This document shows, piece by piece, positions 1-64,000 of a DNA stretch of 64,000 bases. The notes beneath the pieces were generated by a model. That model was not told the DNA's origin, ran no database searches, and saw only the letters and a list, made by a program, of their open reading frames with translations. Numbering within the stretch: position 1 is the first letter of the stretch; the number at the start of each line of letters is the position of its first letter. The DNA is from Escherichia phage Bp7, in sequence record NC_019500.1. One strand, 5' to 3'. The position numbers and the translations under genes were made by a program.

Positions 1-1
1 T

Positions 2-226
2 GCTGTAAAGCCGGAACCTAAGCCAGTAAAAGCTACAGCCGATTGGAAAGTGCTTATTGTTAAAAATGGTAAGATTGAAGTTCATTCTCGCCATAACACA
101 AAGGAACAAGCCGATCGTCAGGCTGAAGAGCTTTTGACTAAGTCGTTCCAACAAGTGTGTTATATTGTTAAAGGCGACATTACCCAAGCTACCACTACCA
201 AACAACTTAAGTTGGAGAGCATCTAA
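2..226 (+). CDS. 3' end of an upstream early ORF (partial, function unknown)
   Basis: Open frame entering from window edge, stop TAA at 224-226 overlapping next ATG (TAATG). Confidence 0.4.
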   Translation, partial: AVKPEPKPVKATADWKVLIVKNGKIEVHSRHNTKEQADRQAEELLTKSFQQVCYIVKGDITQATTTKQLKLESI

Positions 227-459
227 TGCTGAGCGAACAACCTATTACTGTAGAGCAGTTCCAAGTTAAAGTTAAAGAATTTGCTCAGGCCCTGATTAAT
301 AAGGTTTCTGTACGTTTTCCTGACGCAACTCTGCGAGTAATTCAGGAATCACCACGTGCGGTATTGGTTATCGTTAATCCTAAAAATGGCGGCCAGATTA
401 CCCAGTTGAAACTTGGTTCTGATGGTCTGGTCGAAGCGCAGCGAGTGTTCATAGAATGA
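226..459 (+). CDS. hypothetical early protein upstream of cd
   Basis: 77-aa ORF, stop overlaps cd start; position matches T4 cd-adjacent small genes. Confidence 0.5.
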   Translation: MLSEQPITVEQFQVKVKEFAQALINKVSVRFPDATLRVIQESPRAVLVIVNPKNGGQITQLKLGSDGLVEAQRVFIE

Positions 460-1001
460 AAGCAAGCACATACCTTCAGATTGCATATCTGATTTCTCAG
501 GAATCAAAATGTTGTTCATGGAAAGTGGGCGCGGTTATTGAAAAGAATGGCCGCATTATTTCTACAGGGTATAACGGTTCACCATCCGGTGGTGTTAACT
601 GTTGTGACCACGCTGTGGAACAAGACTGGACCCGTGTTGTGTATGACCCAGCGCGGATGTCGCACAAATCCGTTCTTCTTAAAGAACACCGTATGGCTCA
701 TGCAGCATGGTCATCCAAAAATGAAATCCATGCTGAACTGAATGCCATTTTGTTTGCAGCTCGTACCGGAAGTTCTATTGACGGCGCTACGATGTACGTG
801 ACGTTATCTCCATGTGCAGATTGTGCTAAGTCTATTGCGCAGTCTGGAATTAAAACATTGGTTTATGCTGAGCTATATGACCGAAATCCTGAAGGATGGG
901 ACGATATCCTCCGTGAATCAGGCATAGAAGTTATCCAGTATAATCGTACAGGTCTCCGTTCTCTGAACTGGGAATCAATTCAAAACTATTGTGGTGAATA
1001 A
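456..1001 (+). CDS. cd: dCMP deaminase
   Basis: 181 aa; cytidine/deoxycytidylate deaminase zinc motifs (HAE ... PCxxC: HAELNAILFA, SPCADCAK); close to remembered T4 Cd N-terminus. Confidence 0.93.
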   Translation: MKASTYLQIAYLISQESKCCSWKVGAVIEKNGRIISTGYNGSPSGGVNCCDHAVEQDWTRVVYDPARMSHKSVLLKEHRMAHAAWSSKNEIHAELNAILFAARTGSSIDGATMYVTLSPCADCAKSIAQSGIKTLVYAELYDRNPEGWDDILRESGIEVIQYNRTGLRSLNWESIQNYCGE

Positions 1002-1273
1002 TGAAATTTCGTCTAGTTAAATTTTCAGGTCTGAACTCAAAAGGTGAAAGCTTAGTAGCCTATTCAGTAGAATATAAAAAGTACTTTTTCTCTCGATGGA
1101 AATCGTACTATAAATCTGATTGGGTTTATGCCAACATGAATTACAAAACAGTACCTATTCTTGATAATTGCCATAGCCTATTAAGAGCTCTAAAAGAGCG
1201 TAACGCAACCACTATCAAAACTATCTGGAATAATTATGATTTTAACCGAACAAGAAACAATTCGTCTCCGTGA
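1001..1273 (+). CDS. hypothetical protein
   Basis: 90-aa ORF start-coupled to cd stop; no recognisable domain. Confidence 0.4.
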   Translation: MKFRLVKFSGLNSKGESLVAYSVEYKKYFFSRWKSYYKSDWVYANMNYKTVPILDNCHSLLRALKERNATTIKTIWNNYDFNRTRNNSSP

Positions 1274-1535
1274 AAAAGTCAAGACTATTTTGTCTGTGGG
1301 TACTCACGAAGTCCTGTTTGAAAAGGCCGACGGTAGTGCACGTCGTATGACTTGTACACGTGACTTAGACCTGCTTCCATATAAAGAAGTCCAGGCCCCT
1401 GGGCCTGAAGCCAATAAAGAACCTGTTAATTATATCAGAGTATTTGATACCAAGGTTAATGAATGGCGTTCATTCCGTTTCGATAAGCTGATTTCCGTTA
1501 ATGGGCTTCAGACTGAAACTCTGCTTGTCATGTAA
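1236..1535 (+). CDS. hypothetical protein
   Basis: 99-aa ORF between cd and gene 31. Confidence 0.45.
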   Translation: MILTEQETIRLREKVKTILSVGTHEVLFEKADGSARRMTCTRDLDLLPYKEVQAPGPEANKEPVNYIRVFDTKVNEWRSFRFDKLISVNGLQTETLLVM

Positions 1536-1562
1536 TATGCTTTAAGAATAGCGTGTTATTAT
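1535..1562 (+). promoter_or_regulatory. candidate T4 middle promoter (MotA box TGCTTTA, 12-nt gap, -10 TATTAT) upstream of gene 31
   Basis: atatGCTTTAagaatagcgtgtTATTAT read directly. Confidence 0.45.
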
Positions 1563-1593
1563 TAATCTATCAACAAAACAATATGGATTAAAT

Positions 1594-1917
1594 ATGGAAC
1601 TTCCTATTAAAGCGGTCGGAGAATATGTTATTCTCGTTTCCGAACCAAAACAAGCTGGTGATGAAGAAACTACTGCATCTGGTATCGTTATTGGCAAACT
1701 TCATCAAGGTGAAATCCCTGAACTTTGTGAAATTTATTCTGTAGGACCTGATGTCCCTGAAGATTTTTGTGAAGTAGGCGATTTGACTCCACTTCCTGTT
1801 GGTAAGATTGCTAACGTGCCTCATCCTTTGGTTGCATTGGGTATTAAACAACCTAAAGAAATTAAACAAAAATTCGTTACCTGTCACTATAAAGCTATTC
1901 CTTGTCTTTATAAGTGA
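1594..1917 (+). CDS. 31: co-chaperonin for GroEL (GroES-like, capsid folding)
   Basis: 107 aa; near-identical in stretches to remembered T4 gp31 ([12 protein letters not shown]...[17 protein letters not shown]). Confidence 0.92.
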
Positions 1918-2063
1918 TATAAATAATAATATGGATTGGCTGCCGGACTAGTTAGTTAACCGGAGAATCCTAAGCGGTGGACTACAACTGAGAGACTTGC
2001 CGAAAGGAAGTGAAATTCAGAAGAACGTGTCCACCAATCTTTATCTCGAATTGAGAAACTAAA

Positions 2064-2312
2064 ATGAACAAACAATTGAATCACGCTCTTGAACTGCAAC
2101 GCAACGCTTGGAACAACGGTCACGAAAACTACGGCGCATCTATTGATGTTGAAGCCGAAGCACTGGAAATCCTGCGTTATTTCAAACATCTGAATCCTGC
2201 TCAGGCTACTCTGGCTGCTGAACTGGAAGCTAAAGATGAACTGAAATTTGCTAAGCCTTTGGCTTCAGCAGCTCGTAAAGCAGTACGTCATTTTATTATT
2301 ACCCTGAAGTAA
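2064..2312 (+). CDS. rIII: probable rIII lysis-inhibition accessory protein
   Basis: 82 aa ORF in the T4 rIII position between gene 31 and the gene 30 region; size matches. Confidence 0.5.
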   Translation: MNKQLNHALELQRNAWNNGHENYGASIDVEAEALEILRYFKHLNPAQATLAAELEAKDELKFAKPLASAARKAVRHFIITLK

Positions 2313-2575
2313 ATTAAATCGAGGAGCCGTCGAACTGTTTGATTAATGATTTGCGAATCATTATAGTTTTAAGACCCCAACAGTTTTACGGTGTACCTCT
2401 TGAATGTATTTTGTACTATCACGCGTCAGAAAAAGGTTATCTGTCTAAGCCGTGGTCGGTATGATGACGAGGTTTATGGTTATCCTGTCGTTAAATATCC
2501 GAAACCTATGTTCCCCTTGAGGGCTTGCGCAGGCAACGCCAATAAGTCCTGCATCCTAATTTAAGAGATTTAAAA

Positions 2576-2737
2576 ATGGCTAAGAAAGAAGTTAAAGTAG
2601 TTGACGGTACCTCTAAACGCGCTGGTTACAAGCGTGCGTCCAACAAGCGTATCAATCAGGTAGTTGATAAGCTTCAAGCTCGTGCTCGTGCAGTATTGCG
2701 TGCAGATGCTGCTTGCTTTGGTAAGCCTCAGGCATAA
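2576..2737 (+). CDS. small basic hypothetical protein (53 aa)
   Basis: Own reading: ATG 2576, TAA 2735-2737; followed immediately by a strong intrinsic terminator. Confidence 0.35.
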   Translation: MAKKEVKVVDGTSKRAGYKRASNKRINQVVDKLQARARAVLRADAACFGKPQA

Positions 2738-2740
2738 GTT

Positions 2741-2772
2741 ATGGGACTCTTCGGAGTCCCATTTTTGTTTCT
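2741..2772 (+). terminator. intrinsic terminator hairpin GGGACTC-TTCG-GAGTCCC plus T-run
   Basis: Perfect 7-bp stem, tetraloop, TTTTTGTTT tail. Confidence 0.65.
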
Positions 2773-2788
2773 AAATCTTTAAAAAAGG

Positions 2789-2858
2789 GTGTACATCTCC
2801 GGTAGGCATGATACTATAGACATGTACCAAATAATACGAAAACAAACTGGAGAATAAA
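2789..2858 (+). promoter_or_regulatory. early promoter and conserved leader/RBS cassette (copy A)
   Basis: TGTACA-N17-TACTAT then tagacatgtaccaaataatacgaaaacaaactggagaataaaATG, shared with copy B. Confidence 0.5.
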
Positions 2859-3191
2859 ATGAAAACTGTAAATCTGAATGCATCTGTTAAAGCTAAATGT
2901 TTCAACGGTGAATATCAAGAAACCATGTGGGTCCTGACTGCAGTTGAAGGTGATATCATCGAAGTTGAAACAACTGAAGGTATGGGTACTGATTTTACAT
3001 TCACCATCGAGCTTCACAACTTCTTTACAGGTTGGATTTATGAACTGAAAACTGTAATTACTGGTCGTATTGAAGAAAACAAAAATGGTGAATTCTATTA
3101 TGTTAATGCCCGTACACGTGCTGAACGTCTGATTGCTCAGATGAAAAAAGTTGGTAAACTTGATATGAAAAATTGGAATGTTGTGAAATAA
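2859..3191 (+). CDS. hypothetical early protein
   Basis: 110-aa ORF directly behind repeated leader. Confidence 0.6.
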   Translation: MKTVNLNASVKAKCFNGEYQETMWVLTAVEGDIIEVETTEGMGTDFTFTIELHNFFTGWIYELKTVITGRIEENKNGEFYYVNARTRAERLIAQMKKVGKLDMKNWNVVK

Positions 3192-3194
3192 ATG

Positions 3195-3264
3195 TTTTAC
3201 TTTGGTACAGGTTGTGTTATTATAGACCTGTACCAAATAATACGAAAACAAACTGGAGAATAAA
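3195..3264 (+). promoter_or_regulatory. early promoter and conserved leader/RBS cassette (copy B)
   Basis: About 44 nt identical to copy A except one base, ending in GGAGAATAAAATG. Confidence 0.5.
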
Positions 3265-3630
3265 ATGAACTACATCAACTTCGAACGTAAATATGTTTCT
3301 AACGGTATCGCTGGTTCTTCTGAAGTTATTTGCCTGTGGAAACACAACAACGGCGCGGTGTGCGAAATCGAACAGTGCATGACTCCTAACTACGTTTATA
3401 TGCGCTTTGAAAATGGTATTACGGTTTCAATCACAATGGAAGGTTCTACTTTTAAAATCGCTTTAGATGATGATTTCCGTCAACGTGATTTAGGTACCCA
3501 TCCTTGCTGGAACGGTTCTAATCGTAAGCTTCTGGTTAAAACCTGGATTCGTCACATCCTGAGCAACCGAGCTAAACCTGAACACCTGGAAGCAATCTTT
3601 GATGTAGTTCTGAATGAATTCGATATCTAA
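3265..3630 (+). CDS. hypothetical early protein
   Basis: 121-aa ORF behind leader copy B; not a paralog of the 2859 ORF. Confidence 0.6.
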   Translation: MNYINFERKYVSNGIAGSSEVICLWKHNNGAVCEIEQCMTPNYVYMRFENGITVSITMEGSTFKIALDDDFRQRDLGTHPCWNGSNRKLLVKTWIRHILSNRAKPEHLEAIFDVVLNEFDI

Positions 3631-3671
3631 TCTTAAAAATGGAGGCTTCGGCCTCCTTTGAGGAAAATATT

Positions 3672-3959
3672 ATGTTTATGACCACTTATTTTGATACTCG
3701 TAAAAATTTCTGTGAAGTTGTTTTCTCTAAAGCAGGTAAAGATGTTCCTGCCGACAAACAACCTACTCGTGAATCTATTAAGGCTTATGCCGATGTTGTA
3801 TGCCCGGTAGAATTCCGTACTGTTAATGGTCGTGATACCCTAGCAATCACTAAGCTAAACCATGATATCAATATCGACCCAAGTGTCGCCCGTGAAGTCA
3901 ATACCTCTGACATCTATGGTGGTAATGTTAAATCACATGGCTTTCAGATGAGGTTCTAA
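3672..3959 (+). CDS. hypothetical protein
   Basis: Start moved to ATG 3672 (GAGGAAAA RBS); the upstream ATG at 3639 lies inside hairpin GGAGGCTTCGGCCTCC. Confidence 0.45.
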   Translation: MFMTTYFDTRKNFCEVVFSKAGKDVPADKQPTRESIKAYADVVCPVEFRTVNGRDTLAITKLNHDINIDPSVAREVNTSDIYGGNVKSHGFQMRF

Positions 3960-4153
3960 TGCAACTATTCTTATCACAAACTGTTCAGCTAAAAGGTGTA
4001 GGTATTCCTGGAATGATTTCAAAGGTTCTACCTGCTTTTAAATTAGGTAATGTTACTATTAAAGAAGCCTACACCGTCCTATGGGTCGATGGAACTGAAG
4101 ATGTTCGCATGGGTGGTGAACTGTCTGTAATCAAATGTTTAAAGCGAGGATAA
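3959..4153 (+). CDS. hypothetical protein
   Basis: 64-aa ORF, overlapping stop/start with neighbours. Confidence 0.4.
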   Translation: MQLFLSQTVQLKGVGIPGMISKVLPAFKLGNVTIKEAYTVLWVDGTEDVRMGGELSVIKCLKRG

Positions 4154-4154
4154 T

Positions 4155-4370
4155 ATGGTTAAGAAATTGATTCAGAAATTATTAGGTACGGAAATGGTCG
4201 AAGTGACTTATCGTGTGACTGATGTTTCTCCTCATACGGCAGACCATTTAGAACCTTATATCATGACAATTAAAATGGCCAAATATGACGGTGGTTTATC
4301 CATTGAAGACCGTCTGCCAGGTTACGGGCATTGGGCTGATGTCGAAATTATAAGTGTCAAAGATGTCTGA
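4155..4370 (+). CDS. hypothetical protein
   Basis: 71-aa ORF. Confidence 0.4.
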   Translation: MVKKLIQKLLGTEMVEVTYRVTDVSPHTADHLEPYIMTIKMAKYDGGLSIEDRLPGYGHWADVEIISVKDV

Positions 4371-4821
4371 GTTAGAAATCAGAAGTAATTTTCCGTGGCC
4401 ATCGTGTGCATTAAGTAACTTTGCTAAATGGCCTTTCGTTATGGATGGTATCCAATTTGGAGGGCTCGAAGGATTCCTCCAAGGGTGTAAGGTGAGAAAT
4501 CATGAACAACAAAAACGTATATTTGGGATGTCCGGTCTGGCCGCACAACAAACTGGAAGAGCTTATGCAAGAGCTGCGGACCGTGGGACGCTTTTCTGGC
4601 TTGGAATTCCCTTTTCAAGATACTCTACATCATGGAAAGAGTTGTATACAAATGCATATTTTGAAGCAGCGCTCCAAAACAAAGGATTCCGCGACGCATT
4701 ACAAGCTACAAAGGGCAAAGTTTTAAAGCATTCGATGGCGAGCCACCTTACAGAATGTGATACAATACTAACTGAAAAAGAGTTTATCGACATCCTAAAC
4801 AAATTGAGAGATTTATTATGA
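4354..4821 (+). CDS. NADAR / YbiA-like (DUF1768) domain protein, putative ADP-ribose-processing N-glycosidase/hydrolase
   Basis: LSNFAKWPFVMDG...EGFLQGCK matches the YbiA-family signature (FSNFAAWP..DG...EHYFQA.K); alternative start ATG 4363. Confidence 0.6.
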   Translation: MSKMSELEIRSNFPWPSCALSNFAKWPFVMDGIQFGGLEGFLQGCKVRNHEQQKRIFGMSGLAAQQTGRAYARAADRGTLFWLGIPFSRYSTSWKELYTNAYFEAALQNKGFRDALQATKGKVLKHSMASHLTECDTILTEKEFIDILNKLRDLL

Positions 4822-5456
4822 AACCAGTTATCTTAACAGATATCGATGGAGTATGTTTAAGTTGGCAGTCCGGCTTGCCTTATTTCGCACAGAAATATAA
4901 TTTGCCTTTAGAACATATTTTGAATATGATTCAGGACGAACGTTTCTTATCTCCTGGTGAGCTGTTTAATTGTGATAATGAATTAGGCGCTCGTTTAATC
5001 GAGAAGTACAATCAGTCAGATTTTATTCGTTATCTGTCTCCTTACATGGACGCATTAAAACATATCAACAAGCTCAAAAAAGACTTCGATTTTGTAGCCG
5101 TGACTGCGCTAGGCGACTCAATTGATGCACTGCTGAATAGACAATTCAATTTGAATGCTTTGTTCCCTGGCGCATTCAAGGAGATTCTGATGTGTGGTCA
5201 TTCAGAATCAAAAGAAGACCTCTTCATAAGAGCTAAAAATACGTACGGTAAACGTATTAAGTTTTATGTTGATGATTTGGCTCACCACTGTGATGCTGCA
5301 TCTAATGTTCTCATGGATATCCAAGTTTATTGGTTAGCTCGTGGTGAACGTGACTTTAAACCTAATTTAGCCGTAAAGGTTAATTCATGGGACGATATCG
5401 CAGCAATCGAATCCCTTCGTAATAATGCCGCAGTTGAATGGATTGCTCGAGGTTAA
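4818..5456 (+). CDS. HAD-superfamily hydrolase-like protein (phosphatase/nucleotidase-like)
   Basis: N-terminal VILTDIDGV resembles HAD motif I (DxDGT/V); ATGA coupling to upstream gene. Confidence 0.5.
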   Translation: MKPVILTDIDGVCLSWQSGLPYFAQKYNLPLEHILNMIQDERFLSPGELFNCDNELGARLIEKYNQSDFIRYLSPYMDALKHINKLKKDFDFVAVTALGDSIDALLNRQFNLNALFPGAFKEILMCGHSESKEDLFIRAKNTYGKRIKFYVDDLAHHCDAASNVLMDIQVYWLARGERDFKPNLAVKVNSWDDIAAIESLRNNAAVEWIARG

Positions 5457-5457
5457 T

Positions 5458-5736
5458 ATGTTTGTAGTTCATACAATTTCAGACTATGGTCCTACCACTA
5501 CAATGGATTATGGTCATGTAAACCAGTTTATTCGTCATGTGAATCATGATTACTCATTTGATGTAAATCCGGCTAAAGACCATCCTGTTTGGCGCGAATG
5601 CGTCGAACAGGGATTCATTTATGTCCACTTTATGTCCAAGTTCAAATCTGATGGGCGAATGAGATTTGTGTTCTCTTATCATAAGCGATTAGACTTGCTT
5701 TTGGCTGATGTGGCTTATAATAGAATCCATGACTAA
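5458..5736 (+). CDS. hypothetical protein
   Basis: 92-aa ORF starting just after previous stop. Confidence 0.4.
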   Translation: MFVVHTISDYGPTTTMDYGHVNQFIRHVNHDYSFDVNPAKDHPVWRECVEQGFIYVHFMSKFKSDGRMRFVFSYHKRLDLLLADVAYNRIHD

Positions 5737-5746
5737 TGAGGTGATT

Positions 5747-7270
5747 ATGATTTTAGATATTTTAAACGAAATTGCTGCTATTGATTCTACTAAAGCTAAA
5801 GAAGCCATTATTGCTCGTGAAAAGGACAATGAGCTTCTGAAACGTGTTTATCGTATGGCTTATACCCGTCGTCTGAACTACGGTATTAAAAAGTGGCCAG
5901 AACCTGGATTTACATCTCAATCCTTTGGTATGATTACTCTTGAAGACCTTCTTGATTTCGCTGAATTCACATTAGCCACACGTAAGATTACGGGTAATGC
6001 GGCTATTGAAGAACTGGCTCAAATCATTGCTGATGCTAAGGCCCCGGATGCCGAGGTATTACGTCGTGTAATGATGCGCGACCTTGAATGTGGTGCATCG
6101 ATTTCTATTGCTAACAAGGTTTGGAAAGGTTTAATCCCTGAACAACCGCAGATGTTGGCGAGTTCTTATGATGAAGCTTTGATTAAGAAAAATATTAAAT
6201 GGCCAGCGTTTGCTCAATTAAAAGCTGATGGCGCTCGTTGTTTTGCTGAAGTTCGTAACGATGGTGTGACATTCCTTACTCGTGGTGGTAATGAATATCA
6301 AGGGCTTAATCTTTTGGCGGCTGAATTAATGGCCATGACCGAAGAAGCTCGCCAGCGCCATCCTAATGGTGTTATGATTGACGGTGAATTAGTTTACCAT
6401 ACTCCTAAGGTAGAACCTAAAGCATCTAATGATTTGTTTAGTATGTTTGATGAGGAACTTCCTGAATTAAGTAAGGCTAAGGAATTCCAAACTGTCGCCG
6501 ATCGTTCTACGTCAAATGGATTGGCTAATAAGGCTCTTCAAGGAACTATTACTCCAGCCGAAGCAGCCGGTATGGTATTACAGGCGTGGGATTATGTCCC
6601 ATTGGATGTCGTATATTCCGAAGGTAAAATTAAAGGCGATAAGTATGATGTACGCTTTACAGCCTTAGAACTTATGGTTGCTCATAATGTCGTATTGCAT
6701 GGTGCAACGCGTGTTGAAGCTATCGAAAACCAGTGGGTTAATAATCTTGAAGAAGCTAAAGTTGTTTATAAGAAATATGTCGACCAGGGCCTGGAAGGCA
6801 TTATCCTTAAGAACATGGACTCCTACTGGGAAAACCGCCGTTCTAAGAATCTTATCAAGTTCAAAGAAGTAATCGATATTGCTTTAGAAGTGGTAGGTTA
6901 TTATGAACACTCGAAGGACCCTAACAAACTTGGTGGTGTCGAGTTGGTATCGCGTTGTCGTCGAATTACAAGTGACTGCGGTTCAGGCTTTAAAGATACC
7001 ACCCATAAGAAAGATAAATCAGGTAAAAAGGTATTAATTCCATTGGAAGACCGTCCTGATTTAGACCGTGAACTTCTTATGAAACAAGCTCGTGAAGGTA
7101 AGTTGATTGGACGTATTGCTGACTGTGAATGTAATGGTTGGGTTCATTCTAAAGGACGTACTGATACTGTAGGTATTTTCCTTCCAATCATTAAAGGTTG
7201 GCGTTTCGATAAAACAGAAGCTGATACATTTGAAGATGTATTCGGTGATTGGTCTCAAACTGGTCTATAA
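5747..7270 (+). CDS. 30: ATP-dependent DNA ligase
   Basis: MILDILNEIAA...; adenylation lysine motif AQLKADGARCF; ...NTFEDVFGDW C-terminus as in T4 gp30; start moved to ATG 5747 with GAGGTG RBS. Confidence 0.95.
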   Translation: MILDILNEIAAIDSTKAKEAIIAREKDNELLKRVYRMAYTRRLNYGIKKWPEPGFTSQSFGMITLEDLLDFAEFTLATRKITGNAAIEELAQIIADAKAPDAEVLRRVMMRDLECGASISIANKVWKGLIPEQPQMLASSYDEALIKKNIKWPAFAQLKADGARCFAEVRNDGVTFLTRGGNEYQGLNLLAAELMAMTEEARQRHPNGVMIDGELVYHTPKVEPKASNDLFSMFDEELPELSKAKEFQTVADRSTSNGLANKALQGTITPAEAAGMVLQAWDYVPLDVVYSEGKIKGDKYDVRFTALELMVAHNVVLHGATRVEAIENQWVNNLEEAKVVYKKYVDQGLEGIILKNMDSYWENRRSKNLIKFKEVIDIALEVVGYYEHSKDPNKLGGVELVSRCRRITSDCGSGFKDTTHKKDKSGKKVLIPLEDRPDLDRELLMKQAREGKLIGRIADCECNGWVHSKGRTDTVGIFLPIIKGWRFDKTEADTFEDVFGDWSQTGL

Positions 7271-7271
7271 T

Positions 7272-7454
7272 ATGAAAGCTTATTTAGAAACCGTGGTTAT
7301 TGGATATAAAGAAGGTGGGGATGTCTCCACTGCAGTGTCCCAAATTGTCCTTGAATTTGAAAATGAAATCGCGTTCGCTGATTTTAAAGATAATTTCGAC
7401 CGCTATGAAAAGGGTCCTAAATTTGAAGTGTACCGTACGCTGTTAGTACTTTAA
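7272..7454 (+). CDS. small hypothetical protein
   Basis: 60-aa ORF between ligase and alt, followed by hairpin terminator. Confidence 0.35.
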   Translation: MKAYLETVVIGYKEGGDVSTAVSQIVLEFENEIAFADFKDNFDRYEKGPKFEVYRTLLVL

Positions 7455-7456
7455 TA

Positions 7457-7476
7457 AAGGCCTTCGGGCCTTTTCT
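7457..7476 (+). terminator. hairpin AAGGCC-TTCG-GGCCTT plus T-run
   Basis: Read directly. Confidence 0.5.
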
Positions 7477-7508
7477 GGCATAAATAAGGTTATTAAAGAG
7501 GAATTATT

Positions 7509-9593
7509 ATGACCGAACAATTAAATGAAGTGTTTGAGTCCGAAGGCACACTGCCTACAGTAAACTTGAACCCAAAACTTAAAGTACCCCAGATTTGGAA
7601 GATTGGTGACGCAGAATCCCAATTAGTGGCGCGTATGGTATCCTACGCTTCTGAAGGTGATGCTATTAAACAGGTTAAGATGGGTGATAAATATGCCCAC
7701 GTTATCCTTATGAGCCTTTCAGCTAAAGGTTCGCCTGCCGAACTTAAAGGTGGCCTAGGCCCTACTCCCGTAGATGCGATTAATACTATTTTTGATGTGG
7801 TTTATGACCAAGTTAAAAAGCTTCGTATGGATGCCGTGATGTTCCGTTTCCCTACTAAGAAAATGAAAGGTCAAGGCCCTATCGTTCAACGGATTATCCA
7901 ACGTTTGGTAGCACAGAAAACAGGTGGACGTTTTAAAGTAGTTCCGGCTATGTACCAATTTACCGGTAAACATACTTATATCCTAGTAGTTCGTAAACAG
8001 GCTGATATCGAAGATATCAAAGGTATGCCAGGAATTAATGCCGAATTATACACTAAGGTAGATTCTGATGTCGGTGAAGTTTATATTTCTAAAAAAGAAG
8101 GCGTGCAGGTTACTAAAGAAACTGCTATTGCCGGCAGTATTGCTAAAGTTGAAGAACGTCGCACTGATAAAATGGTTATAACCAAGACTAAGATTTCTCG
8201 TCGTGCCATTGCAGCAAGTCAATCGTTAGAATCTTATCGTAATGAAAGTGAACTGTTTAAGAAATATGAAGCAAATGCCGTAGATTTTAATAAACCTGCA
8301 ACAGCTCCATTAATCCCTGAGGCCCAGGAAATGGTTACTAATAACAATTCTCCCGCGGCTAAAAATAAGGTTGCTAATATAGTAGCTGAAGGTACTGCTG
8401 AAGAATTGCATTATGATTATAAAATGTTTCCTCTTCACGGTATAGGTGAAATCCAAGAGAAAATTAAAGATAAAATTCTTGCGGCCATCAAAAACGAACC
8501 TTTGACATCTGTTAAAGCTCTAGAAAAATATGCCTCTGCTATTAATACCGTTTTCGAAGAATACAAAGGTGAATGGCTGGCCCGGCATAACAAAACTCGT
8601 AAAGGCCAACCTGACGACCTCTGGAATGAATTGACCGATGCGAAGTGGAAAGCCGCCAAGACCAAGTTCATTAAAAAACGTGTATATAGTTTTGCCGGTG
8701 TAGGTGGCGGTATTATGGTCGATATTACTATTGCTCGTGAGGGCTCTAAATATACCCCATCACAAAAGCGCGGCATCAGAGAATATTGTGGCTCAGGATA
8801 TACAGACATAAATAATCTTCTTTTAGGACGCTATAACCCTCAGAACTATGAGGTTATGGGCGAAAAAGATATCGAATCTGCAGTTAATAATTTGGATTCT
8901 GCTTTTGAAAATGGCGACCGTATACCAGAAGGCATCACAGTTTATCGTGCACAGAGTATGACTGCTCCTATATACGAAGCACTAGTTAAAAATAAAGTGT
9001 TCTATTTCAGAAATTTTGTATCCACTTCATTGACTCCTATCATTTTTGGACGTTTTGGTGTTACACACGCCGGTATCGGTCTTTTAGAACCGGAAGTTCG
9101 CGATGAATTGACAGTCGATAAAAATGAAGAAGGAATAACTATTAATCCTAATGAAATAAGAGCATATAAAGAAAATCCTGATTATGTTAAAGTTCAAATA
9201 GGATGGGCTATTGATGGGGCTCATAAAGTTAATGTCGTATATCCAGGAAATCTCGGAATAGAAACTGAAGCCGAAGTTATTCTACCGCGTGGATTAATGG
9301 TCAAAGTTAATAAAATAACAGATGCTTCTAATAATGATGGAACAACATCTAGTAATACAAAACTCATCCAAGCTGAAGTTATGACAACAGATGAGCTTCA
9401 AGAATCTGTGGTATATGATGGTGACGTACTAATGGAAACCGGCGAGTTGGTCGTATATAAAGATGACTTCGATACTTCCGAAAGCCCTGTATCTTTTGAT
9501 TCATTTGTTAAATCTACACGGTTTGATGTATTGCCTCTTTTGGCTTCATGCATAGACCTCTATGACATCCCAGAAAAATTCATCCAAGGGTAA
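7509..9593 (+). CDS. Alt-like ADP-ribosyltransferase, divergent paralog 1
   Basis: 694 aa; ART R/STS/ExE elements (QKRGIREYCGSGY, FYFRNFVSTS, ETEAEVILPRGL); N-terminal LNE motif consistent with prohead protease processing. Confidence 0.85.
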   Translation: MTEQLNEVFESEGTLPTVNLNPKLKVPQIWKIGDAESQLVARMVSYASEGDAIKQVKMGDKYAHVILMSLSAKGSPAELKGGLGPTPVDAINTIFDVVYDQVKKLRMDAVMFRFPTKKMKGQGPIVQRIIQRLVAQKTGGRFKVVPAMYQFTGKHTYILVVRKQADIEDIKGMPGINAELYTKVDSDVGEVYISKKEGVQVTKETAIAGSIAKVEERRTDKMVITKTKISRRAIAASQSLESYRNESELFKKYEANAVDFNKPATAPLIPEAQEMVTNNNSPAAKNKVANIVAEGTAEELHYDYKMFPLHGIGEIQEKIKDKILAAIKNEPLTSVKALEKYASAINTVFEEYKGEWLARHNKTRKGQPDDLWNELTDAKWKAAKTKFIKKRVYSFAGVGGGIMVDITIAREGSKYTPSQKRGIREYCGSGYTDINNLLLGRYNPQNYEVMGEKDIESAVNNLDSAFENGDRIPEGITVYRAQSMTAPIYEALVKNKVFYFRNFVSTSLTPIIFGRFGVTHAGIGLLEPEVRDELTVDKNEEGITINPNEIRAYKENPDYVKVQIGWAIDGAHKVNVVYPGNLGIETEAEVILPRGLMVKVNKITDASNNDGTTSSNTKLIQAEVMTTDELQESVVYDGDVLMETGELVVYKDDFDTSESPVSFDSFVKSTRFDVLPLLASCIDLYDIPEKFIQG

Positions 9594-11648
9594 ATGATGG
9601 AAAATTTAAACGAAGTTTTTGATAGCGATTCCGCTAAAAACTATCCAGTAATAAATCTTAAACCAGGTTCCGGTATCCCACAGATTTTCTCTATTAAAGC
9701 ACCGGGTAATGATAACCTGGTTGCTCGTATGGTATCTTATGCGTCTCAAGGAGACGCTATTAAAATGGTTAAGCCGGGCGACAAATATGTCCACGTTATT
9801 CTAATGAGTTTGTCAAGCAAGGGTGCTCCGGCTGAACTCAAAGGTGGTCTTGGTTCTGACCCACTCGGTACGCTGAATACCATTTTTGATACTGTATACG
9901 AACAAGTAAACAAACTTAAAATGGATGCGGTTTTATTCCGTTTCCCTACCAAGAAAATGAAAGGTAAGGGCCCTACTGTTCAGCGTGTATTAGCTCGTTT
10001 GGCTATGGCTCGTACTGGTGGTAAGTTTAAAGTTGTTGATGCCATGTACCAATTCACTGGAAAACATACCTATGTTCTTTTAGTACGTCGTGGCACTAAT
10101 ATTGAAGATATCAAGGGTATGCCTGAAATTGATGCCGAACTTTATACTAAGGTTGAGTCCAAAGTTGGCGAAGTTTATGTTTCTAAGGAAACCGGCCAGT
10201 CCGTAAGTAAGGCCGAAGCTGTCTCGGCAAGTATAGCTAAGGTTGAAGAGAAACGTACTGATAAGGCCGTCATTACCAAGACTAAGATTTCTCGTCGTGC
10301 TATTGCTATGTCGCAATCCTTAGAATCGTCACGATTTGAAACTCCTATGTTTAAGAAATTTGATTCTAATGCTGCTGAATTGAATAAACCGGCTACGGCT
10401 CCTTTAATGTCAGAAGCAAATGAAATAAAGGTTATTTCTAATTCTTTCTTGGCTTTAGAAAATACCATTAGTGCTAATACTGGTGGTATGTCGTTTAAAG
10501 ACAACCTTCTTATTCCAGAAGATAAAATGGAAGAAATTAATACCGACATAAAAATGAGAGCTTTTGAGAAATTACATGGATTAAATGTGACTTCAGTAAA
10601 AGCCCTAGAAAATTATGCTTCAGTGGTTGATGACGTCATCGAAGAATATAAAGGTCCTTGGCTTCAAAAGCTAATGGCTCAACATTCACACCTAGGTTAT
10701 CACGAAGCAGTCGAGTTGGCTGAAAATTCTTGGAATGCTATAAAGACCAAAATTATTCAACGTGAGCTGCGTGTTTACGCTCTTACCGCCGGTTGGCAAT
10801 TGCATTCTATTATAGAAAATAAAGACGCGTCTCGTTATACTCCTGCCCAGAAACGTGGTATTCGTGAATATGTTGGCTCCGGTTACGAAGATATGAATAA
10901 TGTTCTTTTAGGTCTCCATGACCCGAATGTAAGAAGCAGTATTCTGACTAATGAAGACATAGAAAAAGCTATCAATAACTTAGATTCTGCTTTTGAAAAT
11001 GGCGAACGTCTACCACCAGGTATTACTCTTTATCGTTCCCAACGAATGATTCCTGATATTTACTTGGCTATGATTAGCAATAAAGTATTCTATTTCAGAA
11101 ACTTTGTTTCAACTGCGATATATCCGAATATTTTTGGTACATGGATGACTGATTCTGGTGTTGGTCTTTTGCCTGACGAAAAACGTCGTGATGTTGCATT
11201 AGACAAATCGGATGAAGGTTTAGTATATTCGAATAAAGATACTTTAGTAGGTATTGGTTGGGCCTTTACCGGTACAGATAAGGTAAATGTCGTTTTACCT
11301 GGTGGAGACTTGGCTCCTTCTAACGAAATGGAAGTAATTCTTCCTAGGGGTTTGATGGTCAAAATCAATAAAATTACAGATGCTTCATACAATAACGGAA
11401 CTACTCGTTCTAACAATAAGTTCGTTCAAGCCGAAGTAATGACTGCAGACGAACTTAATGAAGCCGTGGTGTACGATGGTGATGCTCTGATGGAAACAGG
11501 CGAACTAGTTGTCTATAAAGAGGGTAATGAGCTTTCTTTTGATTCTTTTGTTTCTAATGAGAAGAAAAAGAAATCAGACAGAGGTCTTGGCTTGTTAGCT
11601 TCTTGTATAGATATCGACGCTCTCCAGTATAAATTTGTACAAGGGTAG
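9594..11648 (+). CDS. alt: Alt ADP-ribosyltransferase (packaged, modifies host RNA polymerase), paralog 2
   Basis: 684 aa; QKRGIREYVGSGY, FYFRNFVSTA, NEMEVILPRGL, C-terminal LLASCIDI...KFVQG shared with paralog 1. Confidence 0.88.
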   Translation: MMENLNEVFDSDSAKNYPVINLKPGSGIPQIFSIKAPGNDNLVARMVSYASQGDAIKMVKPGDKYVHVILMSLSSKGAPAELKGGLGSDPLGTLNTIFDTVYEQVNKLKMDAVLFRFPTKKMKGKGPTVQRVLARLAMARTGGKFKVVDAMYQFTGKHTYVLLVRRGTNIEDIKGMPEIDAELYTKVESKVGEVYVSKETGQSVSKAEAVSASIAKVEEKRTDKAVITKTKISRRAIAMSQSLESSRFETPMFKKFDSNAAELNKPATAPLMSEANEIKVISNSFLALENTISANTGGMSFKDNLLIPEDKMEEINTDIKMRAFEKLHGLNVTSVKALENYASVVDDVIEEYKGPWLQKLMAQHSHLGYHEAVELAENSWNAIKTKIIQRELRVYALTAGWQLHSIIENKDASRYTPAQKRGIREYVGSGYEDMNNVLLGLHDPNVRSSILTNEDIEKAINNLDSAFENGERLPPGITLYRSQRMIPDIYLAMISNKVFYFRNFVSTAIYPNIFGTWMTDSGVGLLPDEKRRDVALDKSDEGLVYSNKDTLVGIGWAFTGTDKVNVVLPGGDLAPSNEMEVILPRGLMVKINKITDASYNNGTTRSNNKFVQAEVMTADELNEAVVYDGDALMETGELVVYKEGNELSFDSFVSNEKKKKSDRGLGLLASCIDIDALQYKFVQG

Positions 11649-11677
11649 TTTACAAACGCCAAGGATGGTGGTACTAT
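11648..11677 (+). promoter_or_regulatory. early promoter GTTTACA-N17-TACTAT
   Basis: Same architecture as cassettes at 2789, 28271 and 63854; -35 overlaps alt stop. Confidence 0.45.
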
Positions 11678-11705
11678 TACCTTACACAAACATGAGGAGA
11701 ACATT

Positions 11706-11996
11706 ATGAAATCTGCATTCCGCTTTAACGGTCAAGAACTGGTAGTTGAAAACGTTATCCCTGCTTCCGAAGAGTTTGACAGTGCAGTTGGTAATGAATT
11801 GCGTCGAGTTTTCGGTGAAGATAAGCAATTTGATATCCGTCCTGTTGAGAACTTTTCTCATCCGGAACAAACCGAAAACATTTTTAATGGTGTAGTGACT
11901 GGTCAGCTTGAATCTGAAGCTCCTATTTCAGTTACGGTGTTTGTTAAAAAGCAACCACTAATGACTGCAGCAGGTTTCATTTCGTTCCGTAAATAA
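11706..11996 (+). CDS. hypothetical protein (alt-downstream position)
   Basis: 96-aa ORF with GAGGAG RBS, followed by terminator. Confidence 0.5.
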   Translation: MKSAFRFNGQELVVENVIPASEEFDSAVGNELRRVFGEDKQFDIRPVENFSHPEQTENIFNGVVTGQLESEAPISVTVFVKKQPLMTAAGFISFRK

Positions 11997-12005
11997 ACCC
12001 CTAAA

Positions 12006-12030
12006 GGAGAGCGTACGCTCTCCTTTTTTG
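12006..12030 (+). terminator. hairpin GGAGAGCGTACGCTCTCC plus TTTTTTG
   Basis: Read directly; at the convergence of plus early genes and minus late genes. Confidence 0.6.
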
Positions 12031-12042
12031 TTATAGCAACCT

Positions 12043-12984
12043 CTATATTCCATTATTAATAGCACGCCCGCCGAATGTATTAACTAATCCTGTTAATCCA
12101 CTAGAAGCTCCTGAAAGTCTACTTAATTTGGCCACTGAAGAACTCAGGGAATTGCTCTCACTTATACCCGCCACGCCTTTAAGGACTTTATCTTCCAGCC
12201 ATTCGTAAGCAGCCTGTTTACCGACTGCGCCTGTCTGTACACTTCTATAAGCAAATGTAACATCAAACGAAGCAATTTGGTTATCGCCGTCGTAAGATAA
12301 TTCCGGGGAAGATACGCTCACAGGAACGCAACCATTAAGCATTACTACCGTATGTGGTAATCCATTACGGGAATGAAGGTTGACTTGAATGTCAGCTTCA
12401 ACATCCTCCGGTAATGCTCTTAATTGTGTAATAGGGTCTTGAACACTATTGACCCAATCATTAAAAGCACGGTAGTTAGCAGCTTCAGAATCCATACGGA
12501 AGCTTAATACTAATGGAGAATATTCTCTTCCGGTAATTTTGATGTTAGGTGAGTTGTGGTTCAAATCCATTTCATAGTTCAAAGTATTATCCGGGATTTT
12601 AACGGCGTGGACTAAAAGACCTGCCGTAGGATAGGCCATATTGAAAAAATCCATCAGATATGTACCTACTTCAAACTCCCCTAGTAAGCTCTGCACAACC
12701 CTGGATGACATAGCTCCAATCAAATATTTACTTATGCCTGACTTACGAATCAACTTCTGAGTGCCCGCTGTCACTAATGTCGTAACACCTTGGGTCAACT
12801 CTCCTTGTGTAATACCAAACAAATCGCTATTCAATGGGATATTGTTAAATAAAGCTCCACCGAACTGGTCGAGGAGCGTCTGAGATTTAGAAGAAGGAAC
12901 TGTGGCAAATACCACACTAAACAGGTTATTCCTTTGTAGGTCAATATTAATTGCCTGATTCTGAAATTCTTGTAAAGTATACAT
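12043..12984 (-). CDS. 54: baseplate tail-tube initiator
   Basis: 313 aa; size and position as T4 gp54, end of hub operon. Confidence 0.85.
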   Translation of the reverse strand: MYTLQEFQNQAINIDLQRNNLFSVVFATVPSSKSQTLLDQFGGALFNNIPLNSDLFGITQGELTQGVTTLVTAGTQKLIRKSGISKYLIGAMSSRVVQSLLGEFEVGTYLMDFFNMAYPTAGLLVHAVKIPDNTLNYEMDLNHNSPNIKITGREYSPLVLSFRMDSEAANYRAFNDWVNSVQDPITQLRALPEDVEADIQVNLHSRNGLPHTVVMLNGCVPVSVSSPELSYDGDNQIASFDVTFAYRSVQTGAVGKQAAYEWLEDKVLKGVAGISESNSLSSSVAKLSRLSGASSGLTGLVNTFGGRAINNGI

Positions 12985-14072
12985 TAGAATCCTTCCGTAT
13001 AAAGTGAGCCACGGTTCAGAGTAATAATTTCACGGAAAGTAACTTCTAAACTAAACGTAGATGGTAAGTTAGGAGCAATAGCCAATCCGTTAAAATGGCC
13101 GTCCGGAGTTTTATCAAAACGGATACTCTGGATTTGGCATGGGCCAAAAATATCTTCACGACCATCATATGAACTGCTATCACCAAAGTTTCGGATATAC
13201 CAAATGGTTGGGTTACTTACCACAATAACATTAGAAAGGAAGCTTGTAATACTTTCCCCTAATAGCTTACCATCAAACTTGTCAATAGCTTCTTTTTTAA
13301 ATGTAGAACGATACCAAGTATCAATCTTCTCTTTTAATTCACCTGCGAAAGCCGAATTACCCGTTTCGCCGTAAGAATAATAGTTGAAGATTTCGTATAT
13401 TTTAATAATCTGGATAAGGTCTTGGGCATTTCGTGGAGTCATTTCCCAAGTGAATACCTTAGTACGGTTATCCGGACCGGCGTACATACTACGAGCTGTA
13501 GTGTATATCTGTTCGCCTGAATCAGCCATTACGCCGTTAGTCACAGATTCTAATGCACCAAATACCGCGGTACTAGCAACGTTACTTAAAATACCTGTAG
13601 CAGTACCACCGCCTTTAGTAATTAAGGACTCACCAACATCATTAAATTTGTGTGATACGGAATCCACATCAGATTTAGAACGAGGTAAAAGGATATTAGC
13701 TAAGGCTTGGGTATCAAATTTAACGCCCTTAGTATTTCCACCAAATAAGTTTTTAACAGCACTATATGTTCCACTATTGCCTGTTAATTTGCTGGCTGCA
13801 CTTGAGAACTTTTTAGTCATTTGACTCGAACGGTCGTTACGCAAATCCGGAGATACACGAGAACTAAAATTATATGCGGTAAAAAGCAATCCATTTTTAT
13901 AGAGGTCGTTTAATACCATATCGGTTGAGGTATCATTACCTGAAGCACGCTCAGCTGGATACTGAGCGGTTACCGTGGTTTTTATTGCTGGTGTTTTAGA
14001 TTGACCTGCGGAGGTCTTTGAACCTCCTTTAAACAAGGAGGCTACATCAAAGTCAAGTTCTTTTACTTTCAT
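12984..14072 (-). CDS. 48: baseplate tail-tube cap
   Basis: 362 aa; synteny and size as T4 gp48. Confidence 0.85.
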   Translation of the reverse strand: MKVKELDFDVASLFKGGSKTSAGQSKTPAIKTTVTAQYPAERASGNDTSTDMVLNDLYKNGLLFTAYNFSSRVSPDLRNDRSSQMTKKFSSAASKLTGNSGTYSAVKNLFGGNTKGVKFDTQALANILLPRSKSDVDSVSHKFNDVGESLITKGGGTATGILSNVASTAVFGALESVTNGVMADSGEQIYTTARSMYAGPDNRTKVFTWEMTPRNAQDLIQIIKIYEIFNYYSYGETGNSAFAGELKEKIDTWYRSTFKKEAIDKFDGKLLGESITSFLSNVIVVSNPTIWYIRNFGDSSSYDGREDIFGPCQIQSIRFDKTPDGHFNGLAIAPNLPSTFSLEVTFREIITLNRGSLYTEGF

Positions 14073-14080
14073 TATTAATC

Positions 14081-15817
14081 CTAATTAACTTTAGTAGCTT
14101 GACGCATACCAGGGGCCGGAGTAGAGGACTGTGGAGGTAAATTATAGCTTGTCTTACTCGTTTTCTTGATATTCGTTTGCTGATTTATTTGAGTTGGAGC
14201 TTGCTGACTATATTTAGCATTTTCCTTTGCTCTCATTTGCTCATCAACCTTTTTAACCTGGGTATTTTCAGGAGATTCCGCTACAGAAGCAGGTTTAGGC
14301 TTTTCAGCTTCATTAAATTTCTCTAAAGATTTATTCATCTTATCAAGTAATTGCTGGATATTAAGGTCCTTCGGTGCTCCGCCTTTAGCCATAATAGGGT
14401 CGGCCAATTGTTTCTCGATATCAGCTTTAAATGCTTTGGCATTTTCGATATCTTTAGAATCAGGCTTCATTATATTATCGGCAGTTTGAGTCAAACGAAT
14501 AATATCAGCCTGGGCTTTATCACGTTTCTTGAAATACTCTAAACGTTCTTCTTCAGGGAGGTCACGGAAGCTTGTGTCAATTCCACCTGCGCGTAATTGG
14601 TCAGCTTGTTCTTTAGTAAGATTACCGTATTTCTCTGCCTGGTTTATAAGCTCAGGTTTATCCTTATACTTCTTATTCATTTTCTCGGCTGTTTCTAAAG
14701 CCTCAGCAGAACGTCTATCATGGTACTTGGCTACTTTAGTTTGGTCTTCGACATCCAAAGTGGCTCCGGTATTTTGTTGATACGACATTAAAGCAGAAGC
14801 CTCTACGTTTTCAGCCAACTCACCCATACCAGGTATTTTGCTTAAAATAGCAGAAATCAACTTAGAAATACCGAGCATTAAAAGCTGGGCCATATTTTTA
14901 GTAAGATTAACCATACCACGAATAATGGCTTCAGCCAGACCTAACCAGTTCCCTTCACTAAACATAGCTTCGGCATTCTTGGCCCATGTCATTAATCCTT
15001 CAAGTAACGGGCCCCACTCTTTAAACTTATCATTAAATTCTTTCCACCCTGACTCAAATTGGTCCATGAAATATTGGAAGTACACACGAATGGCATCTAT
15101 ACCAAATATTAAAAGGACTAAACCTGCGGCGAGTTTAGCAGCTTCAGCGGCAGCGGTAATGGTATACTTAAAAAGCATGCCTGAAATTCTATCAGCGACG
15201 CCTATAGAAGCTTTAAATCCCTTTTCAGTTATTTTAGTAAGGGCTTCAATTTTATCAGAAAGAGAAGTCTTATCACCTTCTTTACCTTCATCTGAATTTT
15301 TAGGAGGCTCGGGCATAAATTCAGCGTCAGGTTTATTATCTTCAGGCGGAAGAATATCTTCAACAACAGCAGGAACTTTAGGAGTTTCGGCCTTAGGTTC
15401 TTCTGGAATAGAGTCTTCAATAACCTTTAATGAACTCCCTTCCGGTGGAATAGAAATACCAGAAAATTTAGCCTCTAACATATTAGAAAGCTTATTAATC
15501 TTTTCGTTTAGTGCATCCGAAAGAGCTTTAGATTGTTGAGTTTGTTCTGATATAGCTTCAGCCGTTAATTCTGTCCCAGCAACAACATCTTGGACGCTTT
15601 TATCTACTCGGTCTACAGAACTAATAATCTGATTGGACTTTGTCTCAACCACTTCAGAGAGCAATTCAGACGCCGCCTGGGAATCGGATAAAACATCTGA
15701 TATATTTCCTAATTCGTCGTTCTGAGTTTGGGCTAGCGCCTCAGCACGACGCTGAGGAGCCATTTCTTCAATCAGTTTATTGCGACGAAAACTATTCTGA
15801 TTAGATTCGTTCTTCAT
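14081..15817 (-). CDS. 29: baseplate hub / tail length tape-measure protein
   Basis: 578 aa; size and position as T4 gp29. Confidence 0.85.
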   Translation of the reverse strand: MKNESNQNSFRRNKLIEEMAPQRRAEALAQTQNDELGNISDVLSDSQAASELLSEVVETKSNQIISSVDRVDKSVQDVVAGTELTAEAISEQTQQSKALSDALNEKINKLSNMLEAKFSGISIPPEGSSLKVIEDSIPEEPKAETPKVPAVVEDILPPEDNKPDAEFMPEPPKNSDEGKEGDKTSLSDKIEALTKITEKGFKASIGVADRISGMLFKYTITAAAEAAKLAAGLVLLIFGIDAIRVYFQYFMDQFESGWKEFNDKFKEWGPLLEGLMTWAKNAEAMFSEGNWLGLAEAIIRGMVNLTKNMAQLLMLGISKLISAILSKIPGMGELAENVEASALMSYQQNTGATLDVEDQTKVAKYHDRRSAEALETAEKMNKKYKDKPELINQAEKYGNLTKEQADQLRAGGIDTSFRDLPEEERLEYFKKRDKAQADIIRLTQTADNIMKPDSKDIENAKAFKADIEKQLADPIMAKGGAPKDLNIQQLLDKMNKSLEKFNEAEKPKPASVAESPENTQVKKVDEQMRAKENAKYSQQAPTQINQQTNIKKTSKTSYNLPPQSSTPAPGMRQATKVN

Positions 15818-16328
15818 TTAAGATATCCATGATTTTAAGCAATCCTTTGATAGGACCATTAGGACCAGGGATAGCTATAGTAGAAGTTATATCGTCGGCC
15901 CATGTAGCAACAAAGGCAGGCATATCCAGAAAATCTGGTACATCATCACCAAGGTAAAGGGACTGTAATACACTATCAACAGGTCCAAATGTTTGAAATG
16001 GTTCATGTGATTTAAATTTAAATGTTTTACCTTGGAATTGGAATTCAAGTCGTTGGCAGATATAAAGGTCATTTAAGTTATAAGTAAACCCGTCTTTGGT
16101 TACTTTACTTTTTAATCTTCCGTTGAATTCTAAAAGGTGAAGAGCGGCAAAATCGGTCTCTGCCGCGGATAAATCTTTATAAATGGAATTCATTAATATG
16201 TGAAGAGCCTTGTAAGGGTCTTTTTCATCTTTAACCAATTTCTGGTGTTTAAGACCCAATTTAGGAATAGAAATCTCTTTATCACCCAGCGTTATTTTCT
16301 TGATCGGGAGTATCAGTTTTAAGTTCAT
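15801..16328 (-). CDS. 28: baseplate hub distal subunit
   Basis: Start placed at [11 protein letters not shown] matching remembered T4 gp28 N-terminus. Confidence 0.8.
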
Positions 16329-17451
16329 TTTTAACCTTCGGTGGTTCTTCAATCTTAATAGGCTTACCATTAGTAAACATATAAAGGTTTGTAATTGATG
16401 TATTGTTACTCACTTCATGAATAACTTCGTCTACATAAAAATCGTATTGGAATTGGTTTTTAGGGTCATAGAAATTAATCTTATCGCCTGGAGTTAGTTC
16501 AAAGTTACCGTATACCTTACAATGCGCGTAGCCGTCGTATTGGGCCATAGTAACTAATCTATCGGCTTCTTCAAATCCGTTTCGGTAGGTATAATCAGAA
16601 TATCCACCAGAGCGAGAAACCAATATACTGTTTTGCCCATCGCCAAAAGTAATTCGTGTGGCGTTTTTGTCTAAGAAAGAGTGGGCGTATATAGTAGCGT
16701 TTTCATATGGCTTTCTGGAATGCTGGTTGGCTTTAGTTAACCATTCAAAATCAAATGCGATAGGAGTATCCATATCTTGAACGTATTGGCCTATTAAACG
16801 CGGCTCACCCACCACAAAATTAATTGGCTCTTGATTAACCATAAATTCATAGTCCATAATAGAAATACCATCTATATCTTCCCAGACAAATACAAATTTA
16901 TCAGATTCAACGGCCATACCTACTTCTCGTACAAATTCCATATAACGGTCCATTGAATCGCACCAAGGGACATTAGGAACATAAACGTTTATCCCGTTCA
17001 ATGGAGGTGCAAGAAGTGGACGGTCTTGGTAAATAACACCAATCATTTCTGTTAATGTTTCTTGAACACTAGGGAAGAACATACGCCCGAATTTAAGATT
17101 TTCTAAAAAGTGGATTGGGGCGAGTTGTATTGTTATGATATTGTCGCCCTTCGAATCCACTCCTACAGCAAAGTGTTTGCTTCCATAAATTCTTGACTGG
17201 GTACGCTCGGAGTTAGCGTTCTTAACAGAAATTTGGATAATCTGCTCACCGTCCATTTTAGTATGAAGGTTCTTTGCATCATAAAACTGGAGCAGCCCTT
17301 CATTACTACCGTAAAGCCCATCTCGCATTGTTAGAGTAGTAAATGTTGCGCCTAGTTCAACAAAACGATGCTCTAACCAGGCGTCATAATCTTCGTAAAG
17401 GCGTATACTGATATTAGGAAAGCCTTCACGTTGCATAGTTTTTGAACTCAT
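16282..17451 (-). CDS. 27: baseplate hub subunit
   Basis: 389 aa; synteny and size. Confidence 0.88.
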
Positions 17452-18200
17452 TTCTTAAGGTCCTTTTCAACCAAAGACAAAGCAATACCGCGTTCGATTG
17501 GAATCATCTGCATAATGCTTTCTAATGAATAATTGTTCTTTACCAATAAATGGTTTATTTGGTAAAATAAAAATATCTCATCCGGATTGACTATAAGCTT
17601 AAACACCTCTAAAATATCGGTATACGTAATTGTTCTACGATTACAGCACCCATATTTGAGTTCGAAATGAATAGGGCTAGTTTGTTTAACTATATCCTCT
17701 AAAGTGGATAAGTCAATAGCATCTATTACGGCTAATTGGTCCTCTTCTGAAAGGTCTGACCAATTATATTTTCCGTTTTCATCTTCTACGGTTTGGAGGG
17801 TGTTCAAAATCAATTCAGATTTATCGTGATATTCTATTTCCGGAAATTTGAATGTTAGCTTCAAGCCTGCCACTTCAATTGTAGGGTTATCTAACTTGGC
17901 CTGTTTCAAATTGAATAAGACTTGTCTATCCTTTTCACACTTACTGCAAGTGTATCGGATAGGAATTTTTGTCTTGCCGAGTGATGACGTGTAAAGTTCA
18001 ATGAACATATACGGGCGCCATGACATAGGATATTCACCGAAGTATTCTTCCAGTAACTCATCTAAAATTTGTTTTTGCTCTTCAGGCGATTTATTATTCA
18101 TGTCATTTCGAATCAAAATAAAATCACGATAATCAGCTACTGTAAAAGGTTTAAATCGGTGGACTCCATCAGGCATTTCACAACGTACTATATTAGCCAT
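17448..18200 (-). CDS. 51: baseplate hub assembly catalyst
   Basis: Start placed at [19 protein letters not shown] matching remembered T4 gp51. Confidence 0.85.
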
Positions 18201-18220
18201 AGGGTGTCCTCTTATTGATG

Positions 18221-18232
18221 TATTTATAAATA
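18221..18232. promoter_or_regulatory. divergent overlapping late promoters (TATAAATA on both strands) for 51 and 26
   Basis: tatttataaata gives TATAAATA on each strand. Confidence 0.5.
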
Positions 18233-18250
18233 AGCTTAAAGGAGAAGACA

Positions 18251-18874
18251 ATGAATTATACTTTTGACGTAAAAATTAAAAACAAAACCATAAAATGCAG
18301 AGCATTTACCCTCAGAGAGTATAAGGACTTGCTCCAAGCTAAATTAGAAGGCAGAATAGAGTCCTTTATCAATGAACTCATTTCGAATTGCACAGATGCT
18401 CGTGATTTAAACAAGCAAGAATCTGAGCTCCTGGTGATAAACCTGTGGGCCCATTCATTAGCTGAAGTGAATATAGAACGTGAGTGGAGTTGTAGTTGTG
18501 GTCGCTCACAGGTTGTCCCTATGACACTAACTCGAGCAACATTGGGTAAAGAGCCGGATGTTATTAAAGACTTTGGCAACTTTAAAATTGTTTTCAGATA
18601 TCCTAAACTCTTTGAAGATAAAAATAGAGCTATGATGGTCGCCGGGTGTATCGATTATATTTTAACTTCTGCAGGCGAAAAGCTTTTTCTTTCCGATTTA
18701 AGCGATGCGGAACTTGATGACCTTTATTCTGTGATAACAGAAAAAGATATAAAAGAAGTTTATGATGCACTAGTCGCCCCTAAGCCTATTTTGGCTATAC
18801 CTATTTCTTGTGAATGTGGTGAACACACCGTCCACGTTATTGAGGGACTTAAAGAGTTCTTTAAGGTGATGTAA
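18251..18874 (+). CDS. 26: baseplate hub subunit
   Basis: 207 aa; position and size as T4 gp26. Confidence 0.85.
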   Translation: MNYTFDVKIKNKTIKCRAFTLREYKDLLQAKLEGRIESFINELISNCTDARDLNKQESELLVINLWAHSLAEVNIEREWSCSCGRSQVVPMTLTRATLGKEPDVIKDFGNFKIVFRYPKLFEDKNRAMMVAGCIDYILTSAGEKLFLSDLSDAELDDLYSVITEKDIKEVYDALVAPKPILAIPISCECGEHTVHVIEGLKEFFKVM

Positions 18875-19263
18875 TGAATATCAATAAAATGTATTCAGAT
18901 TTAGACCCTGAAATGAGGACGTCTTGGAATAGAGACGTCGCTAAAGCTACAGGTGCTCGCGCAGTAAAAAATAGTTTGTTAGGCATTATTACTACTCGCA
19001 AAGGTTCACGCCCTTTTATGCCAGAATTCGGTTGTGATATCAGTAACCAACTGTTTGAGAATATTACTCCACTAATCACGGATACCATTAAGCGTAATAT
19101 AGTTTCCGCTGTGCGGAACTTCGAACCCAGAATTTCTACCCTGGCTGTAGGTGTGACACCTGTGTACGATGATAACTCGATTATAGTGACGGTTCAGTTT
19201 AGTATAGTTGATGACCCTGATACATTAGAGCAAATTAGAATCCAACTCTCACAGAGTGGTTAA
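18874..19263 (+). CDS. 25: baseplate wedge subunit (lysozyme-like fold)
   Basis: 129 aa; SLLGIITTRKGSRPF...EFGCD strongly matches remembered T4 gp25. Confidence 0.92.
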   Translation: MNINKMYSDLDPEMRTSWNRDVAKATGARAVKNSLLGIITTRKGSRPFMPEFGCDISNQLFENITPLITDTIKRNIVSAVRNFEPRISTLAVGVTPVYDDNSIIVTVQFSIVDDPDTLEQIRIQLSQSG

Positions 19264-19321
19264 TTGCTGTTCAATTGAATAGTGTATAATGGTCCTATGG
19301 TTATTACACAGGAAACATGCG

Positions 19322-19756
19322 ATGAGTAAAGAGATTGAATATAAATTAGAGTCGTTTCAAGATGCTTTGGATGAAGATTTAAAGATTGATGGGACTCGTT
19401 TACAGTACGAAGTACAGAACAACGTTTTGCTGCACAGCAAATGGCTAAGGCTGTATACGAATTGTAAGAAAGAAATAATGAGATTAGAAATCCAGAAAAA
19501 GACCTCACTTAAGAAGCGATTAGATTTCTACACGGGCCGTGGAGAGCCTGGTGATGAGGTTTGTATGGACCAATATGAGAAGTCTGAATTAAAGACCGTT
19601 ATGGCTGCGGATTCTAGTGTAATTAAAATCGACACATCAATTCAGTATTGGGCTTTATTACAAGACTTTTGTAGTTCAGCACTTGATGCTATTAAGGCGC
19701 GTGGTTTTAACCTTAAGACCATGCATGAGATGAGACAATTTGAGGCAGGTAAATAA
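19322..19756 (+). CDS. uvsY: recombination mediator protein UvsY
   Basis: Start at MSKEIEYK; LQYEVQNN...RLD.Y.GRG...YEKSE.KTV matches remembered T4 UvsY. Confidence 0.9.
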   Translation: MSKEIEYKLESFQDALDEDLKIDGTRLQYEVQNNVLLHSKWLRLYTNCKKEIMRLEIQKKTSLKKRLDFYTGRGEPGDEVCMDQYEKSELKTVMAADSSVIKIDTSIQYWALLQDFCSSALDAIKARGFNLKTMHEMRQFEAGK

Positions 19757-19854
19757 TGAGACGTACTAAAAATACCAAACCCATTAAAGTAGATGCCGAT
19801 AAAATGAAACTTCTTCAAGAATTCATTAATGCCGCTTTATCAAGTAATAAATAG
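19756..19854 (+). CDS. small ORF in uvsY.-1 position (32 aa)
   Basis: TAATG coupling to uvsY stop. Confidence 0.35.
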   Translation: MRRTKNTKPIKVDADKMKLLQEFINAALSSNK

Positions 19855-19882
19855 ATATGTAAGTTAAACTAAGGAGACAATC

Positions 19883-20050
19883 ATGTCAGATAAGATTTGC
19901 GTTGTCTGTAAAACTCCAATCGATGCTGCATTGGTTGTTGAAACAGAAAAAGGTCCGGTTCATCCGGGTTCATGTTATAATTACGTTCAAAGCCTGCCTG
20001 TTACGGAAAACACTGAAGAACAGCTGAACGAAACCCAATTACTACTTTAG
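19883..20050 (+). CDS. small Cys-containing protein in uvsY.-2 position (55 aa)
   Basis: AAGGAG RBS; CVVCK...HPGSC. Confidence 0.5.
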   Translation: MSDKICVVCKTPIDAALVVETEKGPVHPGSCYNYVQSLPVTENTEEQLNETQLLL

Positions 20051-20077
20051 TCTAGTGAGTCTAGCCCTTTAGGGTTA

Positions 20078-20108
20078 CCGGCCCTTCCGAAAGGTTGGGC
20101 CTTTTTTG
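20078..20108 (+). terminator. GC-rich hairpin followed by TTTTTTG
   Basis: ccggcccttccgaaaggttgggcc then T-run. Confidence 0.5.
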
Positions 20109-20109
20109 T

Positions 20110-20337
20110 TTAGAAATCTTCCTCTTCCTCGTCGTCCATCGACTCCAATTCAGCTCTCTTACCAGCCAATGCATCACGCACGCTAATATCATCCGAATCA
20201 CGAAGTTCGGCTTCCTTACTACGAGTTTTGTAATACTTTTCCAATTCCTTCAGACCATCCATAGTCTGACAAGAACCAATTTTAGCCATGAAGCTTTCAA
20301 TAGATGCTTCCTGAATAACTTCTTTAAAGGTTTTCAT
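20110..20337 (-). CDS. UvsW.1-like small acidic protein
   Basis: 75 aa with acidic tail DDEEEEDF; position relative to uvsW. Confidence 0.55.
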   Translation of the reverse strand: MKTFKEVIQEASIESFMAKIGSCQTMDGLKELEKYYKTRSKEAELRDSDDISVRDALAGKRAELESMDDEEEEDF

Positions 20338-21116
20338 AATATTTCCTCGAAAAATTTGGTAACCATTTTACCGTAATGCACATTAGGATAACCGGCTTTA
20401 ATGGCTTCTTTTGTAAATTTACCAACTTTAAGCTTTCCTGTATTTATCCAAAGCTCTTTAAGCTCATCATACATTAACCAGTGTGGATATTTCTTAGCCA
20501 AAGTAGCTTGCCAATTTTTAGAATGGTCCTCAGACCTAAACGATTTCTTTACACCTTTATTGGCTTTGCCAGCTTTTGAACACGTTTCATAATCTCCGGC
20601 TTTAATAGGTGTAAATCCTTTCATTGCTTTAGACCTTTTGGCTATGGTCTCTTTGGATTGCTTGGAGCCTTTATTTTTGGTCCAAGCCTTTTCTAAAGCT
20701 TTTAATTTGGCTTCTGTTAATCCAACTTTAGCCATAGCTTTTCGGTGTATTTCTCTTCGTTCATCAGTCCATTCATAAGAACCGTTTGTATTACCAATCA
20801 TGGCTTCGCTTATTAATCTAGAAGCATTTTCTTTTAAAATGGAAATAGACCTAGAGCTTATCTCATTTAATCTTTTGCCACATGTCATACCAAATGCGGC
20901 ACGCCATAATTTTCCACCTTGAGCTTTAGCCAAGATTATATGGCCCAAAATATGTTCCCTAATAGTCAATGCAACTAAATTGTTAGGGTCATCGGAACCA
21001 CCTATCGACTTAGGAATAATATGATGAATTTCGATTTTACAGGGCGCAGTAGCTTTGGTCCATCCTCTGGACCTAGCATTCTCTATTAAATCATCGTAAA
21101 TTTTCTGATAATTCAA
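20334..21116 (-). CDS. HNH homing endonuclease (free-standing, Mob-like)
   Basis: HNH motif IEIHHIIPKSIGGSDDPNNLVALTIREH; apparent TTG start overlapping uvsW stop and TGA stop overlapping uvsW.1 ATG. Confidence 0.8.
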   Translation of the reverse strand: MNYQKIYDDLIENARSRGWTKATAPCKIEIHHIIPKSIGGSDDPNNLVALTIREHILGHIILAKAQGGKLWRAAFGMTCGKRLNEISSRSISILKENASRLISEAMIGNTNGSYEWTDERREIHRKAMAKVGLTEAKLKALEKAWTKNKGSKQSKETIAKRSKAMKGFTPIKAGDYETCSKAGKANKGVKKSFRSEDHSKNWQATLAKKYPHWLMYDELKELWINTGKLKVGKFTKEAIKAGYPNVHYGKMVTKFFEEIL

Positions 21117-22616
21117 AGCTGCACCTCTTTCATAACATAATTAAATTTCTCGTCGGCGTATCGTTGTATACGTTCCAATCCATGTTTCAGGCAATAATTT
21201 AAATGAACATATTTCTTTTTAGAATCTTTAGATTTAGGGCGGACTCCCATATCATCCACGAGGTCCCAGACTTGGGCCACTTGTTTGCTATCGTGCTTAC
21301 GTAGAACACGCCCAATTGTTTGCAGAACAATGATTTTAGATTTTACGCCGTGAGCAAATACAACGTGGTGAAGGTTCTTAACGGAAATACCAGTAGAGAA
21401 CACACCATAACTTGCCACAACAATAATACCCTTACCATTTTCCGCCATTACTTTCAGAGCATTACGCGTTTCGGTATTAACTTCACCTGATACGTAATAA
21501 ACTTCTTTATGTTGCTCTTTAACCATTTCAAAAAGAGTTTTACCGTGTTCGATGTTTTTAAACATCAGGAATACGTTCTCTTCTTTCTTAGCGAGTTTAA
21601 CAGCTAAATTAGCAACCCATTTATTACGACGAGTAGCCTTAGTAATGACCTTGATTTCTGATTGGTAATCTTTACCTTTCATCTTAACAGTGAATTCGTC
21701 TGGGTATCGAAGGAAAATACTGTTGATTTTAAGGTCGGTAACCTGTCCTTCTTCCATTAACTGGGAAGTGGATACCGGCTTAAACACATCACCAAACAAA
21801 CCCATATATTGCATTAAATTAGCTTTACCATCTTTTAAAGAACCAGACAAACCGAATTTAAACATACAGTTGGTTAGGCCTTCGATGATAGTAGAAATAG
21901 ATTTACCTGTAGCCAAATGGCATTCGTCGTTCATAAACATACCGAACTGAGCAAACCATTCTTTAGGTTGCTTGATAGCAGTTTGATAAGTTGAAACGTA
22001 AATCATTGCATCAGAATCACGAGCAGTACCTGAACGAATACCAAGCATTGCTGCTTTAGGGAACAATCGATAATCGATGAAGTCATTAATCATCTGGTCG
22101 ACAAGTGCAGTAGTAGGAACCAGAATAAGGATTTTACCTTCATAGTTCTCAACGTAATATCGACTCAGGAGCGCCTGGATTAATGATTTACCTGCGGATG
22201 TAGGTAAATTCAGAATTGCACGACGTTTTGTCAGGCCGTTGTATACGGCTTCATTCTGATACCAATGAGGCTCAATCTTGGTAGACCCTGAATAAATTTC
22301 TTGAGAAGCTACCCATGAATCAAAATCTTCACGAGAAATATCTTCCTGTTCAAGAATACGCGGGTCAATCCACAGAGAATATTCAAATTGTTCAGCGAAC
22401 TTTTTAATTTGAGGGACAAGTCCATAAGGGCAAGTTTACGGCAGTTACGTAATCTAGAAGAAGAAGACTTCCATCCCATTGCCCATAACGAAATTTAGGG
22501 TTGAATTTATATCCATCGGCTTCAAAGCTAAAATAGTCTCTGAGTTCGTAGAATGTGGATTCATCACACTCAATACGAACATGACTAAAATTATCGAAAT
22601 GTACTTGAATTTGCAT
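21113..22616 (-). CDS. uvsW: UvsW DNA/RNA helicase with apparent +1 frameshift near 22428-22430
   Basis: N-terminal 55 aa in one frame, rest (Walker A PTSAGKS, DECH, QTIGRVLR) in adjacent frame; switch at a GGG run. Confidence 0.8.
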
Positions 22617-22630
22617 AAGTAATTCTCAGT

Positions 22631-22652
22631 TATAAATATAGTTATATTTATA
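22631..22652. promoter_or_regulatory. divergent late promoters (TATAAATA each strand) for uvsW and the inh/hoc side
   Basis: gtTATAAATAtagttatatttatac read directly. Confidence 0.45.
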
Positions 22653-22671
22653 CACCAACAAGAGACTAATT

Positions 22672-23343
22672 ATGGATACTCAATATATTGAAGAGCTTCG
22701 TGCACTCGAAGATAAAAAAGAAGCTAAAGCTAAGTTAATCGAATACGGCGAACAGTTCGGTTTAAAACTTAAGAAAACCCGTTCGTTTGATAATTTGATT
22801 ATCGATATCTCTGAAGGCCTTAAAGCCCTGGCTGATGAACCACTTCCAGAAACCGAAGGGTTGTCTATTTCTGATTTGATTGATGCTGATAACGAACTCA
22901 CCGGTGGTAATGACTTTATCGAAGGTGTAGAACCAGCTAAAGAAGAAGCCACCCTGTTGTTCGATGCTCCTGAGGCTGTAGTCGAAGTCATTGAGGTAGC
23001 CGAACTTCCTAAGGTCGAGATTATTGAAGAAGATGTCCCATTTGACGAAGAGAAATTCAAAGAGGCTGTAGCCAAGGTTGTTGAATTGGAAAAACCTGTA
23101 TTCTCTTTACCTGAAAACTTCAGCCCTAATCTTTTGCTTATCGGTAAGAACCCTGGCTATTGCACCGTTCCTTGGTGGATTTACCAATGGATTTCTGAGA
23201 CCCCGGATTGGAAAGAACGTCCAACTGCTTTCCAACATCCTTCTGCCCACCAAACATTATTTAGTCTGATTTATTACATTAATCGTAATGGTTCAGTATT
23301 AGTACGTGAAACTCGTAACTCATCTTTTGTCACTTTAAAATAA
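22672..23343 (+). CDS. probable Inh (prohead protease inhibitor)-like acidic protein
   Basis: 223 aa in the position adjacent to hoc; size similar to T4 Inh; assignment positional. Confidence 0.5.
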   Translation: MDTQYIEELRALEDKKEAKAKLIEYGEQFGLKLKKTRSFDNLIIDISEGLKALADEPLPETEGLSISDLIDADNELTGGNDFIEGVEPAKEEATLLFDAPEAVVEVIEVAELPKVEIIEEDVPFDEEKFKEAVAKVVELEKPVFSLPENFSPNLLLIGKNPGYCTVPWWIYQWISETPDWKERPTAFQHPSAHQTLFSLIYYINRNGSVLVRETRNSSFVTLK

Positions 23344-23352
23344 GGGTTTATT

Positions 23353-24201
23353 ATGGCTTATACCGTAGATATGGCTCCTTTGGCGGCTACGGCCGTTATT
23401 GGAGCAACAACCAATTTCACTGCGACCGGTTCCGGTGCTGCAGCTGAAGGTACCGAATCATTTGTCTGGACCGTTGATGGCGTTCCTCAATCTTCTGTGA
23501 CTGCTGCAATGGATTATGTTGCTGTTGGCCCGGCAGGCAGCAAGACTATTAAAGTTGTTGCAACAACTACACCGGCGGACGGCGAACCAGAAACAGCTGA
23601 AGCCGAAACAACTTTAACTATCCAGAATAAAACCATTTCCGGTGTTTCTGTGACATTAACCCCAGCTTCGATTAATGTTCCGGAAGGCACTCCAGCTTCT
23701 TTTAAAGCGGATGTGGTCGGCGCTCCTGCTGGTGCTACTTTTGCCTATTCTTGGAAGAAAGACGGTTCTCCTGTAGTTGGCACCACGGATACTCTAGCAA
23801 TCGATACAAGCACTGAAGGTTCACAGGTTATTGAAGTTTCTGTTGTGGTTTCGGCGACTGATTATAACCCGGCGACTGTCACAAAAACCGGTAATGTAAC
23901 AGTCACGGCTAAAGTCGCACCGGTTCCGGATGGCGAATTACCTTACGTTCATCCACTCCCTGTTCGTAATTCAGCATATATTTGGGTTGGTTGGTGGGTT
24001 ATGGATGAAATCCAGAAAATGACTCTTGAAGGCAAAGACTGGAAAACAGATGACCCGGATAGCCCGTATTATTTGCACCGATATACACTTCAAAAAATGA
24101 TTACCGACTATCCAGAGGTTGATGTACAAGAATCTCGTAATGGTCGAATTATTCATCGCACCGCTTTAGAAGCTGGTATTATATACGATTACGTTTACTA
24201 A
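23353..24201 (+). CDS. hoc: Hoc outer capsid decoration protein (short form)
   Basis: Ig-like Thr/Val-rich repeats plus C-terminal capsid-binding region YVHPLPVRNSAYIWVGWWVMDEIQKM matching remembered T4 Hoc. Confidence 0.85.
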   Translation: MAYTVDMAPLAATAVIGATTNFTATGSGAAAEGTESFVWTVDGVPQSSVTAAMDYVAVGPAGSKTIKVVATTTPADGEPETAEAETTLTIQNKTISGVSVTLTPASINVPEGTPASFKADVVGAPAGATFAYSWKKDGSPVVGTTDTLAIDTSTEGSQVIEVSVVVSATDYNPATVTKTGNVTVTAKVAPVPDGELPYVHPLPVRNSAYIWVGWWVMDEIQKMTLEGKDWKTDDPDSPYYLHRYTLQKMITDYPEVDVQESRNGRIIHRTALEAGIIYDYVY

Positions 24202-24204
24202 TTA

Positions 24205-24224
24205 TGGGCCGCAAGGCCCATTTT
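24205..24224 (+). terminator. hairpin TGGGCCGCAAGGCCCA plus TTTT
   Basis: Read directly. Confidence 0.55.
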
Positions 24225-24517
24225 GCATTAAAGTACAAAATTCCTGTTTACAAGGACTCTAGTCTATGTTAAGATGGGTTTACCAACTCAACGAGAGAAT
24301 TGTTATGGATAAGGTTAAAGTACATTTTTTACACGAATCCGGGTTGAATTTTATAGAAATTGCTAAAAAAATGGGCGGGACCGCTAAGGATATGGCCAAA
24401 GCATGGGTTGATGTAGAACAAGCCTAGAGCCAAATTTAAAGCGAAAGAAAAGGTTGTTTATCGTAAAAGATTGAACAACAAGGTTCGGCGCAAAGCGCGT
24501 TCTGGTTCAAAGTAATA

Positions 24518-24543
24518 TGCTTTAAATTTAGGTGTGATATAAT
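24518..24543 (+). promoter_or_regulatory. candidate middle promoter (MotA box TGCTTTA, 13-nt gap, -10 TATAAT) upstream of rnlB
   Basis: atatGCTTTAaatttaggtgtgaTATAAT. Confidence 0.45.
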
Positions 24544-24629
24544 GAGTCTAGGTCCTTCCGTTAAACCATTTGGCTTGGTGACAGAAGACTACTAGCTCTT
24601 CTATTTAATTATATTTATTATGGTGATTT

Positions 24630-25637
24630 ATGTTCAAGAAATATAGCAGTCTCGAAAACCACTACAACAGTAAGTTTATCGAAAAACTCCGTACTAATGG
24701 TTTGACTGGTGGTGAATGGGTAGCACGTGAGAAGATTCATGGAACCAACTTTAGTTTAATCATAGAACGTGACGCAGTCACATGCGCCAAGCGCACTGGC
24801 CCTATCCTCCCTGCTGAAGATTTCTATGGTTATGAAATTGTACTTAAGAACTACGCTGATTCTATTAAATCAGTTCAACATCTAATTGAATCGATTAATT
24901 ATCAGTCATACCAGATTTATGGCGAATTCGCTGGGACAGGTATCCAGAAGAATGTGGACTACGGCGATAAAGACTTTTATGTGTTCGATATCCGAGTTAC
25001 TAAAGAAGATGGCTCAGAATCTGTTCTAACCGATACATTGATGGAAGCCTTCTGTATTATCCATAAGTTTAAGGTAGCTCCATGTCTGGCCACTGGTAGC
25101 TTTGAAGACCTTATTAAACTTCCTAATGATTTTGATTCAGTTGTTCCTGATTATAATTTTGCAGTGGATAACGCAGGCTTAACTATTGCAAACTCAACCG
25201 ATTTTATTCCTAAGGTAGAAGGTAAGGTATTCACGGCTGAAGGCTTTGTATTGAAACCTGATGTTCCTACCTGGCTTCCAAACGGAAATCGTGTGGCGAT
25301 TAAATGTAAGAACTCTAAATTCAGCGAGAAGAAAAAGTCTGATAAGCCTATTAAAGTTGCAGTGGTTTTATCCCAAGATGATATGGATTTGATGTGGCAA
25401 TTCACTGATTATGTGACTGTTAACCGCATTAACAATGTCATCAGTAAGATTGGCGAAGTATCGCCGAAGGATTTCGGAAAGGTGATGGGCTTGACAGTCC
25501 AGGATATCCTTGAAGAAGCCGCCCGTGAAGAATTGGAATTAACTGATGCGGAAAATCCCGTTGAAGTTAAAAAGCAGCTCGTTGAGTGTGTAAAAGAAAC
25601 ATTAAGACATGTATGGATTGAACTAGTATCCAAATAA
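24630..25637 (+). CDS. rnlB: RNA ligase 2
   Basis: 335 aa; nucleotidyltransferase lysine motif EKIHGTNF; N-terminus matches remembered T4 Rnl2. Confidence 0.92.
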
Positions 25638-25663
25638 ACGATAAAGGGACCGTAAGGTCCCTT

Positions 25664-26944
25664 TTATTTTTCTAAAGGCGGTAATTTTACGCCGAGATAA
25701 GAACTCAATTGACTTTGATTAGCCATTTTGTCCATATCAGAACCATCAATAATGCGGGCTTCTTTATCGTCCTTAGCGACGGTATAAGGGTTTGCAGTCA
25801 ATGCATAACGAGCAAGCAATGCTACTGTAGGTTGTAAGCTTTCCGGGTCAACAATAACCTTAAATTCACCAACTGAAGTATCACCTTCTTCGTCAACCAC
25901 ATTCAAACCTTCCGTATAAGGCGCATAATATAAAGATGCGACCGTCTGTCCTTCACCCATCTGGGCATTTACACCAACAATAACATAATCACATGGACTA
26001 TTCATATCAGCATAAAGTGGTAGGCCATTCTTTAATATACCATAAGCCAATTCGTCCTGGTCTTCCTTTTTCTCAACCCAACCAGAGGCGGCGAGAATAG
26101 CAGCACAACGAGAACTAGCTACTGCATAAGTCCCGGCAAAAGAAGTCTGTCGTTGGACGGCAGAGTTCATCTCACACATATAATAATATAATGTGCGAGC
26201 ACGGTCCTGGGCATTATCGTAGCGAGGGTTGGTAAGGTCTAATACACCCTTTTCAGAAACACCCTGGACTTTAAAACGAGAGCTCACGGTAATTAATGAC
26301 TGTAATACATCCTTATTAATTTCTTCTGCCATTTGAATGCCTAGCAGATTTTCAACGAAATTAGGAGCATTAAACCCGTTAGATTCTAGGTCTTGGGCTA
26401 ATTCGACTGTCAATGAAGTTTTCAGTTTACGTGATTTAACTTCAGATTGCCATTTGTCGATGCGGAATCCGGTTTCAGCAATTTCAGGATGGCCTTGTTC
26501 AAATTTAGAAGTAATAGCAGCATCCGACACCATACGGATATGGCCGGCTGCCACTGCTTCAGAAATAACTTCGCTGAGGTTGGTTTCTGTGGTTCCGGCG
26601 AAAGGAGATGCTTCTAGAACTTTAAACACTACGCTTTCAAACTGGAACATATCACCGACCGCATAAGCTGTAGATGAATCAGTAAATTCTGGAATATTTT
26701 CACGTTCCGTCATACCAATCTGGCCCGCAAATGTTGCTCCACCAAGATAAGTCATTTTGTCGTCAGGGTTCAGTACACGTACCCCATACAGAGCAGCAAC
26801 CGGTTGATTTGTTTTTTGTTCAGCAACTAGGGCTTTAAAGATTCGTTTATTAGTTGCTTGGGTGTATGAAAGAAGAGCAGGACGGCCAACCGAGCTGGCA
26901 GCCGTCAATGTGGATTCTTTAATTAGGTCTACAATCTTAGACAT
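25664..26944 (-). CDS. gp24-like head vertex protein, divergent paralog
   Basis: 426 aa; shares LQSLITVS, VELAQDLESNGF, LARYALTANPYTVAKDDKEARIIDGSDMDKMA with adjacent gp24 at roughly half identity. Confidence 0.85.
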   Translation of the reverse strand: MSKIVDLIKESTLTAASSVGRPALLSYTQATNKRIFKALVAEQKTNQPVAALYGVRVLNPDDKMTYLGGATFAGQIGMTERENIPEFTDSSTAYAVGDMFQFESVVFKVLEASPFAGTTETNLSEVISEAVAAGHIRMVSDAAITSKFEQGHPEIAETGFRIDKWQSEVKSRKLKTSLTVELAQDLESNGFNAPNFVENLLGIQMAEEINKDVLQSLITVSSRFKVQGVSEKGVLDLTNPRYDNAQDRARTLYYYMCEMNSAVQRQTSFAGTYAVASSRCAAILAASGWVEKKEDQDELAYGILKNGLPLYADMNSPCDYVIVGVNAQMGEGQTVASLYYAPYTEGLNVVDEEGDTSVGEFKVIVDPESLQPTVALLARYALTANPYTVAKDDKEARIIDGSDMDKMANQSQLSSYLGVKLPPLEK

Positions 26945-28227
26945 TAATCAGCCTCGTAAATAATTGCCGGAAGTTTAACGCCAACCAGATAAGACATATT
27001 GCTCTGTCCAGCCATTAAATCCATATTGGTTGCATCGATAACACGAGCTTCTTTATCGTCTTTAGCCACGGTGTACGGGTTAGCTGATAGTGCATAACGA
27101 ACCATCAGAGAAATAGAAGGTTGTAATGAATCCGGGTCAACAATAACCTTATAAGCACCGACGTGTTCTTGGTCATCTAAATCTAAGCCTTCGGTATAGG
27201 GAGCGTAGAAAATAGAACCGACAACTTCATTACCGCCGTAATTCTCTTTAACACCAACGGTAACATAATCTAATGGACTGTTAACGTCACAAAACAGAGG
27301 CAGACCATTCAACAAATATCCGTATGCAGTTTCCGGAAGCCAATTATTATCTTCGGGTTTATGTTTTAACCAGCCAGAACCTGCAAGCATTGCAGCCACA
27401 CGACTTGAAGCCACAACAAACGTGCCAGAATAAGAAGTAGTTTTCTGGATTTCAGAATTCATCTCACAAACGAGTTCATAAAGTTTACGTGCAGATTCAG
27501 GAGCACTGTCATAAGACAAATCGATGATGCCGTTATCAGATACACCAGTAACTTTATAACGTTTGGATACGGTTATTAGAGATTGCAGAACGTCTTTATT
27601 AATTTCATCTGCCATTACTGTAGCCAAGAGGTCTTCTAAGAACGCCGGCGCGTCAAAGCCATTTGATTCCATATCCTGCGCTAATTCTACAGTCAAAGCC
27701 GTCTTCAATTTACGGGTCTTAACCGGAGCATTCCATTTATTAACCTGGAATACGGCATCAGAGATTTCTACATCACTCGCTTCAAATTTAGTGGTATGGG
27801 CAGCATCAGGAACCAGACGACATGTTAATGACACTAAACCTTCTTGAAGAGCATCAGCCAATTCTGTGGCGCTAGTGGACGCGAGTGGGCTTGCTTTAAG
27901 AGCCTTATAAACCACATTCTGATACTTGAAATATTCACCCTGAGCAATCGCCTGGGCCTTATCTGTGAGTTCTGGGATAGTTTCACGGTCTTTAGAACCA
28001 ACTTCACCACCATAAGAGGCACCTGTCTGGAAACTAAATTCATTATCAGGGGTAAGATATTTGACACCATACAGTGCAGCAATAGGCTGGCTAGTACGTT
28101 GTTCGGCGATAATATCACGGTAAATCAATTTGGTTGTAGCACGGGTCAAAGCAACAAGATTAGGGCGACCCAATGAGTTGCTGGAAGTAGTTGTTGACTC
28201 GCGCAGTAATTCGTTAATCTTTGCCAT
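26944..28227 (-). CDS. 24: head vertex protein gp24
   Basis: 427 aa; MAKINELLRESTTT... matches remembered T4 gp24. Confidence 0.9.
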   Translation of the reverse strand: MAKINELLRESTTTSSNSLGRPNLVALTRATTKLIYRDIIAEQRTSQPIAALYGVKYLTPDNEFSFQTGASYGGEVGSKDRETIPELTDKAQAIAQGEYFKYQNVVYKALKASPLASTSATELADALQEGLVSLTCRLVPDAAHTTKFEASDVEISDAVFQVNKWNAPVKTRKLKTALTVELAQDMESNGFDAPAFLEDLLATVMADEINKDVLQSLITVSKRYKVTGVSDNGIIDLSYDSAPESARKLYELVCEMNSEIQKTTSYSGTFVVASSRVAAMLAGSGWLKHKPEDNNWLPETAYGYLLNGLPLFCDVNSPLDYVTVGVKENYGGNEVVGSIFYAPYTEGLDLDDQEHVGAYKVIVDPDSLQPSISLMVRYALSANPYTVAKDDKEARVIDATNMDLMAGQSNMSYLVGVKLPAIIYEAD

Positions 28228-28255
28228 TGCGCTTTCCTTATTGAGGGTATATGTT

Positions 28256-28263
28256 TATTTATA
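28256..28263 (-). promoter_or_regulatory. late promoter TATAAATA for gene 24
   Basis: tatttata on plus strand just upstream of gp24 start. Confidence 0.45.
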
Positions 28264-28270
28264 AAAGTTG

Positions 28271-28299
28271 TTTACAGCAAGATTCTCACATGTTACTAT
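28271..28299 (+). promoter_or_regulatory. early promoter TTTACA-N17-TACTAT
   Basis: Read directly; drives the plus-strand ORF at 28329. Confidence 0.5.
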
Positions 28300-28328
28300 A
28301 GACCTATCAAAACATGAGGAGATTAAAA

Positions 28329-28595
28329 ATGAACAAGTTAAACTTTATTCGTACTACTCTTTCCGCTCTTGATAAAGACATCAAAGCTCTGGTAGAAAAA
28401 TTCGGTAACAATCCTAATGGTAATGCAGTGAATGCCTTAGTTAAGAAATACGAAGCCATGGCTTATGCTACCGACTTCTGGTGGAACGGTGAATACTCTA
28501 CCCATACCAAAGACAAATCTGGTAACTGGCTGAAAATCCAAGAAAATCGTATTGACTTCCGTGATATCATCAACCGCCGAGTTAAGATTGCATAA
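28329..28595 (+). CDS. hypothetical early protein inserted between late genes 23 and 24
   Basis: 88-aa ORF with GAGGAG RBS behind early promoter; opposite strand to flanking capsid genes. Confidence 0.5.
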   Translation: MNKLNFIRTTLSALDKDIKALVEKFGNNPNGNAVNALVKKYEAMAYATDFWWNGEYSTHTKDKSGNWLKIQENRIDFRDIINRRVKIA

Positions 28596-28608
28596 TACAG
28601 AAACAAGA

Positions 28609-28628
28609 ATGGGAGACCGAAGTCTCCC
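28609..28628. terminator. hairpin GGGAGAC-CGAA-GTCTCCC between convergent gene 23 and the small ORF
   Basis: Read directly; T-richer tail on minus side. Confidence 0.45.
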
Positions 28629-28644
28629 ATAATAAGGTTATATC

Positions 28645-30204
28645 TTAGATACCTTTAACATATACGCGACGGAAGTAACCATTCAGACCAAGGCTGTTAA
28701 CGATGTCAGGCATACCATTCTGGATACGTTTGGTAGGAGCCTGAGCAGCAGGGTCAGCGAACGGGTTGATACCGATACCGTAACGAGTTTTGAAGCCCAT
28801 TACCGGTTGGAAGTTCTTCGGATCGGAACCACGCAGCGGGGTCAGTGCAACGTACGGAGCATAGTAGATACCTGCGTCCATTTCGTTAGCGCCTTTATAA
28901 CCAATGGTGAAGTAATCGGAACGTGCATACTGGTCGATGTAAACGCGATATTTACCACCAAGAACACCGGCAAATACTGCTTTGGTTGTGTCAACGTTGA
29001 AACCTTGACCCAGACCTTGAGCTGCATAACTTACAGAAGTATCAACTGCAGCCAGTACGTTAACTACGTTACGGGAAGCGATGATGAAGTTACCAGCACC
29101 ACGACCGGTCTGACGAGCGATTTCCGCTGCTTCTTTATCAATCTGGAACAGAAGGGCTTTAAAGCTCTCACCGGCCCAACGAGCACCACGGATATCAATC
29201 GGGTCCTGGAAGTCAAACACACCAGCTTTAGCGCCGACGGTGTTAGTCATACCAGATTTACCAACCTGTGCAGAGTAGTTAATCCAATCGATAACTTCAC
29301 GGTTGATTTCGAGCATAATTTCGGTAGCAAGGATACCGGACAGTTCAGCATCTGCATCCATACCGTGTACTGCACGAAGGTCCTGTGCCAGTTCGATAGA
29401 GTAGCTTGCTTTCAGCTGACGGGATTTAGCTTCGATAACTTGTTTGTCGATGCGGAAGCCCATTTCGTTCCACGGGTTATCGGTAGAACCGTTAAAGCCT
29501 TCCTGAAGTTCAGCGATAGAAGTAGCCATACCTTCAGCCAATTCAGCCAACTTACCAGCTTCAATCAAAGCGGTAACAGCAGCATCCAGTTTAGCGGCAT
29601 CAGTAGCAGCAGCATCAACGGTTACAGCTTCAACAGCCTGGAAGTGTGCAGCACCGGTAGCTTCGAAGAAGTGGGAATAAATTTTACCAACTTCCAGAAC
29701 TTTGCTTGCAGCCAGTGCTTCGAAAGATTTAGCAGCACCCTGACCAGAGAACATAGCGTCCGGAGAATACATCGGATGGAAAGCTTCTTTAGCGCCAGCA
29801 GCGATAGGGTCTTTACCATAAACTGCACGAAGGGCAAATACCTGGCCGGTAGGGTTATTCAGAGGCTGAACACCACAAATGTCAAAAGCAATCAGATGAG
29901 GAATAGCACGACGAACCATACCCATTACTGCCGGCCCAATCTGAGTTACAGCACCAGAAGTCTGGCCAGCTGCGATATTGGTAGCATCATAACCGTGGTC
30001 ACCACCGATTTCAGCTTCGGTCAGGAAAGAACCAAATGCTTCAGAGATTTTTTCGTCACGATATTCCGGAGCAGTCAGGATGTCTTGTTCCTGGTTTTCG
30101 AAAATTTTAGCGATGATAGCTTGTTTAGAAGCACCAACGATTTCAGGAAGAGCTTCGTTTTCCAGCAGAGCGGACCATTTTTGAACTAATGCATTCTTTT
30201 TCAT
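28645..30204 (-). CDS. 23: major capsid protein
   Basis: 519 aa; long stretches identical to remembered T4 gp23. Confidence 0.97.
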   Translation of the reverse strand: MKKNALVQKWSALLENEALPEIVGASKQAIIAKIFENQEQDILTAPEYRDEKISEAFGSFLTEAEIGGDHGYDATNIAAGQTSGAVTQIGPAVMGMVRRAIPHLIAFDICGVQPLNNPTGQVFALRAVYGKDPIAAGAKEAFHPMYSPDAMFSGQGAAKSFEALAASKVLEVGKIYSHFFEATGAAHFQAVEAVTVDAAATDAAKLDAAVTALIEAGKLAELAEGMATSIAELQEGFNGSTDNPWNEMGFRIDKQVIEAKSRQLKASYSIELAQDLRAVHGMDADAELSGILATEIMLEINREVIDWINYSAQVGKSGMTNTVGAKAGVFDFQDPIDIRGARWAGESFKALLFQIDKEAAEIARQTGRGAGNFIIASRNVVNVLAAVDTSVSYAAQGLGQGFNVDTTKAVFAGVLGGKYRVYIDQYARSDYFTIGYKGANEMDAGIYYAPYVALTPLRGSDPKNFQPVMGFKTRYGIGINPFADPAAQAPTKRIQNGMPDIVNSLGLNGYFRRVYVKGI

Positions 30205-30225
30205 GTGTTGTATAACCTTATTAAA

Positions 30226-31041
30226 TTAAGAAATTCGTGATGCTGCGATTGCAGACAGGTCCGCGAAGGACAGGGTAGGCTTAGCGCCTTTTTCTTCAAC
30301 TGCTTCTGAAATGTAATTCAGTGCCGCAGCATCGTCTACATTTTTATTTATAGCGGCTTCGGTGATTGGGTTTTCAACGTCAGACTGACCTTTAACCATT
30401 TCAACAATAGCGCCAATTTTTTTACCGAATGCATCGGAATAATCCATGCCTTCTACCAGAGAACTAACTTTTTCTTTTTGAGATTCAGTCAGGTCTTTAG
30501 TTGCTTCCGTAACAGCAACTTCACGCTGCACGTAATTAATATACGCATCGCGCATACCAACTTCTTCGAACAGACGAGCGGTTTCATCTTTCTGCTCTTG
30601 GAGCTCTTCTTCCATTTCAGCAACAACATCTACTGCTTCTTCTGGAACAACCACATTGTGTTCAACAAACAGTTCTTTCATACCCATCAACATGGATTCG
30701 AACAGTTCGGCTTTAATACCTTTATCAACAGCCAGCTGGTTTTCAGCCATCCATTCTTTAGCAACGTGGTCAAGGAAACGACCGGCAGCTTCTTGGATTT
30801 TCTTATCGGCTTTTTCTTCAGCTTCTTCTTTATTTTTCTCGACTTCTTCTTCCGCTTTTTCAGCGATTTTAGCGATGTGAGATTCAGCCAGTTTCACGGC
30901 GTGTTGCTTGACGGTAGCTTCGAATACAGTGCCGAAAGTTTCTTTTGCTTCCGGAGAAATATTAACTGATTCGAAAATACTATCAAGAGCAACGGAAGCA
31001 TCAATATTCTGTGCTTCGGCGATCAGTTGTTCTTTAAGCAT
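30226..31041 (-). CDS. 22: prohead core scaffold protein
   Basis: 271 aa, acidic coiled-coil composition; synteny. Confidence 0.88.
   Translation of the reverse strand: MLKEQLIAEAQNIDASVALDSIFESVNISPEAKETFGTVFEATVKQHAVKLAESHIAKIAEKAEEEVEKNKEEAEEKADKKIQEAAGRFLDHVAKEWMAENQLAVDKGIKAELFESMLMGMKELFVEHNVVVPEEAVDVVAEMEEELQEQKDETARLFEEVGMRDAYINYVQREVAVTEATKDLTESQKEKVSSLVEGMDYSDAFGKKIGAIVEMVKGQSDVENPITEAAINKNVDDAAALNYISEAVEEKGAKPTLSFADLSAIAASRIS
30346..30353 (-). promoter_or_regulatory. late promoter TATAAATA for gene 23, inside the end of gene 22
   Basis: tatttata on plus strand. Confidence 0.4.
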
Positions 31042-31071
31042 TTTGTAGTCCTGTTGTTTAGATAATAATAT

Positions 31072-31707
31072 TTATAACGCTTTTTTCATGGCCTCTGCGA
31101 GAGCCATAAAGGCGTCATCGGCACTGGTATCGGTTTCTACCGTTTGTGATTCTGTAATTTGCTTTGGAGTTACATAAGCATCAGGAGCAGATGGTCCCCA
31201 TACTGCATCAACACCGACGGTTAATTTATAACCTTCGTTTACACGCTTATATCCTTTGTTGGTTTCGGTTAAAGAACCAAGACCGCGAGAACTAACACCA
31301 GGAACCCAGCCAGCTCGGATATTTGCAGCTAGTTTATCACCCGGGCCATGGTCACCTTCGATGATACGTGCACGTCCATAAACATCATTACCTTTCCACC
31401 ACATATCTTCAATAATGATAGCAGCTTGCATAGGGTCGACGTTAGCACGAGGTGGATGGTTTAATTCTCCTAAAGCTTGTTTAGTAGCAACTTGTTCTGC
31501 CATGTAATCGGCAACGGCTTTTTCCAAAATAGGTTTTGGGTAAAGGCGTTTATTACGGTTAACTACCTCTGCTTGCATGAAAATGCCTTCTATATAAAGG
31601 CCGGGAGCAAGACCAGAATTTTTTCCATCATGAGATTCCAGCATTGGAACCCCATCGATAATTTCACCTGGTTGTCCCCAATGTTCGATGAGCAATTCAG
31701 GTTTCAT
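31072..31707 (-). CDS. 21: prohead core protease
   Basis: 211 aa; synteny and size as T4 gp21. Confidence 0.9.
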   Translation of the reverse strand: MKPELLIEHWGQPGEIIDGVPMLESHDGKNSGLAPGLYIEGIFMQAEVVNRNKRLYPKPILEKAVADYMAEQVATKQALGELNHPPRANVDPMQAAIIIEDMWWKGNDVYGRARIIEGDHGPGDKLAANIRAGWVPGVSSRGLGSLTETNKGYKRVNEGYKLTVGVDAVWGPSAPDAYVTPKQITESQTVETDTSADDAFMALAEAMKKAL

Positions 31708-32135
31708 TAGTTAAGTCCAAAAGCTTTACGTTTAGAACGGGCTTTCTTACGCTTACGTTCGGCACGTACTTGAGTAGACGGATTAGCACGTTTGGTTTTA
31801 GATGCTTTACGAGCAATCTGACGGCGTTTTGCTTTAGATAAACCTGTCGTTTGGAACGCATTACGTTGACGGGTTTTAATATCTTTAGTACGAGTAAGCT
31901 CACCTTTAGAGGAAACGTGTTTAACGATAAATTCGTTAAGAGCCATTGATTCATTTAAAGAACCAAGAGCGATAGCACATTCGATATCGCCTTCAGCAAT
32001 CATGTTCTCTACAAGATTATTTATATCGCTTTTCTCGAGCGCTTCAGAAAGAGCAGCAAAACGTCCCTGTGCTTCTGGAATTTTGGCCTCTACGCTTTCT
32101 AGAGTTAATTCGTAATCATCAGGGATAAGGAACAT
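31707..32135 (-). CDS. 68: prohead core protein
   Basis: 142 aa; basic C-terminus; synteny. Confidence 0.8.
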
Positions 32136-32380
32136 TATTCGTCGTCCTCGTCATCATCCGCATCGTCAGATTCTTTTTTGTCTTTCTTATCTGCTTTATC
32201 GGATTTTTCGTCGTCTTCGTCATCTTCGTCAGCTTCTTCGCCTTCAATCATAACGGAGCGAGCAATTTCTGCTTTACGGGCTTCAATCAAAGCGGTTACT
32301 CGAGATTCGATAAGCGGGGCTGCTGCTTTACGAACTGCTACGAGGTCGTTTGATTTAATAGCTTCGATTAAATCTTCCAT
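32135..32380 (-). CDS. 67: prohead core protein
   Basis: 81 aa, acidic tail; synteny. Confidence 0.8.
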
Positions 32381-33953
32381 TAGAAATCCTCTTCTTCTTC
32401 ATCTGGGTTTTGGAAACGAGCCTCTTTAGACTCTTCTTCAATTTGCTTAGCTTCTTGATTAATTTCTTCGTCGGTCATTTGGAGGAAATCTTTCATAGCC
32501 GTTTGATGTGAAATGTACTTACCAATAAATGGTTCAGCCATCGTTAGCATATTGATTCTGCGTTCCATGATTTCAGCATCTTTCATTTCACTGAAATAGC
32601 TATCACGGTTAAACGTAACTTTAATATTATTTATTTCCTTTTCCCACTCATCTTCTGTAATAATCTTTTTAAGAATGAGGTTTGTTTTTAACGGGTCTAG
32701 GAAAATTTCTTCAAATTTGTTTTGTAGTTGACGAATCCATTTAGAGAATTTTAATTCGTCACGAGTGATTGCTGTACCGGCATCAAACATAACACCAGAA
32801 TTAGACTCGCTAGGGATACGTGATTCAGGAACACGCAACGCACGGTAAAGTGCTGTGCGGAAATAAAGAACGTCATCCATATCACTCATACCAGTAGCAC
32901 CTGGCATTGTATCAACTTCTGTTACCGCTTTACCATCACGACGTTGCAACCAATAGTCTTCAGTCATGGACATATTGTGTTGTTGGTTTTTAATTTTACC
33001 TGTCGAAGCATCATACACCACACGGTTTTTCATCGTGTTCATGATATGTTGCATTTGTGCTGCAGCCTTACGTGAAGGCATATTACCTGTATCGATATAA
33101 AACACACGACGGTCAGGAGCACGTGTAATACGGTAGATGACCATTGCGTCTTCCATCAATTTAAGCTGGTTTGCAGGCTTAATAGCACGTTGCAAATAGC
33201 CAATGATGTTTTTACCACAACAATCTAATAATCCAGAATGAGCATAAACCACTGCAGCACGAGGAATTTTAACTTTAGTCCCGGCTGAATAAATGCGTCC
33301 ATCTGCGCAATAGCTTTCATGACCTGTGTCGTAAACGAAAAACTCGCGATATCCGTCTACAACTTTAACGCCATCTTCCATACGTGTAACGATTTCACGA
33401 ATATATTGGACTTGGCGTGGGTCTAAGCGACGAAGCTCTTGTACGCCATCTTTCATTTTTTTAGGGTTTATAATTTTATGAAAGAAAATTCTTGAGTCTA
33501 CATACCAGCGTTGGAAATGGTCAGTGCCTTTACGTTGGAAATTTAAAAGGTTTAAAACTTCACTGAATTCGGCCAAGATTTTATCTTTAATTGCTTGACT
33601 AAATTCTGTCCCGTCTAAATTCAATGCAACTACTTCTTTATCATCTCATAGACAATAGCGTCAGACACAATTTCCTGTACGGCGTTGTCGACTTCATAGT
33701 TGTTCATTAAATTACGGTAGGTATCAATAAGTTCCCTGGTATTTTTAACTTCAGGCTCATTACTACCAAACATCTGTTGCATAAGAGCATTATAAGGAAT
33801 ATTTTGCTCTTGTGTCTCAATTTCGCGAGCGCCATCATCAAGCTTAGGTGCGGTGACAGACTCTAAATTGTTATTAATTTGTTGTTTGAATTCTTTTTCG
33901 TCTTCATTAGCCCATGGCTTAAGAAAACTTAATATTGTATTAAAGTTTGCCAT
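32380..33953 (-). CDS. 20: portal vertex protein with apparent single-base deletion near 33642-33647
   Basis: N-terminal 107 aa and C-terminal 414 aa lie in adjacent frames and together align to T4 gp20 (about 524 aa). Confidence 0.88.
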
Positions 33954-34002
33954 TAGAGTCTCCGATGAATGGGATAAGGAGCCGAAGCTCCTTGATAATT
34001 CT

Positions 34003-34010
34003 ATTTATAC
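34003..34010 (-). promoter_or_regulatory. late promoter TATAAATA upstream of gene 20, followed by leader hairpin
   Basis: ctatttatac plus strand; hairpin AGGAGCCGAAGCTCCT at 33976-33993. Confidence 0.45.
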
Positions 34011-34592
34011 TCATTCATTTTCATGTTTGTGATAACGTGTTATAGCCGAACGAGTTGATTCAACACCACAGATAGGGCAAATCATCCTTGGCTGATTAAT
34101 CTTTTTGCCTTTAGCCGGATGTTCTTTACCAAACATCGGATTACCTTCACCAGACATAGCTTTGGCTTGGTCTGGTCGCTTACGTCCTTTTAGAGCTTTA
34201 GAATGTTCAGGCCTCTTTTTACCTAACCTACAATCTCTTTGTAGCTGTTTGGCATGTTCACTCATTGGAATCCCTTTACGAGACATTCCAAAGAACCCGT
34301 CAGGCTGAGCTAATGACATATTTATATAGTTTTTAGATTTAACTACATTATACTTTATTTGAAGCTCTTTCTCAGCTATACGAGCTTCTTTATCGGTTTC
34401 AAATAAAGATAAAATTCTGGTTTTGAAAAGGTGCGGATTTTCTTTACGTTCTAGATTCCAAATCTTTTTATATGCTTGGGATAATACAGAACCATTATAT
34501 CCTTCTTTGAGAATCCTTTCAACGTATGTTGAGCCAATATAACGACGGGGTAGTTTAGACCCCGTGTATATGGTTAAGTAAGTACAATACAT
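34011..34592 (-). CDS. GIY-YIG (Seg-like) homing endonuclease
   Basis: N-terminal YLTIYTGSKLPRRYIGST, basic C-terminal DNA-binding region; intergenic between 20 and 19. Confidence 0.6.
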   Translation of the reverse strand: MYCTYLTIYTGSKLPRRYIGSTYVERILKEGYNGSVLSQAYKKIWNLERKENPHLFKTRILSLFETDKEARIAEKELQIKYNVVKSKNYINMSLAQPDGFFGMSRKGIPMSEHAKQLQRDCRLGKKRPEHSKALKGRKRPDQAKAMSGEGNPMFGKEHPAKGKKINQPRMICPICGVESTRSAITRYHKHENE

Positions 34593-34659
34593 TCTAAACT
34601 CCTTGACTTCATTGTTTGAATGTATTTATACTATCATAATTTGCTATAAAAGTAAAAAC

Positions 34660-35151
34660 TTATTCCCACCAGTCAATAGCAAATGTGCTTTCAAATGTTT
34701 CTACCTCGTTATTCGAGTCCCAGTCCATCTGGACTTCACCAACGTTAGTAGGCCATAAGCCGTAAATTGTAACTTCTTTGGTCACAGTCTTGCCGTCACG
34801 ATGGAACTGGCGAACTACTGCTTGTTTCTTATATTCTGCAGGTGCTGCACCGGTAATTTCATTGGTCATACCGTGACAGAGATTCTGCCAATCGACAATT
34901 GCTTGACGGGTGTCATGTGCATCATCGTTATAAATGGTAATTGTCCAATCATCAAACGTACGGTCACCAGCTACGTTAATTTTACGGTTCATGTAGCCAA
35001 CCGGTACTTTTTCTACAATGCCTGCCGGCATAGGGGCTGCTTTACATTTAAAGCTAAAGTTTTTACCGAGAAATGGAATTTCCACTTCGAAAAGGTTAGG
35101 GCGTGCAAAGTCACCTGACTCGAAGGCCCTAGTGATATCGGTCAACTCCAT
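34660..35151 (-). CDS. 19: tail tube protein
   Basis: 163 aa; matches remembered T4 gp19 (RAFESGDFARPNLF). Confidence 0.95.
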   Translation of the reverse strand: MELTDITRAFESGDFARPNLFEVEIPFLGKNFSFKCKAAPMPAGIVEKVPVGYMNRKINVAGDRTFDDWTITIYNDDAHDTRQAIVDWQNLCHGMTNEITGAAPAEYKKQAVVRQFHRDGKTVTKEVTIYGLWPTNVGEVQMDWDSNNEVETFESTFAIDWWE

Positions 35152-35188
35152 TGGCGACCTCCATCTAAGTTAAATTCTTGATAAGTTT

Positions 35189-35860
35189 TCATGATAGTTT
35201 TCCATTTGGTTGTTTTGATTCAATCATATTTATAAGAGTTTTTAAGCTCATCCCACAGCCATCTGATTTGGAAAGATTTTCTTCCCACGGAATAATTTGC
35301 AAGTTACAAATATGGCCTATATGTTCTGCGGGTATTTTATTATCATAACCAAATTTCTTAGATATTATATGGTCTAATTGATAAGCACCTTTGACTCCGC
35401 ACTTGCCTATTTTAGTAAAATTCTTCATTTTACTTATTTCATTTCTATATTTATACTGATGACGCTTGACATCCATACAATATTTATGATATTTTTTCTT
35501 ATCAATCCAGTGTTCTTTAGATTTGAGACCTTTACCTGTTCTATTTTTGGAAATTTTAGGCCCTTTGGTTTTACGGATTTTTATGCCTTCATCAGAATTC
35601 CAATATTCTTTTCTTGTTTCTGAATAGACTTCCCAGCGATGTTCTTTACAGAACTTAGAATTTGTTTCATTAAGACGTCCTTTTGTTACAGTATAATAAG
35701 TGCCACATTTATCACATTTACATGTAACAGCAATTTTTCCAGGACAATCTTCTAATTTTATTAAATGAGAGCTTCCACTTTTAACTTGATATCCGAGATT
35801 TTTAAAAGCAGAAACATTGCGATTCGTTATAGGTATTTCAAATAGAGTATTAGTAATCAT
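35189..35860 (-). CDS. HNH homing endonuclease with N-terminal Cys cluster
   Basis: QLDHIISKKFGYDNKIPAEHIGHICNLQIIPWEENLSKS; late-promoter-like TATAAATA at 35866-35873. Confidence 0.75.
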   Translation of the reverse strand: MITNTLFEIPITNRNVSAFKNLGYQVKSGSSHLIKLEDCPGKIAVTCKCDKCGTYYTVTKGRLNETNSKFCKEHRWEVYSETRKEYWNSDEGIKIRKTKGPKISKNRTGKGLKSKEHWIDKKKYHKYCMDVKRHQYKYRNEISKMKNFTKIGKCGVKGAYQLDHIISKKFGYDNKIPAEHIGHICNLQIIPWEENLSKSDGCGMSLKTLINMIESKQPNGKLS

Positions 35861-36041
35861 ACTTATATTTATATACCAGAAAGTCGCAGGATTGAGCCTG
35901 CGACGTTTTTAGTTATACAGTTGATAAATCATATTCCTAAAGAATAATCAACCCCAGGCGCAATTCTGCGTGATGTACGCTGTAACCAAACTCATGGTAT
36001 AATGGTTTTAGGTTCTTTATATTACAGCCTGGGATAATAGA

Positions 36042-38024
36042 TTATACTAAAGGTCCAATCAATTCATCAAAGTCAGCACCAGTGCTCGTCGCGACGAAAT
36101 TCAATGTAATATAGTTAATACTGCGAGCAGGTTTAACATAGATATTAGCAATAAACTCGTTACGGTCGATAACCGCAGGGGTGTTCACTGTAGTATCACA
36201 AACCACACGTCCTTCATAAATCCCACCAAGTGCCTTAATACCATCTAAGTACTGAGAAACTTCCATACGGAAGCTTGAACGAGTGAAGTTGTCGTTCAAT
36301 TCAAACAGTTTATATTTAGAGGCATCACCGATATTTTTCTTAAGCATGTTGAACAGACGGCGAACGTTAATGTGGTCCATCGGAGATGGAACTTTGGTTG
36401 CAGTCTTATCACCAAACAATACGAAACCATCGCCACCAGCAAAACCAACAACCGGGTTAATAGCTTCTTGGTACATGCGGTCACGTTGAGCTTGGCGCGG
36501 TTCAATTGCCAATTTCAGAACGTTAAGAATCTGGCCACGGTTATAACCTGCCGGAGACATCCAAGGCTGAGAAACATCATCAGTACGTGCACACAAACCA
36601 GCCATATCAGCGGCCAGAGGCACCCAACGGTTTACGTCATTATATTTGTCATACTGATATTTATAGTTACCATCAATAGCAGCATAAGTGGTGCTAATGT
36701 TCATGTTGTTGGCATCGAAAGTACCTGCACCGGTACGCCAGTCGATAAGATTATCTACTGCACGAGTCAATGGAACGTTAACCAACAGTCCTTTAGGAGG
36801 AGAAATAAATGCCAAGCAATCCTGACGTTCATCAGCAATACTAACAACGTGTTTCTGGACTGTAGAAGCAACTTCATCACCTTCACCAGCAACAGCACCA
36901 GCAATCAAAAGGTTAATATGGAGTGCTTCACGGTCGGCAAACAAATCCCAACCCTGCATCAAATCACCTGCAGTAACCTGGTCGTTAGCAGATACACCAC
37001 CCATAAGATTGATGATACCACTAAAACCGGCCGGCCAGTTCAGAGAGGTAGCGAAGATATAGTTAGAAGTACCTTTAGCGAAATAGTCGTCAAGATAAAT
37101 GTTATTACCGTAAACGTCTTTTTCACCTTCTTTGGTAGAAAGTACGACAGATTCTACGATAGCGCCGTCACGACGAACAATAATCGCGTATTGGTCATCT
37201 GTTTGTGGGCCGTAATTAAATACCGCCTTGGCAATAGAAGCACGAGTACCGCCATTTGGATAAATATCCAACATTTTAGTAGAACCAGCGTCATAAGCCG
37301 CTTTAGAAACAATTTCAACTTCCAGAGTACTACCAATTTCACCAGGATAAAGGGCGACCACACCAGGCATACCAAACTGTTTAAGAGATGCTTGGAATTC
37401 CAGGGAAGTAATAACTTCTTCACTGTTCTCTGCTTCAGTCAACAGAATACCGGAATCGGTTACAATTTTACCGACAGTAATAGTACCAGAAACACCGGAA
37501 GAGGCAGAAGTAACTTCAGCAGTCCACGCAGGGCCTAGGTTCGGATACTGGTTAACAGAACGAGCATAAGAAATAATCTTGCCGGTAGGAATAAACACTG
37601 ATAGAATTTTACCGTCTGTATCGACCGAAGTTACACGACCTTCAGATTCAACAACAGTCTGGTTATATTTGATATTAATTTTATCACCTACCGCATAGTT
37701 AGAACCTGCAGTAGTAATAGTGGTTTGGACGTTACCTGCTACCGGAGACGCGTTTTTAGCGAATTCACGGTTAACAACACGAACAGTACGAAGGTCGTTA
37801 CCATACTGGAGGAAGTTCATACCCGACATGAAGTAATCAGCAACTTCGTTATTAGGACCTCCAAATAAGTCGACCAGTTCAACTTCATTAGTAATCTGAG
37901 TTACCTGGAAAGCAGGGCCCCACTGGAATTTACCAACCAGCGCTGCACGACCCGTTGCGTTACGAACGACAGTACTCTGTACGGACGTTTCTTTGAGCTC
38001 AATGCCCGGTGATAATAAAGACAT
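36042..38024 (-). CDS. 18: contractile tail sheath protein
   Basis: 660 aa; MSLLSPGIELKETSVQSTVV as T4 gp18. Confidence 0.97.
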   Translation of the reverse strand: MSLLSPGIELKETSVQSTVVRNATGRAALVGKFQWGPAFQVTQITNEVELVDLFGGPNNEVADYFMSGMNFLQYGNDLRTVRVVNREFAKNASPVAGNVQTTITTAGSNYAVGDKINIKYNQTVVESEGRVTSVDTDGKILSVFIPTGKIISYARSVNQYPNLGPAWTAEVTSASSGVSGTITVGKIVTDSGILLTEAENSEEVITSLEFQASLKQFGMPGVVALYPGEIGSTLEVEIVSKAAYDAGSTKMLDIYPNGGTRASIAKAVFNYGPQTDDQYAIIVRRDGAIVESVVLSTKEGEKDVYGNNIYLDDYFAKGTSNYIFATSLNWPAGFSGIINLMGGVSANDQVTAGDLMQGWDLFADREALHINLLIAGAVAGEGDEVASTVQKHVVSIADERQDCLAFISPPKGLLVNVPLTRAVDNLIDWRTGAGTFDANNMNISTTYAAIDGNYKYQYDKYNDVNRWVPLAADMAGLCARTDDVSQPWMSPAGYNRGQILNVLKLAIEPRQAQRDRMYQEAINPVVGFAGGDGFVLFGDKTATKVPSPMDHINVRRLFNMLKKNIGDASKYKLFELNDNFTRSSFRMEVSQYLDGIKALGGIYEGRVVCDTTVNTPAVIDRNEFIANIYVKPARSINYITLNFVATSTGADFDELIGPLV

Positions 38025-38056
38025 TTTGAATCCTCTTGGTTATGCTTTATTGTTAT

Positions 38057-40363
<2,307 letters not shown>

Positions 40364-40367
<4 letters not shown>

Positions 40368-41185
40368 GGGTTTCTCCTTGGTGCTGGAGGCGCCGGCTCG
40401 ACAGGCACTGGAATATCTTGTGAATATGTTTGAACGGAACTTCCATCCCATTCTTTTTCTTCTACACCTCTAGGAACCACTTCGCTATCAACCGATTCGA
40501 AATTACCTTCAGGAGCGAGTTCCTTTGAGTTGGCAAAGAAATCAAGATAAATGGTTTTAATTTCGCCTTCCATTTCCTTCACAGGAGGATATAACCAACC
40601 ATTAACCTCAAACATCATAGACCACTCTAAGCGACGTCTAGAAGTGGTATCACCTTCTAATTGTTCATCCATTGCTATAGATTGGAACACAATACGGATA
40701 TCACGGTCAAATTTAATTTCGTTTGTATAGAGTTCAGTGATAGTTGTATTGAAGTGAGGTTGGAAATAAGGCATAATCTGTTCTACAATTTGGAACATAT
40801 CATCTTGGGTTCTAGTGTAAATACCCAGTTCGAAAATCATTTTAACCGGAGTAGGAGAATATTGGCTGACACGCTTACGTGGGTCGCCATTCTCAAATTG
40901 AATTTGTGTTCTGTTTTGAAGGGCTGTTTTATATTGTGAGTTGTAAAGCATATCAACCATTTGGAGGTTCATACGCGGAAGAACTGTTTCCACTTTAGCT
41001 TTTTGTTCGGCCCGTTCTTTAGCTGTCATATTAGGATTTGGAATATTCTGTACTGCCGTCCATTTACCCAAATTTGCCATAAATCTTTCTTTAGAAGCAT
41101 ACGTAATAGGAACCTTAATAAATTTAAGTCCTGTATCTTCTCTTTGGCGCGCTACTTGGACATGGGAAAATAAATCACCCATCAA
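40364..41185 (-). CDS. 15: tail sheath stabiliser / tail completion protein
   Basis: 273 aa; synteny. Confidence 0.88.
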
Positions 41186-41271
41186 AACAATGTAGCGACG
41201 CAGCGATGAATTGTACCAGTGGCCAAAAATAAATCACCTCTCAAAATGGCGCACCATGCGCCATGTATTAT

Positions 41272-42045
41272 TTAATCATCTAAAAAAGCATCATCAAATG
41301 CTGTAGGAGGAGCATCCTCTCCTCGTCCATTAATTACAACATAAGGATGTACGAATTCCGCCGCTTCAGCATTAATCTCATTGACCTCTTCATATTGAAT
41401 GTCGGAGATATCAGCCAATCCGTCGATATTCTTAACAGGCATTAAATCAAGCTCACTAAACTCAGGGATATTAATACCTTCATTTCTCTGTAATTCAGGG
41501 CGAAGTTCTTCACCATTGTAAATGAACTTGGTAGCGGTGATGCGCCGCTGGACGTTAGCTCCTACTTGATAGAATGGGTCGTAAGGTTGTACCCAGTTAA
41601 TTTCGAATAGGCTGTTGTCCATTGGGAAATAAATCAAATCACCTGAAACAGGTTCAGTGCCATTGCATTGATGTTTAAAAAGGTTAGGGTTAATTGTGAT
41701 TGTTACTTCGTCATTAACCATCATACCGAACTTACTGAAATAAGTATTGTCACCGGAATAACCTTCAAAGGAATCCAAATAACCTGCAAATTTCCAGGCT
41801 TTAGTAAATTTGTTCTGAAGGTCTTCGCCAAATAGCTGGTCTGGATTAACGTATTCACGTGGTATATAATAAAGCTCAATACCACGCATTTGAATAGACT
41901 CAGCAACTAAAGCATCAGCCAATGTTTGGGTATTCTCATGCTTGTAGAAGTTGACGAACGGATTCATTATTTCAGTTTCGTTCGTGTTAGCATAGCCAGT
42001 ATTATTTTCCAGCTTGGCAAATAAACTCGAATCGAAAGTAGCCAT
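41272..42045 (-). CDS. 14: neck protein
   Basis: 257 aa; synteny. Confidence 0.88.
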
Positions 42046-42047
42046 AA

Positions 42048-42983
42048 TTATCCAATTAAAATAGGTGTTGGTGGGTCGAGTAAATCTAATTCTTCGCGAA
42101 GGCGTTCTTTTTCTAAACGAGCTTCTTCAATCAATCGAATACCATCTACAGTGGTTCCACCCGCAAGTTGCATGCCTTGGTGTTTGGCCAAAATATTACC
42201 ATTGACTTCTTTAACCAATGCCGTCGCATAATCTTTGACCCAACGGTTATTATATGAACCATCTTGCAAACCAAGGTCTTCACCTGCCCTCATACCTGAA
42301 ATACGACGAGCCGGGTTATCCCAAATAGCTCCGGGGCTCCATTCATTTTCGTCGCACCCACCAGAGGCATATCCATATCCTGCGGTATTTCCTACCATAG
42401 AATCGACCCCATTAAAAGAGCGAGTATAAACTTCAATTACAATAAAATCGCCTTTAACAAAGTTACCCATTACCTTCAACTGTTCAGTGGCATCGTTATA
42501 CCAATAATCAGGCAATGGAACCAAAAGGTCCTGCATCATAGAACGATATTGCATTAATTGTGTAAAATACCCGAGGTCAGCACCAAAGGCATTAGGCCCA
42601 AAGCTGTTACAAGAAGTTCCAAGACCGCCATTAATACCAGCTAGGCCTAATACAAAATCAGTAAACCATGGATAAGTCGCTTGGCCATCCATAGATGTTA
42701 AAGAACCTACATTAGTTCTTAAAATTTGTGTTACTGCAAATATATTACGGCCTTTAAGGTCAAATACGCCGTTACGGAATTTTTCTTCGTCATCATGGCC
42801 TATATAAAAAGCCTGATAACCTTTGTTATAGCCGTTATAATGATACTCACCGTAGAGCTCCAGGGCGCGCTGGATGCAATCGTATACTTGGTCTGTAGTT
42901 ACTTCAATATTCGTAATCGGTGCACCCAGGCGGCGCAGGATTGCGTCCTTGAGTTGCTTAGGGTTATATGATTCACTTGCCAT
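42048..42983 (-). CDS. 13: neck protein
   Basis: 311 aa; synteny; late promoter TATAAATA at 43005-43012. Confidence 0.88.
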
Positions 42984-43014
42984 GGTTTATTCCTCTAATA
43001 ACCGTATTTATAGC

Positions 43015-43036
43015 AAAAAAGGGCCGAAGCCCTTTT
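43015..43036 (-). terminator. hairpin GGGCTTCGGCCC plus T-run downstream of wac
   Basis: Read on minus strand. Confidence 0.55.
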
Positions 43037-43037
43037 A

Positions 43038-44627
43038 TTATGGTGCTGGGTTTAAAGTCACAAAATCTGACAATAGCACCCACGCATTATCAACAAGAAC
43101 ATATGGAAGTCCATCAGCAACTGGAGCCACTGGTGGACGTTTAGCAAGTTCAGTTTCTAATGCAGTGATTTTATCTTCTGCTGTAGTAACTCTAGAAGTT
43201 AAAGCTGCCACATTACCATCGGTAACAACTAAATCAGCTTTAACGGTCCCTATTTCAGTAGAAACGTTAGGAACTTCGGTCCACGTAGCATTACGACGAG
43301 CATAAAGCTTACCATCGGAAGGGGCATCATTCAACTTACCTAACATCCGGGTTTCTAAAGAAGTAACCGCGTTAATAAGACCACGTTCTTCTACAGTAGT
43401 ACCGTTAGGGTTTGTCCCGTCAACCTTATTGGTGAGTTTAAGTAAAGTACCCTTAATACCGGATTGGTTATTTCCAATTTCTACTTGAATATCCTGGATA
43501 GATGAAGTAGATTGGTTTGCTTGGATAATAACGTCATTTAAACGCTTATTAATGGTCCCAGCTGCCGGAGATACTTCACTACCTAAACGGCGGTTGATAT
43601 CAGTAACTTGGAAACGTAAGCCATCACTTGAACTAACACCCACTATGGTTTTAAGGTCATTTACATCAGTACGAAGACCGCTTAAACGTCCATTAATAGA
43701 AGTAGGAGTTGATTCAGAACCTATTTGGGTTTCAATTGATGTTACACGAGGTTTTAAATCAACGTTGACTGAATTTTCTAGGGTAAGAGTTTTGCTTTCT
43801 AAAGTAGTTACTCGGTCCTTTATAGGCATACCGGAGAAATCAATATTAGTCTTAATTTCGTCGATAGATGTATTGAAATTAATTGCAGCCGTTTCTAATA
43901 CAGAAATTCGGGTATAAGCCTGTTGTTTACCTACCGTATCGGAATGGGGCCCAAGTTCAGCACGAATTTCATTTAATTTAATACCTAGTTGCCCGACGTC
44001 AGAATCTTCATAATTCCTTTCAAGGGTATCAATGCGAAGACGATGGTCGACCAATTGAGTGGTATTATCAATGATGCGACGTTTCATACCGGTGGCTTCG
44101 CTGGTTTCACCAGGAGGCAACGGATTACCATTTATATCCTGGTTTTCATAATGACCTATTTCGGTTTTAAGAAGAACAATATTTTCACGTACAGTTAAAT
44201 ACGGGCCGTCTTGTAAAGGGTCGTGGTAGCCAACGTCTTCTTTTAGGTGGTCTAAATTTATGGTTAAATTGTTTAGCCCAGTAGTGGTTTCGCCTTCTAC
44301 TCTCTTAAGCTCTACGATATCAACACGGTTTTTCTCAATTTGTTGGATGACGGAAATATCCGTAGCCATTTCTAAGGCATCATTGATATTATTAACGTTT
44401 TCTACCAGTTCGTTAACTTTATCTGCGGTTTTCAAATCATTCGCATCAAGAGCTTCAACGTTTTTCTGAACTCCTAAAGCAGCAGCGTTCAAATTACCTT
44501 CATTGCCGTATTTTGTTTTTGCTGCAGACATACAATCACCCTCGCGTATCCATTGGATACGCTTTTGAGGAGCATCAGGTACGCCGTCAACAAATGGTAA
44601 CTCACTAAGTTCCAATTTGTTAATCAT
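43038..44627 (-). CDS. wac: fibritin (whisker/collar protein) with C-terminal foldon
   Basis: 529 aa; coiled-coil segments; C-terminal ...DGLPYVLVDNAWVLLSDF foldon-like. Confidence 0.88.
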   Translation of the reverse strand: MINKLELSELPFVDGVPDAPQKRIQWIREGDCMSAAKTKYGNEGNLNAAALGVQKNVEALDANDLKTADKVNELVENVNNINDALEMATDISVIQQIEKNRVDIVELKRVEGETTTGLNNLTINLDHLKEDVGYHDPLQDGPYLTVRENIVLLKTEIGHYENQDINGNPLPPGETSEATGMKRRIIDNTTQLVDHRLRIDTLERNYEDSDVGQLGIKLNEIRAELGPHSDTVGKQQAYTRISVLETAAINFNTSIDEIKTNIDFSGMPIKDRVTTLESKTLTLENSVNVDLKPRVTSIETQIGSESTPTSINGRLSGLRTDVNDLKTIVGVSSSDGLRFQVTDINRRLGSEVSPAAGTINKRLNDVIIQANQSTSSIQDIQVEIGNNQSGIKGTLLKLTNKVDGTNPNGTTVEERGLINAVTSLETRMLGKLNDAPSDGKLYARRNATWTEVPNVSTEIGTVKADLVVTDGNVAALTSRVTTAEDKITALETELAKRPPVAPVADGLPYVLVDNAWVLLSDFVTLNPAP

Positions 44628-44636
44628 TTTTTACCC

Positions 44637-46163
44637 TTATTCTACTTTAATAATAAAAAGAACGGACATTGTCCATGGACGTGTTTCGTTGGCAATAAGA
44701 CCTTCACTATTCAATGTGGTATGTCCATCACGGTTCCAAGGATCGGTGGTCTCAAAACCTTCGTTGGTATAATAACTACGGTTATCCCAGTCAAGGCCTT
44801 TACGAGTACCAACATATCCGGAGTTAGCGGTGTTACCAAAAGCGCCATAGTTATCATGTTCACCAAAACCACCAGCATGTTTATGATAACGTAATGCTTG
44901 GGCTTGAACGGAAGATTGTGGGAACGAACCAACACCGTTGCCTAAACGGGCCTTACCTTTACCGTCTTGTCCTCGGTTACCAGCAATATGCGGGTTAACT
45001 TCGCCTTCAGAATATCCACCAACCATGTTAGCGCCACGAGGATATAATCCACGGAAATCTGGAATAGCACCCCACCATCCCCAACGCCCACCAACAGCAT
45101 TTAAATATGCACCACCAGTGTAAGTCCCACCTACACAAGCACGCCATTTACCAGGTATATTACCTTCATTGCCACCCCACATGCAAATAGTACCCACCGG
45201 AACGCTATCTGATAATTGGTCATGGGTAACAACATCAACACCATTACGACGTAATGCTCCATTAACGTTTAAAGTACCCCATATTTCGCCGCCTGAAGTA
45301 GAAATAACGTTAGCATTATAAGCCAGTGCCGTATTACCATCGCCTTGGCCTACAGTAGTAGATAAACGAACCAACCCAATACGTCCAGTATTACCTGTAC
45401 GAGCTAACAAAGAAGCAGGTGTAACAGCGGCAGTGTGGTCGGTACCATTAGATACCATATCCCAACCAGCGAGTTTAATAATACCACTTCTGGCTTCGGT
45501 GGAAGTTAATGTGGCTAATCCGGCTGGAGAAATAGCAATACCCACCGAAAGACTTCCATTACCAACCTCGGCATTGGTCGCTAAACGAACTAAACCTTCA
45601 TTTGTAGTCGTTGCTGTAGAATAAACCGGTAACGCTGCCGTCGCTGCACCAATTGCCTGAGATACTTTAAGTGGGGTCATTGCTGTGGTATCATCGGTAC
45701 CAGCTAATGCGGCAGGTGTAGTTGAAATCTTGATAACGCCTGTAGCGTTCTCTGTTGATAAACGGTTCTCAAATGTATAATCCATTACCGCTTTCAAAGA
45801 GGTTGCTACGATTGCAGCCTGGGGCTCTGTGCCTGCTATAGCTTCAGCGTTAGTAGCATAACGGGTGATACCTACATAAGTTTCTGTTGCCTGAGTAGGA
45901 ATATCTAAACGGGCTTTTAAAGTTGCTGGAGTCACCGCACTATAAGCATCCAATCCATCCATTACTTCTTGTGTGGTTGCAAGACGAATAATACCTTGGG
46001 ATGTTTCTGTGGCTGAAGGAACATTACCTGTGACGCCGATTAATGAAATAGTGGCCAATGCTTCTTGAACATTAGTAATATCAGGCGGGAAATTCGACCC
46101 AGTAGGGTCGAATGATTTGAATTCCGATTTATCACTAATGTGTTTTAGTGTGTTTGTTGACAT
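44637..46163 (-). CDS. 12: short tail fibre protein
   Basis: 508 aa; YHKHAGGFGEHDNYGAFGN, GTRKGLDWDNRSY as T4 gp12. Confidence 0.93.
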   Translation of the reverse strand: MSTNTLKHISDKSEFKSFDPTGSNFPPDITNVQEALATISLIGVTGNVPSATETSQGIIRLATTQEVMDGLDAYSAVTPATLKARLDIPTQATETYVGITRYATNAEAIAGTEPQAAIVATSLKAVMDYTFENRLSTENATGVIKISTTPAALAGTDDTTAMTPLKVSQAIGAATAALPVYSTATTTNEGLVRLATNAEVGNGSLSVGIAISPAGLATLTSTEARSGIIKLAGWDMVSNGTDHTAAVTPASLLARTGNTGRIGLVRLSTTVGQGDGNTALAYNANVISTSGGEIWGTLNVNGALRRNGVDVVTHDQLSDSVPVGTICMWGGNEGNIPGKWRACVGGTYTGGAYLNAVGGRWGWWGAIPDFRGLYPRGANMVGGYSEGEVNPHIAGNRGQDGKGKARLGNGVGSFPQSSVQAQALRYHKHAGGFGEHDNYGAFGNTANSGYVGTRKGLDWDNRSYYTNEGFETTDPWNRDGHTTLNSEGLIANETRPWTMSVLFIIKVE

Positions 46164-46828
46164 TAATATAATCTCTTATAGTAATATAAAGGAATCGTGC
46201 CGTTAACTGTACCACCTGCTAACGATTGGGTAGAGTTACCTAAGTATTCCCACTTACCGTATCCAGCCCTTGGCTGTTGGACTATAGTATGGGAAATTGT
46301 ACAACCCGATTGTTTATATGGTGAAAAAATATGATTCTGATAGTCATTGTATTTAATATTCAAGGTAGATTGGTCTAAGGCATCAATAGCAGTTTCGGCT
46401 AAAATATAGCTATTAGCAATAGCGTCTAAAAACACATCATTTACTTTAGATGCAACCAATACAGATGAATCGCCAACTAAGACCTCTACAGGAAGTCCGA
46501 ACACTTTAATAATAACCGGGTCGCCAAGTTCACCGCCTGAAGAAATAGAACCGGTAAATGTAATTTTATCAGATTGCTGAATAAATCCAGGTGCTCTGTT
46601 TTCTGTGGTAATAATAACAGAGTTCACAGGAAGCTCTGTTCTAAATGCAATATCATCTATTGCACTTTGGACTGTAGGAAAATAAACACCCTTCTGGGTT
46701 TGGTTTGCAGAAGGCCCACCGATAGGACGTTGGTCAGCGACAGCAGTAGGCTTGTCACTAGTGTAAGATAATTCCAAATAATCGGCTAAGCGGGATTTTA
46801 ACCCGCTTTTCATTTCAGTTAAAGTCAT
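46163..46828 (-). CDS. 11: baseplate wedge / short tail fibre attachment protein
   Basis: 221 aa; synteny. Confidence 0.88.
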   Translation of the reverse strand: MTLTEMKSGLKSRLADYLELSYTSDKPTAVADQRPIGGPSANQTQKGVYFPTVQSAIDDIAFRTELPVNSVIITTENRAPGFIQQSDKITFTGSISSGGELGDPVIIKVFGLPVEVLVGDSSVLVASKVNDVFLDAIANSYILAETAIDALDQSTLNIKYNDYQNHIFSPYKQSGCTISHTIVQQPRAGYGKWEYLGNSTQSLAGGTVNGTIPLYYYKRLY

Positions 46829-48639
46829 TATGCAATCCTCATCCAGCGATGAACAGTTAAGTATGGTGGTAGAGTATTAACCGGGATAGGAGTGGTTCCT
46901 TGAGCCTTATTAATACTGGCTTTATCTTCACGATATTTTGTATAAGCCGGTCCTTGTGAATCAGGGTCAACTAAACACCCACCTACAAAAATAGGGCCAT
47001 CGTTATCAGCAATAAGGACTTTATCATCGGTATTAAGTTCAGGGATATTCTCATATTTCAAATTAGCCACATGAGCGCCACCAGTACCGCCAGCAGTTGA
47101 CTGTGGAATACCGGCAGAATCCAGATCGTTGTTATTTGCATTAAACAAAGAACTAGCGTCAGGAGACCAACCTACCAAGAACACATCAGATAAACGCTTC
47201 CATGAACCAAAGCCCATATAAGTTTTAGGGTTATTAGGGTTCACCGTATTCTCATAGATGGTTCCTATTGGGTAAACCAAATCAAAAAACGTTGCTGCTG
47301 TATCTATTGTAATATTGGACGCGGCGACCTGTTCAACGTTAGGTGCAAAAGGATTATCTACATCAGTAATACGAACTTGACCTGTTATATCGATAGAAGG
47401 CCCTTTGGAAATATAGATGTTGTTGGTATAATCCAAAATCTCATCAATTTCCATGGTGGTACCGATATCATTATTGTACCAAATTACTGTAAGAATATCA
47501 CCATGTTCAAAGTTACGTCCAAATTCAATGGATTCAATCTTGTCTTCAGGAGTCAAATTAAAAATATAGTCTGATTTAGATTGGGTCCATTGACCACCAG
47601 CATTAAAACACTCGGTAGCAGTACGACCATCAGCACCTTCACAATAAAACGAAGGAAGTCCTGCTGTACCCGCTTGATGAAGTAATGTGCTATTAAGCAT
47701 GACTTGACAAGCATTTGGGTTGATAGGGCTGTTAACAGAAATATTCAAATCTGCGGCTGATATAACATGCGAAGTATTCAAATCTCCGACGAAAGAAGAA
47801 CCAGGAACAGAAACGTTTTTAGTCAATTCTGAACTTTGGATTGTTATATCACGGCGGTTATAAGAACTACGCCATTGAGCAAGTCCGTCATTATATGATT
47901 TGATAATAACAGTATCACCTGCTTCACAAGGATATTTTAAACGGATGTCCTTACCATTCAAAGCTACCAATTCGCCTGGTTGAGCACCTGGAGAACCGAA
48001 CTCTGCGGTAGCAGCGTCAAAAATATCATCAATACCGTAGAACAAATTGTTACCACGTTGCGAAACGCTTAAACTTGCTACGTTATAAGAAAGCCCTGGG
48101 AAAATGTCTAGAAAATCTGTTTGGCCTTCAGTGGCAATAAACTGCTTAGTTGCTACAGTAGCGAGGTCGTTATTTGGAATACGGTTTACTTGCTTATTTT
48201 CAACGTATTCCCATCGTCCTGGGGCACAATAAACTAATTCAAGGTCCGAGAAGTTGCGAGCAATTTCTACTTGAGTAGCTGAACCCTTAATGGTATCACC
48301 CGTGGCAGGGATTAGGGTTACAGGGTTAGCTTGCCATGAGGAATACACATCACGTACACGGATAACAAAGTTATATTCTTCAGGAGAGCCTTTAGGAAGC
48401 TGAACGTTAATACGCCCACCTTGAGTATTAAGGGTATAGCTATGACCCATTACAGCGTTCAACAAAGCACCATCTGCAGTAGAATGCTGTTTCCAAGCGC
48501 CTGCTGCATGAGGGTTGTTGCCATCACCTAATTGGTAATAAAGCTCATTGAAGTTGTTATTAATTTTAAGACCACCTGCACGCAGGTAATCACCGGACCC
48601 GTCATCAACAGCGGAACCTACTTTTAAGTCTTGTTTCAT
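46828..48639 (-). CDS. 10: baseplate wedge protein
   Basis: 603 aa; synteny. Confidence 0.9.
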   Translation of the reverse strand: MKQDLKVGSAVDDGSGDYLRAGGLKINNNFNELYYQLGDGNNPHAAGAWKQHSTADGALLNAVMGHSYTLNTQGGRINVQLPKGSPEEYNFVIRVRDVYSSWQANPVTLIPATGDTIKGSATQVEIARNFSDLELVYCAPGRWEYVENKQVNRIPNNDLATVATKQFIATEGQTDFLDIFPGLSYNVASLSVSQRGNNLFYGIDDIFDAATAEFGSPGAQPGELVALNGKDIRLKYPCEAGDTVIIKSYNDGLAQWRSSYNRRDITIQSSELTKNVSVPGSSFVGDLNTSHVISAADLNISVNSPINPNACQVMLNSTLLHQAGTAGLPSFYCEGADGRTATECFNAGGQWTQSKSDYIFNLTPEDKIESIEFGRNFEHGDILTVIWYNNDIGTTMEIDEILDYTNNIYISKGPSIDITGQVRITDVDNPFAPNVEQVAASNITIDTAATFFDLVYPIGTIYENTVNPNNPKTYMGFGSWKRLSDVFLVGWSPDASSLFNANNNDLDSAGIPQSTAGGTGGAHVANLKYENIPELNTDDKVLIADNDGPIFVGGCLVDPDSQGPAYTKYREDKASINKAQGTTPIPVNTLPPYLTVHRWMRIA

Positions 48640-49499
48640 TATACTGGAACTCCAATAGTTTGGGTTTCTACGACCTTAATTGCAAGCCTCATAGGATTGA
48701 CAGAAGAAGCGGTCGCGATAATATAGTTTGATGTATCAAATTTAAAATCTAGGGAATAAATTTCGTCATCATCTGAAGTTTGCCCACGTTTAATAACAGC
48801 GTATTCGGTGGAATAAATCTTTTTAGCTTGGTTGTCGATAAACACAAGATATTCTGAAGCTTTGTAAATGGTTTCGTTGGCATTCACTGCCGTAACTAAA
48901 AGTTTGACCAATGAATACTGGCCGGAATAAACCACCGGAATATCACGAGCGACAGAAGATATATTATATGTCTTATTTAATGGAACTCGTTTATCACCAA
49001 ACATACTTTCAATTGAATAATCCCATACTGCAATGCCGTTTGTATCTGATACACACCATAAAAGAACTCGTGTATAAGGTGTTACGATACGCAAAGTCGA
49101 AGTTGAATGGCTTGCAAAAGTATCCAATATACGGATTTCAAGATAATTAGTGGAAGAAATACTCCCGTTAGAGTTGATAATCTCGATTCCTTCACCGACT
49201 GCACCTTTTACAGTGGTTAATACGATAGAACCGGTAGAAGCATCGATATCCACCAAAGAGCCTAAATCTACTGAGCTTGCTTGGTCCATATCACCAAATT
49301 TTTGATAATAACCTGTAGCGTGTAATTTCTGACCGGTTAATTCACCAGTTAAAGCAGTTTTGCGTTGGTCGCCGAAAGTATTATATATGTTGTTTAAGTC
49401 AGTGTTCAGTTTAACACCGCCATCATAAAGAATGTCGCCGGTGCTGGCATTACCAATTTCACCGACGTCAATTAGTTCTTTACCAGTTTGCTTAATCAT
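48639..49499 (-). CDS. 9: baseplate wedge, long tail fibre socket
   Basis: 286 aa; synteny. Confidence 0.88.
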   Translation of the reverse strand: MIKQTGKELIDVGEIGNASTGDILYDGGVKLNTDLNNIYNTFGDQRKTALTGELTGQKLHATGYYQKFGDMDQASSVDLGSLVDIDASTGSIVLTTVKGAVGEGIEIINSNGSISSTNYLEIRILDTFASHSTSTLRIVTPYTRVLLWCVSDTNGIAVWDYSIESMFGDKRVPLNKTYNISSVARDIPVVYSGQYSLVKLLVTAVNANETIYKASEYLVFIDNQAKKIYSTEYAVIKRGQTSDDDEIYSLDFKFDTSNYIIATASSVNPMRLAIKVVETQTIGVPV

Positions 49500-49541
49500 A
49501 GGTATGCCTCATTATTGATATACTGTATTTATTAAACCCGA

Positions 49542-49559
49542 AAGGGCCTTGCGGCCCTT
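49542..49559 (-). terminator. hairpin AAGGGCCGCAAGGCCCTT downstream of gene 8
   Basis: Read directly. Confidence 0.45.
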
Positions 49560-49560
49560 A

Positions 49561-50565
49561 TTAGAATTCGAAGATAATGTTAATTTCTTCTGTTTGGTCC
49601 ATGGAACGAATAACCGGAGGACGGTTTTCCATATAAATCATTTCACCTGAATGGCGGGAGAGGTCTATAACATCATAGTACTCTTTTTCGGCTTTAATGA
49701 TCGGATCGGATGGGTGAGCTTTAGCTTCTAATGGATTAGAAATTATCGAAAGCTGTCTAAATCCTTTGTTACCAGGAAGACTAAATTCAGGGAAGTAAAC
49801 TGAATCTAAGAATGCTTTAAAACGAATGGTATTGCCTTTAATACGATAAATCAATCCATAATCGTCTTGCTGCCAAGTAAGATTATTCTCGTATCCCCAA
49901 CGTTCAGGGTCTTCGGCAATTTCTTCTGGCCATGGTACTACAATATATTCATTAGTGCAACGGTTAATACTTACATCAGGTGGAATCTCATACAAATATT
50001 CCCAGAGATACCCATCACCCGTATCAACCATACCTTCCGTATCACCTTGACCTGCTGGAGCTTTAACCGACTGTACATTTGAGGTCCATTTACCACCAAG
50101 TTTAATACACTCAGTTTTATTATCAAGGGACAAAATAGAACATGTACCTGATTCTGGGATATCTACACAACGATAAACCATCCACCCGGCACCGACATCA
50201 GTACGGTTTTGCGGCTGGCTGTTCGCCACTACAATTTCACCAATCTGGAAAGTAAACGGATTAGGATAAGAGGTATCGCCCCAGTCTTTGCGCGGGACAA
50301 CACAATCCAACATGCTCTTATAAACCTTAACGCATCCCATCATGTTTGTCCAGACGTCTTCTACGCCTTCAGAATCATCTACAGGATATGGCGGGGCAAA
50401 ACCTGGGTCGTTTTCGTTATCTGCCCATGGTCGGGCCCTTCCGAAAGATACATACATGGTGTTCTGGTCTTCACCATCACCTATTGTTCTGTAAAAGTTG
50501 TACATTTTTTCCGTTCTAAATTTTGAAGTAACAATAGAACGATAAACTACTGTAGAATTAATCAT
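49561..50565 (-). CDS. 8: baseplate wedge protein
   Basis: 334 aa, same length as T4 gp8. Confidence 0.9.
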   Translation of the reverse strand: MINSTVVYRSIVTSKFRTEKMYNFYRTIGDGEDQNTMYVSFGRARPWADNENDPGFAPPYPVDDSEGVEDVWTNMMGCVKVYKSMLDCVVPRKDWGDTSYPNPFTFQIGEIVVANSQPQNRTDVGAGWMVYRCVDIPESGTCSILSLDNKTECIKLGGKWTSNVQSVKAPAGQGDTEGMVDTGDGYLWEYLYEIPPDVSINRCTNEYIVVPWPEEIAEDPERWGYENNLTWQQDDYGLIYRIKGNTIRFKAFLDSVYFPEFSLPGNKGFRQLSIISNPLEAKAHPSDPIIKAEKEYYDVIDLSRHSGEMIYMENRPPVIRSMDQTEEINIIFEF

Positions 50566-53500
50566 TAATTTTTACCTGAGTTGGAACTTTAGGGTCTCTA
50601 GGATTTCCAATATCGTCTTTAAGACGCTTATCAACCAGTGCACGCCAATTGGCAAAGGTCGCAGCACTTTGGTCAAACAATGGACTATGCTTTTTAATAC
50701 GTTCGTGTGGTAATTGACCTTGGAATACAGAGAAATCATTTTCCGCATCATAATCTGCAGGGATATCAAACGGTTCTCCTGCTTTAGGTCCAACGTTATA
50801 AACCGGAAGTCCTGTTCTAGGGTCTCGTTCTATATTACCATCAAAACCTATTACAGCAACTCTATCATACCATTCAGATGGCAAACCTGAGTCCCATTTG
50901 TAGTTCTTAAGGATATTAATAATAGTTTCTGTATGTTTTAGCGTTAAACCTACGTTAACGAACATAGAAAGCAAAGTTATACCTACAAAGCCGAAACCTA
51001 CTGGATGAACAAATCTCAAAACATCGTTGCGATAACGAGAAGTAGGGAGATTAGACTTAATGGTCATCACATAATAAGAACGGTTACGGTTGATATAGTC
51101 GATATTGTTACTCAAAAGCTCTTTACCACGTACGCCCTGAACAATCATACCCTTGAACGAAGTACGTTCAGATTTAATTTCCTGTCCGACTATAAAACGA
51201 CCTAAAAGATTATGAATGGTTAAACGCCATTGCAGTTTACCATCTTTGTAATTTCGTTCTATATAAGTAACATTACTACGACCTGTAGGAGTATAAATCG
51301 TTTGGCCTACGATATCTTCACTGATATTATCAGATTCTACGATGATATCATATTCGATAGAGTTCTTGGACTCGATATCAATTTCTACATCTTCATTGTA
51401 AAGCAATTTAAACAGGAATTTATATGAAGCTTCGGTACCTTTTGTAGACCAAAAATCGGTTTGGCGCGCCTGGAAAAAACGAACTACTTCGTCGCGTTTT
51501 TCTTTCGACAAATAGATATTACGCTTATAGATTTCCGACCACAAATATTCCCATGAATCTTCTTCACGTGGGTATTGGTTACGAATAAGATTCAACAAAT
51601 TATTATAGTGTGTACCTGAGCCATCACTAATAAATTGGAGATAGTATTCACAGAATTTTTCAAAGTTGCTATCTTGAAGCAAATAACTATCTGGAATCAT
51701 TTTAACCAGTAAAGGCTGGAGGTCCGGGTCTTGCTCACCAACTTCCTCTTTAGGTTTCCACGGGATTTCATGTTCTTGGTTTTGCAATTCAGCCGTAAAC
51801 ATAATTTCTTTAGGCTTCCAAATAACACGGACTTCATCGCGTACACGATAGTCGAATTCAAAATATCCAACCAATTCACCTGTAGATTTGTGAATCATCA
51901 TTCCAGAAGAATATTTCTTAAAGCCGTTGAACTCTATATTAGGAGATGTGACTTTACAAAAACCTTTATTCCAAATCTCATGAACAATACGTTCAGGTGA
52001 AGAACCACTGTTCAGGTCGATAATTTTCTGGTATAAAGCATCGTTATAAACAACCATCGCATGGTCACCAGTGGTAATCCATGAACGGGTTCCATCGCGT
52101 CGAGACCAACTAAAGAATGGTTCGGCATAATAAGCCATACGCCCAGGTTTAAATTCTTTGAAATCGGATTTAGAGTTAGACCTAAAACTCATCATCAAAT
52201 AATGTTTATCGTGAATCCATTGTTCATCTTTAACATATTTAACGGCGGAGGTGACAATTTCAGGGTATTCCAAAGGAAGCTCAGAATCAACCTCTACTTC
52301 ATATCTAAAGTTGCTTGAACTGAAAAATAATTCCTCTCCATCAGTAGACATGCTGGTATATCCATGCTCTATACGACGACGTTCTTCTTCAGTGTTTCCA
52401 AATACACGGGTCCATGTATCAGTTGAAGTGTCTAACCAATAAACACCTTTGGATTCAGAATCAACCACATTGGATTCGACCGTAGGGTCCATTTTTTCTT
52501 CTTTAACTTCACCTGTAATTAAAGCAAATGTATGGCCTTGGATAGAATCTAATTTATAACAAACTGCTTTAGGGTTCCCTGTGATAGTTGAATATCCGCT
52601 TTCAAATATCTTCTCTCCATAAGTCGGAGAACTAGGGTCGGTGTCTATAGGTGCCTCAGATGTTTTTGCTTTATAAACTCTGTCTCTACCTGCAACATAA
52701 ATGAAATCATCAGAAGCGCATATAGCTTCAGCAATAGTGGAAATAGGCAAAGGAAGTTTTGCATATGACCCAAATATCTCGATTTCAAATGGAAGGTCGA
52801 TATCACTACCTATTTTAGCAAATGTTATATCTTGGGAGCTAAAACGGACATCATCAGCAGACCAACGAATATCACTTGATTTACGTCCGTAAAATATTTG
52901 GTCATAACCTAGAACATACGTAGTAGTTTCAGTTTGGTAATGTGCCGTACGTGAAACAGGGTTACCTACTCGGTCATTAAACAAACGGATATAATGCCAG
53001 TTCTGCCCTTTATCATTAGAAACCTTAGCAGTACTTTGGAACCTTTCTAAAAGGTAAAGTACACCACCAAGTTCCATTAAAATAGAACGTTTAGGGTCTT
53101 TACAAACCGCTTGGATGCTTCCTTGGATTTCATGGAATCGGTCTGCTTTTAAAACATAATTTGATATAGATGACAAATGCGAATACGCTGGCGTAAAGTT
53201 AAAATCTTCCGTCATTAAGGAAGCCATAATGGCATCGGTATTAAAGTTCACATAATTCTGATTATTTTTTGTGAATTTTTCTTCAATAAATTTATTAGAC
53301 AAAGTGAATTCACGCATATGCTCAAATGTATATGCGTTGGTAGAGAAAGTTTCAAATTCTTCAGTGTAAACCCATTCAGACTGCTCAAACCCCTGGGCGG
53401 CCACCGCAACTCGCATTTTATAAAATGAATTAGGAGAAATGAATGCCTCTTCAAACCATTCGTTATTAGGGGTGTAACCTAAATTTCTCCAAAATAATCT

Positions 53501-53653
53501 ATCGTCGGGAATTTCTACACCCGCATCCTTCGTTTGGGCCAGTTCTACGAAATAATAGAAGTTGGCGCCTACGTCATCCCAAAGAATGCTCACATGGTTA
53601 GCCGAGAGTTTATCAATTCTCAGACTAGTAACATAAGGCGCTTGTACAGACAT
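50558..53653 (-). CDS. 7: baseplate wedge initiator
   Basis: 1031 aa vs T4 gp7 1032 aa. Confidence 0.93.
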   Translation of the reverse strand: MSVQAPYVTSLRIDKLSANHVSILWDDVGANFYYFVELAQTKDAGVEIPDDRLFWRNLGYTPNNEWFEEAFISPNSFYKMRVAVAAQGFEQSEWVYTEEFETFSTNAYTFEHMREFTLSNKFIEEKFTKNNQNYVNFNTDAIMASLMTEDFNFTPAYSHLSSISNYVLKADRFHEIQGSIQAVCKDPKRSILMELGGVLYLLERFQSTAKVSNDKGQNWHYIRLFNDRVGNPVSRTAHYQTETTTYVLGYDQIFYGRKSSDIRWSADDVRFSSQDITFAKIGSDIDLPFEIEIFGSYAKLPLPISTIAEAICASDDFIYVAGRDRVYKAKTSEAPIDTDPSSPTYGEKIFESGYSTITGNPKAVCYKLDSIQGHTFALITGEVKEEKMDPTVESNVVDSESKGVYWLDTSTDTWTRVFGNTEEERRRIEHGYTSMSTDGEELFFSSSNFRYEVEVDSELPLEYPEIVTSAVKYVKDEQWIHDKHYLMMSFRSNSKSDFKEFKPGRMAYYAEPFFSWSRRDGTRSWITTGDHAMVVYNDALYQKIIDLNSGSSPERIVHEIWNKGFCKVTSPNIEFNGFKKYSSGMMIHKSTGELVGYFEFDYRVRDEVRVIWKPKEIMFTAELQNQEHEIPWKPKEEVGEQDPDLQPLLVKMIPDSYLLQDSNFEKFCEYYLQFISDGSGTHYNNLLNLIRNQYPREEDSWEYLWSEIYKRNIYLSKEKRDEVVRFFQARQTDFWSTKGTEASYKFLFKLLYNEDVEIDIESKNSIEYDIIVESDNISEDIVGQTIYTPTGRSNVTYIERNYKDGKLQWRLTIHNLLGRFIVGQEIKSERTSFKGMIVQGVRGKELLSNNIDYINRNRSYYVMTIKSNLPTSRYRNDVLRFVHPVGFGFVGITLLSMFVNVGLTLKHTETIINILKNYKWDSGLPSEWYDRVAVIGFDGNIERDPRTGLPVYNVGPKAGEPFDIPADYDAENDFSVFQGQLPHERIKKHSPLFDQSAATFANWRALVDKRLKDDIGNPRDPKVPTQVKIND

Positions 53654-53680
53654 TAAATCTCCTTAAACCTCCGAAGAGGT

Positions 53681-55639
53681 TTATATTGTAATTGGTTCCA
53701 ACTCTATAGTTGTGTACTGAGGACGAAGGTCATCTTCAAATACGATTAAAGAACCGTCTTTGGTAAAGATGTTGTCTTGGTCTGGCCCTGCATAAAGTTC
53801 AATAGACTGGACTTCAAAACGGTCGGAAGTAAGGCCTATTGCGGCGATATCCCAGAAAATAAAGTCCGAGTAATAATCAATTTCGCCAATAACATAGTAG
53901 ACCGATTGGTCTGCAGGCGCTGCCATTTTATCGAAGTCATCTCCGGTGTAAGGTTGGATGTATTGGTTTTCAATTACATCGCCAGGTCGGAAAGGACCTA
54001 TAACCATTTTACCATCGCCTCGTTCGTCTTTATCTGTGGCAACAATACGTACGTTGTAAGATTTAACAACATCAGATACGTTTGTTGGGACGAACTCAAA
54101 TTCACTAGAAGTTACAGAACGGTTGGTGTATTGATTATAGTATTTAATACCCGCTTCAGGTGTTTTGAAGAAGTTTAATACCTCGCGAACCATTGTTACC
54201 GTAGCCGAAGAGCCAAGGATACTGTGGTCTGCATTATCAATATAAGTCAGCATTTTAGACTTGGCAAATCCGTGGTTGAATATTTCAACTTCGTTAATAT
54301 AATAACGGTCTATTTGGGAAAGGATTTGAGCCGTTAACCATTGTTCGGATTCCTGTAATTTGTTCAGTGCATATGAAACCTTAATTTTATGCTTCAAGAA
54401 CAAGTAGTCAGGAGAAATAACCGAAGGGGTAATAGGTGCCAAGTTAAATTCTGAAAGATAATTTTGGATATCTTCGCGTTGAACCGCAGTCAAATACAAT
54501 CCTGATTTAGGTTTAATGGTAACAAAGGCATAACCTGGTTTATTTGGGTCTGTAAAGGTTTGTACTGCTTGTACAATAGAACCAAATCGCTCCGAAACGA
54601 ATGTATCATAATCTGTACCGGTTACAGCACGCATCTGGGCTTCACGTTTAACTACAGCAAGTTCACGAATACGTTCAATATCTTCAGGGTCACCACCACC
54701 GTCAGCACCTACATAATCCGGGTTTTCATCGTAGTTTTCTGTAATTTTTTCAACCGTAATATATGCCAAAGAATCCGCATAACTAAAGTCCACTGCCCCG
54801 TTAGCAACTTCACCATCTGTACGAAGGTATTCTATAACAATGGTAGCATCTTTAACAGGTTTTAAACCACCAATATAATTAGCTTCTAATACCCCACCTG
54901 CAACTGATTTTTCAGCAACACCTTCACCAAAGAAGAATTCAGTATTACCATCTACGGTTTCACGCATATAGTAAATTGTTGATGTACTACCAGCATGAAC
55001 CATGGATTTATTAGTCCAGTTAGTCCATTCTGCGCCATCGACATAAAGTTTAACTTCCTGTCTATCAATATCCGGGTCACGAATAAGAATAGGAGTTTTA
55101 GGGTCATACTTAAGTTCAGTACGGATAATACGACCTTGTGCTAAAGATACGATAGGAAGATATTGGTTATTAACATCACGTACGGCAATAACGTTTTCCG
55201 TGGTAACAAAAGCATACGGGTCTGCTGAAGTATCACGGGCATAGGCCAAGAATTTAGTACCACGTGGGATACGAATATTCTTTTCATTCAGGGCTTGGGT
55301 ACAGGTCAACATGATACTTGTTTTGGCTGCTGATTTAGAACTTGGCAAATAGCCGTTATCCTGTGCAGCCTGGACGACGGAGGAACGCAAGTTAGCAGTA
55401 CCGATGAAAGATTCATATACCGCGGTATTAGCAAACTGCTGCATATACAGGGTGTTGTAAGCTAACATGTCAATCAGGATATTCATTCGCGAACCAACGA
55501 AATCGTAATCCTTAAATTCGTCCTGGCTAGAAAGCCAATCGATAATATTCTTTTTAATCTCTTCAAACGTAGCTCCCACAAATACTTTTGGGATAGCGTT
55601 AACGGTTCTTGTTAATTGGTAATTCGTAGGAGTAGCCAT
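53681..55639 (-). CDS. 6: baseplate wedge protein
   Basis: 652 aa; N-terminus as T4 gp6. Confidence 0.93.
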   Translation of the reverse strand: MATPTNYQLTRTVNAIPKVFVGATFEEIKKNIIDWLSSQDEFKDYDFVGSRMNILIDMLAYNTLYMQQFANTAVYESFIGTANLRSSVVQAAQDNGYLPSSKSAAKTSIMLTCTQALNEKNIRIPRGTKFLAYARDTSADPYAFVTTENVIAVRDVNNQYLPIVSLAQGRIIRTELKYDPKTPILIRDPDIDRQEVKLYVDGAEWTNWTNKSMVHAGSTSTIYYMRETVDGNTEFFFGEGVAEKSVAGGVLEANYIGGLKPVKDATIVIEYLRTDGEVANGAVDFSYADSLAYITVEKITENYDENPDYVGADGGGDPEDIERIRELAVVKREAQMRAVTGTDYDTFVSERFGSIVQAVQTFTDPNKPGYAFVTIKPKSGLYLTAVQREDIQNYLSEFNLAPITPSVISPDYLFLKHKIKVSYALNKLQESEQWLTAQILSQIDRYYINEVEIFNHGFAKSKMLTYIDNADHSILGSSATVTMVREVLNFFKTPEAGIKYYNQYTNRSVTSSEFEFVPTNVSDVVKSYNVRIVATDKDERGDGKMVIGPFRPGDVIENQYIQPYTGDDFDKMAAPADQSVYYVIGEIDYYSDFIFWDIAAIGLTSDRFEVQSIELYAGPDQDNIFTKDGSLIVFEDDLRPQYTTIELEPITI

Positions 55640-55640
55640 T

Positions 55641-57704
55641 TTAATTCCTAGTAGGAGATTCTAAACAAGGTATGCAAATGGAAAGGGATGGAAATGCAAT
55701 CGTTAAACCGAATATTCCCAGCATCTTATTAATCCATTGTACCACCTTACTTAAGGATAATGTTGATATTTGGTTATACATTGATTTGCACAAGTCTTTC
55801 ATTGACCTGGAACCATCAGTAAATTCGTGATATAAAGATTTTGCTTTAGTTACTGAGTTCTCGTATATAACCATGATATCATCTACAGTAGCTCCGAGCA
55901 TACCGAGAAGTTCTTCCATTTGAGCCACAATAGGAAGTTTTTTGAATTCTTCTAAAGCCATATCTAATACATCAGAAACGGAGGTTTGACTTTCGGTAAT
56001 AGAGTTCTTAATCTGATTATATTTATTCTTTAAAAGTTCGAGTGCAGCTTCAGCTTGTGCTAATGCGGCTTCCTTCTGAGCAGTTAGCTCGTCTGTAACT
56101 TTTTCGTACATTCCTGAAAGATATTGTTTAAATTCAATAGCTTGTTTTTGTACTTCTTGCTTTTTGAGCTTAATCTCATTCCACAGATTGAGTGCCTGGG
56201 TTTTAAGAGCCTCAATCATTGCATAAGCTTCGTCTATTTTCTGGTCTACCTTTTCCATAACCATTTGATAAACATCTGATGCTGTGAATCCTGGAAAGTT
56301 ACCGCTCATTATCATGTCCAGTGGTTTAACTTGCTTCATCATTTCCTTGACCGCAGTAATAACGCTCCAAACTGGGTTCGGAACTATAGGAGGCATACTC
56401 CATATTTGAGCGAGGTCTACACACAGTTTTGATAATGCAACACCAGCCATAAGCAATTGAGACCAGGCCCAGTCATACAAGTCTGTAATTGCATCAATAA
56501 GGTCACGCGAATACATCTTGACGCGTTCAACCGAATAATCGTATGCAGACCCAATGGCAGAATAAATCGATTGGATGGTTTCTTCTAAATTAAAGTTTTT
56601 CCATGCTTCTTTTAATTTCTGTACACCATCACCTGAAGTGCAGAGGTCTTCTAGGTCAATAGTCATGCCCATAATAGTAATCGAGGGTAAAAAGCTTTTA
56701 AGTAAGTCCCACCCACCGCCAACAATATTCAAGACCTGTGATATGGCATCTTTAAATGCAAGAAAAGCCATTTGCTGAACATATTGACACATAGCAACAG
56801 CCGAGTTGCCTAGCTCTTCCATTGCGACCGATAGCTTACTATAACCAGAATCGAAGAATTTTTCCCAATCGGTTCCACCAGATGATGGCCATCCAGGGAG
56901 CATATCCCAATATAATTTGAATGAATTCCTAGATGTATTCCATGAAGCCATAATCGCATTGGTCAATCCGTTGTAAGGGAATTCCGCTGTAAAAGGAACA
57001 CAGCTTATTGCCCTGGCTCGCCCGGTTATTTCTGGCGGTAAAGACCCGATGGATACCGGTCCCGGAATCGGAGTTCCTGGGATACTCATATCAACATCTA
57101 GATTTAATACCAGTCCAACATAAGTACAAGGTTTTGTCTCATAGTACTTCAAATAAGCCCTGCGGGAGTCACCAAGGCCGTTAAAGTTGACATACATATG
57201 ATAATCAGCCGTAACTGCAATCATCGTCCTGGGGTCCATTCTGGGGCCTTGTGATGTCCATACACCGCCACAGTTTTCGATGCGATACATATCATATTCA
57301 ATAGATGTTTTATACAATACAGATTTTGATAAATCAGCGCCGTACCAATCATTACCGGGCAAAAGAGTTGCACCAATCGATTCTACATAATTTTCTAAAT
57401 CCAATTGCGTAATAAAGAATATTCCGAGTTTAGCACACCAGATACCTTGACTTGTTCCATCTTCCGGTGGGGGAGGTGCAGGAAAAGTTTCGGACTTATT
57501 ACCAAATGGATTTTGTGTGTATAAATGTGTAGCTAGTGGAATAATCTCGGTATCCCATTCAACGCCATTCCCAGGTTGAATAAAAGCACCTGTTGGGTTA
57601 TATAATTCCCATTTAACCCGGCGATATTCACCGGGTCCTACTGCGTCATCACAGGGACTTGTTACAGTCCCTACCACTTCATCAACTTTATCGTAGTAAT
57701 TCAT
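55641..57704 (-). CDS. large uncharacterised protein (687 aa) between genes 5 and 6
   Basis: Continuous ORF, ATG one nt after gp5 TAA and stop one nt before gp6 ATG; Pro-rich N-terminal region, helical/coiled-coil middle; no recognised family. Confidence 0.7.
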   Translation of the reverse strand: MNYYDKVDEVVGTVTSPCDDAVGPGEYRRVKWELYNPTGAFIQPGNGVEWDTEIIPLATHLYTQNPFGNKSETFPAPPPPEDGTSQGIWCAKLGIFFITQLDLENYVESIGATLLPGNDWYGADLSKSVLYKTSIEYDMYRIENCGGVWTSQGPRMDPRTMIAVTADYHMYVNFNGLGDSRRAYLKYYETKPCTYVGLVLNLDVDMSIPGTPIPGPVSIGSLPPEITGRARAISCVPFTAEFPYNGLTNAIMASWNTSRNSFKLYWDMLPGWPSSGGTDWEKFFDSGYSKLSVAMEELGNSAVAMCQYVQQMAFLAFKDAISQVLNIVGGGWDLLKSFLPSITIMGMTIDLEDLCTSGDGVQKLKEAWKNFNLEETIQSIYSAIGSAYDYSVERVKMYSRDLIDAITDLYDWAWSQLLMAGVALSKLCVDLAQIWSMPPIVPNPVWSVITAVKEMMKQVKPLDMIMSGNFPGFTASDVYQMVMEKVDQKIDEAYAMIEALKTQALNLWNEIKLKKQEVQKQAIEFKQYLSGMYEKVTDELTAQKEAALAQAEAALELLKNKYNQIKNSITESQTSVSDVLDMALEEFKKLPIVAQMEELLGMLGATVDDIMVIYENSVTKAKSLYHEFTDGSRSMKDLCKSMYNQISTLSLSKVVQWINKMLGIFGLTIAFPSLSICIPCLESPTRN

Positions 57705-57705
57705 A

Positions 57706-59493
57706 TTAACCGACCTGTACGTTGCCACCAGATACTTTAGCTAATGAACCGCCATCCATATGCACAGTATTTGATGCGTTTAAATTAATGTTCGTCGCTG
57801 CAAAATTTAAATCTTGTTCGACATTTACATCCATATTTTGAGCATTGATTGTGGCCTTTTGTTTAACGCTTATATCTGCATTCTGGTTGACATTAACTGT
57901 TGTATCTTTTTCAACCGTAATATATGCTTCTTGTTCAACAGTTATATCAGCAGTACCCATAATAACTATTTTAACATTTCCTTTAACAAGCAGAGTCCCA
58001 TCACCTTCTACGGTTTTAGTTTCATTACCACGAATATGGATGCTTTCAGACCCGTCAGTTTGACGACGCACGTTTGCCATATTATAATAGGTTTCATCGC
58101 CACCAACGTTGACTTTATTATTACCACCAACATAAGTATTTGAATCGCCTTGGGTCATATAATAACCATCGGCTACCGTCTTAGAAGTTTTACGTCCATC
58201 AGGAGCAACTTCTTCATAACTACCGGTAGGATGGATTAATCGATAACGCTCTTGCCCTGGGGTGTTATCAAATTCTTGGATATGCCCACCTTCAGTTTGC
58301 ATTGTCTGCACATAAGGATATTCGCCCTTATAACTTGATTCGGGTTCTTTAAAAAGAATCCTTGTATCTTCTGGGGTCCACGGGTCGGCCGGGTCTGAAT
58401 TTGCAGGTGCGGCAAAGGTTTGAATCATTCTATACGAACGCCCTTTAAATGACCTTTCTTTAGGAGCCATAATACCATATGATTCCATATTGCCTGTAAG
58501 GATAACCATTGACACCCTTGAAGCACGCCCTTTAGTTTGGTTAAACCATACAGAGTCGCGAGCATTGTCAAAGGCCGCTTTATAATCACCCGCTAACATA
58601 TCAGTAAGCATGCCCTGGAATTTAGCCAGTCCACCTACACCCATTTGGAAAGCCATATTTTCGAGGGCCATCTGTCTAGAACGGTTTTCTTTGTTGTATA
58701 CTTGCGTTAAAAGGGCATTAGTCTTTACAATATCCTTTTGGACTTTTTTAAGGTCTTCTTGAAATAATTTAGAAGCTTCCTCTATGGATATAGAGCCTGG
58801 ATTACCTTTAACTTCGCGCCCTATTTGTCTGGATAAAGCTTTATTAGCCCCAGTCATATCGCCTTTAGCAAATTCACCAATAAAGTGACCAATGCCGACA
58901 GTATATCCTCTAACGTCCCAATATACTTTAAGACTCAGGCCTTCATCACGTTGAATCATTTTCTCTATTGTAAAATTAGGGTCATTATCGGGTTTAATTT
59001 GGCTAAGGTCCTTTCCGTCTGGATTAAGGCCCAAATCTAGGTTAGAATCCTGGATTACGTTAGAAGTGGCATCATATCCAACTTCACCACCTCGGTTTAG
59101 TGCAGCGGCATCGTTACCTAAATAAAGTGGATATTGGCCTGTTGGGTCGCTAAAACCTTCATTAGGGTTTGCTTTTTGTTTTGAAGCAGAACCGTATGTA
59201 CCTAGGACAAGTCCGTTTAATTTCCACTTATCAAGAAAGTGGCCATAAACTTGTGTACCTGGGACCATACCTGTCATAGCGGTTTGTATACCTGAAACAG
59301 AGGCCGAAGATGTAGGCATTAATACCGACATCCATGGTAAATCTTCTGTACGAAGACCTTTTACAGGGCCTTGTACCTTTTCATAGGGATGCATACCCCA
59401 TACGCGCACGCGTACTCGGCCTTGTTTGAGCGGGTCCATTCGGTCTTCAACTACACCGACGAACCAACTTACATTATCAGACATGTTAATCAT
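57706..59493 (-). CDS. 5: baseplate central spike with tail lysozyme domain
   Basis: 595 aa; WFVGVVEDRMDPLKQGRVRVRVWG, lysozyme segment RDEGLSLKVYWD..GY.TVGIGH, C-terminal beta-helix repeats. Confidence 0.95.
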   Translation of the reverse strand: MINMSDNVSWFVGVVEDRMDPLKQGRVRVRVWGMHPYEKVQGPVKGLRTEDLPWMSVLMPTSSASVSGIQTAMTGMVPGTQVYGHFLDKWKLNGLVLGTYGSASKQKANPNEGFSDPTGQYPLYLGNDAAALNRGGEVGYDATSNVIQDSNLDLGLNPDGKDLSQIKPDNDPNFTIEKMIQRDEGLSLKVYWDVRGYTVGIGHFIGEFAKGDMTGANKALSRQIGREVKGNPGSISIEEASKLFQEDLKKVQKDIVKTNALLTQVYNKENRSRQMALENMAFQMGVGGLAKFQGMLTDMLAGDYKAAFDNARDSVWFNQTKGRASRVSMVILTGNMESYGIMAPKERSFKGRSYRMIQTFAAPANSDPADPWTPEDTRILFKEPESSYKGEYPYVQTMQTEGGHIQEFDNTPGQERYRLIHPTGSYEEVAPDGRKTSKTVADGYYMTQGDSNTYVGGNNKVNVGGDETYYNMANVRRQTDGSESIHIRGNETKTVEGDGTLLVKGNVKIVIMGTADITVEQEAYITVEKDTTVNVNQNADISVKQKATINAQNMDVNVEQDLNFAATNINLNASNTVHMDGGSLAKVSGGNVQVG

Positions 59494-60095
59494 TAGAGGG
59501 CTTTCTCCATTTCGCGAATAAGGGCAGAAATAAAGGACTCAATATCATTAGGGTCTACAATCTTTATTTCGCGCTTATATTCATTTTTACGAATAGCATC
59601 CTCGTAAATATCTACTGCAGCCAAAGGGCCCTCATATTGAGGATAACGTTTTTCTGTATCACCTTTATCATACCAAGTATATGGGTTTTCCGGAGTATTA
59701 ACAAGATTCCAGAATTTCTCACCCTTTTCATTAACATGATAAAGAACTTGATTGCCACCTGCAGTAGAATACCTTTGGATTGCCGCTTGATATGCGACTT
59801 CTTGGCCTGTAATCCAGCCGTAATAAGGGTCATATACGTTATTGCACATCAATAAAACCCAGTATAACTGAACGTTACCGTAAAGTTGATTGGCCAATTC
59901 TTCTGGACGAGGGGCCCCGTTGATATAATAAGTCTTTAGTGTATAGTTTTTAGCCACTTTATCAAAATATTCTTTATAATTTCTAAATATATCAGTCATC
60001 GGCACGCTTAGTACATCGGCATTTGTTAATGAGCCCGAATCCGGCTTGACTGTTTTTGATTCGTAATCGATAGGATCGAAAAATGAGAAGAGCAT
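59493..60095 (-). CDS. 53: baseplate wedge protein
   Basis: 200 aa; synteny. Confidence 0.88.
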   Translation of the reverse strand: MLFSFFDPIDYESKTVKPDSGSLTNADVLSVPMTDIFRNYKEYFDKVAKNYTLKTYYINGAPRPEELANQLYGNVQLYWVLLMCNNVYDPYYGWITGQEVAYQAAIQRYSTAGGNQVLYHVNEKGEKFWNLVNTPENPYTWYDKGDTEKRYPQYEGPLAAVDIYEDAIRKNEYKREIKIVDPNDIESFISALIREMEKAL

Positions 60096-60107
60096 AGGGC
60101 CTCCGAG

Positions 60108-60130
60108 TATAAATAATATTAATATTTATA
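60108..60130. promoter_or_regulatory. back-to-back late promoters (TATAAATA each strand) for 53 and 4
   Basis: gagTATAAATAatattaatatttataagg. Confidence 0.5.
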
Positions 60131-60141
60131 AGGAGGCAACT

Positions 60142-60591
60142 ATGGCTTACTCAGGGAAATTTAAACCTACAAACTTACAAAAATATAAAGGTGATTGGAA
60201 GAAAATCCAATATCGTTCCTCTTGGGAAGCATGGTTTATGCGTTGGCTTGACAACCATCCTAATGTAGTCCAGTGGAATTCAGAAGAGGTGGTTATCCCA
60301 TACTTTTGCAATGCCGAAGGAAAGAAAAGACGATATTTTATGGACTTCTGGGTTAAATTTGATACAGGCCAACAATTCTTTTTTGAAGTCAAACCTTTTA
60401 AAGAAACCCATGCTCCTGCGGTGCCTGTTAAAATGACTACGGCTGCTAAAAAGAGATATATCAACGAACACTATACTTGGTCTGTTAATACTGATAAGTG
60501 GAAAGCAGCTAAAGCTACAGCAGATAAAATGGGTATCACCTTTAGATTGATTACCGAACATTCACTGAAAAAATTAGGATGGAAAGGATGA
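60142..60591 (+). CDS. 4: head completion protein
   Basis: 149 aa; synteny and size. Confidence 0.88.
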
Positions 60592-61415
60592 GTATATTTT
60601 CTTACATCAACGAGGCTACTGAAACTACAAAAGGTTCCAAGCCTACTCGTTCAGAACAACAATGGATAACTTTAGGCGTTGAATATGCCAATGCCAAGGC
60701 TAAAGGTGTCTCGGCTAAGAAATTCGCTGAAGATAAAGGCATCAAGTATTCTAGCTTTACATCTGCGATGTCTCGATACTCGAGTCGAATTAAAACTGCT
60801 GTACAGGTTGAAAAACTTCAGAAGAAACCTGGCAATAAATTAACCAAAGCAGAACGTCAATTAATTTTGGTGAATAGTTTTAGAAAGAGTATTCGTGATA
60901 AGATTGCTAACGAGGGCGCCGCTGTAAACAATAAATCGGCTAAATGGTTTACAGAAACATTAAAGAAAGGAATTCGTGGGCACCAGGTATCTAAACCATC
61001 TCCTGGTAAGCTTTATGCGTATATCTATGATGCCAAACATAAGGATACCCTACCGTACTGGGACAAATACCCTTTAATCATTTATCTTGGGTTAGGTAAG
61101 CATAATTTAATGTACGGGCTGAACTTACACTATATCCCACCTAAAGCGCGACAACAATTTCTGGAAGAATTGCTGAAGCAATACGCGAGTACGCCTACCA
61201 TTACAAACTCGACTAAATTAAAAATCGATTGGAGTAAGGTAAAAGGATTCGCTGGTGCAGACGTGATGATTAAGGCTTATATCCCTGGAAATATTAAGGG
61301 ACCTTTAGTAGAGATAAAACCATCTGATTGGGCTAATGTGGTCATGCTTCCACTTCAGCAATTTATGTCTAAAGGTAAGCGTTACTCAGCTCAGAAAGTA
61401 TGGAAGAATTCTTAA
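60579..61415 (+). CDS. 2: DNA end protector protein
   Basis: 278 aa; synteny. Confidence 0.85.
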
Positions 61416-61497
61416 TCTATTATCCCAGCCAGTTATTGAATGGAACAGACCTAGGACCATTATACACTGTCTGGGACTTAAGCAATATAGGAACCCT

Positions 61498-62088
61498 ATG
61501 AACGGTTTATTTAACCAAACTAACACTACTAACTTTATCTTAGAGGTTAGTGACGCAGGAATGACGCAGGCATTCAAATTGAACGTACAAGATGTAACAC
61601 TACCAGGTATCCATATTCCGGTCTCAGACGTCCCAGGATCGACCCAGGGTATACATCGTGCTAAGCTGCCAGGTTCTACTGTAGAATTCGACCCATTGAT
61701 TGTGAACTTTCTTGTGGACCGTGAATTGAAATCATGGCTTGACGTTTATAAGTGGATGCTGTCATTAAACAACTACGTAACCCATGATTCAGAAGCCTGG
61801 CATCCTAAAGGTCAGCCGGAAGCTATCACCCTCCACATCCTTGATAACAACAAACAGAAAATCGTAATGAGCATTCATTACTACGGTGGTTGGCCATCCG
61901 ACCTCTCGGAAATCCAGTACTCTTATAAAGAGGATTCTGACCCAGCGATAATCGCCACAGCAACATTCAACTTCAAATCGTTTGCTGTAGAAATAGATGG
62001 TACAATAGTTACAGGTCGTCCACAAATTGATTCGTATGCCGAACAACGAGTGGCTCGTATGTCTATGCATCCATCTATGAGAAAATAA
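61498..62088 (+). CDS. 3: tail tube terminator / tail completion protein
   Basis: Start at MNGLFNQ; tube-protein-like sequence; synteny. Confidence 0.8.
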   Translation: MNGLFNQTNTTNFILEVSDAGMTQAFKLNVQDVTLPGIHIPVSDVPGSTQGIHRAKLPGSTVEFDPLIVNFLVDRELKSWLDVYKWMLSLNNYVTHDSEAWHPKGQPEAITLHILDNNKQKIVMSIHYYGGWPSDLSEIQYSYKEDSDPAIIATATFNFKSFAVEIDGTIVTGRPQIDSYAEQRVARMSMHPSMRK

Positions 62089-62841
62089 TGAAACTAATAT
62101 CAATTGTAGGAATCAAACGTAGCGGTAAGGATACCGTTGCTAACTATGTAATCGAAAATATGGATTCGGTAAAATTTCAGCTCGCAGGTCCTATTAAAAA
62201 GTATCTGGCTGAAGCCTATGAATACATCTCTGATGACCCTGTATTCGACCGTAGTTACATGCCTAAACTAGATTTTAACTGTTTTGAAGGTATCGGTTAC
62301 GACCGTGAAGAAATCATTCCTTTAAAACCATATGATGTGATTGATATCTTTGAAAATGCTATTGTCAAACTGAATAATATCCTTCCTATTCCAGGAATGG
62401 ATGTTCGTACCGCATATCATTATGGTCTTACCCCAGTCCAGTATCTGTCTGAAGAAACAAAAGACCAACTGTTTGAAGTAATAAATAAAAATAACAATTG
62501 GTCAGTACGTCGTCTCATGCAGACCCTTGGGACTGATATTATTGTTAACCAATTTGATAAGATGTATTGGGTTAAGTTGTTCGCTTTAGGCGATTTTGAT
62601 AAAATATACTCTGATGCGAAATACTATGTCGTACCTGATGTTCGTCAAACACACGAAATTGATTCGCTCAGAGCGATGGGTGCTACGATTATTCATGTAG
62701 TTCGCGCTGAAACCGGTCAAGTACAAGACTCGCACATCACTGAAGCGGGTCTACCAATTTTACCTGGTGACGTTGTTGTTGAAAATAACGGCACTCTTTC
62801 TGAACTATACACTACTATTGATAAATTATTAGGAAATAAAA

Positions 62842-62849
<8 letters not shown>
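62088..62849 (+). CDS. 1: deoxynucleoside monophosphate kinase
   Basis: P-loop GIKRSGKDT; WSVRRLMQTLGTD; YYVVPDVRQ as T4 gp1. Confidence 0.92.
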
Positions 62850-63494
<645 letters not shown>

Positions 63495-63569
63495 AGAATA
63501 TAAAGAACCCTTGAAGCTCGACTGGGCTGAAGACCTAAAATAATTTAAACCATTCAAACGAAATCAAAA

Positions 63570-63848
63570 ATGAAAACCTATCAAGAATTTAGTAAATCTC
63601 AAGCAGTTGCTCCTATCACTGAAGCTAGTGTTATGAGTGAAGTTATAGCTCTGAACAAAGGCCGCGAAGGTAAACCAGTTATAGGCCTTAATGGTGAAGA
63701 GCTTAAAGGCACTGTTTATCTGGGTGATGGTTATCACGCCAAAAAAGATGGCGGAAGCATTGTTATTTCGCCAGCTCAAGAATCTTCTGTCATGAAAACT
63801 GTTTACATTGCTACTAAACACTTTGATATTTTGAAAAAAGCTCTTTAA
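63570..63848 (+). CDS. internal head protein (IP-family, capsid targeting sequence)
   Basis: N-terminal MKTYQEF matches the T4 IP capsid-targeting leader; I-T-E at residues 16-18 fits the gp21 cleavage consensus. Confidence 0.6.
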   Translation: MKTYQEFSKSQAVAPITEASVMSEVIALNKGREGKPVIGLNGEELKGTVYLGDGYHAKKDGGSIVISPAQESSVMKTVYIATKHFDILKKAL

Positions 63849-63853
63849 AGTTG

Positions 63854-63882
63854 TTTACAACAGGGTTGTAGTGTGATACTAT
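63854..63882 (+). promoter_or_regulatory. early promoter TTTACA-N17-TACTAT
   Basis: Near-copy of the 28271 promoter. Confidence 0.5.
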
Positions 63883-63918
63883 GACCCTATCAAAACAAAT
63901 GAGTGATTGGAGAATAAA

Positions 63919-64000
63919 ATGAAACGTTGTGAATTAATTAGAAATGTTACTGCACTGGCCGCCGTTACTGCTTTTGGCTTTAGTATGTTTGCAGGATTAC
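63919..64000 (+). CDS. 5' end of ORF (partial) with hydrophobic N-terminus
   Basis: MKRCELIRNVTALAAVTAFGFSMFAGL... runs off window. Confidence 0.4.
   Translation, partial: MKRCELIRNVTALAAVTAFGFSMFAGL

Follow-up and report, generated by a model that had tools for sequence, protein, structure and literature searches.

The portal gene of Escherichia phage Bp7 (gene 20) is interrupted in the public genome sequence by the loss of a single base. Comparison with related genomes indicates that this break is very probably an error that entered the Bp7 record (HQ829472 / NC_019500) through sequencing, base-calling, assembly or cloning, and we infer that the phage DNA itself still has the missing base. 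In codon 103/104, a GG pair would have been reduced to a single G in base-calling, in assembly or during shotgun cloning. The real Bp7 would carry an intact 1575-nt gene 20 encoding a normal 524-aa T4-type portal, and the annotators would then have given each of the two ORFs so created a "portal" CDS of its own. The genome record comprises 168,066 bp, and HQ829472 is given as Escherichia phage Bp7 in PMC6563131. All seven proteins from the window that were looked up have an exact match among Bp7 entries (AEN93xxx / YP_0070042xx). The analysis presented here covers a 64-kb stretch of this genome, referred to as the window, and positions are counted from its first base.

On the minus strand, Bp7 has GAGAT where every aligned relative has GAGGAT (plus-strand CATCTC versus CATCCTC), i.e. 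one G of the GG pair is absent, corresponding to one C of CC at 33644/33645 on the plus strand. The alignment took in ABTNLS3, QL01, IME08, JS98, WG01, LQ5 and FB. A preliminary description made from the Bp7 sequence alone had proposed a single-base frame change in gene 20 at plus-strand catctc, 33642-33647; the loss of one G relative to these seven relatives bears this out, and the position proves to be exact. The same description had a 107-codon N-terminal part followed by a continuation in the adjacent frame, and the ORFs are indeed arranged in this way (33953..33630, then the -1 frame to 32380). Within the initiating frame, which opens with an ATG at 33953 and closes at the premature TAG, codons 1-103 are genuine portal sequence and codons 104-107 (MIKK) are out-of-frame read-through. 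The 421-codon C-terminal part ends in EEEEDF with its stop at 32380, and its protein is 100% identical to residues 104-524 of the QL01 portal. Because the C-terminal frame has a TGA directly upstream of the junction, the stretch open in both frames is limited to 16 nt (33645-33630, minus strand), which read GATGATAAAGAAGTAG. As deposited, Bp7 gene 20 is not a single uninterrupted ORF, whereas the gene is uninterrupted in all relatives.

Table 1. Features of the broken portal gene and the other private lesions in the window.
Feature	Position	Strand	Basis
Portal N-terminal fragment, 107 codons plus TAG	33630..33953	minus	ORF; Portal_T4 profile match 2-32
Premature TAG in the initiating frame	33630..33632	minus	product of the frame change
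Site of the missing base	33644..33645	minus	alignment with relatives
Remainder of gene 20, -1 frame, 421 codons plus stop	32380..33645	minus	Portal_T4 profile match 33-433
TGA in the C-terminal frame, directly upstream of the junction	33646..33648	minus	sequence
A_AAG, sole slip-compatible motif in the 16-nt overlap	33636..33639	minus	sequence
uvsW, private net 7-nt insertion and clustered substitutions	22404..22480	minus	comparison with relatives
Gene 24.3 (DUF2774), private 1-nt insertion and adjacent substitution	24425..24430	plus	comparison with relatives
57B/Acb1, private extra T (T4 to T5)	63479..63484	plus	comparison with relatives
Gene 31.2, private T deletion (TT to T)	1222..1225	plus	comparison with relatives

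Restoring one base gives a 1575-nt gene and a protein of 524 aa. The preliminary estimate of about 521 aa was slightly short; 524 aa is the length of every Dhakavirus portal and of T4 gp20. The repaired protein is identical to the QL01/WG01 portal at 523 of 524 positions, and its residues 4-524 align colinearly with residues 3-524 of T4 gp20 (6uzc; E = 1.1e-273). In the alignment with T4 gp20 (PDB 6UZC), the junction falls between E103 and D104, within the conserved stretch VYEDD(T/K)EVVALNLD. Against the Pfam profile PF07230 (Portal_T4; cut-off 22.9 bits) the repaired protein scores 642 bits, the C-terminal fragment 597 and the N-terminal fragment 28.4, all three being above the cut-off. The N-terminal piece matches profile positions 2-32 and the C-terminal piece positions 33-433, exactly adjoining and without overlap, which points to one gene broken inside a conserved domain and not to two genes. 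A chance pattern of ORFs was rejected on the same grounds.

The neighbours of the gene follow the order 19, 20, 67, 68, 21, 22, 23, which is standard for T4-type phages (tblastn of QL01 proteins, together with the annotated relatives). Compared with T4 gp20 (PDB 6UZC, 3JA7; PF07230), the repaired Bp7 protein thus has the same length, is colinear and lies in the same gene order, whereas in the deposited ORF the break separates codon 103 from codon 104. The portal genes of other Dhakavirus phages (QL01, WG01, JS98, IME08, VR5, FB, ABTNLS3 and others) share 94-99.4% nucleotide identity with that of Bp7 and consist in all cases of one unbroken 1575-nt ORF, the G being missing only in Bp7. Apart from the deletion, the sole private difference in the Bp7 portal gene is an adjacent 2-nt change in codon 22 (33888..33889, minus strand), which reads TTC (F) in Bp7 and TAT (Y) in seven relatives. 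The exact repaired portal sequence is absent from the protein collection because of this private F22 codon.

One difference from T4 gene order, shared with QL01, is a GIY-YIG-like ORF that separates tail tube gene 19 from portal gene 20 (193 aa, 34011-34592, minus strand). It has a weak, sub-threshold match to a SegE-type GIY-YIG profile (E = 0.0046, 17.6 bits versus a cut-off of 25) and is 100% identical to a QL01 ORF that RefSeq names "HNH endonuclease"; at the same position it is absent from WG01, FB, JS98, IME08, ABTNLS3 and VR5. This ORF is probably a free-standing homing endonuclease. A connection between it and the frameshift was considered and rejected, since QL01 carries the identical ORF with identical flanks next to an intact portal gene.

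Between sheath gene 18 and tube gene 19 lies a 223-aa ORF (35189-35860, minus strand) that has no Pfam match and hardly occurs outside Bp7 (a cluster of 4); in QL01 this place is taken by an unrelated ORF of 206 aa, and most relatives have nothing, so that the gap between genes 18 and 19 looks like an insertion hot spot for mobile ORFs. Inserted between uvsW and uvsW.1 is a 260-aa homing endonuclease of the HNH family (20334-21116, minus strand; Pfam HNH, E = 6e-6), which QL01, WG01, LQ5 and FB lack. UGJNEcP3/4 and several Logan contigs have this endonuclease together with an intact uvsW. At 25664-28227 (minus strand), two gp24-like genes for head vertex proteins stand in tandem (426 and 427 aa); they are about 64% identical in DNA, and the same pair is found in QL01, WG01 and FB.

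The portal split is already in the public record, as the two portal CDSs of the GenBank/RefSeq annotation are exactly the two ORFs found here. AEN93953.1 / YP_007004277.1 (107 aa, "portal vertex protein of head [Escherichia phage Bp7]") is the N-terminal fragment, and among about 15 billion proteins it clusters with no other. AEN93952.1 / YP_007004276.1 (414 aa, with a TTG start at 33624; 32380-33624) is the annotated C-terminal piece, and all other members listed in its cluster are 524-aa Dhakavirus portals. Both entries are named as ordinary portal CDSs, and these names carry no frameshift, pseudogene or sequencing-problem flag.

If the two entries were real proteins, the portal would be truly split, with a 107-aa fragment and a 414-aa fragment, the latter made by re-initiation at the TTG, associating non-covalently into a working portal. 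The TTG lies only 5 nt after the TAG, which could allow termination-reinitiation, and T4-type phages provide a precedent in essential genes that are split, such as the topoisomerase genes 39 and 60. Nevertheless, a split portal is extremely unlikely. The break cuts through the conserved Portal_T4 domain (profile positions 32/33) instead of falling at a domain boundary, the two-piece portal would lack seven conserved residues (DDKEVVA) and carry four wrong ones, and the junction contains no insert, unlike known split phage genes. The arrangement is absent from all relatives, and the loss of 1 nt explains the whole of it.

The deletion is private to this one record. A 71-nt query across the site matched 36 phage records by megablast, none of them (0/36) at 100% identity; the best 10 of the 36 all match at 98.6%, with 72 bases against 71 in the query, that is, with a single gap. 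The mutant string had no exact match in viral, genome and metagenome contig collections, and the wild-type string was found in 6 viral contigs. The nearest phage records are Dhakavirus genomes at ~97-98% identity, none of which is identical to the Bp7 window.

There is also no sign that the gene has begun to degenerate. Compared with VR5, the repaired gene shows 98 synonymous and 11 non-synonymous codon differences spread across both halves (19/2 in the N-terminal part and 79/9 in the C-terminal part); compared with JS98, the corresponding values are 13/1 and 62/6. In these codon comparisons neither half of gene 20 showed the relaxed constraint or further decay of a true pseudogene, and the private changes are limited to the deletion and one codon.

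A deletion that is real could be tolerated if ribosomes restored the reading frame. By -1 slippage of tRNA-Lys on A_AAG (33639-33636), a full-length portal could be produced from the sequence as deposited; the product would be a protein of 524 aa reading ...VYEMIKEVVAL..., with the presumed changes D104M and D105I, and 12 copies of it would be needed per virion. The geometry of the site is compatible with such an event: both frames are open over 16 nt, this zone includes A_AAG, and the product would keep the exact wild-type length. A_AAG permits -1 slippage in E. coli. Slippage at this site is nonetheless highly improbable. The overlap zone contains no slippery heptamer of the form X_XXY_YYZ; none can be formed at A_AAG, since re-pairing in the -1 frame is impossible for the AUA codon before it. 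The 81 nt that follow show no significant stimulatory fold (MFE -14.4 kcal/mol, z = -1.54, 14 of 200 shuffles folding equally well or better), and the deletion itself removes the sole upstream Shine-Dalgarno-like element, GAGG. Relatives in which no shift is needed have identical flanks. As the two-frame arrangement occurs in none of the 36 related phage records and has no match in the three contig collections, nothing appears to have been selected for slippage.

Comparison with known programmed -1 frameshifting, such as that of E. coli dnaX (A_AAA_AAG) and the tail assembly chaperone G/GT of tailed phages, leads to the same view. The Bp7 site shares with these systems the direction of the shift needed, and the tetranucleotide A_AAG is present in its overlap zone. 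In contrast to them, it lacks a heptamer, a significant downstream structure, an upstream Shine-Dalgarno-like element and conservation of the two-frame arrangement. Programmed recoding was rejected for want of a heptamer, of significant structure and of conservation.

The reading of the break as an error in the record gains weight from the rest of the window. The annotated CDSs of QL01 across the syntenic 64 kb were all translated and compared with the window by tblastn, and the comparison was repeated on WG01, LQ5 and FB. In Bp7 there are four internal frame splits (57B/Acb1, gene 20, 24.3 and uvsW) and a C-terminal change in 31.2. By contrast, no frame splits were detected with the QL01 proteins in the syntenic regions of WG01, LQ5 and FB. 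At all five sites the four relatives agree among themselves and Bp7 alone differs. The list of private lesions was compiled manually from alignments; an automatic indel count missed the portal, 57B and 31.2 sites, likely as a result of differing gap placement between alignments and of the 95% identity filter. If slippage were to account for gene 20, the four other private frame breaks would each require their own explanation.

These lesions are of two kinds. Changes in the length of short homopolymers are seen in 57B (T4 to T5), 31.2 (TT to T) and gene 20 (GG to G). The extra T cuts the anti-CBASS protein 57B/Acb1 of Bp7 to 135 aa, while other members of its cluster have 151-152 aa, and the T deletion in gene 31.2, two codons before the stop, lengthens the ORF from 77 to 90 aa. 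Small local scrambles are seen in 24.3 and uvsW. In gene 24.3, the insertion and the adjacent substitution (GCCTAGAGCC versus GCC-AAGGCC) create a TAG and change the frame after codon 40 of 69. In uvsW, a net 7-nt insertion with clustered substitutions (GGATGGAAGTCTTCTTCTTCTAGATTACGTAACTGCCGTAAACTTGCCC in Bp7 versus GGACGGACGTATTCGCCTTCTGGATTACAACCGTAAACTTCC in the relatives) leaves an N-terminal fragment annotated as a 70-aa "DNA helicase ATPase" (AEN93939.1), and a 326-aa ORF restarts at 22093. The uvsW lesion is more complex than a simple miscall and could stem from poor consensus, or else uvsW, which is non-essential, could really be damaged.

Simple repairs restore known proteins at three of these sites. 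Removal of one T from 57B gives a 151-aa protein with an exact match in Logan contigs, and a one-base repair of 31.2 gives a 77-aa protein with an exact match in Logan/ENA contigs. Both matches come from other phages that were sequenced independently of Bp7. For 24.3, removing the inserted base alone gave no match in the protein collection; with the insertion removed and the adjacent substitution reverted, the protein is an exact match to that of phages E33 and MN04. Logan contigs that carry the exact HNH endonuclease or RnlB of Bp7 have intact uvsW and 24.3 genes.

Not all private features of the record are necessarily errors. In the 48 kb that could be aligned to all four relatives, Bp7 has ~500 private substitutions, equivalent to ~1% divergence on its own branch. 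Bp7 is therefore truly divergent, so that not every private indel need be an error, and some of them, especially intergenic ones, may be real. Adjacent pairs like that in portal codon 22 are frequent in the window, with 41 such pairs among the 500 private substitutions; problems in base-calling, or recombination with relatives that have not been sampled, might lie behind them.

A mutation could also be real and yet confined to the DNA molecule or molecules that were sequenced, either a defective subpopulation or a shotgun clone, with the viable population remaining intact. In the clone version, an inactivating mutation acquired by the insert would have allowed the clone to survive in E. coli. 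Loss of one G from a GG pair is a commonplace event of the slippage type, and the complex uvsW and 24.3 lesions resemble a damaged template or poor local consensus more than simple homopolymer miscalls. However, a lethal allele should not become the consensus when a viable lysate is sequenced, and five independent lesions in 64 kb would require several defective templates, making a mutation restricted to the template unlikely. In practice it is hard to separate from an error in the record, and its biological meaning is the same, as the working phage would have an intact gene in either case.

In T4, gene 20 is essential for head assembly; proheads are built starting from the portal, and viable heads do not form in amber mutants. 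Bp7 is viable, so that a null allele fixed in the working stock is not credible. The phage was isolated in ~2012, has been propagated, and was still in experimental use in 2020-2024 (host range, receptor binding, comparison with LHE83).

Taken together, these observations favour an error in the deposited sequence. The preliminary description had already judged the break most likely to be an error of sequencing or assembly, given that the portal is essential, and that reading is supported by a deletion private to one record, by four other private frame disruptions in the same 64 kb with none in three relatives, by simple repairs after which the proteins match those of relatives exactly or almost exactly, by the lack of decay and by the viability of the phage. 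The pattern is that of an artefact: the lesion is private to one record and the close relatives agree with each other, other frame disruptions are present in Bp7 and absent from the comparable records WG01, LQ5 and FB, and minimal repair yields known or nearly known proteins (portal, 57B, 31.2, 24.3). Against an error speaks the change from GG to G, as a 2-base run is not the site of a classic long-homopolymer miscall.

The finding carries no new biology unless the gene 20 deletion proves to be real. If the portal were in fact made by slippage, an essential phage structural gene would be rescued by unprogrammed, low-level frameshifting. Otherwise the case is a matter of database hygiene. RefSeq NC_019500 lists the portal fragments (107 and 414 aa), the short Acb1/57B and the uvsW and 24.3 fragments as real proteins, and false inferences such as a "split portal" or a "short Acb1" might be drawn from the Bp7 record; the "short Acb1" of Bp7 should not be trusted. 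Through UniRef and clustered protein sets, which the Bp7 fragments enter, they can mislead comparative or pangenome analyses of Dhakavirus.

Follow-up and report, generated by a model that had tools for sequence, protein, structure and literature searches.

Two probable free-standing homing endonuclease genes of different classes bracket tail tube gene 19 in a JS98-like Dhakavirus

Free-standing homing endonuclease genes influence which alleles survive co-infection by related phages, and they are therefore relevant to phage evolution and to the stability of T4-like phage-therapy cocktails. In the Seg family, of which SegF and SegG are known for intronless homing and marker exclusion, the target lies within the adjacent gene and not at the insertion point of the endonuclease gene (PMC2988022). 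Enzymes of the Mob and I-HmuI type nick one strand, and Mob proteins have the HNH domain first and a DNA-binding region at the C-terminus (PMC2988022). Promoters that lie inside seg and mob genes are also on record (PMC2988022), and in T4 late promoters the motif occupies positions -13 to -6 (PMC1524935). The concept of the HEG island has been published for other phages (Barth, Dunham and Seed 2023, PMC10448857).

The window, the whole stretch of 64,000 nucleotides analysed here, belongs to a JS98-like Dhakavirus, a T4-like coliphage. Genes 20, 19 and 18 follow one another in this order, all on the minus strand, with one extra ORF on each side of gene 19:

32380-33953, minus strand: gp20, 3' neighbour of the GIY-YIG ORF
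34011-34592, minus strand: GIY-YIG ORF of 193 aa, between gp20 and gp19
34660-35151, minus strand: gene 19, tail tube protein (Pfam Phage_T4_gp19, E=2.8e-10)
35189-35860, minus strand: HNH-type ORF of 223 aa, between gp19 and gp18
36042-38024, minus strand: gp18, 5' neighbour of the HNH ORF

The gp19 protein is identical in the seven Dhakaviruses compared (7/7), and this conserved essential gene has an endonuclease gene on both flanks. An earlier note, made from the letters of the window, had proposed a GIY-YIG (Seg-like) gene between 20 and 19 and an HNH gene with an N-terminal Cys cluster between 19 and 18, each preceded by a late-promoter-like motif. The first gene is borne out by the homology of the 193-aa ORF to T4 SegE, and the second by a more weakly supported ββα-Me/HNH core in the 223-aa ORF, in which C47, C49, C52, C71 and H74 are all present; TATAAATA is found exactly at 34623-34630 and 35866-35873, on the minus strand. 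As for the HMM check of the two domains, GIY-YIG reaches only a sub-threshold score in Pfam and HNH finds no match, while profile and structure evidence supports both folds; such evidence is needed because routine HMM searches do not show the nuclease domains clearly. Comparison of the 20-19-18 intervals agrees with the note, since both genes are missing from the near-identical phage WG01 and occur at the same junctions in other genera. Both are very probably real free-standing homing endonuclease genes, an ordinary type of phage mobile element, with predicted nuclease activity. It is very probable that two independent genes of this type bracket gene 19, their spread being proposed to proceed by cutting and repair. 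An Rfam search of 33900-36100 gave no credible match. The gene 20 region shows an apparent 1-nt deletion.

The GIY-YIG protein can be divided into three parts, all encoded on the minus strand:

Residues about 1-100, N-terminal: GIY-YIG catalytic domain
Residues about 104-165, middle of the protein: NUMOD3-like repeats
C172, C175, H188 and H190, C-terminal: zinc finger CxxC...HxH, visible in the sequence

A GIY-YIG alpha/beta catalytic fold is predicted for this ORF with strong support. T4 SegE, whose catalytic domain is homologous, is matched by BLASTP (E=2e-7, 38% identity over 90 aa) and by hhalign (probability 94.2%, E=1.1e-7), and the Pfam model SegE_GIY-YIG scores 17.6 bits (E=0.0046), below its cut-off of 25 bits. 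Y9, Y18, E74 and N91 are invariant among 57 relatives; R26, the candidate Arg of the motif, is the majority residue in them without being invariant. NUMOD3 is likewise sub-threshold in the window protein (Pfam, E=0.011) and significant in 42 of the 57 relatives (best 8e-26). The family profile matches the DNA-binding domain of I-TevI (1i3j, E=0.0068), with which the protein has a NUMOD3-type DNA-binding region in common. By HMM no similarity to the catalytic domain of I-TevI was detected, and hhalign of the family against an approximate I-TevI sequence aligned only the NUMOD3 region, with 41% probability, and was left out of the evidence for the catalytic domain. Single-sequence searches of PDB, Pfam and NCBIfam with both ORFs returned nothing, or sub-threshold matches only. 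Like Seg genes, the window gene is intergenic, adjoins a conserved gene, occurs in some close relatives but not in others and is preceded by a late promoter. It differs from SegE by its C-terminal end, a C2H2-like zinc finger, from T4 by its position, there being nothing between genes 19 and 20 in T4, and from I-TevI, which is encoded by the T4 td intron, by being free-standing.

The HNH-type ORF carries two recognisable elements:

35639-35722, minus strand: zinc ribbon CxCxxC...CxxH in an N-terminal beta-rich domain
35267-35398, minus strand: predicted ββα-Me core, residues 155-198, C-terminal in the ORF, with D163, H164, N186 and N195

The ββα-Me/HNH fold modelled for this 223-aa protein is supported more weakly than the GIY-YIG fold. 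D163, H164, N186 and N195 are invariant in 120 of 120 family members examined, a pattern that holds in alignments of 28, 92 and 120 members, with L187 accompanying N186. These residues are located on a predicted beta-beta-alpha unit, and C49, C52 and C71 are conserved across the family. The predicted core and its DH...N...N signature are common to T4 Mob and I-HmuI-type nickases, and the nearest solved folds to the model are nicking HNH enzymes. Among relatives, matches are weak: HNH_4 in 4 of 28 (best 9.5e-4), HNH in 2 of 28 and an AI2M-like HNH in 1 of 92; three relatives carry the JGI name McrA.

The same protein could instead be a zinc-ribbon DNA/RNA-binding accessory of the tail or of late-gene expression, with a C-terminal motif that is merely HNH-like. 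Such a reading can draw on several searches: the window protein has no match among Pfam, NCBIfam or PDB sequence models and falls into PHROG 5104, annotated 'unknown function'; the profile of the whole family finds only weak zinc-finger matches in PDB sequences and that of the core alone finds leucine-rich-repeat proteins; and Foldseek of the model against PDB gives nothing significant. None of the 125 proteins of a widened family has a precomputed HNH Pfam domain. The leucine-rich-repeat matches were rejected as spurious because the stretch P-EIG-L-NLQ-L-L--N mimics the repeat consensus. A non-nuclease accessory seems highly improbable. The N-terminal modules found in the family (HTH, NUMOD3 or zinc ribbon) vary as they do in modular homing enzymes, and the alleles are mosaics of exchanged modules. 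Read as a homing endonuclease gene, the ORF resembles T4 Mob genes, which are also free-standing beside an essential gene. It is set apart from Mob by the lack of a Pfam HNH match, by a PHROG family of its own and by the reversed order of domains, zinc ribbon first and HNH last (Mob architecture taken from the published description). A probable function can now be assigned to a widespread 'hypothetical protein' family: tblastn matches to PHROG 5104 occur in 242 phage records and, among the matches listed, almost all are labelled hypothetical.

The GIY-YIG gene lies in a compact cassette:

34011-34659, minus strand: GIY-YIG cassette of 649 bp (ORF, own Shine-Dalgarno sequence and late promoter), absent from WG01, JS98 and IME08
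34599-34604, minus strand: Shine-Dalgarno sequence AAGGAG of the GIY-YIG gene, inside the inserted cassette
34623-34630, minus strand: late-promoter motif TATAAATA of the GIY-YIG gene, inside the inserted cassette

It is inserted precisely at the stop codon of gene 19, the boundary being ambiguous within a shared GAATGA. WG01 is about 99-100% identical to the window across genes 20 and 19, with both ORFs missing, and in its alignment with the window 34017-34657 remains unaligned. An essential role for either ORF, e.g., of the HNH protein as helper of a nearby terminase, was rejected because this near-identical phage has neither gene. Four Dhakaviruses carry the GIY-YIG gene, namely the window phage, vB_EcoM_005, IME540 and QL01, and their cassettes are identical over 649 of 649 positions; the gene is missing from most of the 51 matched records. 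Given one and the same cassette sequence in four different genetic backgrounds, and the frequency of empty sites within the genus, the cassettes are not fixed and have apparently spread recently.

The HNH gene (30.4% G+C, vs 44% for gene 19) is found between 18 and 19 in every context examined, that is, in at least eight named genera, several unclassified phages and two metagenome contigs; WG01, JS98, IME08 and T4 do not have it. In an Acinetobacter pair (MD-2021a vs AbTZA1) it is 99.7% identical, vs 92% for gene 18 and 82% for gene 20. Synonymous and nonsynonymous changes number 17:0 and 12:2, a ratio that indicates purifying selection on the coding sequence. These data bear on the idea that both ORFs are decaying relics of past invasions, intact by chance or inactivated not long ago, which have lost their cutting activity and exclude no markers at present. 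Decay of a homing endonuclease gene is to be expected after its fixation, standard HMMs barely recognise either protein and the HNH gene has no Shine-Dalgarno sequence, all of which would suit relics. However, neither ORF is truncated or has lost any of the catalytic residues that are invariant in its family, the HNH differences are nearly all synonymous, and a GIY cassette unchanged in four backgrounds alongside common empty sites does not fit decay after fixation. Relics are accordingly a very unlikely explanation, and both genes are presumed to be mobile still.

Whether the two genes travel together can be judged from their distribution. As in HEG islands, an essential structural gene lies here between endonuclease genes of different classes, and same-site allele exchange and domain shuffling are seen as well. 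Gene 19 and both endonuclease genes could move between genera as one island with the tail tube gene as cargo, and the order 18-HNH-19-GIY-20 is indeed common to the Dhakavirus, Karamvirus Entb_43 and Acinetobacter phage MD-2021a. Unlike the cargo of HEG islands, gene 19 is not conserved beyond its surroundings at the nucleotide level: it is 77% identical between the window and WSPA, vs 73% and 68% for the flanks, and 75% between the window and Entb_43, vs 78% and 72%. Between genera, nucleotide identity is 72-85% for gene 19, 72-83% for gene 18 and 63-77% for gene 20. Each endonuclease gene also occurs alone, HNH without GIY in WSPA, 4S, VR26, S16, pSs-1, Ent31 and a metagenome contig, and GIY without HNH in Pectobacterium phage PM2, where promoter and Shine-Dalgarno sequence are arranged as in the window. 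Moreover, in QL01 the identical GIY cassette is accompanied by an HNH gene of another subfamily, which occupies another position, and the presumed conversion tracts described below are just ~30-64 nt long. An island is therefore unlikely, and the whole of gene 19 as mobile cargo was rejected because the gene has no excess nucleotide conservation between genera. The locus resembles a pair of independent elements of one gene each, not a single mobile island.

Both ends of gene 19 bear short tracts of synonymous change next to the insertions:

34660-34723, minus strand: 64 nt at the 3' end of gene 19 (nt 429-492), 15 synonymous differences vs GIY-free WG01
35122-35151, minus strand: first 30 nt of gene 19, synonymous differences ACT AGG GCC TTC vs ACT CGT GCR TTT

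Compared with the remainder of gene 19, these last 64 nt are enriched in changes (15 in number; Fisher p=5.6e-9), and no difference is found over nt 429-492 among the four GIY-positive phages. In the Karamvirus pair Ent31 (no GIY) and Entb_43 (GIY), identical gp19 proteins are encoded with 12 synonymous changes in nt 429-459; the block begins at nt 429 in both Dhakavirus and Karamvirus, independently. The Acinetobacter pair, considered as a third replicate, was dropped as too divergent overall, and IMG/VR scans with both versions of the gene 19 end, carrier and empty, brought up no further genomes. The changes in nt 1-30 are common to those compared phages, Serratia phage WSPA among them, in which a window-type HNH gene directly adjoins gene 19.

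From these alleles, the end block probably marks a zone of cleavage and co-conversion. It is proposed to be an obligatory co-conversion tract, and the GIY-YIG target would lie close to its upstream border. When a carrier and a relative devoid of the gene infect the same cell, each enzyme would cut or nick the empty allele in or beside conserved gene 19, and recombinational repair from the endonuclease-carrying genome would copy the cassette and a short flanking tract, so that markers of the gene 19 region would be preferentially carrier-derived. The GIY-YIG enzyme would act at about nt 420-460 of gene 19, in the codons for DWDSNNEVETFE. As with Seg enzymes, this target would fall within the adjacent gene; it would be 35-70 bp from the insertion point, closer than in T4, where distances of hundreds of base pairs have been reported for Seg enzymes. 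Carrier genomes may be shielded there by the synonymous changes. The block could also be a tract of donor DNA that was imported passively and not selected for immunity; in Dhakavirus and Karamvirus the GIY-positive alleles have no single 'immune' sequence in common. WG01 and the window phage, like Ent31 and Entb_43, form natural before/after pairs, which narrow the likely target of the SegE-like enzyme to ~30-60 bp of the tail tube gene and make it simple to plan direct tests of cleavage and inheritance in crosses.

On the other side of gene 19, the HNH cassette is made up as follows:

35152-35907, minus strand: HNH cassette (~750 bp) with hairpin, late promoter, ORF and a new, GGAGG-containing leader for gene 19
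35883-35904, minus strand: G+C-rich hairpin, 8 bp stem and 6 nt loop, immediately preceding the late promoter of the HNH gene
35861-35873, minus strand: TATAAATA (motif 35866-35873), then exactly 5 nt (TAAGT), then the HNH ATG, with no Shine-Dalgarno sequence
35227-35234, minus strand: TATAAATA inside the HNH ORF, in its 3' part and 76 nt before the ATG of gene 19

The cassette takes the place of a ~51-nt promoter-proximal leader of gene 19 seen in phages without the HNH gene, and 35155-35907 is unaligned when the window is compared with WG01, JS98, IME08 and QL01. The hairpin resembles a terminator at which gene 18 transcripts would end; in other genera a hairpin of different sequence accompanies the cassette at the equivalent place. 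TATAAATA occurs 21 times in the window, vs 7.2 +/- 2.8 expected, and none of 100 shuffles reached 21.

In the window HNH subfamily, 8 of 8 genes from three phage groups have the 5-nt spacing between motif and ATG. With this spacing the late transcript is predicted to start at the A of the HNH AUG, although the spacing may reflect shared ancestry. Genes of this subfamily would then probably have a leaderless late mRNA, and the HNH protein would therefore be translated only from transcripts of its own promoter; those reading through from gene 18 offer it no Shine-Dalgarno sequence and would not serve. It can be hypothesized, tentatively and with rather less than even confidence, that the HNH genes of the window type are an undescribed clade of homing endonucleases, orphan with respect to Pfam and dedicated to the 18/19 junction of T4-like phages and made only from leaderless late mRNA. 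If so, this would be a new way of silencing a phage homing endonuclease until late infection, and possible control of such a gene through a leaderless mRNA deserves to be flagged; in the literature searched, no paper combines leaderless mRNA, homing endonuclease and late promoter. The copy of the motif in the 3' part of the HNH ORF may serve gene 19 as a substitute late promoter, by analogy with the promoters known from within seg and mob genes.

The window is from a Dhakavirus, a T4-type coliphage resembling JS98. Two free-standing genes in it are genuine homing endonuclease genes of known kinds, each at a junction where T4 has nothing; nuclease activity in the present-day phage is something we infer. 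The features of the locus are as follows.

38057-39892, minus strand: gp17
36042-38024, minus strand: gp18
35189-35860, minus strand: 223-aa ORF (HNH), between gp18 and gp19
about 35152-35907, minus strand: HNH cassette, delimited by comparison with phages whose site is empty
34660-35151, minus strand: gp19, the tail tube protein
34011-34592, minus strand: 193-aa ORF (GIY-YIG), between gp19 and gp20
32380-33953, minus strand: gp20

The earlier note had placed a GIY-YIG and an HNH gene on either side of gene 19, each preceded by the late-promoter motif TATAAATA, and this is confirmed, since the gene order is as stated and the coding strand has the motif at precisely the two named positions (34623-34630 and 35866-35873). 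The motif is over-represented in the window (21 observed vs 7.2 +/- 2.8 expected). By megablast, the interval 33600-36100 matched 51 phage records; coverage of the query was 80% or more for three of them and 44% for nearly all others listed.

With routine domain searches, the outcome named as counting against the nuclease assignments was nearly reached. Pfam gave only sub-threshold matches for the 193-aa ORF (SegE_GIY-YIG, E=0.0046; NUMOD3, E=0.011) and none for the 223-aa ORF, and searches of NCBIfam and PDB sequences were empty for both. Family alignments were made from protein searches, and structures were predicted. PHROGs classes the 193-aa ORF as a homing endonuclease (1e-29). In its N-terminal domain the protein shows homology to SegE, a proven enzyme of T4 (BLASTP 2e-7; hhalign 94%). 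Y9, Y18, E74, and N91 are invariant in its family, NUMOD3 reaches significance in 42 of 57 relatives, and a profile of the family matches the I-TevI DNA-binding domain. The GIY-YIG identity is secure.

The HNH assignment of the 223-aa ORF is probable. PHROGs places it in a family of unknown function; the predicted structure (pLDDT 86) has a beta-rich N-terminal domain with a CxCxxC...CxxH zinc ribbon, and a beta-beta-alpha unit at the C-terminus. D163, H164, N186, and N195 are invariant in the family alignment (n=120). A few relatives weakly match Pfam HNH models and three carry the JGI name McrA; Foldseek was uninformative, as was the profile search against the PDB, whose leucine-rich-repeat (LRR) matches are spurious. 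The core segment IPAEHIGHICNLQIIPWEEN (residues 176-196; 35273-35335) resembles the LRR consensus, and because of this mimicry the family profile matches LRR proteins of Leptospira at E=7.6e-9, a pitfall for automated annotation.

Comparative genomics of the 20-19-18 intervals, as had been proposed, found that WG01, JS98, and IME08 lack both ORFs; identity between WG01 and the window in genes 20 and 19 is nevertheless 99-100%. Neither endonuclease gene is essential. The GIY cassette (649 bp) begins directly at the gene 19 stop codon, brings its own TATAAATA and AAGGAG, and is identical at 649/649 positions among the window, vB_EcoM_005, IME540, and QL01. The HNH cassette stands in place of the ~51-nt promoter-bearing gene 19 leader of empty-site phages, and the G+C content of its gene is 30.4% vs 44% in gene 19. 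QL01 has a 38%-identical HNH paralogue directly after gene 18, at the opposite end of the same spacer, which must therefore have been invaded at least twice. A 7/8 match to TATAAATA, TATAACTA (35900-35907, minus strand), lies at about the site of the empty-site phages' gene 19 late promoter and may be its mutated remnant.

While gp19 proteins are identical in all seven Dhakaviruses compared, comparison of gene 19 between GIY-positive genomes and WG01 gives 15 differences in the final 64 nt vs only nine in the remaining 428 nt (Fisher p=5.6e-9), including Ser codon switches between TCN and AGY that are unreachable by single silent steps. An independent Karamvirus pair, Entb_43 (GIY-positive) and Ent31 (GIY-negative), has the same pattern: identical gp19 proteins, 12 silent changes at nt 429-459, and identity at nt 460-492, the silent block starting at nucleotide 429 in both comparisons. 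The simplest reading is a GIY-YIG target near gene 19 nt 420-460, in the codons of the conserved DWDSNNEVETFE; the DNA from target to insertion point would be co-converted along with the cassette, as in SegF and SegG homing (PMC2988022). At the other end of gene 19, codons 8-10 bear silent changes common to phages with the window-type HNH gene; one of these is Serratia phage WSPA, and its HNH (69%) is the nearest full-length relative among the tblastn matches listed.

The HNH alleles are mosaics. Compared with vB_EcoM_005, the window protein has 98% identity over residues 1-105 and only 20% over residues 106-150, where its identity to WSPA is 69%, a pattern compatible with recombination between alleles at one site. 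Differences in the gene are overwhelmingly silent (silent:non-silent 17:0 and 12:2), and in an Acinetobacter pair HNH gene identity is 99.7% vs 92% for gene 18 and 82% for gene 20. For the last ~120 nt of gene 18 (36045-36160), Dhakaviruses that are near-identical elsewhere have three or more distinct allelic forms (window; WG01/IME540/JS98; QL01/IME08). This is another hot spot of recombination, next to the HNH site, and has no clean association with HNH presence. In the hairpin upstream of the HNH promoter (35883-35904), the 6-nt loop is inverted relative to a 99%-identical metagenome copy (contig L026, ~1190-1211; CTCAAT vs ATTGAG), the stems being identical.

The order 18-HNH-19-GIY-20 also occurs in Karamvirus Entb_43 and Acinetobacter phage MD-2021a. 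HNH without GIY is found in Serratia phages WSPA and 4S, VR26, S16, pSs-1, Ent31, and one metagenome contig, and GIY without HNH in Pectobacterium phage PM2; HX01 has a 40%-identical GIY paralogue at a different locus, adjoining gene 39. One mobile "island" carrying gene 19 is ruled out by this separate occurrence and by conservation of gene 19 between genera no better than that of its neighbors. By tblastn the HNH family is present in 242 phage records, nearly all labelled "hypothetical" among the matches listed. For the two genes, empty-site relatives serve as clear natural controls and the predicted target can be tested; the HNH clade is unannotated. The S16 homologue (L015, 1501-2121) is intact, with 206 aa and a GTG start, and its annotation covers the last 321 nt only. 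Sister Dhakaviruses have further endonuclease genes in the structural module (vB_EcoM_005: L008, 3535-4194 and 16463-17050; IME08 segD: L013, 3292-3963). One kind resembles segD and separates genes 23 and 24, the other is HNH-like and separates genes 15 and 14; both are missing from the window since it is collinear with WG01 except for the two cassettes. A 2010 paper reported none in JS98 and JS10 (PMC2993671).

In T4-like phages, late promoters have TATAAATA at -13 to -6 (PMC1524935). The window HNH gene has TATAAATA, 5 nt, and then ATG, with no Shine-Dalgarno sequence, and given this spacing its late transcript should start at the AUG; a leaderless late mRNA is thus suggested. The hairpin-TATAAATA-5 nt-ATG layout is kept in 8/8 subfamily members (Dhakavirus, Karamvirus, and Serratia phages), with hairpins of varying sequence, and the other subfamily (QL01, S16, pSs-1, KMB17) has a GTG start and a Shine-Dalgarno sequence. 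Gene 19 now relies on transcription through or from inside the HNH gene, as has been described for several T4 seg and mob genes (PMC2988022). Six TATAAATA copies lie on the coding strand within 1.9 kb, three of them inside the endonuclease ORFs (34319-34326, 35227-35234, and 35448-35455, minus strand); the one at 35227-35234, within the HNH ORF and 76 nt upstream of gene 19, could serve gene 19, and the other two may reflect low G+C content. The gene 18-19 spacer is unusually rich in structure in the part (35908-36041, minus strand) that endonuclease-free relatives also have: the fold of the 184-nt spacer has an energy of -51.7 kcal/mol (z = -5.0) and is closed by CCCAGGC/GCCUGGG. It has no Rfam match and could act in processing or stability or as a terminator.

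With regard to gene 20, the portal gene, a window-specific dinucleotide change at 33888-33889 (GAATAT to GAATTC, Tyr to Phe), missing from all six relatives compared, makes an EcoRI site. At ~33626-33632 (minus strand), a 1-nt deletion (GAGGATG to GA-GATG) causes a frameshift in this essential gene, splitting gp20 into 33630-33953 and 32380-33624. The sequence is intact there in vB_EcoM_005 and JS98, aligned directly, and gene 20 is annotated as a single full-length ORF in every relative examined; an error in sequencing or assembly is the probable cause, or else the genome is defective.

Follow-up and report, generated by a model that had tools for sequence, protein, structure and literature searches.

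The analysed window, a stretch of 64,000 nt, comes from a JS98-like T-even phage (Dhakavirus). On its minus strand, a 652-aa ORF (53681-55639) and a 1031-aa ORF (50558-53653) were assigned to gp6 and gp7, respectively, on the strength of 97-99.9% identity with their annotated counterparts in JS98 and MX01, in agreement with the assignment made earlier from the DNA letters (the sequence-only reading). Across the junction, the minus-strand sense reads 5'-ACAATA TAA ACCTC TTCG GAGGT TTAAGGAGATTTA ATG. A stem-loop had previously been placed here, overlapping the gp6 stop region and just ahead of the gp7 AAGGAG. Inspection of the sequence and RNAfold predictions located this structure on the minus (coding) strand, with the first A of AAGGAG as its last paired base (Table 1). 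The 5-bp stem given in the sequence-only reading is the core of a longer helix, as the arms TAAACCTC and GAGGTTTA are complementary over 8 bp (DNA letters 53683-53664, minus strand: TAAACCTC-TTCG-GAGGTTTA). In the core, 53680-53676 are paired with 53671-53667 around the loop at 53675-53672. Given that the complementarity runs to 8 bp, the whole gp6 TAA sits in the 5' arm.

Table 1. Features of the gp6/gp7 junction and the evidence for each.
Feature	Position	Strand	Evidence
Full hairpin TAAACCUC-UUCG-GAGGUUUA, 8-bp stem and 4-nt loop	53664..53683	-	Sequence; RNAfold MFE and centroid; in the perfect-tetraloop list
Conserved core ACCUC-UUCG-GAGGU	53667..53680	-	Junction sequences, IMG/VR loci, pair counts
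UUCG tetraloop, closing pair C53676-G53671, C(UUCG)G motif	53672..53675	-	CTTCGG match at 53671-53676(-)
gp6 stop codon TAA, wholly within the 5' arm of the stem	53681..53683	-	ORF 53681-55639(-); JS98 and MX01 annotation
gp7 Shine-Dalgarno (SD) AAGGAG, 5 nt upstream of ATG; first A alone paired	53659..53664	-	Sequence; predicted structures
gp7 start codon ATG	53651..53653	-	ORF 50558-53653(-); annotation in relatives
gp6/gp7 spacer, 27 nt	53654..53680	-	Sequence and junction comparison
gp6 codons Leu-Glu-Pro (TTG GAA CCA)	53693..53701	-	Junction sequences aligned by eye

The hairpin is both the MFE and the centroid structure predicted by RNAfold, at -12 kcal/mol when folded within 61 nt and at -9.7 kcal/mol within the 35 nt that extend from just before the stop codon to the ATG. 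The folding energy alone is unremarkable (z = -1.3), and 24 of 200 shuffled sequences fold equally well. Hence, the non-randomness of the site rests on the class to which the hairpin belongs and on its conservation, not on folding energy. The hairpin 14-mer is present as a single copy in the window even when three mismatches are allowed, and a repeated or mobile element was rejected on this ground. When Rfam was searched with the hairpin, no family reached its gathering score, the best matches (E>=0.65) falling far under the thresholds.

Tetraloop hairpins of this type are over-represented in the window. The motif CTTCGG occurs 38 times (20.2+-4.3 expected), and 14 perfect tetraloop hairpins were observed as compared with 5.8+-2.0 in shuffles. 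Ten of these 14 lie no more than 45 nt after a stop codon, a zone that makes up 5.2% of the window (p=1.2e-10), and the sense-strand loops of these post-stop hairpins are UUCG, GCAA or GUAA. All stable loops of the class in the window are on the mRNA strand, and this holds for the UUCG of every C(UUCG)G hairpin whose stem has at least 6 bp (7/7). Several members precede U-runs and TATAAATA late promoters, as at 43017-43036 after wac, and the class therefore marks transcript boundaries.

C(UUCG)G intercistronic hairpins have been described for T4 (Tuerk et al. 1988, PNAS 85:1364, as summarised in PMC8948821). The gp6/gp7 structure has the UUCG loop and C-G closing pair of that class, with seven more pairs beyond the closing pair, as required by the definition (X)2-8CUUCGG(Y)2-8 in PMC8948821, and it lies at an intergenic site of a T4-type phage (gp6/gp7, Dhakavirus) where the mRNA strand carries the motif. 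Exceptional thermal stability and reverse-transcriptase stops are further hallmarks of the class; the gp6/gp7 hairpin has a predicted free energy of -9.7 kcal/mol. It shares with the T4 hairpins the motif (X)n-CUUCGG-(Y)n, the intergenic location, the sense-strand polarity and the over-representation in the genome. However, T4 itself lacks this particular site, its genes 6 and 7 sharing an ATGA overlap. The hairpin is an ordinary member of the long-known class of very stable C(UUCG)G hairpins of T4-type phage operons, a class that the sequence-only reading had not recognised. We know of no function ascribed to this instance.

Every Dhakavirus and Gaprivervirus genome examined retains the hairpin at the gp6/gp7 junction. 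Covariation is seen at the outermost pair of the core (53680/53667), which is A-U in the window, G.U in JS98 and G-C in IME08 and Gaprivervirus as well as in P896, VR7 and RZ; within the clearly homologous clade, it is limited to this one base pair. The loop is UCCG in VR7 and UUAG in the IME08 group. The 14-nt core is conserved, whereas the adjacent 13 nt of the spacer diverge with indels, and flanking identity is ~76%. The stem variants all adopt the same fold, with energies between -9.6 and -12.2 kcal/mol.

At the same junction, unrelated stems are found in PspYZU05 (Jiangsuvirus; AGAGGC-UUCG-GCCUCU) and in Aeromonas phages (GGGCC-UAAC-GGCCC and AGGGCC-UUCG-GGCCCU), and these hairpins may have independent origins. 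As counted in loop-centred 20-mers of seven haplotypes, with the PspYZU05 and Aeromonas rows aligned by structure, 91% of cells are paired, a value reached in 0 of 500 shuffles. Whatever the lineage, 0-4 nt separate the stop codon from the beginning of the stem and 0-4 nt separate its end from the SD, and at least three U directly follow the GC core in every short-spacer variant, extended to U5 after the stem in RZ, P479 and UPEC07. Taken together, the covariation and the sense-strand tetraloops show a structure under selection at the RNA level.

Three architectures of the gene 6/7 boundary were distinguished. In most other genera sampled, T4 included, the two genes share an ATGA stop/start overlap. 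Dhakavirus and Gaprivervirus have the short hairpin spacer, and analogous short spacers occur in Jiangsuvirus and the Aeromonas phages. In Pseudotevenvirus, Slopekvirus and metagenomic relatives, a full terminator (a hairpin and a run of 6-10 U) is followed by a late-promoter-like box, and the boundary is therefore a site of transcript punctuation in part of the family. These long junctions share with the window their position, a GC hairpin with a tetraloop (UUCG in both CPRSB and L058/L059), U residues after it and a similar UUGGAGA SD context. They differ in having 9-10-bp stems, 6-10 U and ~50 extra nt with a TATAAATA-like box, as compared with the promoterless junction of the window, with its U3 and 5-8-bp stem.

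A synonymous signature inside gene 6 accompanies the switch between overlap and spacer. In the genera with the ATGA overlap, the gene 7 SD (tGGAGcc) lies inside gene 6 at the Leu-Glu-Pro codons and is invariant, with Glu encoded by GAG, whereas GAA is found at this site in every spacer-bearing lineage, so that the internal SD is lost. Initiation of gene 7 has thus clearly been rebuilt in the spacer lineages. The spacer replaces the ATGA overlap in the Dhakavirus/Gaprivervirus lineage, giving gene 7 a strong SD of its own that is predicted to be unpaired. In Klebsiella phage KpV477, a homing endonuclease gene lies exactly between gp6 and gp7 with no hairpin at either of its boundaries, and the hairpin was accordingly rejected as the scar of such an insertion.

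The statement in the sequence-only reading that no T-run follows the stem holds for the DNA tail AGGAGAUUUAAUG, and the sense strand was not flagged in a terminator scan. The RNA tail AGGAGAUU includes a short U3, as compared with the at least five U in eight residues expected of an intrinsic terminator. The sense strand was likewise unflagged when the U5 variant of RZ was scanned. The nearest consensus late promoters on the minus strand are at 60123-60130 and 43005-43012; no TATAAATA occurs on that strand between 60123 and 43012, and the 27-nt spacer is too short for a promoter. Gene 7 therefore depends on read-through, and the hairpin does not lie at the end of a transcription unit, being followed by an essential gene without a promoter of its own. 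A cryptic late promoter over the stop codon (TATAAACC) was rejected on account of two mismatches to TATAAATA and a lack of conservation, the relatives having TATAAGCC. An antisense-strand terminator was also rejected: the plus-strand copy was flagged by the scan, but the plus strand carries no genes at this place, and fewer sites were flagged in total than expected from shuffles.

In the predicted structures, the GGAG and AUG of gp7 are unpaired, with no sequestration of either in a helix, and the hairpin as modelled does not mask the gp7 RBS. The partition-function cost of opening the region from the SD to AUG+12 was computed in three contexts. Deletion of the core in silico gave costs of 4.2-7.7 kcal/mol, equal to or lower than those with the hairpin (5.1-8.5 kcal/mol), and the hairpin is therefore unnecessary for the predicted accessibility of the RBS. 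Scrambling of the core raised the cost in short contexts, where the scrambled CCUC pairs with GGAG. On these modelled costs, a role as an RBS insulator, or in keeping the RBS open, is not supported. A masked second SD (GGAGGU in the 3' arm, freed when a terminating ribosome melts the stem) was rejected because PspYZU05 has its SD-like sequence in the 5' arm, and no such arm occurs in the Aeromonas stems. Stimulation of read-through or frameshifting to give a gp6-gp7 fusion was rejected on account of a second in-frame TAA in the spacer and the lack of a slippery heptamer. In the window both genes share one reading frame, a relation that is not conserved, given the 28- to 31-nt spacers of relatives.

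The sequence-only reading had proposed a role in mRNA processing or stability, or in translational coupling, rather than in termination. The exclusion of a canonical terminator stands, there being no U-tract and no promoter for gene 7, whereas the variant of a translational role in which the hairpin keeps the RBS open is unsupported. Processing/stability and translational coupling form a broad pair of possibilities that sequence data do not separate, and the comparative results are compatible with either.

The preferred explanation, to which we assign a probability of about 0.4, is that the hairpin acts as a 3'-end decay barrier or weak attenuator favouring gene 6 over gene 7 mRNA. It would serve as internal punctuation on the long late gp53-to-wac transcript, folding right after the gene 6 stop codon. 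T4 mRNAs are degraded by PNPase, RNase II and RNase R (PMC3014915), and once the downstream RNA is cut, such 3'->5' exonucleases (PNPase, RNase II/R) would be blocked by the hairpin; slight termination via the short U3 tail is also possible. The mRNA containing gene 6 would then outlast or outnumber that of gene 7, which would be supplied by read-through RNA polymerases and translated by independent initiation at AAGGAG. The direction of this effect would match the 2:1 need of the wedge heterotrimer, for which a (gp6)2-(gp7)1 stoichiometry is stated in PMC6300606, and we infer a link to that stoichiometry.

Precedents exist in the malE-malF intergenic region (PMC5927463) and in the selective RNA processing and stabilisation (SRPS) of the cip-cel operon (PMC4423207), where subunit ratios are set by 3' hairpins that lack U-runs and stabilise the cistron ahead of them. 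Like these, the gp6/gp7 structure is an intergenic hairpin without a U-run in a polycistronic unit encoding unequal subunits with an expressed downstream gene, and it is predicted to form a stable intercistronic stem-loop free of terminator features. However, it is much smaller and weaker: with three G-C pairs and a predicted -10 kcal/mol, the stem makes a weak barrier next to the documented protective structures of -14 to -24 kcal/mol (PMC4423207). Moreover, T4 and most other genera reach the 2:1 ratio with the ATGA overlap and without the hairpin, which is therefore not required for the stoichiometry. A further objection to the decay barrier is that the sole function named for a T4 CUUCGG hairpin in the summary given by PMC8948821 is 5'-end stabilisation of gene 32 mRNA, and stabilisation of that type would favour the downstream gene, opposite to the preferred explanation.

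Among the rival explanations, a translational device is possible, though unlikely. The hairpin would either insulate the cistrons for independent translation of gene 7 or govern how ribosomes pass from gene 6 to gene 7, in which case a terminating ribosome would melt the stem at the UAA and refolding would put the stop codon beside the SD, bridging the 27-nt gap, so that termination-reinitiation coupling would be kept despite loss of the ATGA overlap. The position of the spacer in place of that overlap, the loss of the internal SD (GAA) in all spacer lineages and the tight placement of the stem between stop codon and SD are consistent with such a device. In T4, structures in initiation regions are inhibitory in e, soc, 49 and I-TevI, and enhancing as a 'split SD-AUG' in genes 25 and 38, where hairpins join separated initiation elements (PMC3014915). 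The gp6/gp7 structure resembles these as a cis-acting mRNA hairpin beside a late-gene RBS of a T-even phage. However, it leaves the SD and AUG free, unlike the inhibitory structures, and it is located 5' of the SD, not between SD and AUG as in genes 25 and 38. The strong, unpaired SD already has the ideal 5-nt spacing, so that independent initiation needs no help, and deletion of the core does not raise the predicted RBS-opening cost. Tight positioning may simply reflect scant room in the spacer, and hairpins of the same class are also found without a downstream RBS.

It is likewise doubtful that the hairpin is a vestige or near-neutral passenger of little present function. The spacer would then be a small insertion or a trimmed form of the terminator-plus-late-promoter junction of the Pseudotevenvirus and Slopekvirus type, persisting since GC-rich tetraloop hairpins decay slowly and are harmless. 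The similar SD context, UUGGAGA(U/A)U, in short and long spacer forms suggests homology, most genera manage without the hairpin, its folding energy is ordinary, and the UNCG loop has been lost in the IME08 group. Against a vestige, the compensatory A-U/G.U/G-C series maintains pairing, the core is conserved beside its diverging neighbour, and in no fewer than three lineages a hairpin, each time with another stem, has been kept or has arisen anew.

Rather improbable is a role as a 5' stabiliser of gene 7 mRNA, in which an upstream endonuclease cut would leave the hairpin at the 5' end and shield the transcript from 5'-end-dependent RNase E, as for papBA or T4 gene 32. Such models are described for papBA (PMC5927463) and for the 5' CUUCGG hairpin that stabilises T4 gene 32 mRNA (PMC8948821), and the distance of 0-3 nt between the gp6/gp7 hairpin and the SD is typical for 5' stabilisers. 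However, the effect would raise gp7 relative to gp6, the reverse of what the 2:1 ratio demands (PMC6300606), the last gp6 codons include no match to the RNase E site RN|WUU, the sole match (GA|UUU) being downstream of the hairpin, and related hairpins of the class stand at gene 3' ends and are followed by U-runs.

An efficient intrinsic terminator closing the gene 53-to-gene 6 transcript is most improbable, since a stop-proximal GC hairpin with U3 (U5 in RZ, P479 and UPEC07) and true terminators at the same site in long-spacer relatives are set against unflagged sense strands in both the window and RZ and the lack of a late promoter ahead of gene 7. There is equally little to expect of a DNA-level element (cruciform, recombination site, protein-binding palindrome or mobile-gene scar), even though the junction tolerates insertions, as in KpV477, and T4-type phages can recombine through PeSL stem-loops (PMC2839356): the stable class tetraloops all face the mRNA strand, the G.U pair of JS98 functions in RNA only, the sequence is unique in the window, and the KpV477 junctions are hairpin-free. 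Like the PeSL cassettes of RB49 and phi1, the gp6/gp7 hairpin is a small intergenic stem-loop of a T4-type genome followed by an SD and start codon. However, it is unrepeated, has no GGGG...CCCC stem, and is located in the conserved late virion module, not in a hyperplastic region; nor was any promoter-like site, such as the sigma-70-like early promoter of PeSL, detected on the minus strand at the spacer.

Alone, the hairpin is of little weight, being one more instance of a class known since 1988, and searches for T4-type phage data from Term-seq or 3'-end mapping returned none. The added value is comparative, as one boundary is built in three ways (ATGA overlap, short hairpin-plus-SD spacer, terminator with late promoter). 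The junction could serve as a compact natural experiment on how the subunits of a 2:1 complex are balanced, and could help to test the action of UUCG hairpins without a U-tract in late T-even transcripts. A broader and still tentative proposal, one that we consider less than probable, is that a spacer with hairpin and SD serves as an adaptive substitute for ATGA termination-reinitiation coupling, and that it arose or was retained independently in several lineages of Straboviridae (Dhaka/Gapriver, Jiangsu and Tulane-type Aeromonas phages). Stems would turn over while a stop-abutting UNCG-type hairpin stays, and the 2:1 ratio of gp6 to gp7 would be set via mRNA stabilisation or attenuation, not translation. 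If this is true, the gp6/gp7 junction would be a natural three-state system for how phages tune the stoichiometry of their structural proteins.

In the mRNA sense, the gp6/gp7 junction reads ...ACA ATA TAA ACCTC TTCG GAGGT TTAAGGAGATTTA ATG, and the 5-bp stem and TTCG loop were found exactly where the sequence-only reading had placed them. Complementarity of the stem reaches 8 bp (TAAACCTC/GAGGTTTA), which puts the whole gp6 stop codon inside the 5' arm. The last stem base is the first A of the gp7 Shine-Dalgarno (SD) sequence AAGGAG, located 5 nt upstream of the ATG. The hairpin is both the MFE and the centroid structure predicted by RNAfold, with GGAG and AUG left unpaired, and its loop plus closing pair is C(UUCG)G.

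Several readings of this structure were rejected: an inhibitory structure in the TIR, as the SD and AUG are free in the predicted fold; a bridging hairpin of the gene 25/38 type, as SD and AUG already stand 5 nt apart; a PeSL, as a sigma-70 promoter is absent and the hairpin is not a repeat; and a need for RBS accessibility, as deletion of the core in silico left the opening cost equal or lower. An Rfam search with the hairpin matched no family. All testable defining features of the C(UUCG)G intercistronic hairpins of T4 (Tuerk et al. 1988, via PMC8948821) are present, but T4 itself has no gp6/gp7 hairpin, and no description of this one was found in the literature.

Folding energy alone is unexceptional (z = -1.3, dinucleotide shuffles, 61-nt context), and it is class behaviour and conservation that set the hairpin apart from chance. 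The window has 38 copies of CTTCGG, where 20.2±4.3 are expected. A stem of at least 6 bp is seen in seven C(UUCG)G hairpins, and in 7/7 the UUCG shares its strand with the flanking genes; the other six have 6-9-bp stems, and all (6/6) are in mRNA sense and at gene ends. When all loops are counted, there are 14 perfect tetraloop hairpins (six or more Watson-Crick pairs, three or more of them G-C), against 5.8±2.0 in shuffles, and 10 of the 14 sit at stop codons (binomial p=1.2e-10), the zone from 3 nt before to 45 nt after a stop making up 5.2% of the window sequence. The mRNA-sense loops of these stop-codon hairpins are UUCG, GCAA or GUAA, which are RNA-specific extra-stable tetraloops, and their position on the mRNA strand speaks for a role at the RNA level, not the DNA level. 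Class members occur in two contexts, namely a hairpin followed by a late promoter (after wac and after gp8), and a hairpin with U2-3, an SD and a start codon after it (gp6/gp7, after gp14, and 3641-3656). The C(UUCG)G hairpins after gp23 and after wac look terminator-like, and the GUAA and GUAC palindromic hairpins between convergent genes look like bidirectional terminators.

Coordinates of the gp6/gp7 junction, related hairpins and other features of the window
Feature	Coordinates	Strand	Remarks
gp6 ORF	53681-55639	-	652 aa; so annotated in JS98 and MX01
gp7 ORF	50558-53653	-	1031 aa; so annotated in JS98 and MX01
gp6/gp7 hairpin	53683-53664	-	8-bp stem
C(UUCG)G hairpin	2741-2762	+	gene end, mRNA sense
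C(UUCG)G hairpin	3641-3656	+	stop-hairpin-UUU-SD-ATG, as at gp6/gp7
C(UUCG)G hairpin	7456-7473	+	gene end, mRNA sense
C(UUCG)G hairpin	28609-28630	-	gene end, mRNA sense
C(UUCG)G hairpin	33976-33993	-	gene end, mRNA sense
Hairpin after wac	43017-43036	-	directly followed by late promoter
Late promoter after wac	43005-43012	-	TATAAATA
Late promoter before gp53	60123-60130	-	
Hairpin after gp8	49542-49559	-	GCAA loop (GNRA), gene end; late-promoter context
GNRA-loop hairpin	24204-24221	+	GCAA; follows gene ending at 24201
GNRA-loop gene-end hairpins	25643-25664, 12003-12026		GUAA and GUAC palindromic hairpins, between convergent genes
Hairpin upstream of gp15	41246-41264	-	
Opening codon of the gp15 frame	41228-41230	-	ATT
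Replacement gp5-gp6 module	~55651-57933	-	2.28 kb
ORF in the module	55641-57728		695 aa, mechanical

The gp15 (tail sheath stabiliser) frame opens directly after a TGA stop, and its first codon is ATT here and ATG in the 90%-identical Dhakavirus UGJNEcP3 (ATG TTT GGA CAT TGG...), with an SD, GAGAGG, 6 nt upstream of the ATT. This is either a non-canonical start, a start 16 residues later at ATG 41182, or a sequencing error; the conserved N-terminus encoded in that frame matches the N-terminus of T4 gp15.

The window belongs to a JS98-like T-even phage (Straboviridae, Tevenvirinae, Dhakavirus), and over the 1.4 kb around the hairpin its identity is 99.9% to Escherichia phage MX01 and 97% to JS98. 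Relative to these two phages, an unrelated module takes the place of the stretch from the gp5 C-terminus to the 5.1/5.4 region, a swap of the central-spike module directly upstream of gp6. The sole Pfam match of the module's ORF is a weak one to DUF6565. The module is at least 99% identical in WG01, LHE83, E33 and SP18, and some 200 records of Klebsiella, Cronobacter and Enterobacter phages carry more distant copies. The best GenBank match changes from MX01 at the gp6/gp7 junction (53000-54400) to WG01/LHE83 at the module and Salmonella phage vB_SalD_ABTNLS3 (100%; next group 90-95%) at gp14/15 (41100-41300), which indicates a mosaic Dhakavirus genome.

Junctions from GenBank phages spanning the identity range, and from IMG/VR contigs chosen solely by similarity to the gp7 N-terminus and blind to the hairpin, fall into three states. 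State A is an ATGA overlap without spacer, found in T4 (Tequatrovirus), Mosigvirus, Winklervirus, Kanagawavirus, Jiaodavirus, Krischvirus, Mosugukvirus, Roskildevirus, one Acinetobacter phage and every IMG/VR locus outside Dhakavirus/Gaprivervirus; in all members the gp6 Leu-Glu-Pro codons are tGGAGcc, with GGAG 11 nt upstream of the gene 7 ATG. State B is a 26-31 nt spacer in which the stop codon and a GC tetraloop hairpin are followed by U2-5 and the SD. The Glu codon is GAA in every state-B lineage, and hence the internal GGAG is lost and SD function is shifted into the spacer. In Dhakavirus the hairpin is ACCUC-UUCG-GAGGU (window, MX01, QL01), GCCUC-UUCG-GAGGU (JS98, VR5) or GCCUC-UUAG-GAGGC (IME08, C6, AnYang); in Gaprivervirus it is GCCUC-UUCG-GAGGC (P896; also RZ, P479 and UPEC07, then U5) or GCCUC-UCCG-GAGGC (VR7). 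Pseudomonas phage PspYZU05 (Jiangsuvirus) has AGAGGC-UUCG-GCCUCU, and Aeromonas phages have GGGCC-UAAC-GGCCC or, at 78% gp7 identity, AGGGCC-UUCG-GGCCCU. State C comprises a 9-10-bp hairpin, with loop UUCG (Slopekvirus CPRSB, metagenomic L058/L059) or AUCC (Pseudotevenvirus leB), then 6-10 U in a row, a TATAAATA-like box and an SD (stop-to-ATG spacer ~78 nt in leB), and so amounts to a terminator with a late promoter behind it. In states B and C the SD has a similar context, UUGGAGA(U/A)U, and the two may therefore be homologous.

In Klebsiella phage KpV477 (366-1067 of the locus), a homing endonuclease gene lies exactly between gp6 and gp7 and overlaps both neighbours (TAATG upstream, ATGA downstream), marking the junction as a tolerated insertion point. 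In a 99%-identical Dhakavirus contig (IMGVR_UViG_2974741249_000001, 155 kb), the gp6 3' end (...GAGTTGGAA) is fused out of frame to about codon 45 of gp7 (locus positions ~330-420), with ~170 nt gone including the stop codon, hairpin and gene 7 start; the cause is either a defective genome or faulty assembly. UAAC, the junction hairpin loop in Aeromonas phage 60AhydR15PP and relatives (L048/L054-L056), is also the tetranucleotide reported to be critical in the loop of the T4/RB69 gp43 translational operator (PMC3014915), probably a coincidence.

In the homologous Dhaka/Gapriver clade, the outermost core pair is A-U in the window, G.U in JS98 and G-C in the others, a standard compensatory path. 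Loop variants UUAG and UCCG apart, the rest of the 14-nt core is constant, the spacer's other 13 nt have diverged and carry indels, and the flanking genes are 76-84% identical. All variants give the same predicted hairpin (-9.6 to -12.2 kcal/mol). When seven haplotypes are aligned on the loop, 91% of cells are paired and both sides change in 5/8 pairs, with the PspYZU05 and Aeromonas rows, which may be independent inventions, placed by structure; only one pair covaries within the homologous clade. The observed pairing values were matched in 0/500 shuffles, and sliding the 3' partner by one column lowers pairing to 54-67%.

The gp6/gp7 hairpin is an RNA-strand-specific, positionally constrained and selected member of the T4 CUUCGG class. 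It is placed in a long late operon, abuts the gene 6 stop and precedes a free, strong gene 7 RBS, and the function favoured for it is internal transcript punctuation (probability about 0.4). After a downstream cut, the hairpin would block 3'->5' exonucleases, by which T4 mRNAs are degraded (PMC3014915), and its U3 tail might give slight attenuation; either would leave more gene 6 mRNA than gene 7 mRNA. This direction is supported by its fit to the (gp6)2-(gp7)1 wedge heterotrimer (PMC6300606), by documented precedents in which intergenic hairpins without a U-run set subunit ratios (PMC5927463, PMC4423207), and by the true terminator-plus-promoter at the same boundary in other Straboviridae. 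Against punctuation, the stem is weak beside documented protective hairpins, and the same stoichiometry is achieved without a hairpin in most genera.

A role in translational hand-over or insulation is unlikely, and similarly low odds are given to a near-neutral vestige. A 5' stabiliser for gene 7, by analogy with gene 32 (PMC8948821), would be improbable. The hairpin is not a canonical terminator, and efficient termination is barely credible: as the sequence-only reading had noted, no U-tract follows the stem; the terminator scan leaves the sense strand unflagged, including with the U5 of RZ; and essential gene 7 lacks its own promoter, with consensus late promoters on this strand limited, in the region, to those before gp53 and after wac. 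An element acting in DNA, given the loops on the mRNA strand, is just as implausible.

To a specialist the hairpin is unsurprising and no long-standing question hinges on it; the three-state junction and the GAG/GAA synonymous signature add something neat, though minor.

Follow-up and report, generated by a model that had tools for sequence, protein, structure and literature searches.

The gp5-gp6 interval of the DNA analysed here (64 kb in full, referred to below as the window) is wholly taken up by a single 687-aa ORF (55641-57704, minus strand). The product of this ORF is probably a non-PAAR spike-tip protein that docks on a dedicated gp5 end and replaces the PAAR protein gp5.4. By sequence comparison, it is a member of the recently proposed RB43 orf205w family (phrog_5296). 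The assignment draws on the ORF and its junctions, the phrog_5296 match, the homologues and an AlphaFold2 model. A spike-tip role has been proposed before for orf205w (PMC12407873); what is added here is the analysis of the cassette and the predicted fold.

Gene position and expression

On the minus strand, the ORF begins with an ATG at 57704 and ends with a TAA stop at 55643-55641. Upstream is gp5 (57706-59493, minus strand; phrog_430, E-value: 4e-222; 80% identical to MX01 gp5), whose stop codon ends at 57706. The downstream neighbour is gene 6 (baseplate wedge; 53681-55639, minus strand; phrog_219, E-value: 2e-205), which has its ATG at 55639. There is thus a 1-nt spacer on either side, and the original prediction of a 687-aa gene packed between gp5 and gp6 with single-nucleotide spacers is borne out by these coordinates. 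A mechanical ORF call uses an alternative upstream GTG at 57728, which gives a 695-aa reading that overlaps gp5. Because the homologues begin with MNYY, MNYN or MIMDY and a 2064-nt version of the ORF is annotated in the WG01 and SP18 records, the ATG at 57704 is likely to be the start codon rather than this GTG.

The T4-type late promoter consensus TATAAATA is found at 21 sites in the window (7.2 expected). One of these is on the minus strand at 60130-60123 (60123-60130 in window order), just upstream of gene 53, and is the sole such site upstream of the run 53-5-ORF-6-7-8; the next on the minus strand is at 43012. No convincing terminator is found at the gene junctions, and scans of 53000-60400 for sigma-70 promoters and terminators gave counts no higher than in shuffled sequence. 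With a single upstream late-promoter site, 1-nt spacers and no convincing junction terminator, late co-transcription of the ORF with genes 53, 5 and 6 would be the simplest reading, in agreement with what had been predicted.

Family membership and distribution

Over the 7.2 kb compared, the window and the Dhakavirus WG01, an Escherichia phage, are 96% identical, and the ORF protein is 100% identical to WG01 ORF156, which is annotated as 'hypothetical protein'. Homology searches recovered full-length relatives in RB43, RB16, Lw1 and KP15/Slopekvirus, which share 43% of their residues with the ORF protein across 99% of its length. RB43 orf205w is syntenic with the ORF, the order gp53-gp5-ORF-gp6 being found in both phages, and a GenBank note in the SP18 record ties the SP18 copy to RB43ORF205w. 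The ORF is matched by PHROG phrog_5296 (function unknown) at positions 1-682 of 685 (E=0), and tblastn finds a homologue in 214 of 50,697 phage records; this full-length match and this distribution exclude a chance reading frame. Most of the phages that carry it infect Klebsiella, Escherichia, Enterobacter, Cronobacter, Citrobacter or Proteus, and among the matches listed nearly every record gives the homologue as 'hypothetical'. The gene had been described as unrecognised, which holds for its annotation and does not hold for its homology, as the searches place it in the RB43 orf205w family.

The family is narrow and has a single architecture: its profile matches only 13 proteins at E <1e-10 among 1.84 billion representative proteins, eight of them over the full length. 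Members are approximately 670-760 aa in size. A Pfam search of the ORF gave nothing above the gathering score. Nothing significant was found when all PDB chains were searched with the family profile, and so no member has a solved structure.

Gene 5 lies directly upstream of the ORF homologue in RB43, SP18, CJ20, SG1, phiP4-3, S13 and three metagenomic contigs. The same adjacency is found in 11 of 12 IMG/VR loci, the twelfth having a truncated upstream ORF at the end of its contig. The pairing is kept in the absence of a downstream gp6 in Cronobacter phage S13 and at one metagenomic locus (L027, on a contig with gp25 in between). An apparently N-terminally truncated variant in phage phT4A, a potential pointer to the gp5-binding domain, is really a 100-N assembly gap. 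The ValerieMcCarty phages are gp5.4-type Jiaodavirus.

Exchange of the ORF together with the gp5 tip

In the sister Dhakavirus MX01, gp5.1 and a PAAR gp5.4 are encoded at exactly the site of the ORF. Identity profiles and mismatch positions show that the flanks of the window and MX01 are 93-100% identical, while 55650-57934 is unalignable; its MX01 counterpart is made up of a T4-type gp5 tip, 5.1 and the PAAR 5.4. The right-hand break falls within gene 5: up to residue ~515 the gp5 proteins of the window and MX01 are almost the same, and from there on they are unrelated. The C-terminal beta-helix tip of the window gp5 (residues ~516-595, ending ...KVSGGNVQVG; 57709-57948, minus strand) is thus inherited with the ORF. 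In comparison with Gaprivervirus SP18/CJ20, the flanks are only 70-85% identical, whereas identity reaches 99.3% in the exchanged cassette (55596-57992), whose 17 mismatches all fall in 55651-57930. A tract this similar within such divergent flanks points to a recent transfer between genera of a unit made up of the last ~75-95 gp5 residues and the ORF.

The same swap is seen in Tequatrovirus, the genus of T4 itself, in which the ORF is present in Salmonella phage SG1 and a few related phages (9 records, versus ~500 with 5.1 and PAAR; flanks 95-99% identical). Between SG1 and NBG2, the flanks are 96-97% identical, with one breakpoint at approximately gp5 codon 517 and the other 10 nt ahead of gp6. 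In both Dhakavirus and Tequatrovirus, the swap junction lies just after the sequence ...TKTVEGxGTxLVKGNV of gp5. The ORF is a minority allele in the Dhakavirus background that is exchangeable with 5.1 and 5.4.

The distribution of the gp5 tip follows that of the ORF. The last 80 aa of the window gp5 are matched by tblastn in 214 of the 50,697 records, with organism and host counts identical to those of the ORF; MX01 gp5.4 matches 1458 records. In sequence distances among 12 related pairs, ORF residues 1-205 (rho 0.89) and 291-470 (rho 0.91) are followed more closely by the gp5 tip than by the gp5 body, a correlation that shows co-inheritance and not a contact site. In all 18 of the examined gp5 proteins adjoining an ORF homologue, the C-terminus reads G[GA][NT]VxVG-COOH and there is one strand more than in T4-type gp5, which ends in GSRIDIG. 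The long-type tip of RB43 gp5 ends in TGGTVQVG. In three metagenomic lineages in which the ORF is approximately 30% identical and the G+C content is 31-37%, gp5 ends in TGGTVVVG, TGGTVSVG and TGGTVKVG; one of the three pairs the ORF homologue with a gp5 that has no lysozyme domain. Three lines, namely the same junction in two genera, strict co-occurrence and an invariant gp5 terminus, point to gp5 and the ORF product being physical partners and to the ORF product being the functional equivalent of gp5.4.

This reading agrees with work on RB43. RB43, RB16 and Lw1 have no gene 5.4, and the 5.1-5.4 locus is occupied by orf205w, the product of which has approximately 690 residues and is alpha/beta at its N-terminus and helical elsewhere (Mattenberger et al., bioRxiv 2025, PMC12407873). 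The same study reports that the RB43 gp5 helix is one strand longer. In its 17.7 A cryo-EM map of RB43, the object at the spike tip is bigger than that of T4, a low-confidence AlphaFold model of orf205w fits the density, and the object is described as 'possibly encoded by orf205w' (PMC12407873). We infer from this low-resolution map (PMC12407873) and from comparative evidence that the ORF protein is associated with the virion; that it binds gp5 directly is inferred as well, as are its copy number and any membrane activity. In the virion proteome of Morganella phage MP1, a possibly related phage, gp6 and gp7 are listed, whereas gp5 and an ORF-like protein are both missing; because gp5 itself is not listed, this proteome is uninformative on the ORF protein.

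Chaperones encoded just downstream of fibre or spike genes co-vary with the C-terminus of their client. The main rival to a spike-tip role, although an improbable one, is that the ORF product is a chaperone of this kind, made late, dedicated to folding or assembling the variant gp5 tip and not kept in the virion. The strict co-inheritance with the C-terminal ~75 residues of gp5 and the location of the gene immediately downstream would be explained equally well by a chaperone, and co-expression of orf205w with a gp5 beta-helix fragment failed to give a stable complex (PMC12407873). However, a tip made of gp5 only does not explain the extra mass at the RB43 spike tip (PMC12407873), and the ORF-type phages have no PAAR or other tip protein to fill a density of the RB43 type. 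A 76-kDa, two-domain protein with approximately 30% identity across very distant lineages would also be unusually large for this function. T4 gp5 is not known to need a chaperone. These points favour a protein that stays on the gp5 end as the spike tip.

Absence of a PAAR protein

The original prediction noted neither a PAAR motif in the ORF nor a PAAR-like small ORF in the window, and the Pfam, tblastn and profile HMM searches agree with it on both counts. In the ORF, Pfam PF05488 (PAAR) gives no match even at E-values up to 1, and no match in the ORF's frame is obtained with a profile HMM of gp5.4, for which the MX01 protein was aligned with its database homologues. The protein has only three histidines (60, 169 and 626), none of which is invariant, and the only invariant cysteines of the family are C18 and C193; the consensus contains the sequence HPC, of which H16 is a serine in this protein. 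By His/Cys conservation in the family, the conserved metal site of three histidines and one cysteine is absent from the ORF protein. The protein likewise does not have the small, all-beta, conical PAAR fold.

Neither tblastn nor the profile HMM finds a PAAR protein of the gp5.4 type in the window. For the remaining two-thirds of the genome, WG01 (96% identical over the 7.2 kb compared) was used as a stand-in, and three WG01 segments were searched that together with the window amount to the whole WG01 genome. Across the window and the rest of WG01, the best tblastn E-values with MX01 queries are 5.8 for gp5.4 and 3.0 for gp5.1. The best E-value of the gp5.4 profile HMM is 2.5, compared to 4.5e-57 on the MX01 control. 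A genome-wide search, with WG01 standing in for the DNA outside the window, thus finds no gp5.4-type PAAR protein and no gp5.1 homologue.

Predicted structure of the ORF protein

AlphaFold2 gives a confident two-part model for the full-length protein, with an alpha/beta N-terminal domain and a helical domain (mean pLDDT 87, pTM 0.78; 61 homologues). Residues 1-205 (57090-57704, minus strand) form a compact alpha/beta domain with a pLDDT of >90 over most of its length when folded alone. The connector that follows (residues 206-290; 56835-57089, minus strand) is Pro-rich and is predicted with confidence only when the entire protein is modelled (pLDDT 62-90 in the full-length model versus 34-66 with the N-terminal part folded alone). 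It contains the string GTPIPGPVSIGSLPP (residues 210-224) and has invariant prolines at positions 209 and 212. With PAPPPPEDG at residues 75-83, this makes two Pro-rich strings, as expected from the Pro-rich N-terminal region described earlier. The helical domain (residues 291-687; 55644-56834, minus strand) has long antiparallel helices predicted at 294-328, 398-435, 475-529, 538-575 and 631-664. A long helical middle had been proposed; the helices are predicted by AlphaFold2, but they lie in the C-terminal 57% of the protein (about 294-664) and not in its middle. The most conserved blocks of the ORF are 421-480 and 631-660.

No structural match for the predicted fold was found, and in the model the N-terminal domain is apparently a new fold. 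Its invariant polar and aromatic residues are R28, R29, W50, W120, Y121, D124, E136, E143 and N144. The domain is compact and confidently predicted, these residues could form a site, and one distant lineage has a gp5 without a lysozyme domain. A tip protein might on this basis act mainly through its N-terminal domain, as an enzyme or as a binder of a receptor or the envelope (e.g. by binding or cleaving glycan or peptidoglycan), with the helical part serving as a stalk; this is a minor alternative that we regard as unlikely. The helical domain offers hints of a membrane activity, in its C-terminal segment and in a weak similarity to tape-measure proteins. Its conserved hydrophobic C-terminal segment (residues 654-683; 55656-55745, minus strand) is the strongest hydrophobic peak of the family in the Kyte-Doolittle profile (19-residue mean of 1.87 here and 1.77 averaged over the 61 homologues). 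In the model, this segment consists of the end of a helix followed by a strand (673-682). ClyA-family toxins (Hbl-B, MakA and YaxB) and the T3SS translocator IpaB were weak matches in three different searches. A helical domain that acts on a membrane is put forward tentatively, as a speculative possibility.

Residues 472-667 also show weak profile matches to PF10145 tape-measure proteins with apolipoprotein-like helices (E-values: 4e-6 to 4e-4), and PHROG tape-measure families match the ORF with an E-value of 4e-4. This similarity is compatible with composition alone, and any generic coiled coil would be expected to score as high. The ORF has no PF10145 domain and lies outside the tape-measure position. 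The ORF was rejected as the tape measure, as gp29 is present at 14081-15817 (phrog_1283, E-value: 3e-218) and the similarity in the helical region is weak. In a minor and similarly improbable alternative, the ORF product does not cap gp5 but is an ejected, membrane-inserting tail protein (tape measure- or translocon-like), which travels in the lumen of the tube or hub, or is loosely attached to the baseplate, and is released to build a DNA conduit. Against this alternative, the canonical gp29 is already in place, the similarity scores are all of the generic coiled-coil kind, and a protein in the lumen would have no reason to vary in step with the final strand of the gp5 helix.

Proposed model and its significance

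The proposed model for a spike-tip function of the ORF protein is as follows. The protein would be made late from a 53-5-ORF-6 transcript and would dock where the beta-helix of the gp5 trimer comes to its blunt C-terminal end, in the variant that is one strand longer and finishes with G[GA][NT]VxVG. In the place of gp5.4, it would form a membrane-attacking tail apex, and sheath contraction would drive this apex and the spike together across the outer membrane. The helical domain, which has amphipathic helices like those of tape measures and a C-terminus of conserved hydrophobicity, is probably more than a spike sharpener, and its role would most plausibly be membrane interaction. A more specific version, which is speculative and rather doubtful, is that the protein is a novel-fold adaptor that clips to the dedicated beta-helix end and carries a helical payload, which inserts in the host membrane after puncture and starts or forms a DNA conduit.

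If the tip role is true, the ORF family is a second, structurally unrelated spike-tip solution besides gp5.4. The importance of T4 gp5.4 has reportedly been shown only recently, on deep-rough LPS hosts. The model bears on the step from outer-membrane puncture to DNA entry in contractile-tailed phages, and the carriers of the ORF include many therapeutic-candidate phages of Klebsiella, Enterobacter and Cronobacter. Near-isogenic pairs that differ essentially by the cassette (WG01-like phages versus MX01, and SG1/JEP6/G8 versus ordinary Tequatrovirus) provide an experimental handle both on the role of the tip protein and on the need for a match between the tip and the gp5 end. For engineers, the defined junction in gp5 shows where spike tips can be swapped. 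If the reading as adaptor and payload is true, the cassette would be a phage counterpart of the 'spike + adaptor + effector' cassettes of the T6SS, exchanged with its matching spike end.

Comparison with known systems

The ORF shares its genomic slot with T4 gp5.4 (PAAR, PF05488; PDB 4KU0 as cited in PMC12407873), and its inferred place is also that of gp5.4 and the T6SS PAAR proteins, which cap the gp5/VgrG beta-helix at its blunt end. Near-isogenic phages carry either the PAAR gp5.4 or the ORF. The two proteins differ in size and fold: gp5.4 is an all-beta cone of approximately 97 aa, whereas the ORF protein, at 687 aa, is seven times larger and is predicted to be alpha/beta and helical. Each of them comes with a different gp5 tip. 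The closest system is RB43 orf205w, which has full-length homology, the position after gp5, the long gp5 tip, the absence of 5.4 and the two-part architecture all in common with the ORF. The published AlphaFold model of orf205w is of low confidence, in contrast to the pLDDT of 87 obtained here.

For the helical domain, the resemblances are more general. Tape-measure proteins (PF10145, T4 gp29) have long amphipathic helices like those of the ORF. The ClyA-family alpha-pore-forming toxins and IpaB consist of an elongated helical bundle with a hydrophobic element, as is predicted for the ORF protein.

The comparison with the T6SS draws in part on the introduction of PMC12407873. The extended ('evolved') PAAR/VgrG effectors have no sequence or fold relation to the ORF, and the extension of the ORF has no recognisable toxin or enzyme domain. 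The logic, however, is the same as that proposed here: these effectors combine a tip adaptor with a large extra domain, are delivered by contraction and are co-inherited with the matching spike end.

Identity and annotation of the 687-aa ORF

A tape measure function for the product of the 687-aa ORF (55641-57704, minus strand), a putative non-PAAR spike-tip protein, is ruled out because the window encodes the tape measure gp29 elsewhere (14081-15817, minus strand; PHROG match). The homologue in Escherichia phage phT4A (NC_055712.1) contains a run of 100 Ns at 3400-3500 of the extracted locus and so is annotated as a truncated 485-aa "hypothetical protein"; this short form is an assembly artefact and was rejected as a natural variant. 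A few public phage records (H23, MZ612130.1; H33, PQ657830.1) name the homologue "baseplate hub structural protein" or "tail length tape measure", and nearly all of the remaining records among the matches listed label it "hypothetical".

Late promoters and other genes

The T4 late promoter consensus TATAAATA occurs at 21 sites in the whole window (7.2 expected), a number reached in none of the shuffled windows. These sites show a strong minus-strand bias, with 17 of the 21 located on that strand between 18221 and 60130. On the plus strand, two Alt-like RNA polymerase ADP-ribosyltransferase genes (7509-9593 and 9594-11648) each match phrog_802 (E-values: 3e-263 and 5e-254, respectively). They are adjacent full-length paralogues arranged head to tail.

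Variation at the gene 5 locus

Identity between the window and the Dhakavirus WG01 is 98-100% from 52000 to about 57900, and falls to only 68-91% in the gene 5 lysozyme domain (58200-59100). MX01 and SP18 diverge from the window in this segment to the same extent as WG01. The segment looks like a separate mosaic patch within the lysozyme domain of gp5.

Insertions and rearrangements are tolerated at the locus outside of the gp5-ORF pair. RB16 has an additional 225-aa ORF between the homologue and gp6 (6091-6768 of its locus), gp53 and gp5 are separated by a 403-aa ORF in one IMG/VR contig (992-2203), and in Cronobacter phage S13 small opposite-strand genes downstream of the homologue replace gp6 (4562-7067).

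Distant relatives

Three metagenomic contigs (L026, 219-1388; L027, 3-230; L028, 3-719) encode homologues with 28-40% identity to the N-terminal part of the 687-aa ORF, each paired with a gp5-like spike. One of these spikes has 389 residues, with Gp5_OB as its sole Pfam match, and is too short to hold a lysozyme domain. gp25 separates the ORF from gp6 in one of the contigs, an arrangement which points to carriers from lineages remote from the enterobacterial T4-like phages.

Follow-up and report, generated by a model that had tools for sequence, protein, structure and literature searches.

ipI of Escherichia phage Bp7, a predicted ortholog of T4 internal protein I and putative inhibitor of a GmrSD-family enzyme

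On the basis of sequence homology, the open reading frame (ORF) at 63570..63848 (+) of Escherichia phage Bp7 is ipI of a T-even phage of the JS98 type (genus Dhakavirus), its T4 ortholog being the gene for internal protein I (IPI). The window, which is the whole stretch of DNA that was analysed, comprises 64,000 nucleotides of sequence record NC_019500.1. By analogy with T4 the product would act as IPI does: it would be packaged, cut by gp21, injected, and would inhibit a GmrSD-family type IV enzyme, a reading to which we give a probability of roughly 0.85. All of the sequence-level features of the IPI family that were testable are present, namely the model score, homology to T4 IpI, the leader, the cleavage motif, the locus, and the protease and scaffold genes. 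The gene is already known; it has been deposited and annotated, and is an ordinary member of its family.

Family identity of the ipI product

The precursor and the predicted mature protein are located as follows.

63570..63848 (+): ipI, encoding the precursor of internal head protein I (92 aa and a stop codon), an ATG-initiated ORF assigned by Pfam, PHROG and T4 homology
63624..63845 (+): predicted mature IPI*-like protein of 74 aa (7.9 kDa, pI 9.0), from the Pfam and 2JUB alignments

The full 92-residue translation is MKTYQEFSKSQAVAPITEASVMSEVIALNKGREGKPVIGLNGEELKGTVYLGDGYHAKKDGGSIVISPAQESSVMKTVYIATKHFDILKKAL, and there is no in-frame start codon further 5' of the ATG at 63570. The translation matches Pfam PF11634 (IPI_T4, "Nuclease inhibitor from bacteriophage T4") with a score of 94.5 bits (E=3.8e-27), where the gathering score is 25 bits, and residues 19-92 align to profile positions 1-75 of 76. 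The entire protein is matched by PHROG 4363, "internal virion protein" (E=6e-42), and residues 20-91 align to residues 2-74 of PDB chain 2JUB, which is T4 IPI* (E=3.2e-23). In a tblastn search of phage genomes T4 ipI (AF158101 73591-73878) was found with 58.5% identity at 100% query coverage; the search gave matches in 291 records, 288 of which span at least 80% of the query. Considered separately, the mature regions of the Bp7 product and T4 IPI* are 59% identical, and the leaders of the Bp7 product and T4 IPI agree at 10 of 19 aligned positions. An earlier note on this DNA, made from the sequence alone, had described the mature part as unrelated to the T4 internal proteins, which these matches show to be wrong.

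That note had also proposed the protein as novel. The 92-aa NCBI entry that is 100% identical is "internal head protein [Escherichia phage Bp7]", so with the PF11634 and PHROG 4363 assignments and a T4 homolog at the same locus the proposal does not hold. The closest known relatives, together with the Bp7 entry itself, are the internal head proteins of the Dhakavirus phages dhabil, dhaeg and CLB_P2, of which the dhabil protein (QHR72546.1, annotated "internal head protein") is 97.8% identical to the ipI product. The Bp7 protein resembles T4 IPI in its family, in its position between 57B and trna.4, in its leader architecture and aligned ITE↓A motif, and in the size and basic charge of the mature protein, and differs from it in approximately 40% of the mature residues. 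The computed values for the mature product are 74 aa and pI 8.98, compared with 76 aa, 8.0 kDa and pI 9.02 for T4 IPI*.

Three core motifs, NKGREGK, YLGDG and IV(I/V)SPA(Q/E)E, show little or no variation across the family. As a control for the predicted fold we used a model, built in parallel, of a protein identical to 2JUB in its mature part, and the order of secondary structure elements (helix, three strands, helix) is the same in the ipI model and the control model. Fold searches with the ipI model did not retrieve 2JUB, and the control model with the 2JUB mature sequence likewise missed it, so that the miss is not informative about the fold; the sequence evidence holds independently of it. 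At the level of DNA, ipI and the dhabil allele are 88.9% identical and differ in 30 codons, 28 of them synonymous and 2 non-synonymous; judged from these codon differences, strong purifying selection is acting on ipI.

Leader and predicted gp21 cleavage

The N-terminal part of the precursor can be divided as below, and two further genes in the window encode the proteins with which the leader would be expected to interact.

63570..63623 (+): predicted leader or capsid-targeting propeptide, residues 1-18 (MKTYQEFSKSQAVAPITE), aligned to the T4 IPI propeptide MKTFKEFTSTTTPVSTITE
63615..63623 (+): predicted gp21 cleavage motif I16-T17-E18, with the cut before A19, by alignment with the T4 site
31072..31707 (-): gp21 prohead protease, the expected leader-cutting enzyme (Pfam Peptidase_S77, E=6.4e-103)
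30226..31041 (-): gp22 scaffolding core protein, with which the leader is expected to dock (Pfam T4_CASP, E=1.3e-89)

The earlier note had taken the N-terminal MKTYQEF to be a T4 internal-protein leader, and this reading stands, since T4 IPII and IPIII begin with the same seven residues (MKTYQEFIAEA...). The similarity is also significant: when the window was searched with a degenerate 21-nt pattern, allowing one mismatch, the leader pattern MK[TS]x[QK]EF occurred 3 times, compared with 0.00 expected in shuffled windows. By this count the resemblance of the ipI leader is not due to chance. T4 IPI itself begins MKTFKEF, so that the Bp7 leader has the IPII/IPIII form at its start and is one residue shorter than that of IPI.

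In T4 the N-terminal propeptides of the internal proteins (10-19 residues) are capsid-targeting sequences (CTS) that guide the proteins into the scaffolding core, and are cleaved off by the gp21 prohead protease (PMC9026906). The targeting determinants of the CTS lie mainly at residues 4 and 7, in the N-terminal part, with the processing determinants at the cleavage end (PMC9026906). The internal proteins also co-purify with gp22 (reviewed in PMC9026906). Mature T4 IPI*, the product of gp21 cleavage, consists of residues 20-95 (PMC12409352), so that in ...STITE↓ATLTSEV the T4 cut follows ITE. ITEA is invariant in a three-way alignment of the Bp7, dhabil and T4 proteins, and given the position of the T4 cut we predict that the ipI product is cut after E18. 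ITE at residues 16-18 is the sole [LI]xE motif anywhere in the protein, and all 8 family members compared share E18, inside a conserved [IL]-[TN]-E-[AS] motif. The suggestion that I-T-E at 16-18 is the prohead protease site therefore agrees with the alignment, in which it is the equivalent of the known T4 IPI site. In the AF2 model of the ipI product the pLDDT is below 50 at residues 9-15. The leader, the T4-aligned ITE↓A and the existing annotation together support the view that ipI encodes an internal head protein whose leader targets it to the capsid.

The identity of the first seven residues does not extend to membership of the IPII or IPIII families, which we rejected. The leader of T4 IPII and IPIII has 10 residues (MKTYQEFIAE) and is cut at IAE↓A, whereas that of the ipI product has 18 residues and a predicted cut at ITE↓A. 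By global alignment the mature ipI product is 18% identical to IPII and 11% identical to IPIII, with scores at or below zero, so that the mature regions are non-homologous and only the seven-residue leader is common. The same observations, a start identical to IPII and IPIII rather than IPI and a mature part unrelated to either, could be taken to favor a new family of internal proteins that has only the T4 leader in common and is directed against some other type of host defence. This is extremely improbable, because the homology of the mature part to T4 IPI is clear, the gene occupies the locus of T4 ipI and its product is already annotated, and the matches to Pfam IPI_T4, to 2JUB and, by tblastn, to T4 ipI refute it.

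Besides gp21 and gp22, gp23 is also encoded in the window. Tandem genes for gp24-like vertex proteins of 426 and 427 aa are found at 25664-26944 (-) and 26944-28227 (-), and both proteins match Pfam Gp23 at approximately E=1e-96 to 1e-98. Gene 24 is single in T4.

Two other ORFs with leader-like starts were considered as internal proteins and rejected. The first, at 35142-35192 (-), is a stub of 16 codons (MKTYQEFNLDGGRQWS, followed by a stop) whose first 21 nt, read from 35192 (-), are one base off the start of ipI. It is located just ahead of gene 19 (34660-35151 -) and overlaps by ATGA the stop of an inserted gene, lying between genes 18 and 19, that encodes a 223-aa ORF (35189-35860 -). 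The product of the inserted gene belongs to PHROG 5104 and has HNH-like motifs by eye, with no match in Pfam. From its sequence the 16-codon ORF looks like a stray copy of an internal-protein leader beside the inserted gene. The second, at 20110-20337 (-), is a 75-aa ORF starting MKTFKEVIQEAS, which resembles a capsid-targeting leader with a cleavage site of the [LI]xE↓A type. It was identified as a UvsW.1 homolog (Pfam PF11637, E=2.5e-24; PHROG 1143), and follows an HNH homing endonuclease (20334-21116 -) with an ATGA overlap.

Proposed function and target

T4 IPI* is injected with the DNA, and the GmrSD-family type IV enzymes that are its targets cut DNA containing glucosylated hydroxymethylcytosine (hmC). 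From T4, by homology, we infer the packaging, cleavage, injection and target of the ipI product. The capsid-targeting leader would carry the 92-aa precursor into the core of the assembling prohead, where the gp21 protease would cleave after I16-T17-E18. Hundreds of copies of the resulting basic protein of 74 aa would remain in the head until injected together with the DNA. Once inside the host, the protein would inhibit a GmrSD-family type IV restriction endonuclease that might otherwise cleave the hydroxymethylcytosine-based modified DNA of the phage.

The T4 head contains approximately 360 copies of IPI* (PMC9026906). T4 Ip1 inhibits the GmrSD of CT596, and each of Ip1, Ip2 and Ip3 acts against a single GmrSD variant, without cross-protection (PMC12373910). 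Purified IPI* also inhibits BrxU in vitro (PMC12409352). The presence of genes for the hmC pathway in Dhakavirus genomes (PMC12115623) suggests that Bp7 would face the same kind of restriction threat. The idea that the protein targets a different host defence is unsupported, as the homology points to the target class of T4 IPI*, the GmrSD-family type IV enzymes.

While the class of target can be predicted from homology, the exact enzyme may differ, given the difference of approximately 40% from mature T4 IPI* and the specificity of IPI* among GmrSD homologs. It is possible, although rather unlikely, that the ipI product is a packaged and injected IPI-family protein with shifted specificity, blocking a GmrSD variant beyond the range of T4 IPI*, for example a UTI89-type enzyme or one directed at another hmC sugar, such as the sugar modification carried by Dhakavirus DNA. 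This is a refinement of the IPI-ortholog explanation, with the same mechanism. The identity of just 59% in the mature region is consistent with it, as is the strict specificity of Ip1, Ip2 and Ip3 for single variants (PMC12373910), and T4 IPI* is active against the enzyme of CT596 and inactive against that of UTI89 (PMC6024577). Four differing residues of RB69 IPI have been discussed as possibly relevant (PMC6024577), and the ip locus is polymorphic within Dhakavirus. Against a shift stands the near-invariance in the family of NKGREGK, YLGDG and IV(I/V)SPA(Q/E)E. If specificity had shifted, Bp7 and T4 would provide a natural pair of homologous inhibitors with which to map the interface between IPI* and GmrSD; no structure of an IPI*-type inhibitor bound to a GmrSD enzyme is yet available (PMC12409352). 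For the IPI ortholog itself the value is comparative, as IPI alleles at approximately 50-70% identity are suited to studying the specificity of GmrSD inhibition.

The ip locus and its expression

The locus of ipI is defined by its 5' neighbor, the gene 57B/acb1.

63087..63543 (+): 57B/acb1, frameshifted (Pfam Acb1, E=1.2e-51; synteny with T4, dhabil and JS98)

The gene order 1 (gp1 dNMP kinase), 57A, 57B/acb1, ipI, trna.4 matches that of T4 and dhabil, and the order in the neighborhood of ipI is likewise that of JS98. The trna.4 homolog 3' of ipI extends past the end of the window. T4 ipII and ipIII differ from ipI in occupying a separate locus, near e and denV. At 63484-63488, within 57B/acb1, Bp7 has five consecutive T, one more than dhabil and JS98. 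The extra T shifts the frame of acb1 (anti-CBASS), giving a stop at 63494 and a product of 135 aa as compared with 151 aa, and the lost C-terminus of Acb1 (17 residues) can be read in the next frame to the TAA at 63541-63543. The extra T may be a homopolymer sequencing error; if it is not, Acb1 is truly truncated.

The content of the slot between 57B and trna.4 varies among these phages. In Bp7 it holds only ipI, while in dhabil it holds a CTS-bearing ORF of 69 aa (extract 2213-2422) as well as ipI. In JS98 there are two ORFs with CTS-type leaders (extract 3025-3234 and 3314-3607), without an IPI homolog: one of 69 aa starting MKSYKEFLTEA and one of 97 aa starting MKTYQEFIKES. ORFs of these two types have no Pfam match, and their PHROGs (23867 and 27873) are of unknown function. 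They have the slot and a CTS-like leader in common with Bp7 ipI, but their mature parts are unrelated to it, and as candidate internal proteins they fit the idea in the earlier note better than ipI does. That ip loci are polymorphic among T-even phages has long been known (Repoila et al. 1994, as cited in PMC12373910; also PMC9026906), and the differences between Bp7, dhabil and JS98 agree with this. The polymorphic locus in Dhakavirus offers further natural material for the study of GmrSD-inhibition specificity.

Two sites with similarity to T4 promoters are relevant to the expression of ipI.

63854..63882 (+): early-promoter-like site in the interval from ipI to the trna.4 homolog, by sequence pattern (TTTACA and, after 17 nt, TACTAT with TG)
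60108..60115 (+): closest plus-strand match to the T4 late-promoter consensus TATAAATA 5' of ipI, ahead of gene 4

No T4 late-promoter consensus is found directly 5' of ipI, the nearest on the plus strand being 3.4 kb away at 60108, and the late expression of ipI would therefore probably be by read-through along 4-2-3-1-57A-57B-ipI. In T4, early-promoter-like elements are present on both sides of ipI (extract 2438-2470 and 2805-2840), and dhabil and JS98 have such an element 5' of their ip genes. Directly 5' of Bp7 ipI the early-promoter/hairpin element is absent, unlike in T4 and dhabil, and only the downstream copy is found. The Shine-Dalgarno-like sequence of Bp7 ipI is weak (ACGAAA; TGGAAA in dhabil). 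The level of ipI expression is uncertain because of this weak sequence and the absence of the upstream element.

Compared with dhabil, Bp7 is without approximately 260 bp, comprising the 69-aa ORF and the promoter-like element, and the junction is near the start of ipI. Together with the frameshift in adjoining 57B and the distance to the closest plus-strand late-promoter consensus, this could suggest that ipI is a poorly expressed or decaying copy, in which deletion of the upstream module took the promoter and weakened the ribosome-binding site so that little protein would be made. We regard this as very unlikely: the ipI ORF is intact, the excess of synonymous differences (28 versus 2) points to strong purifying selection, and T4 late genes are commonly read through, with the genes 5' of ipI all on the same strand.

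The element itself, GTTTACA followed after approximately 15 nt by TGATACTAT, is conserved on the flanks of the ip genes of T4, dhabil and JS98, and in T4 the copies are followed by an inverted repeat that was noted by eye. Flanking repeats of this kind could mediate the gain and loss of modules at the ip locus.
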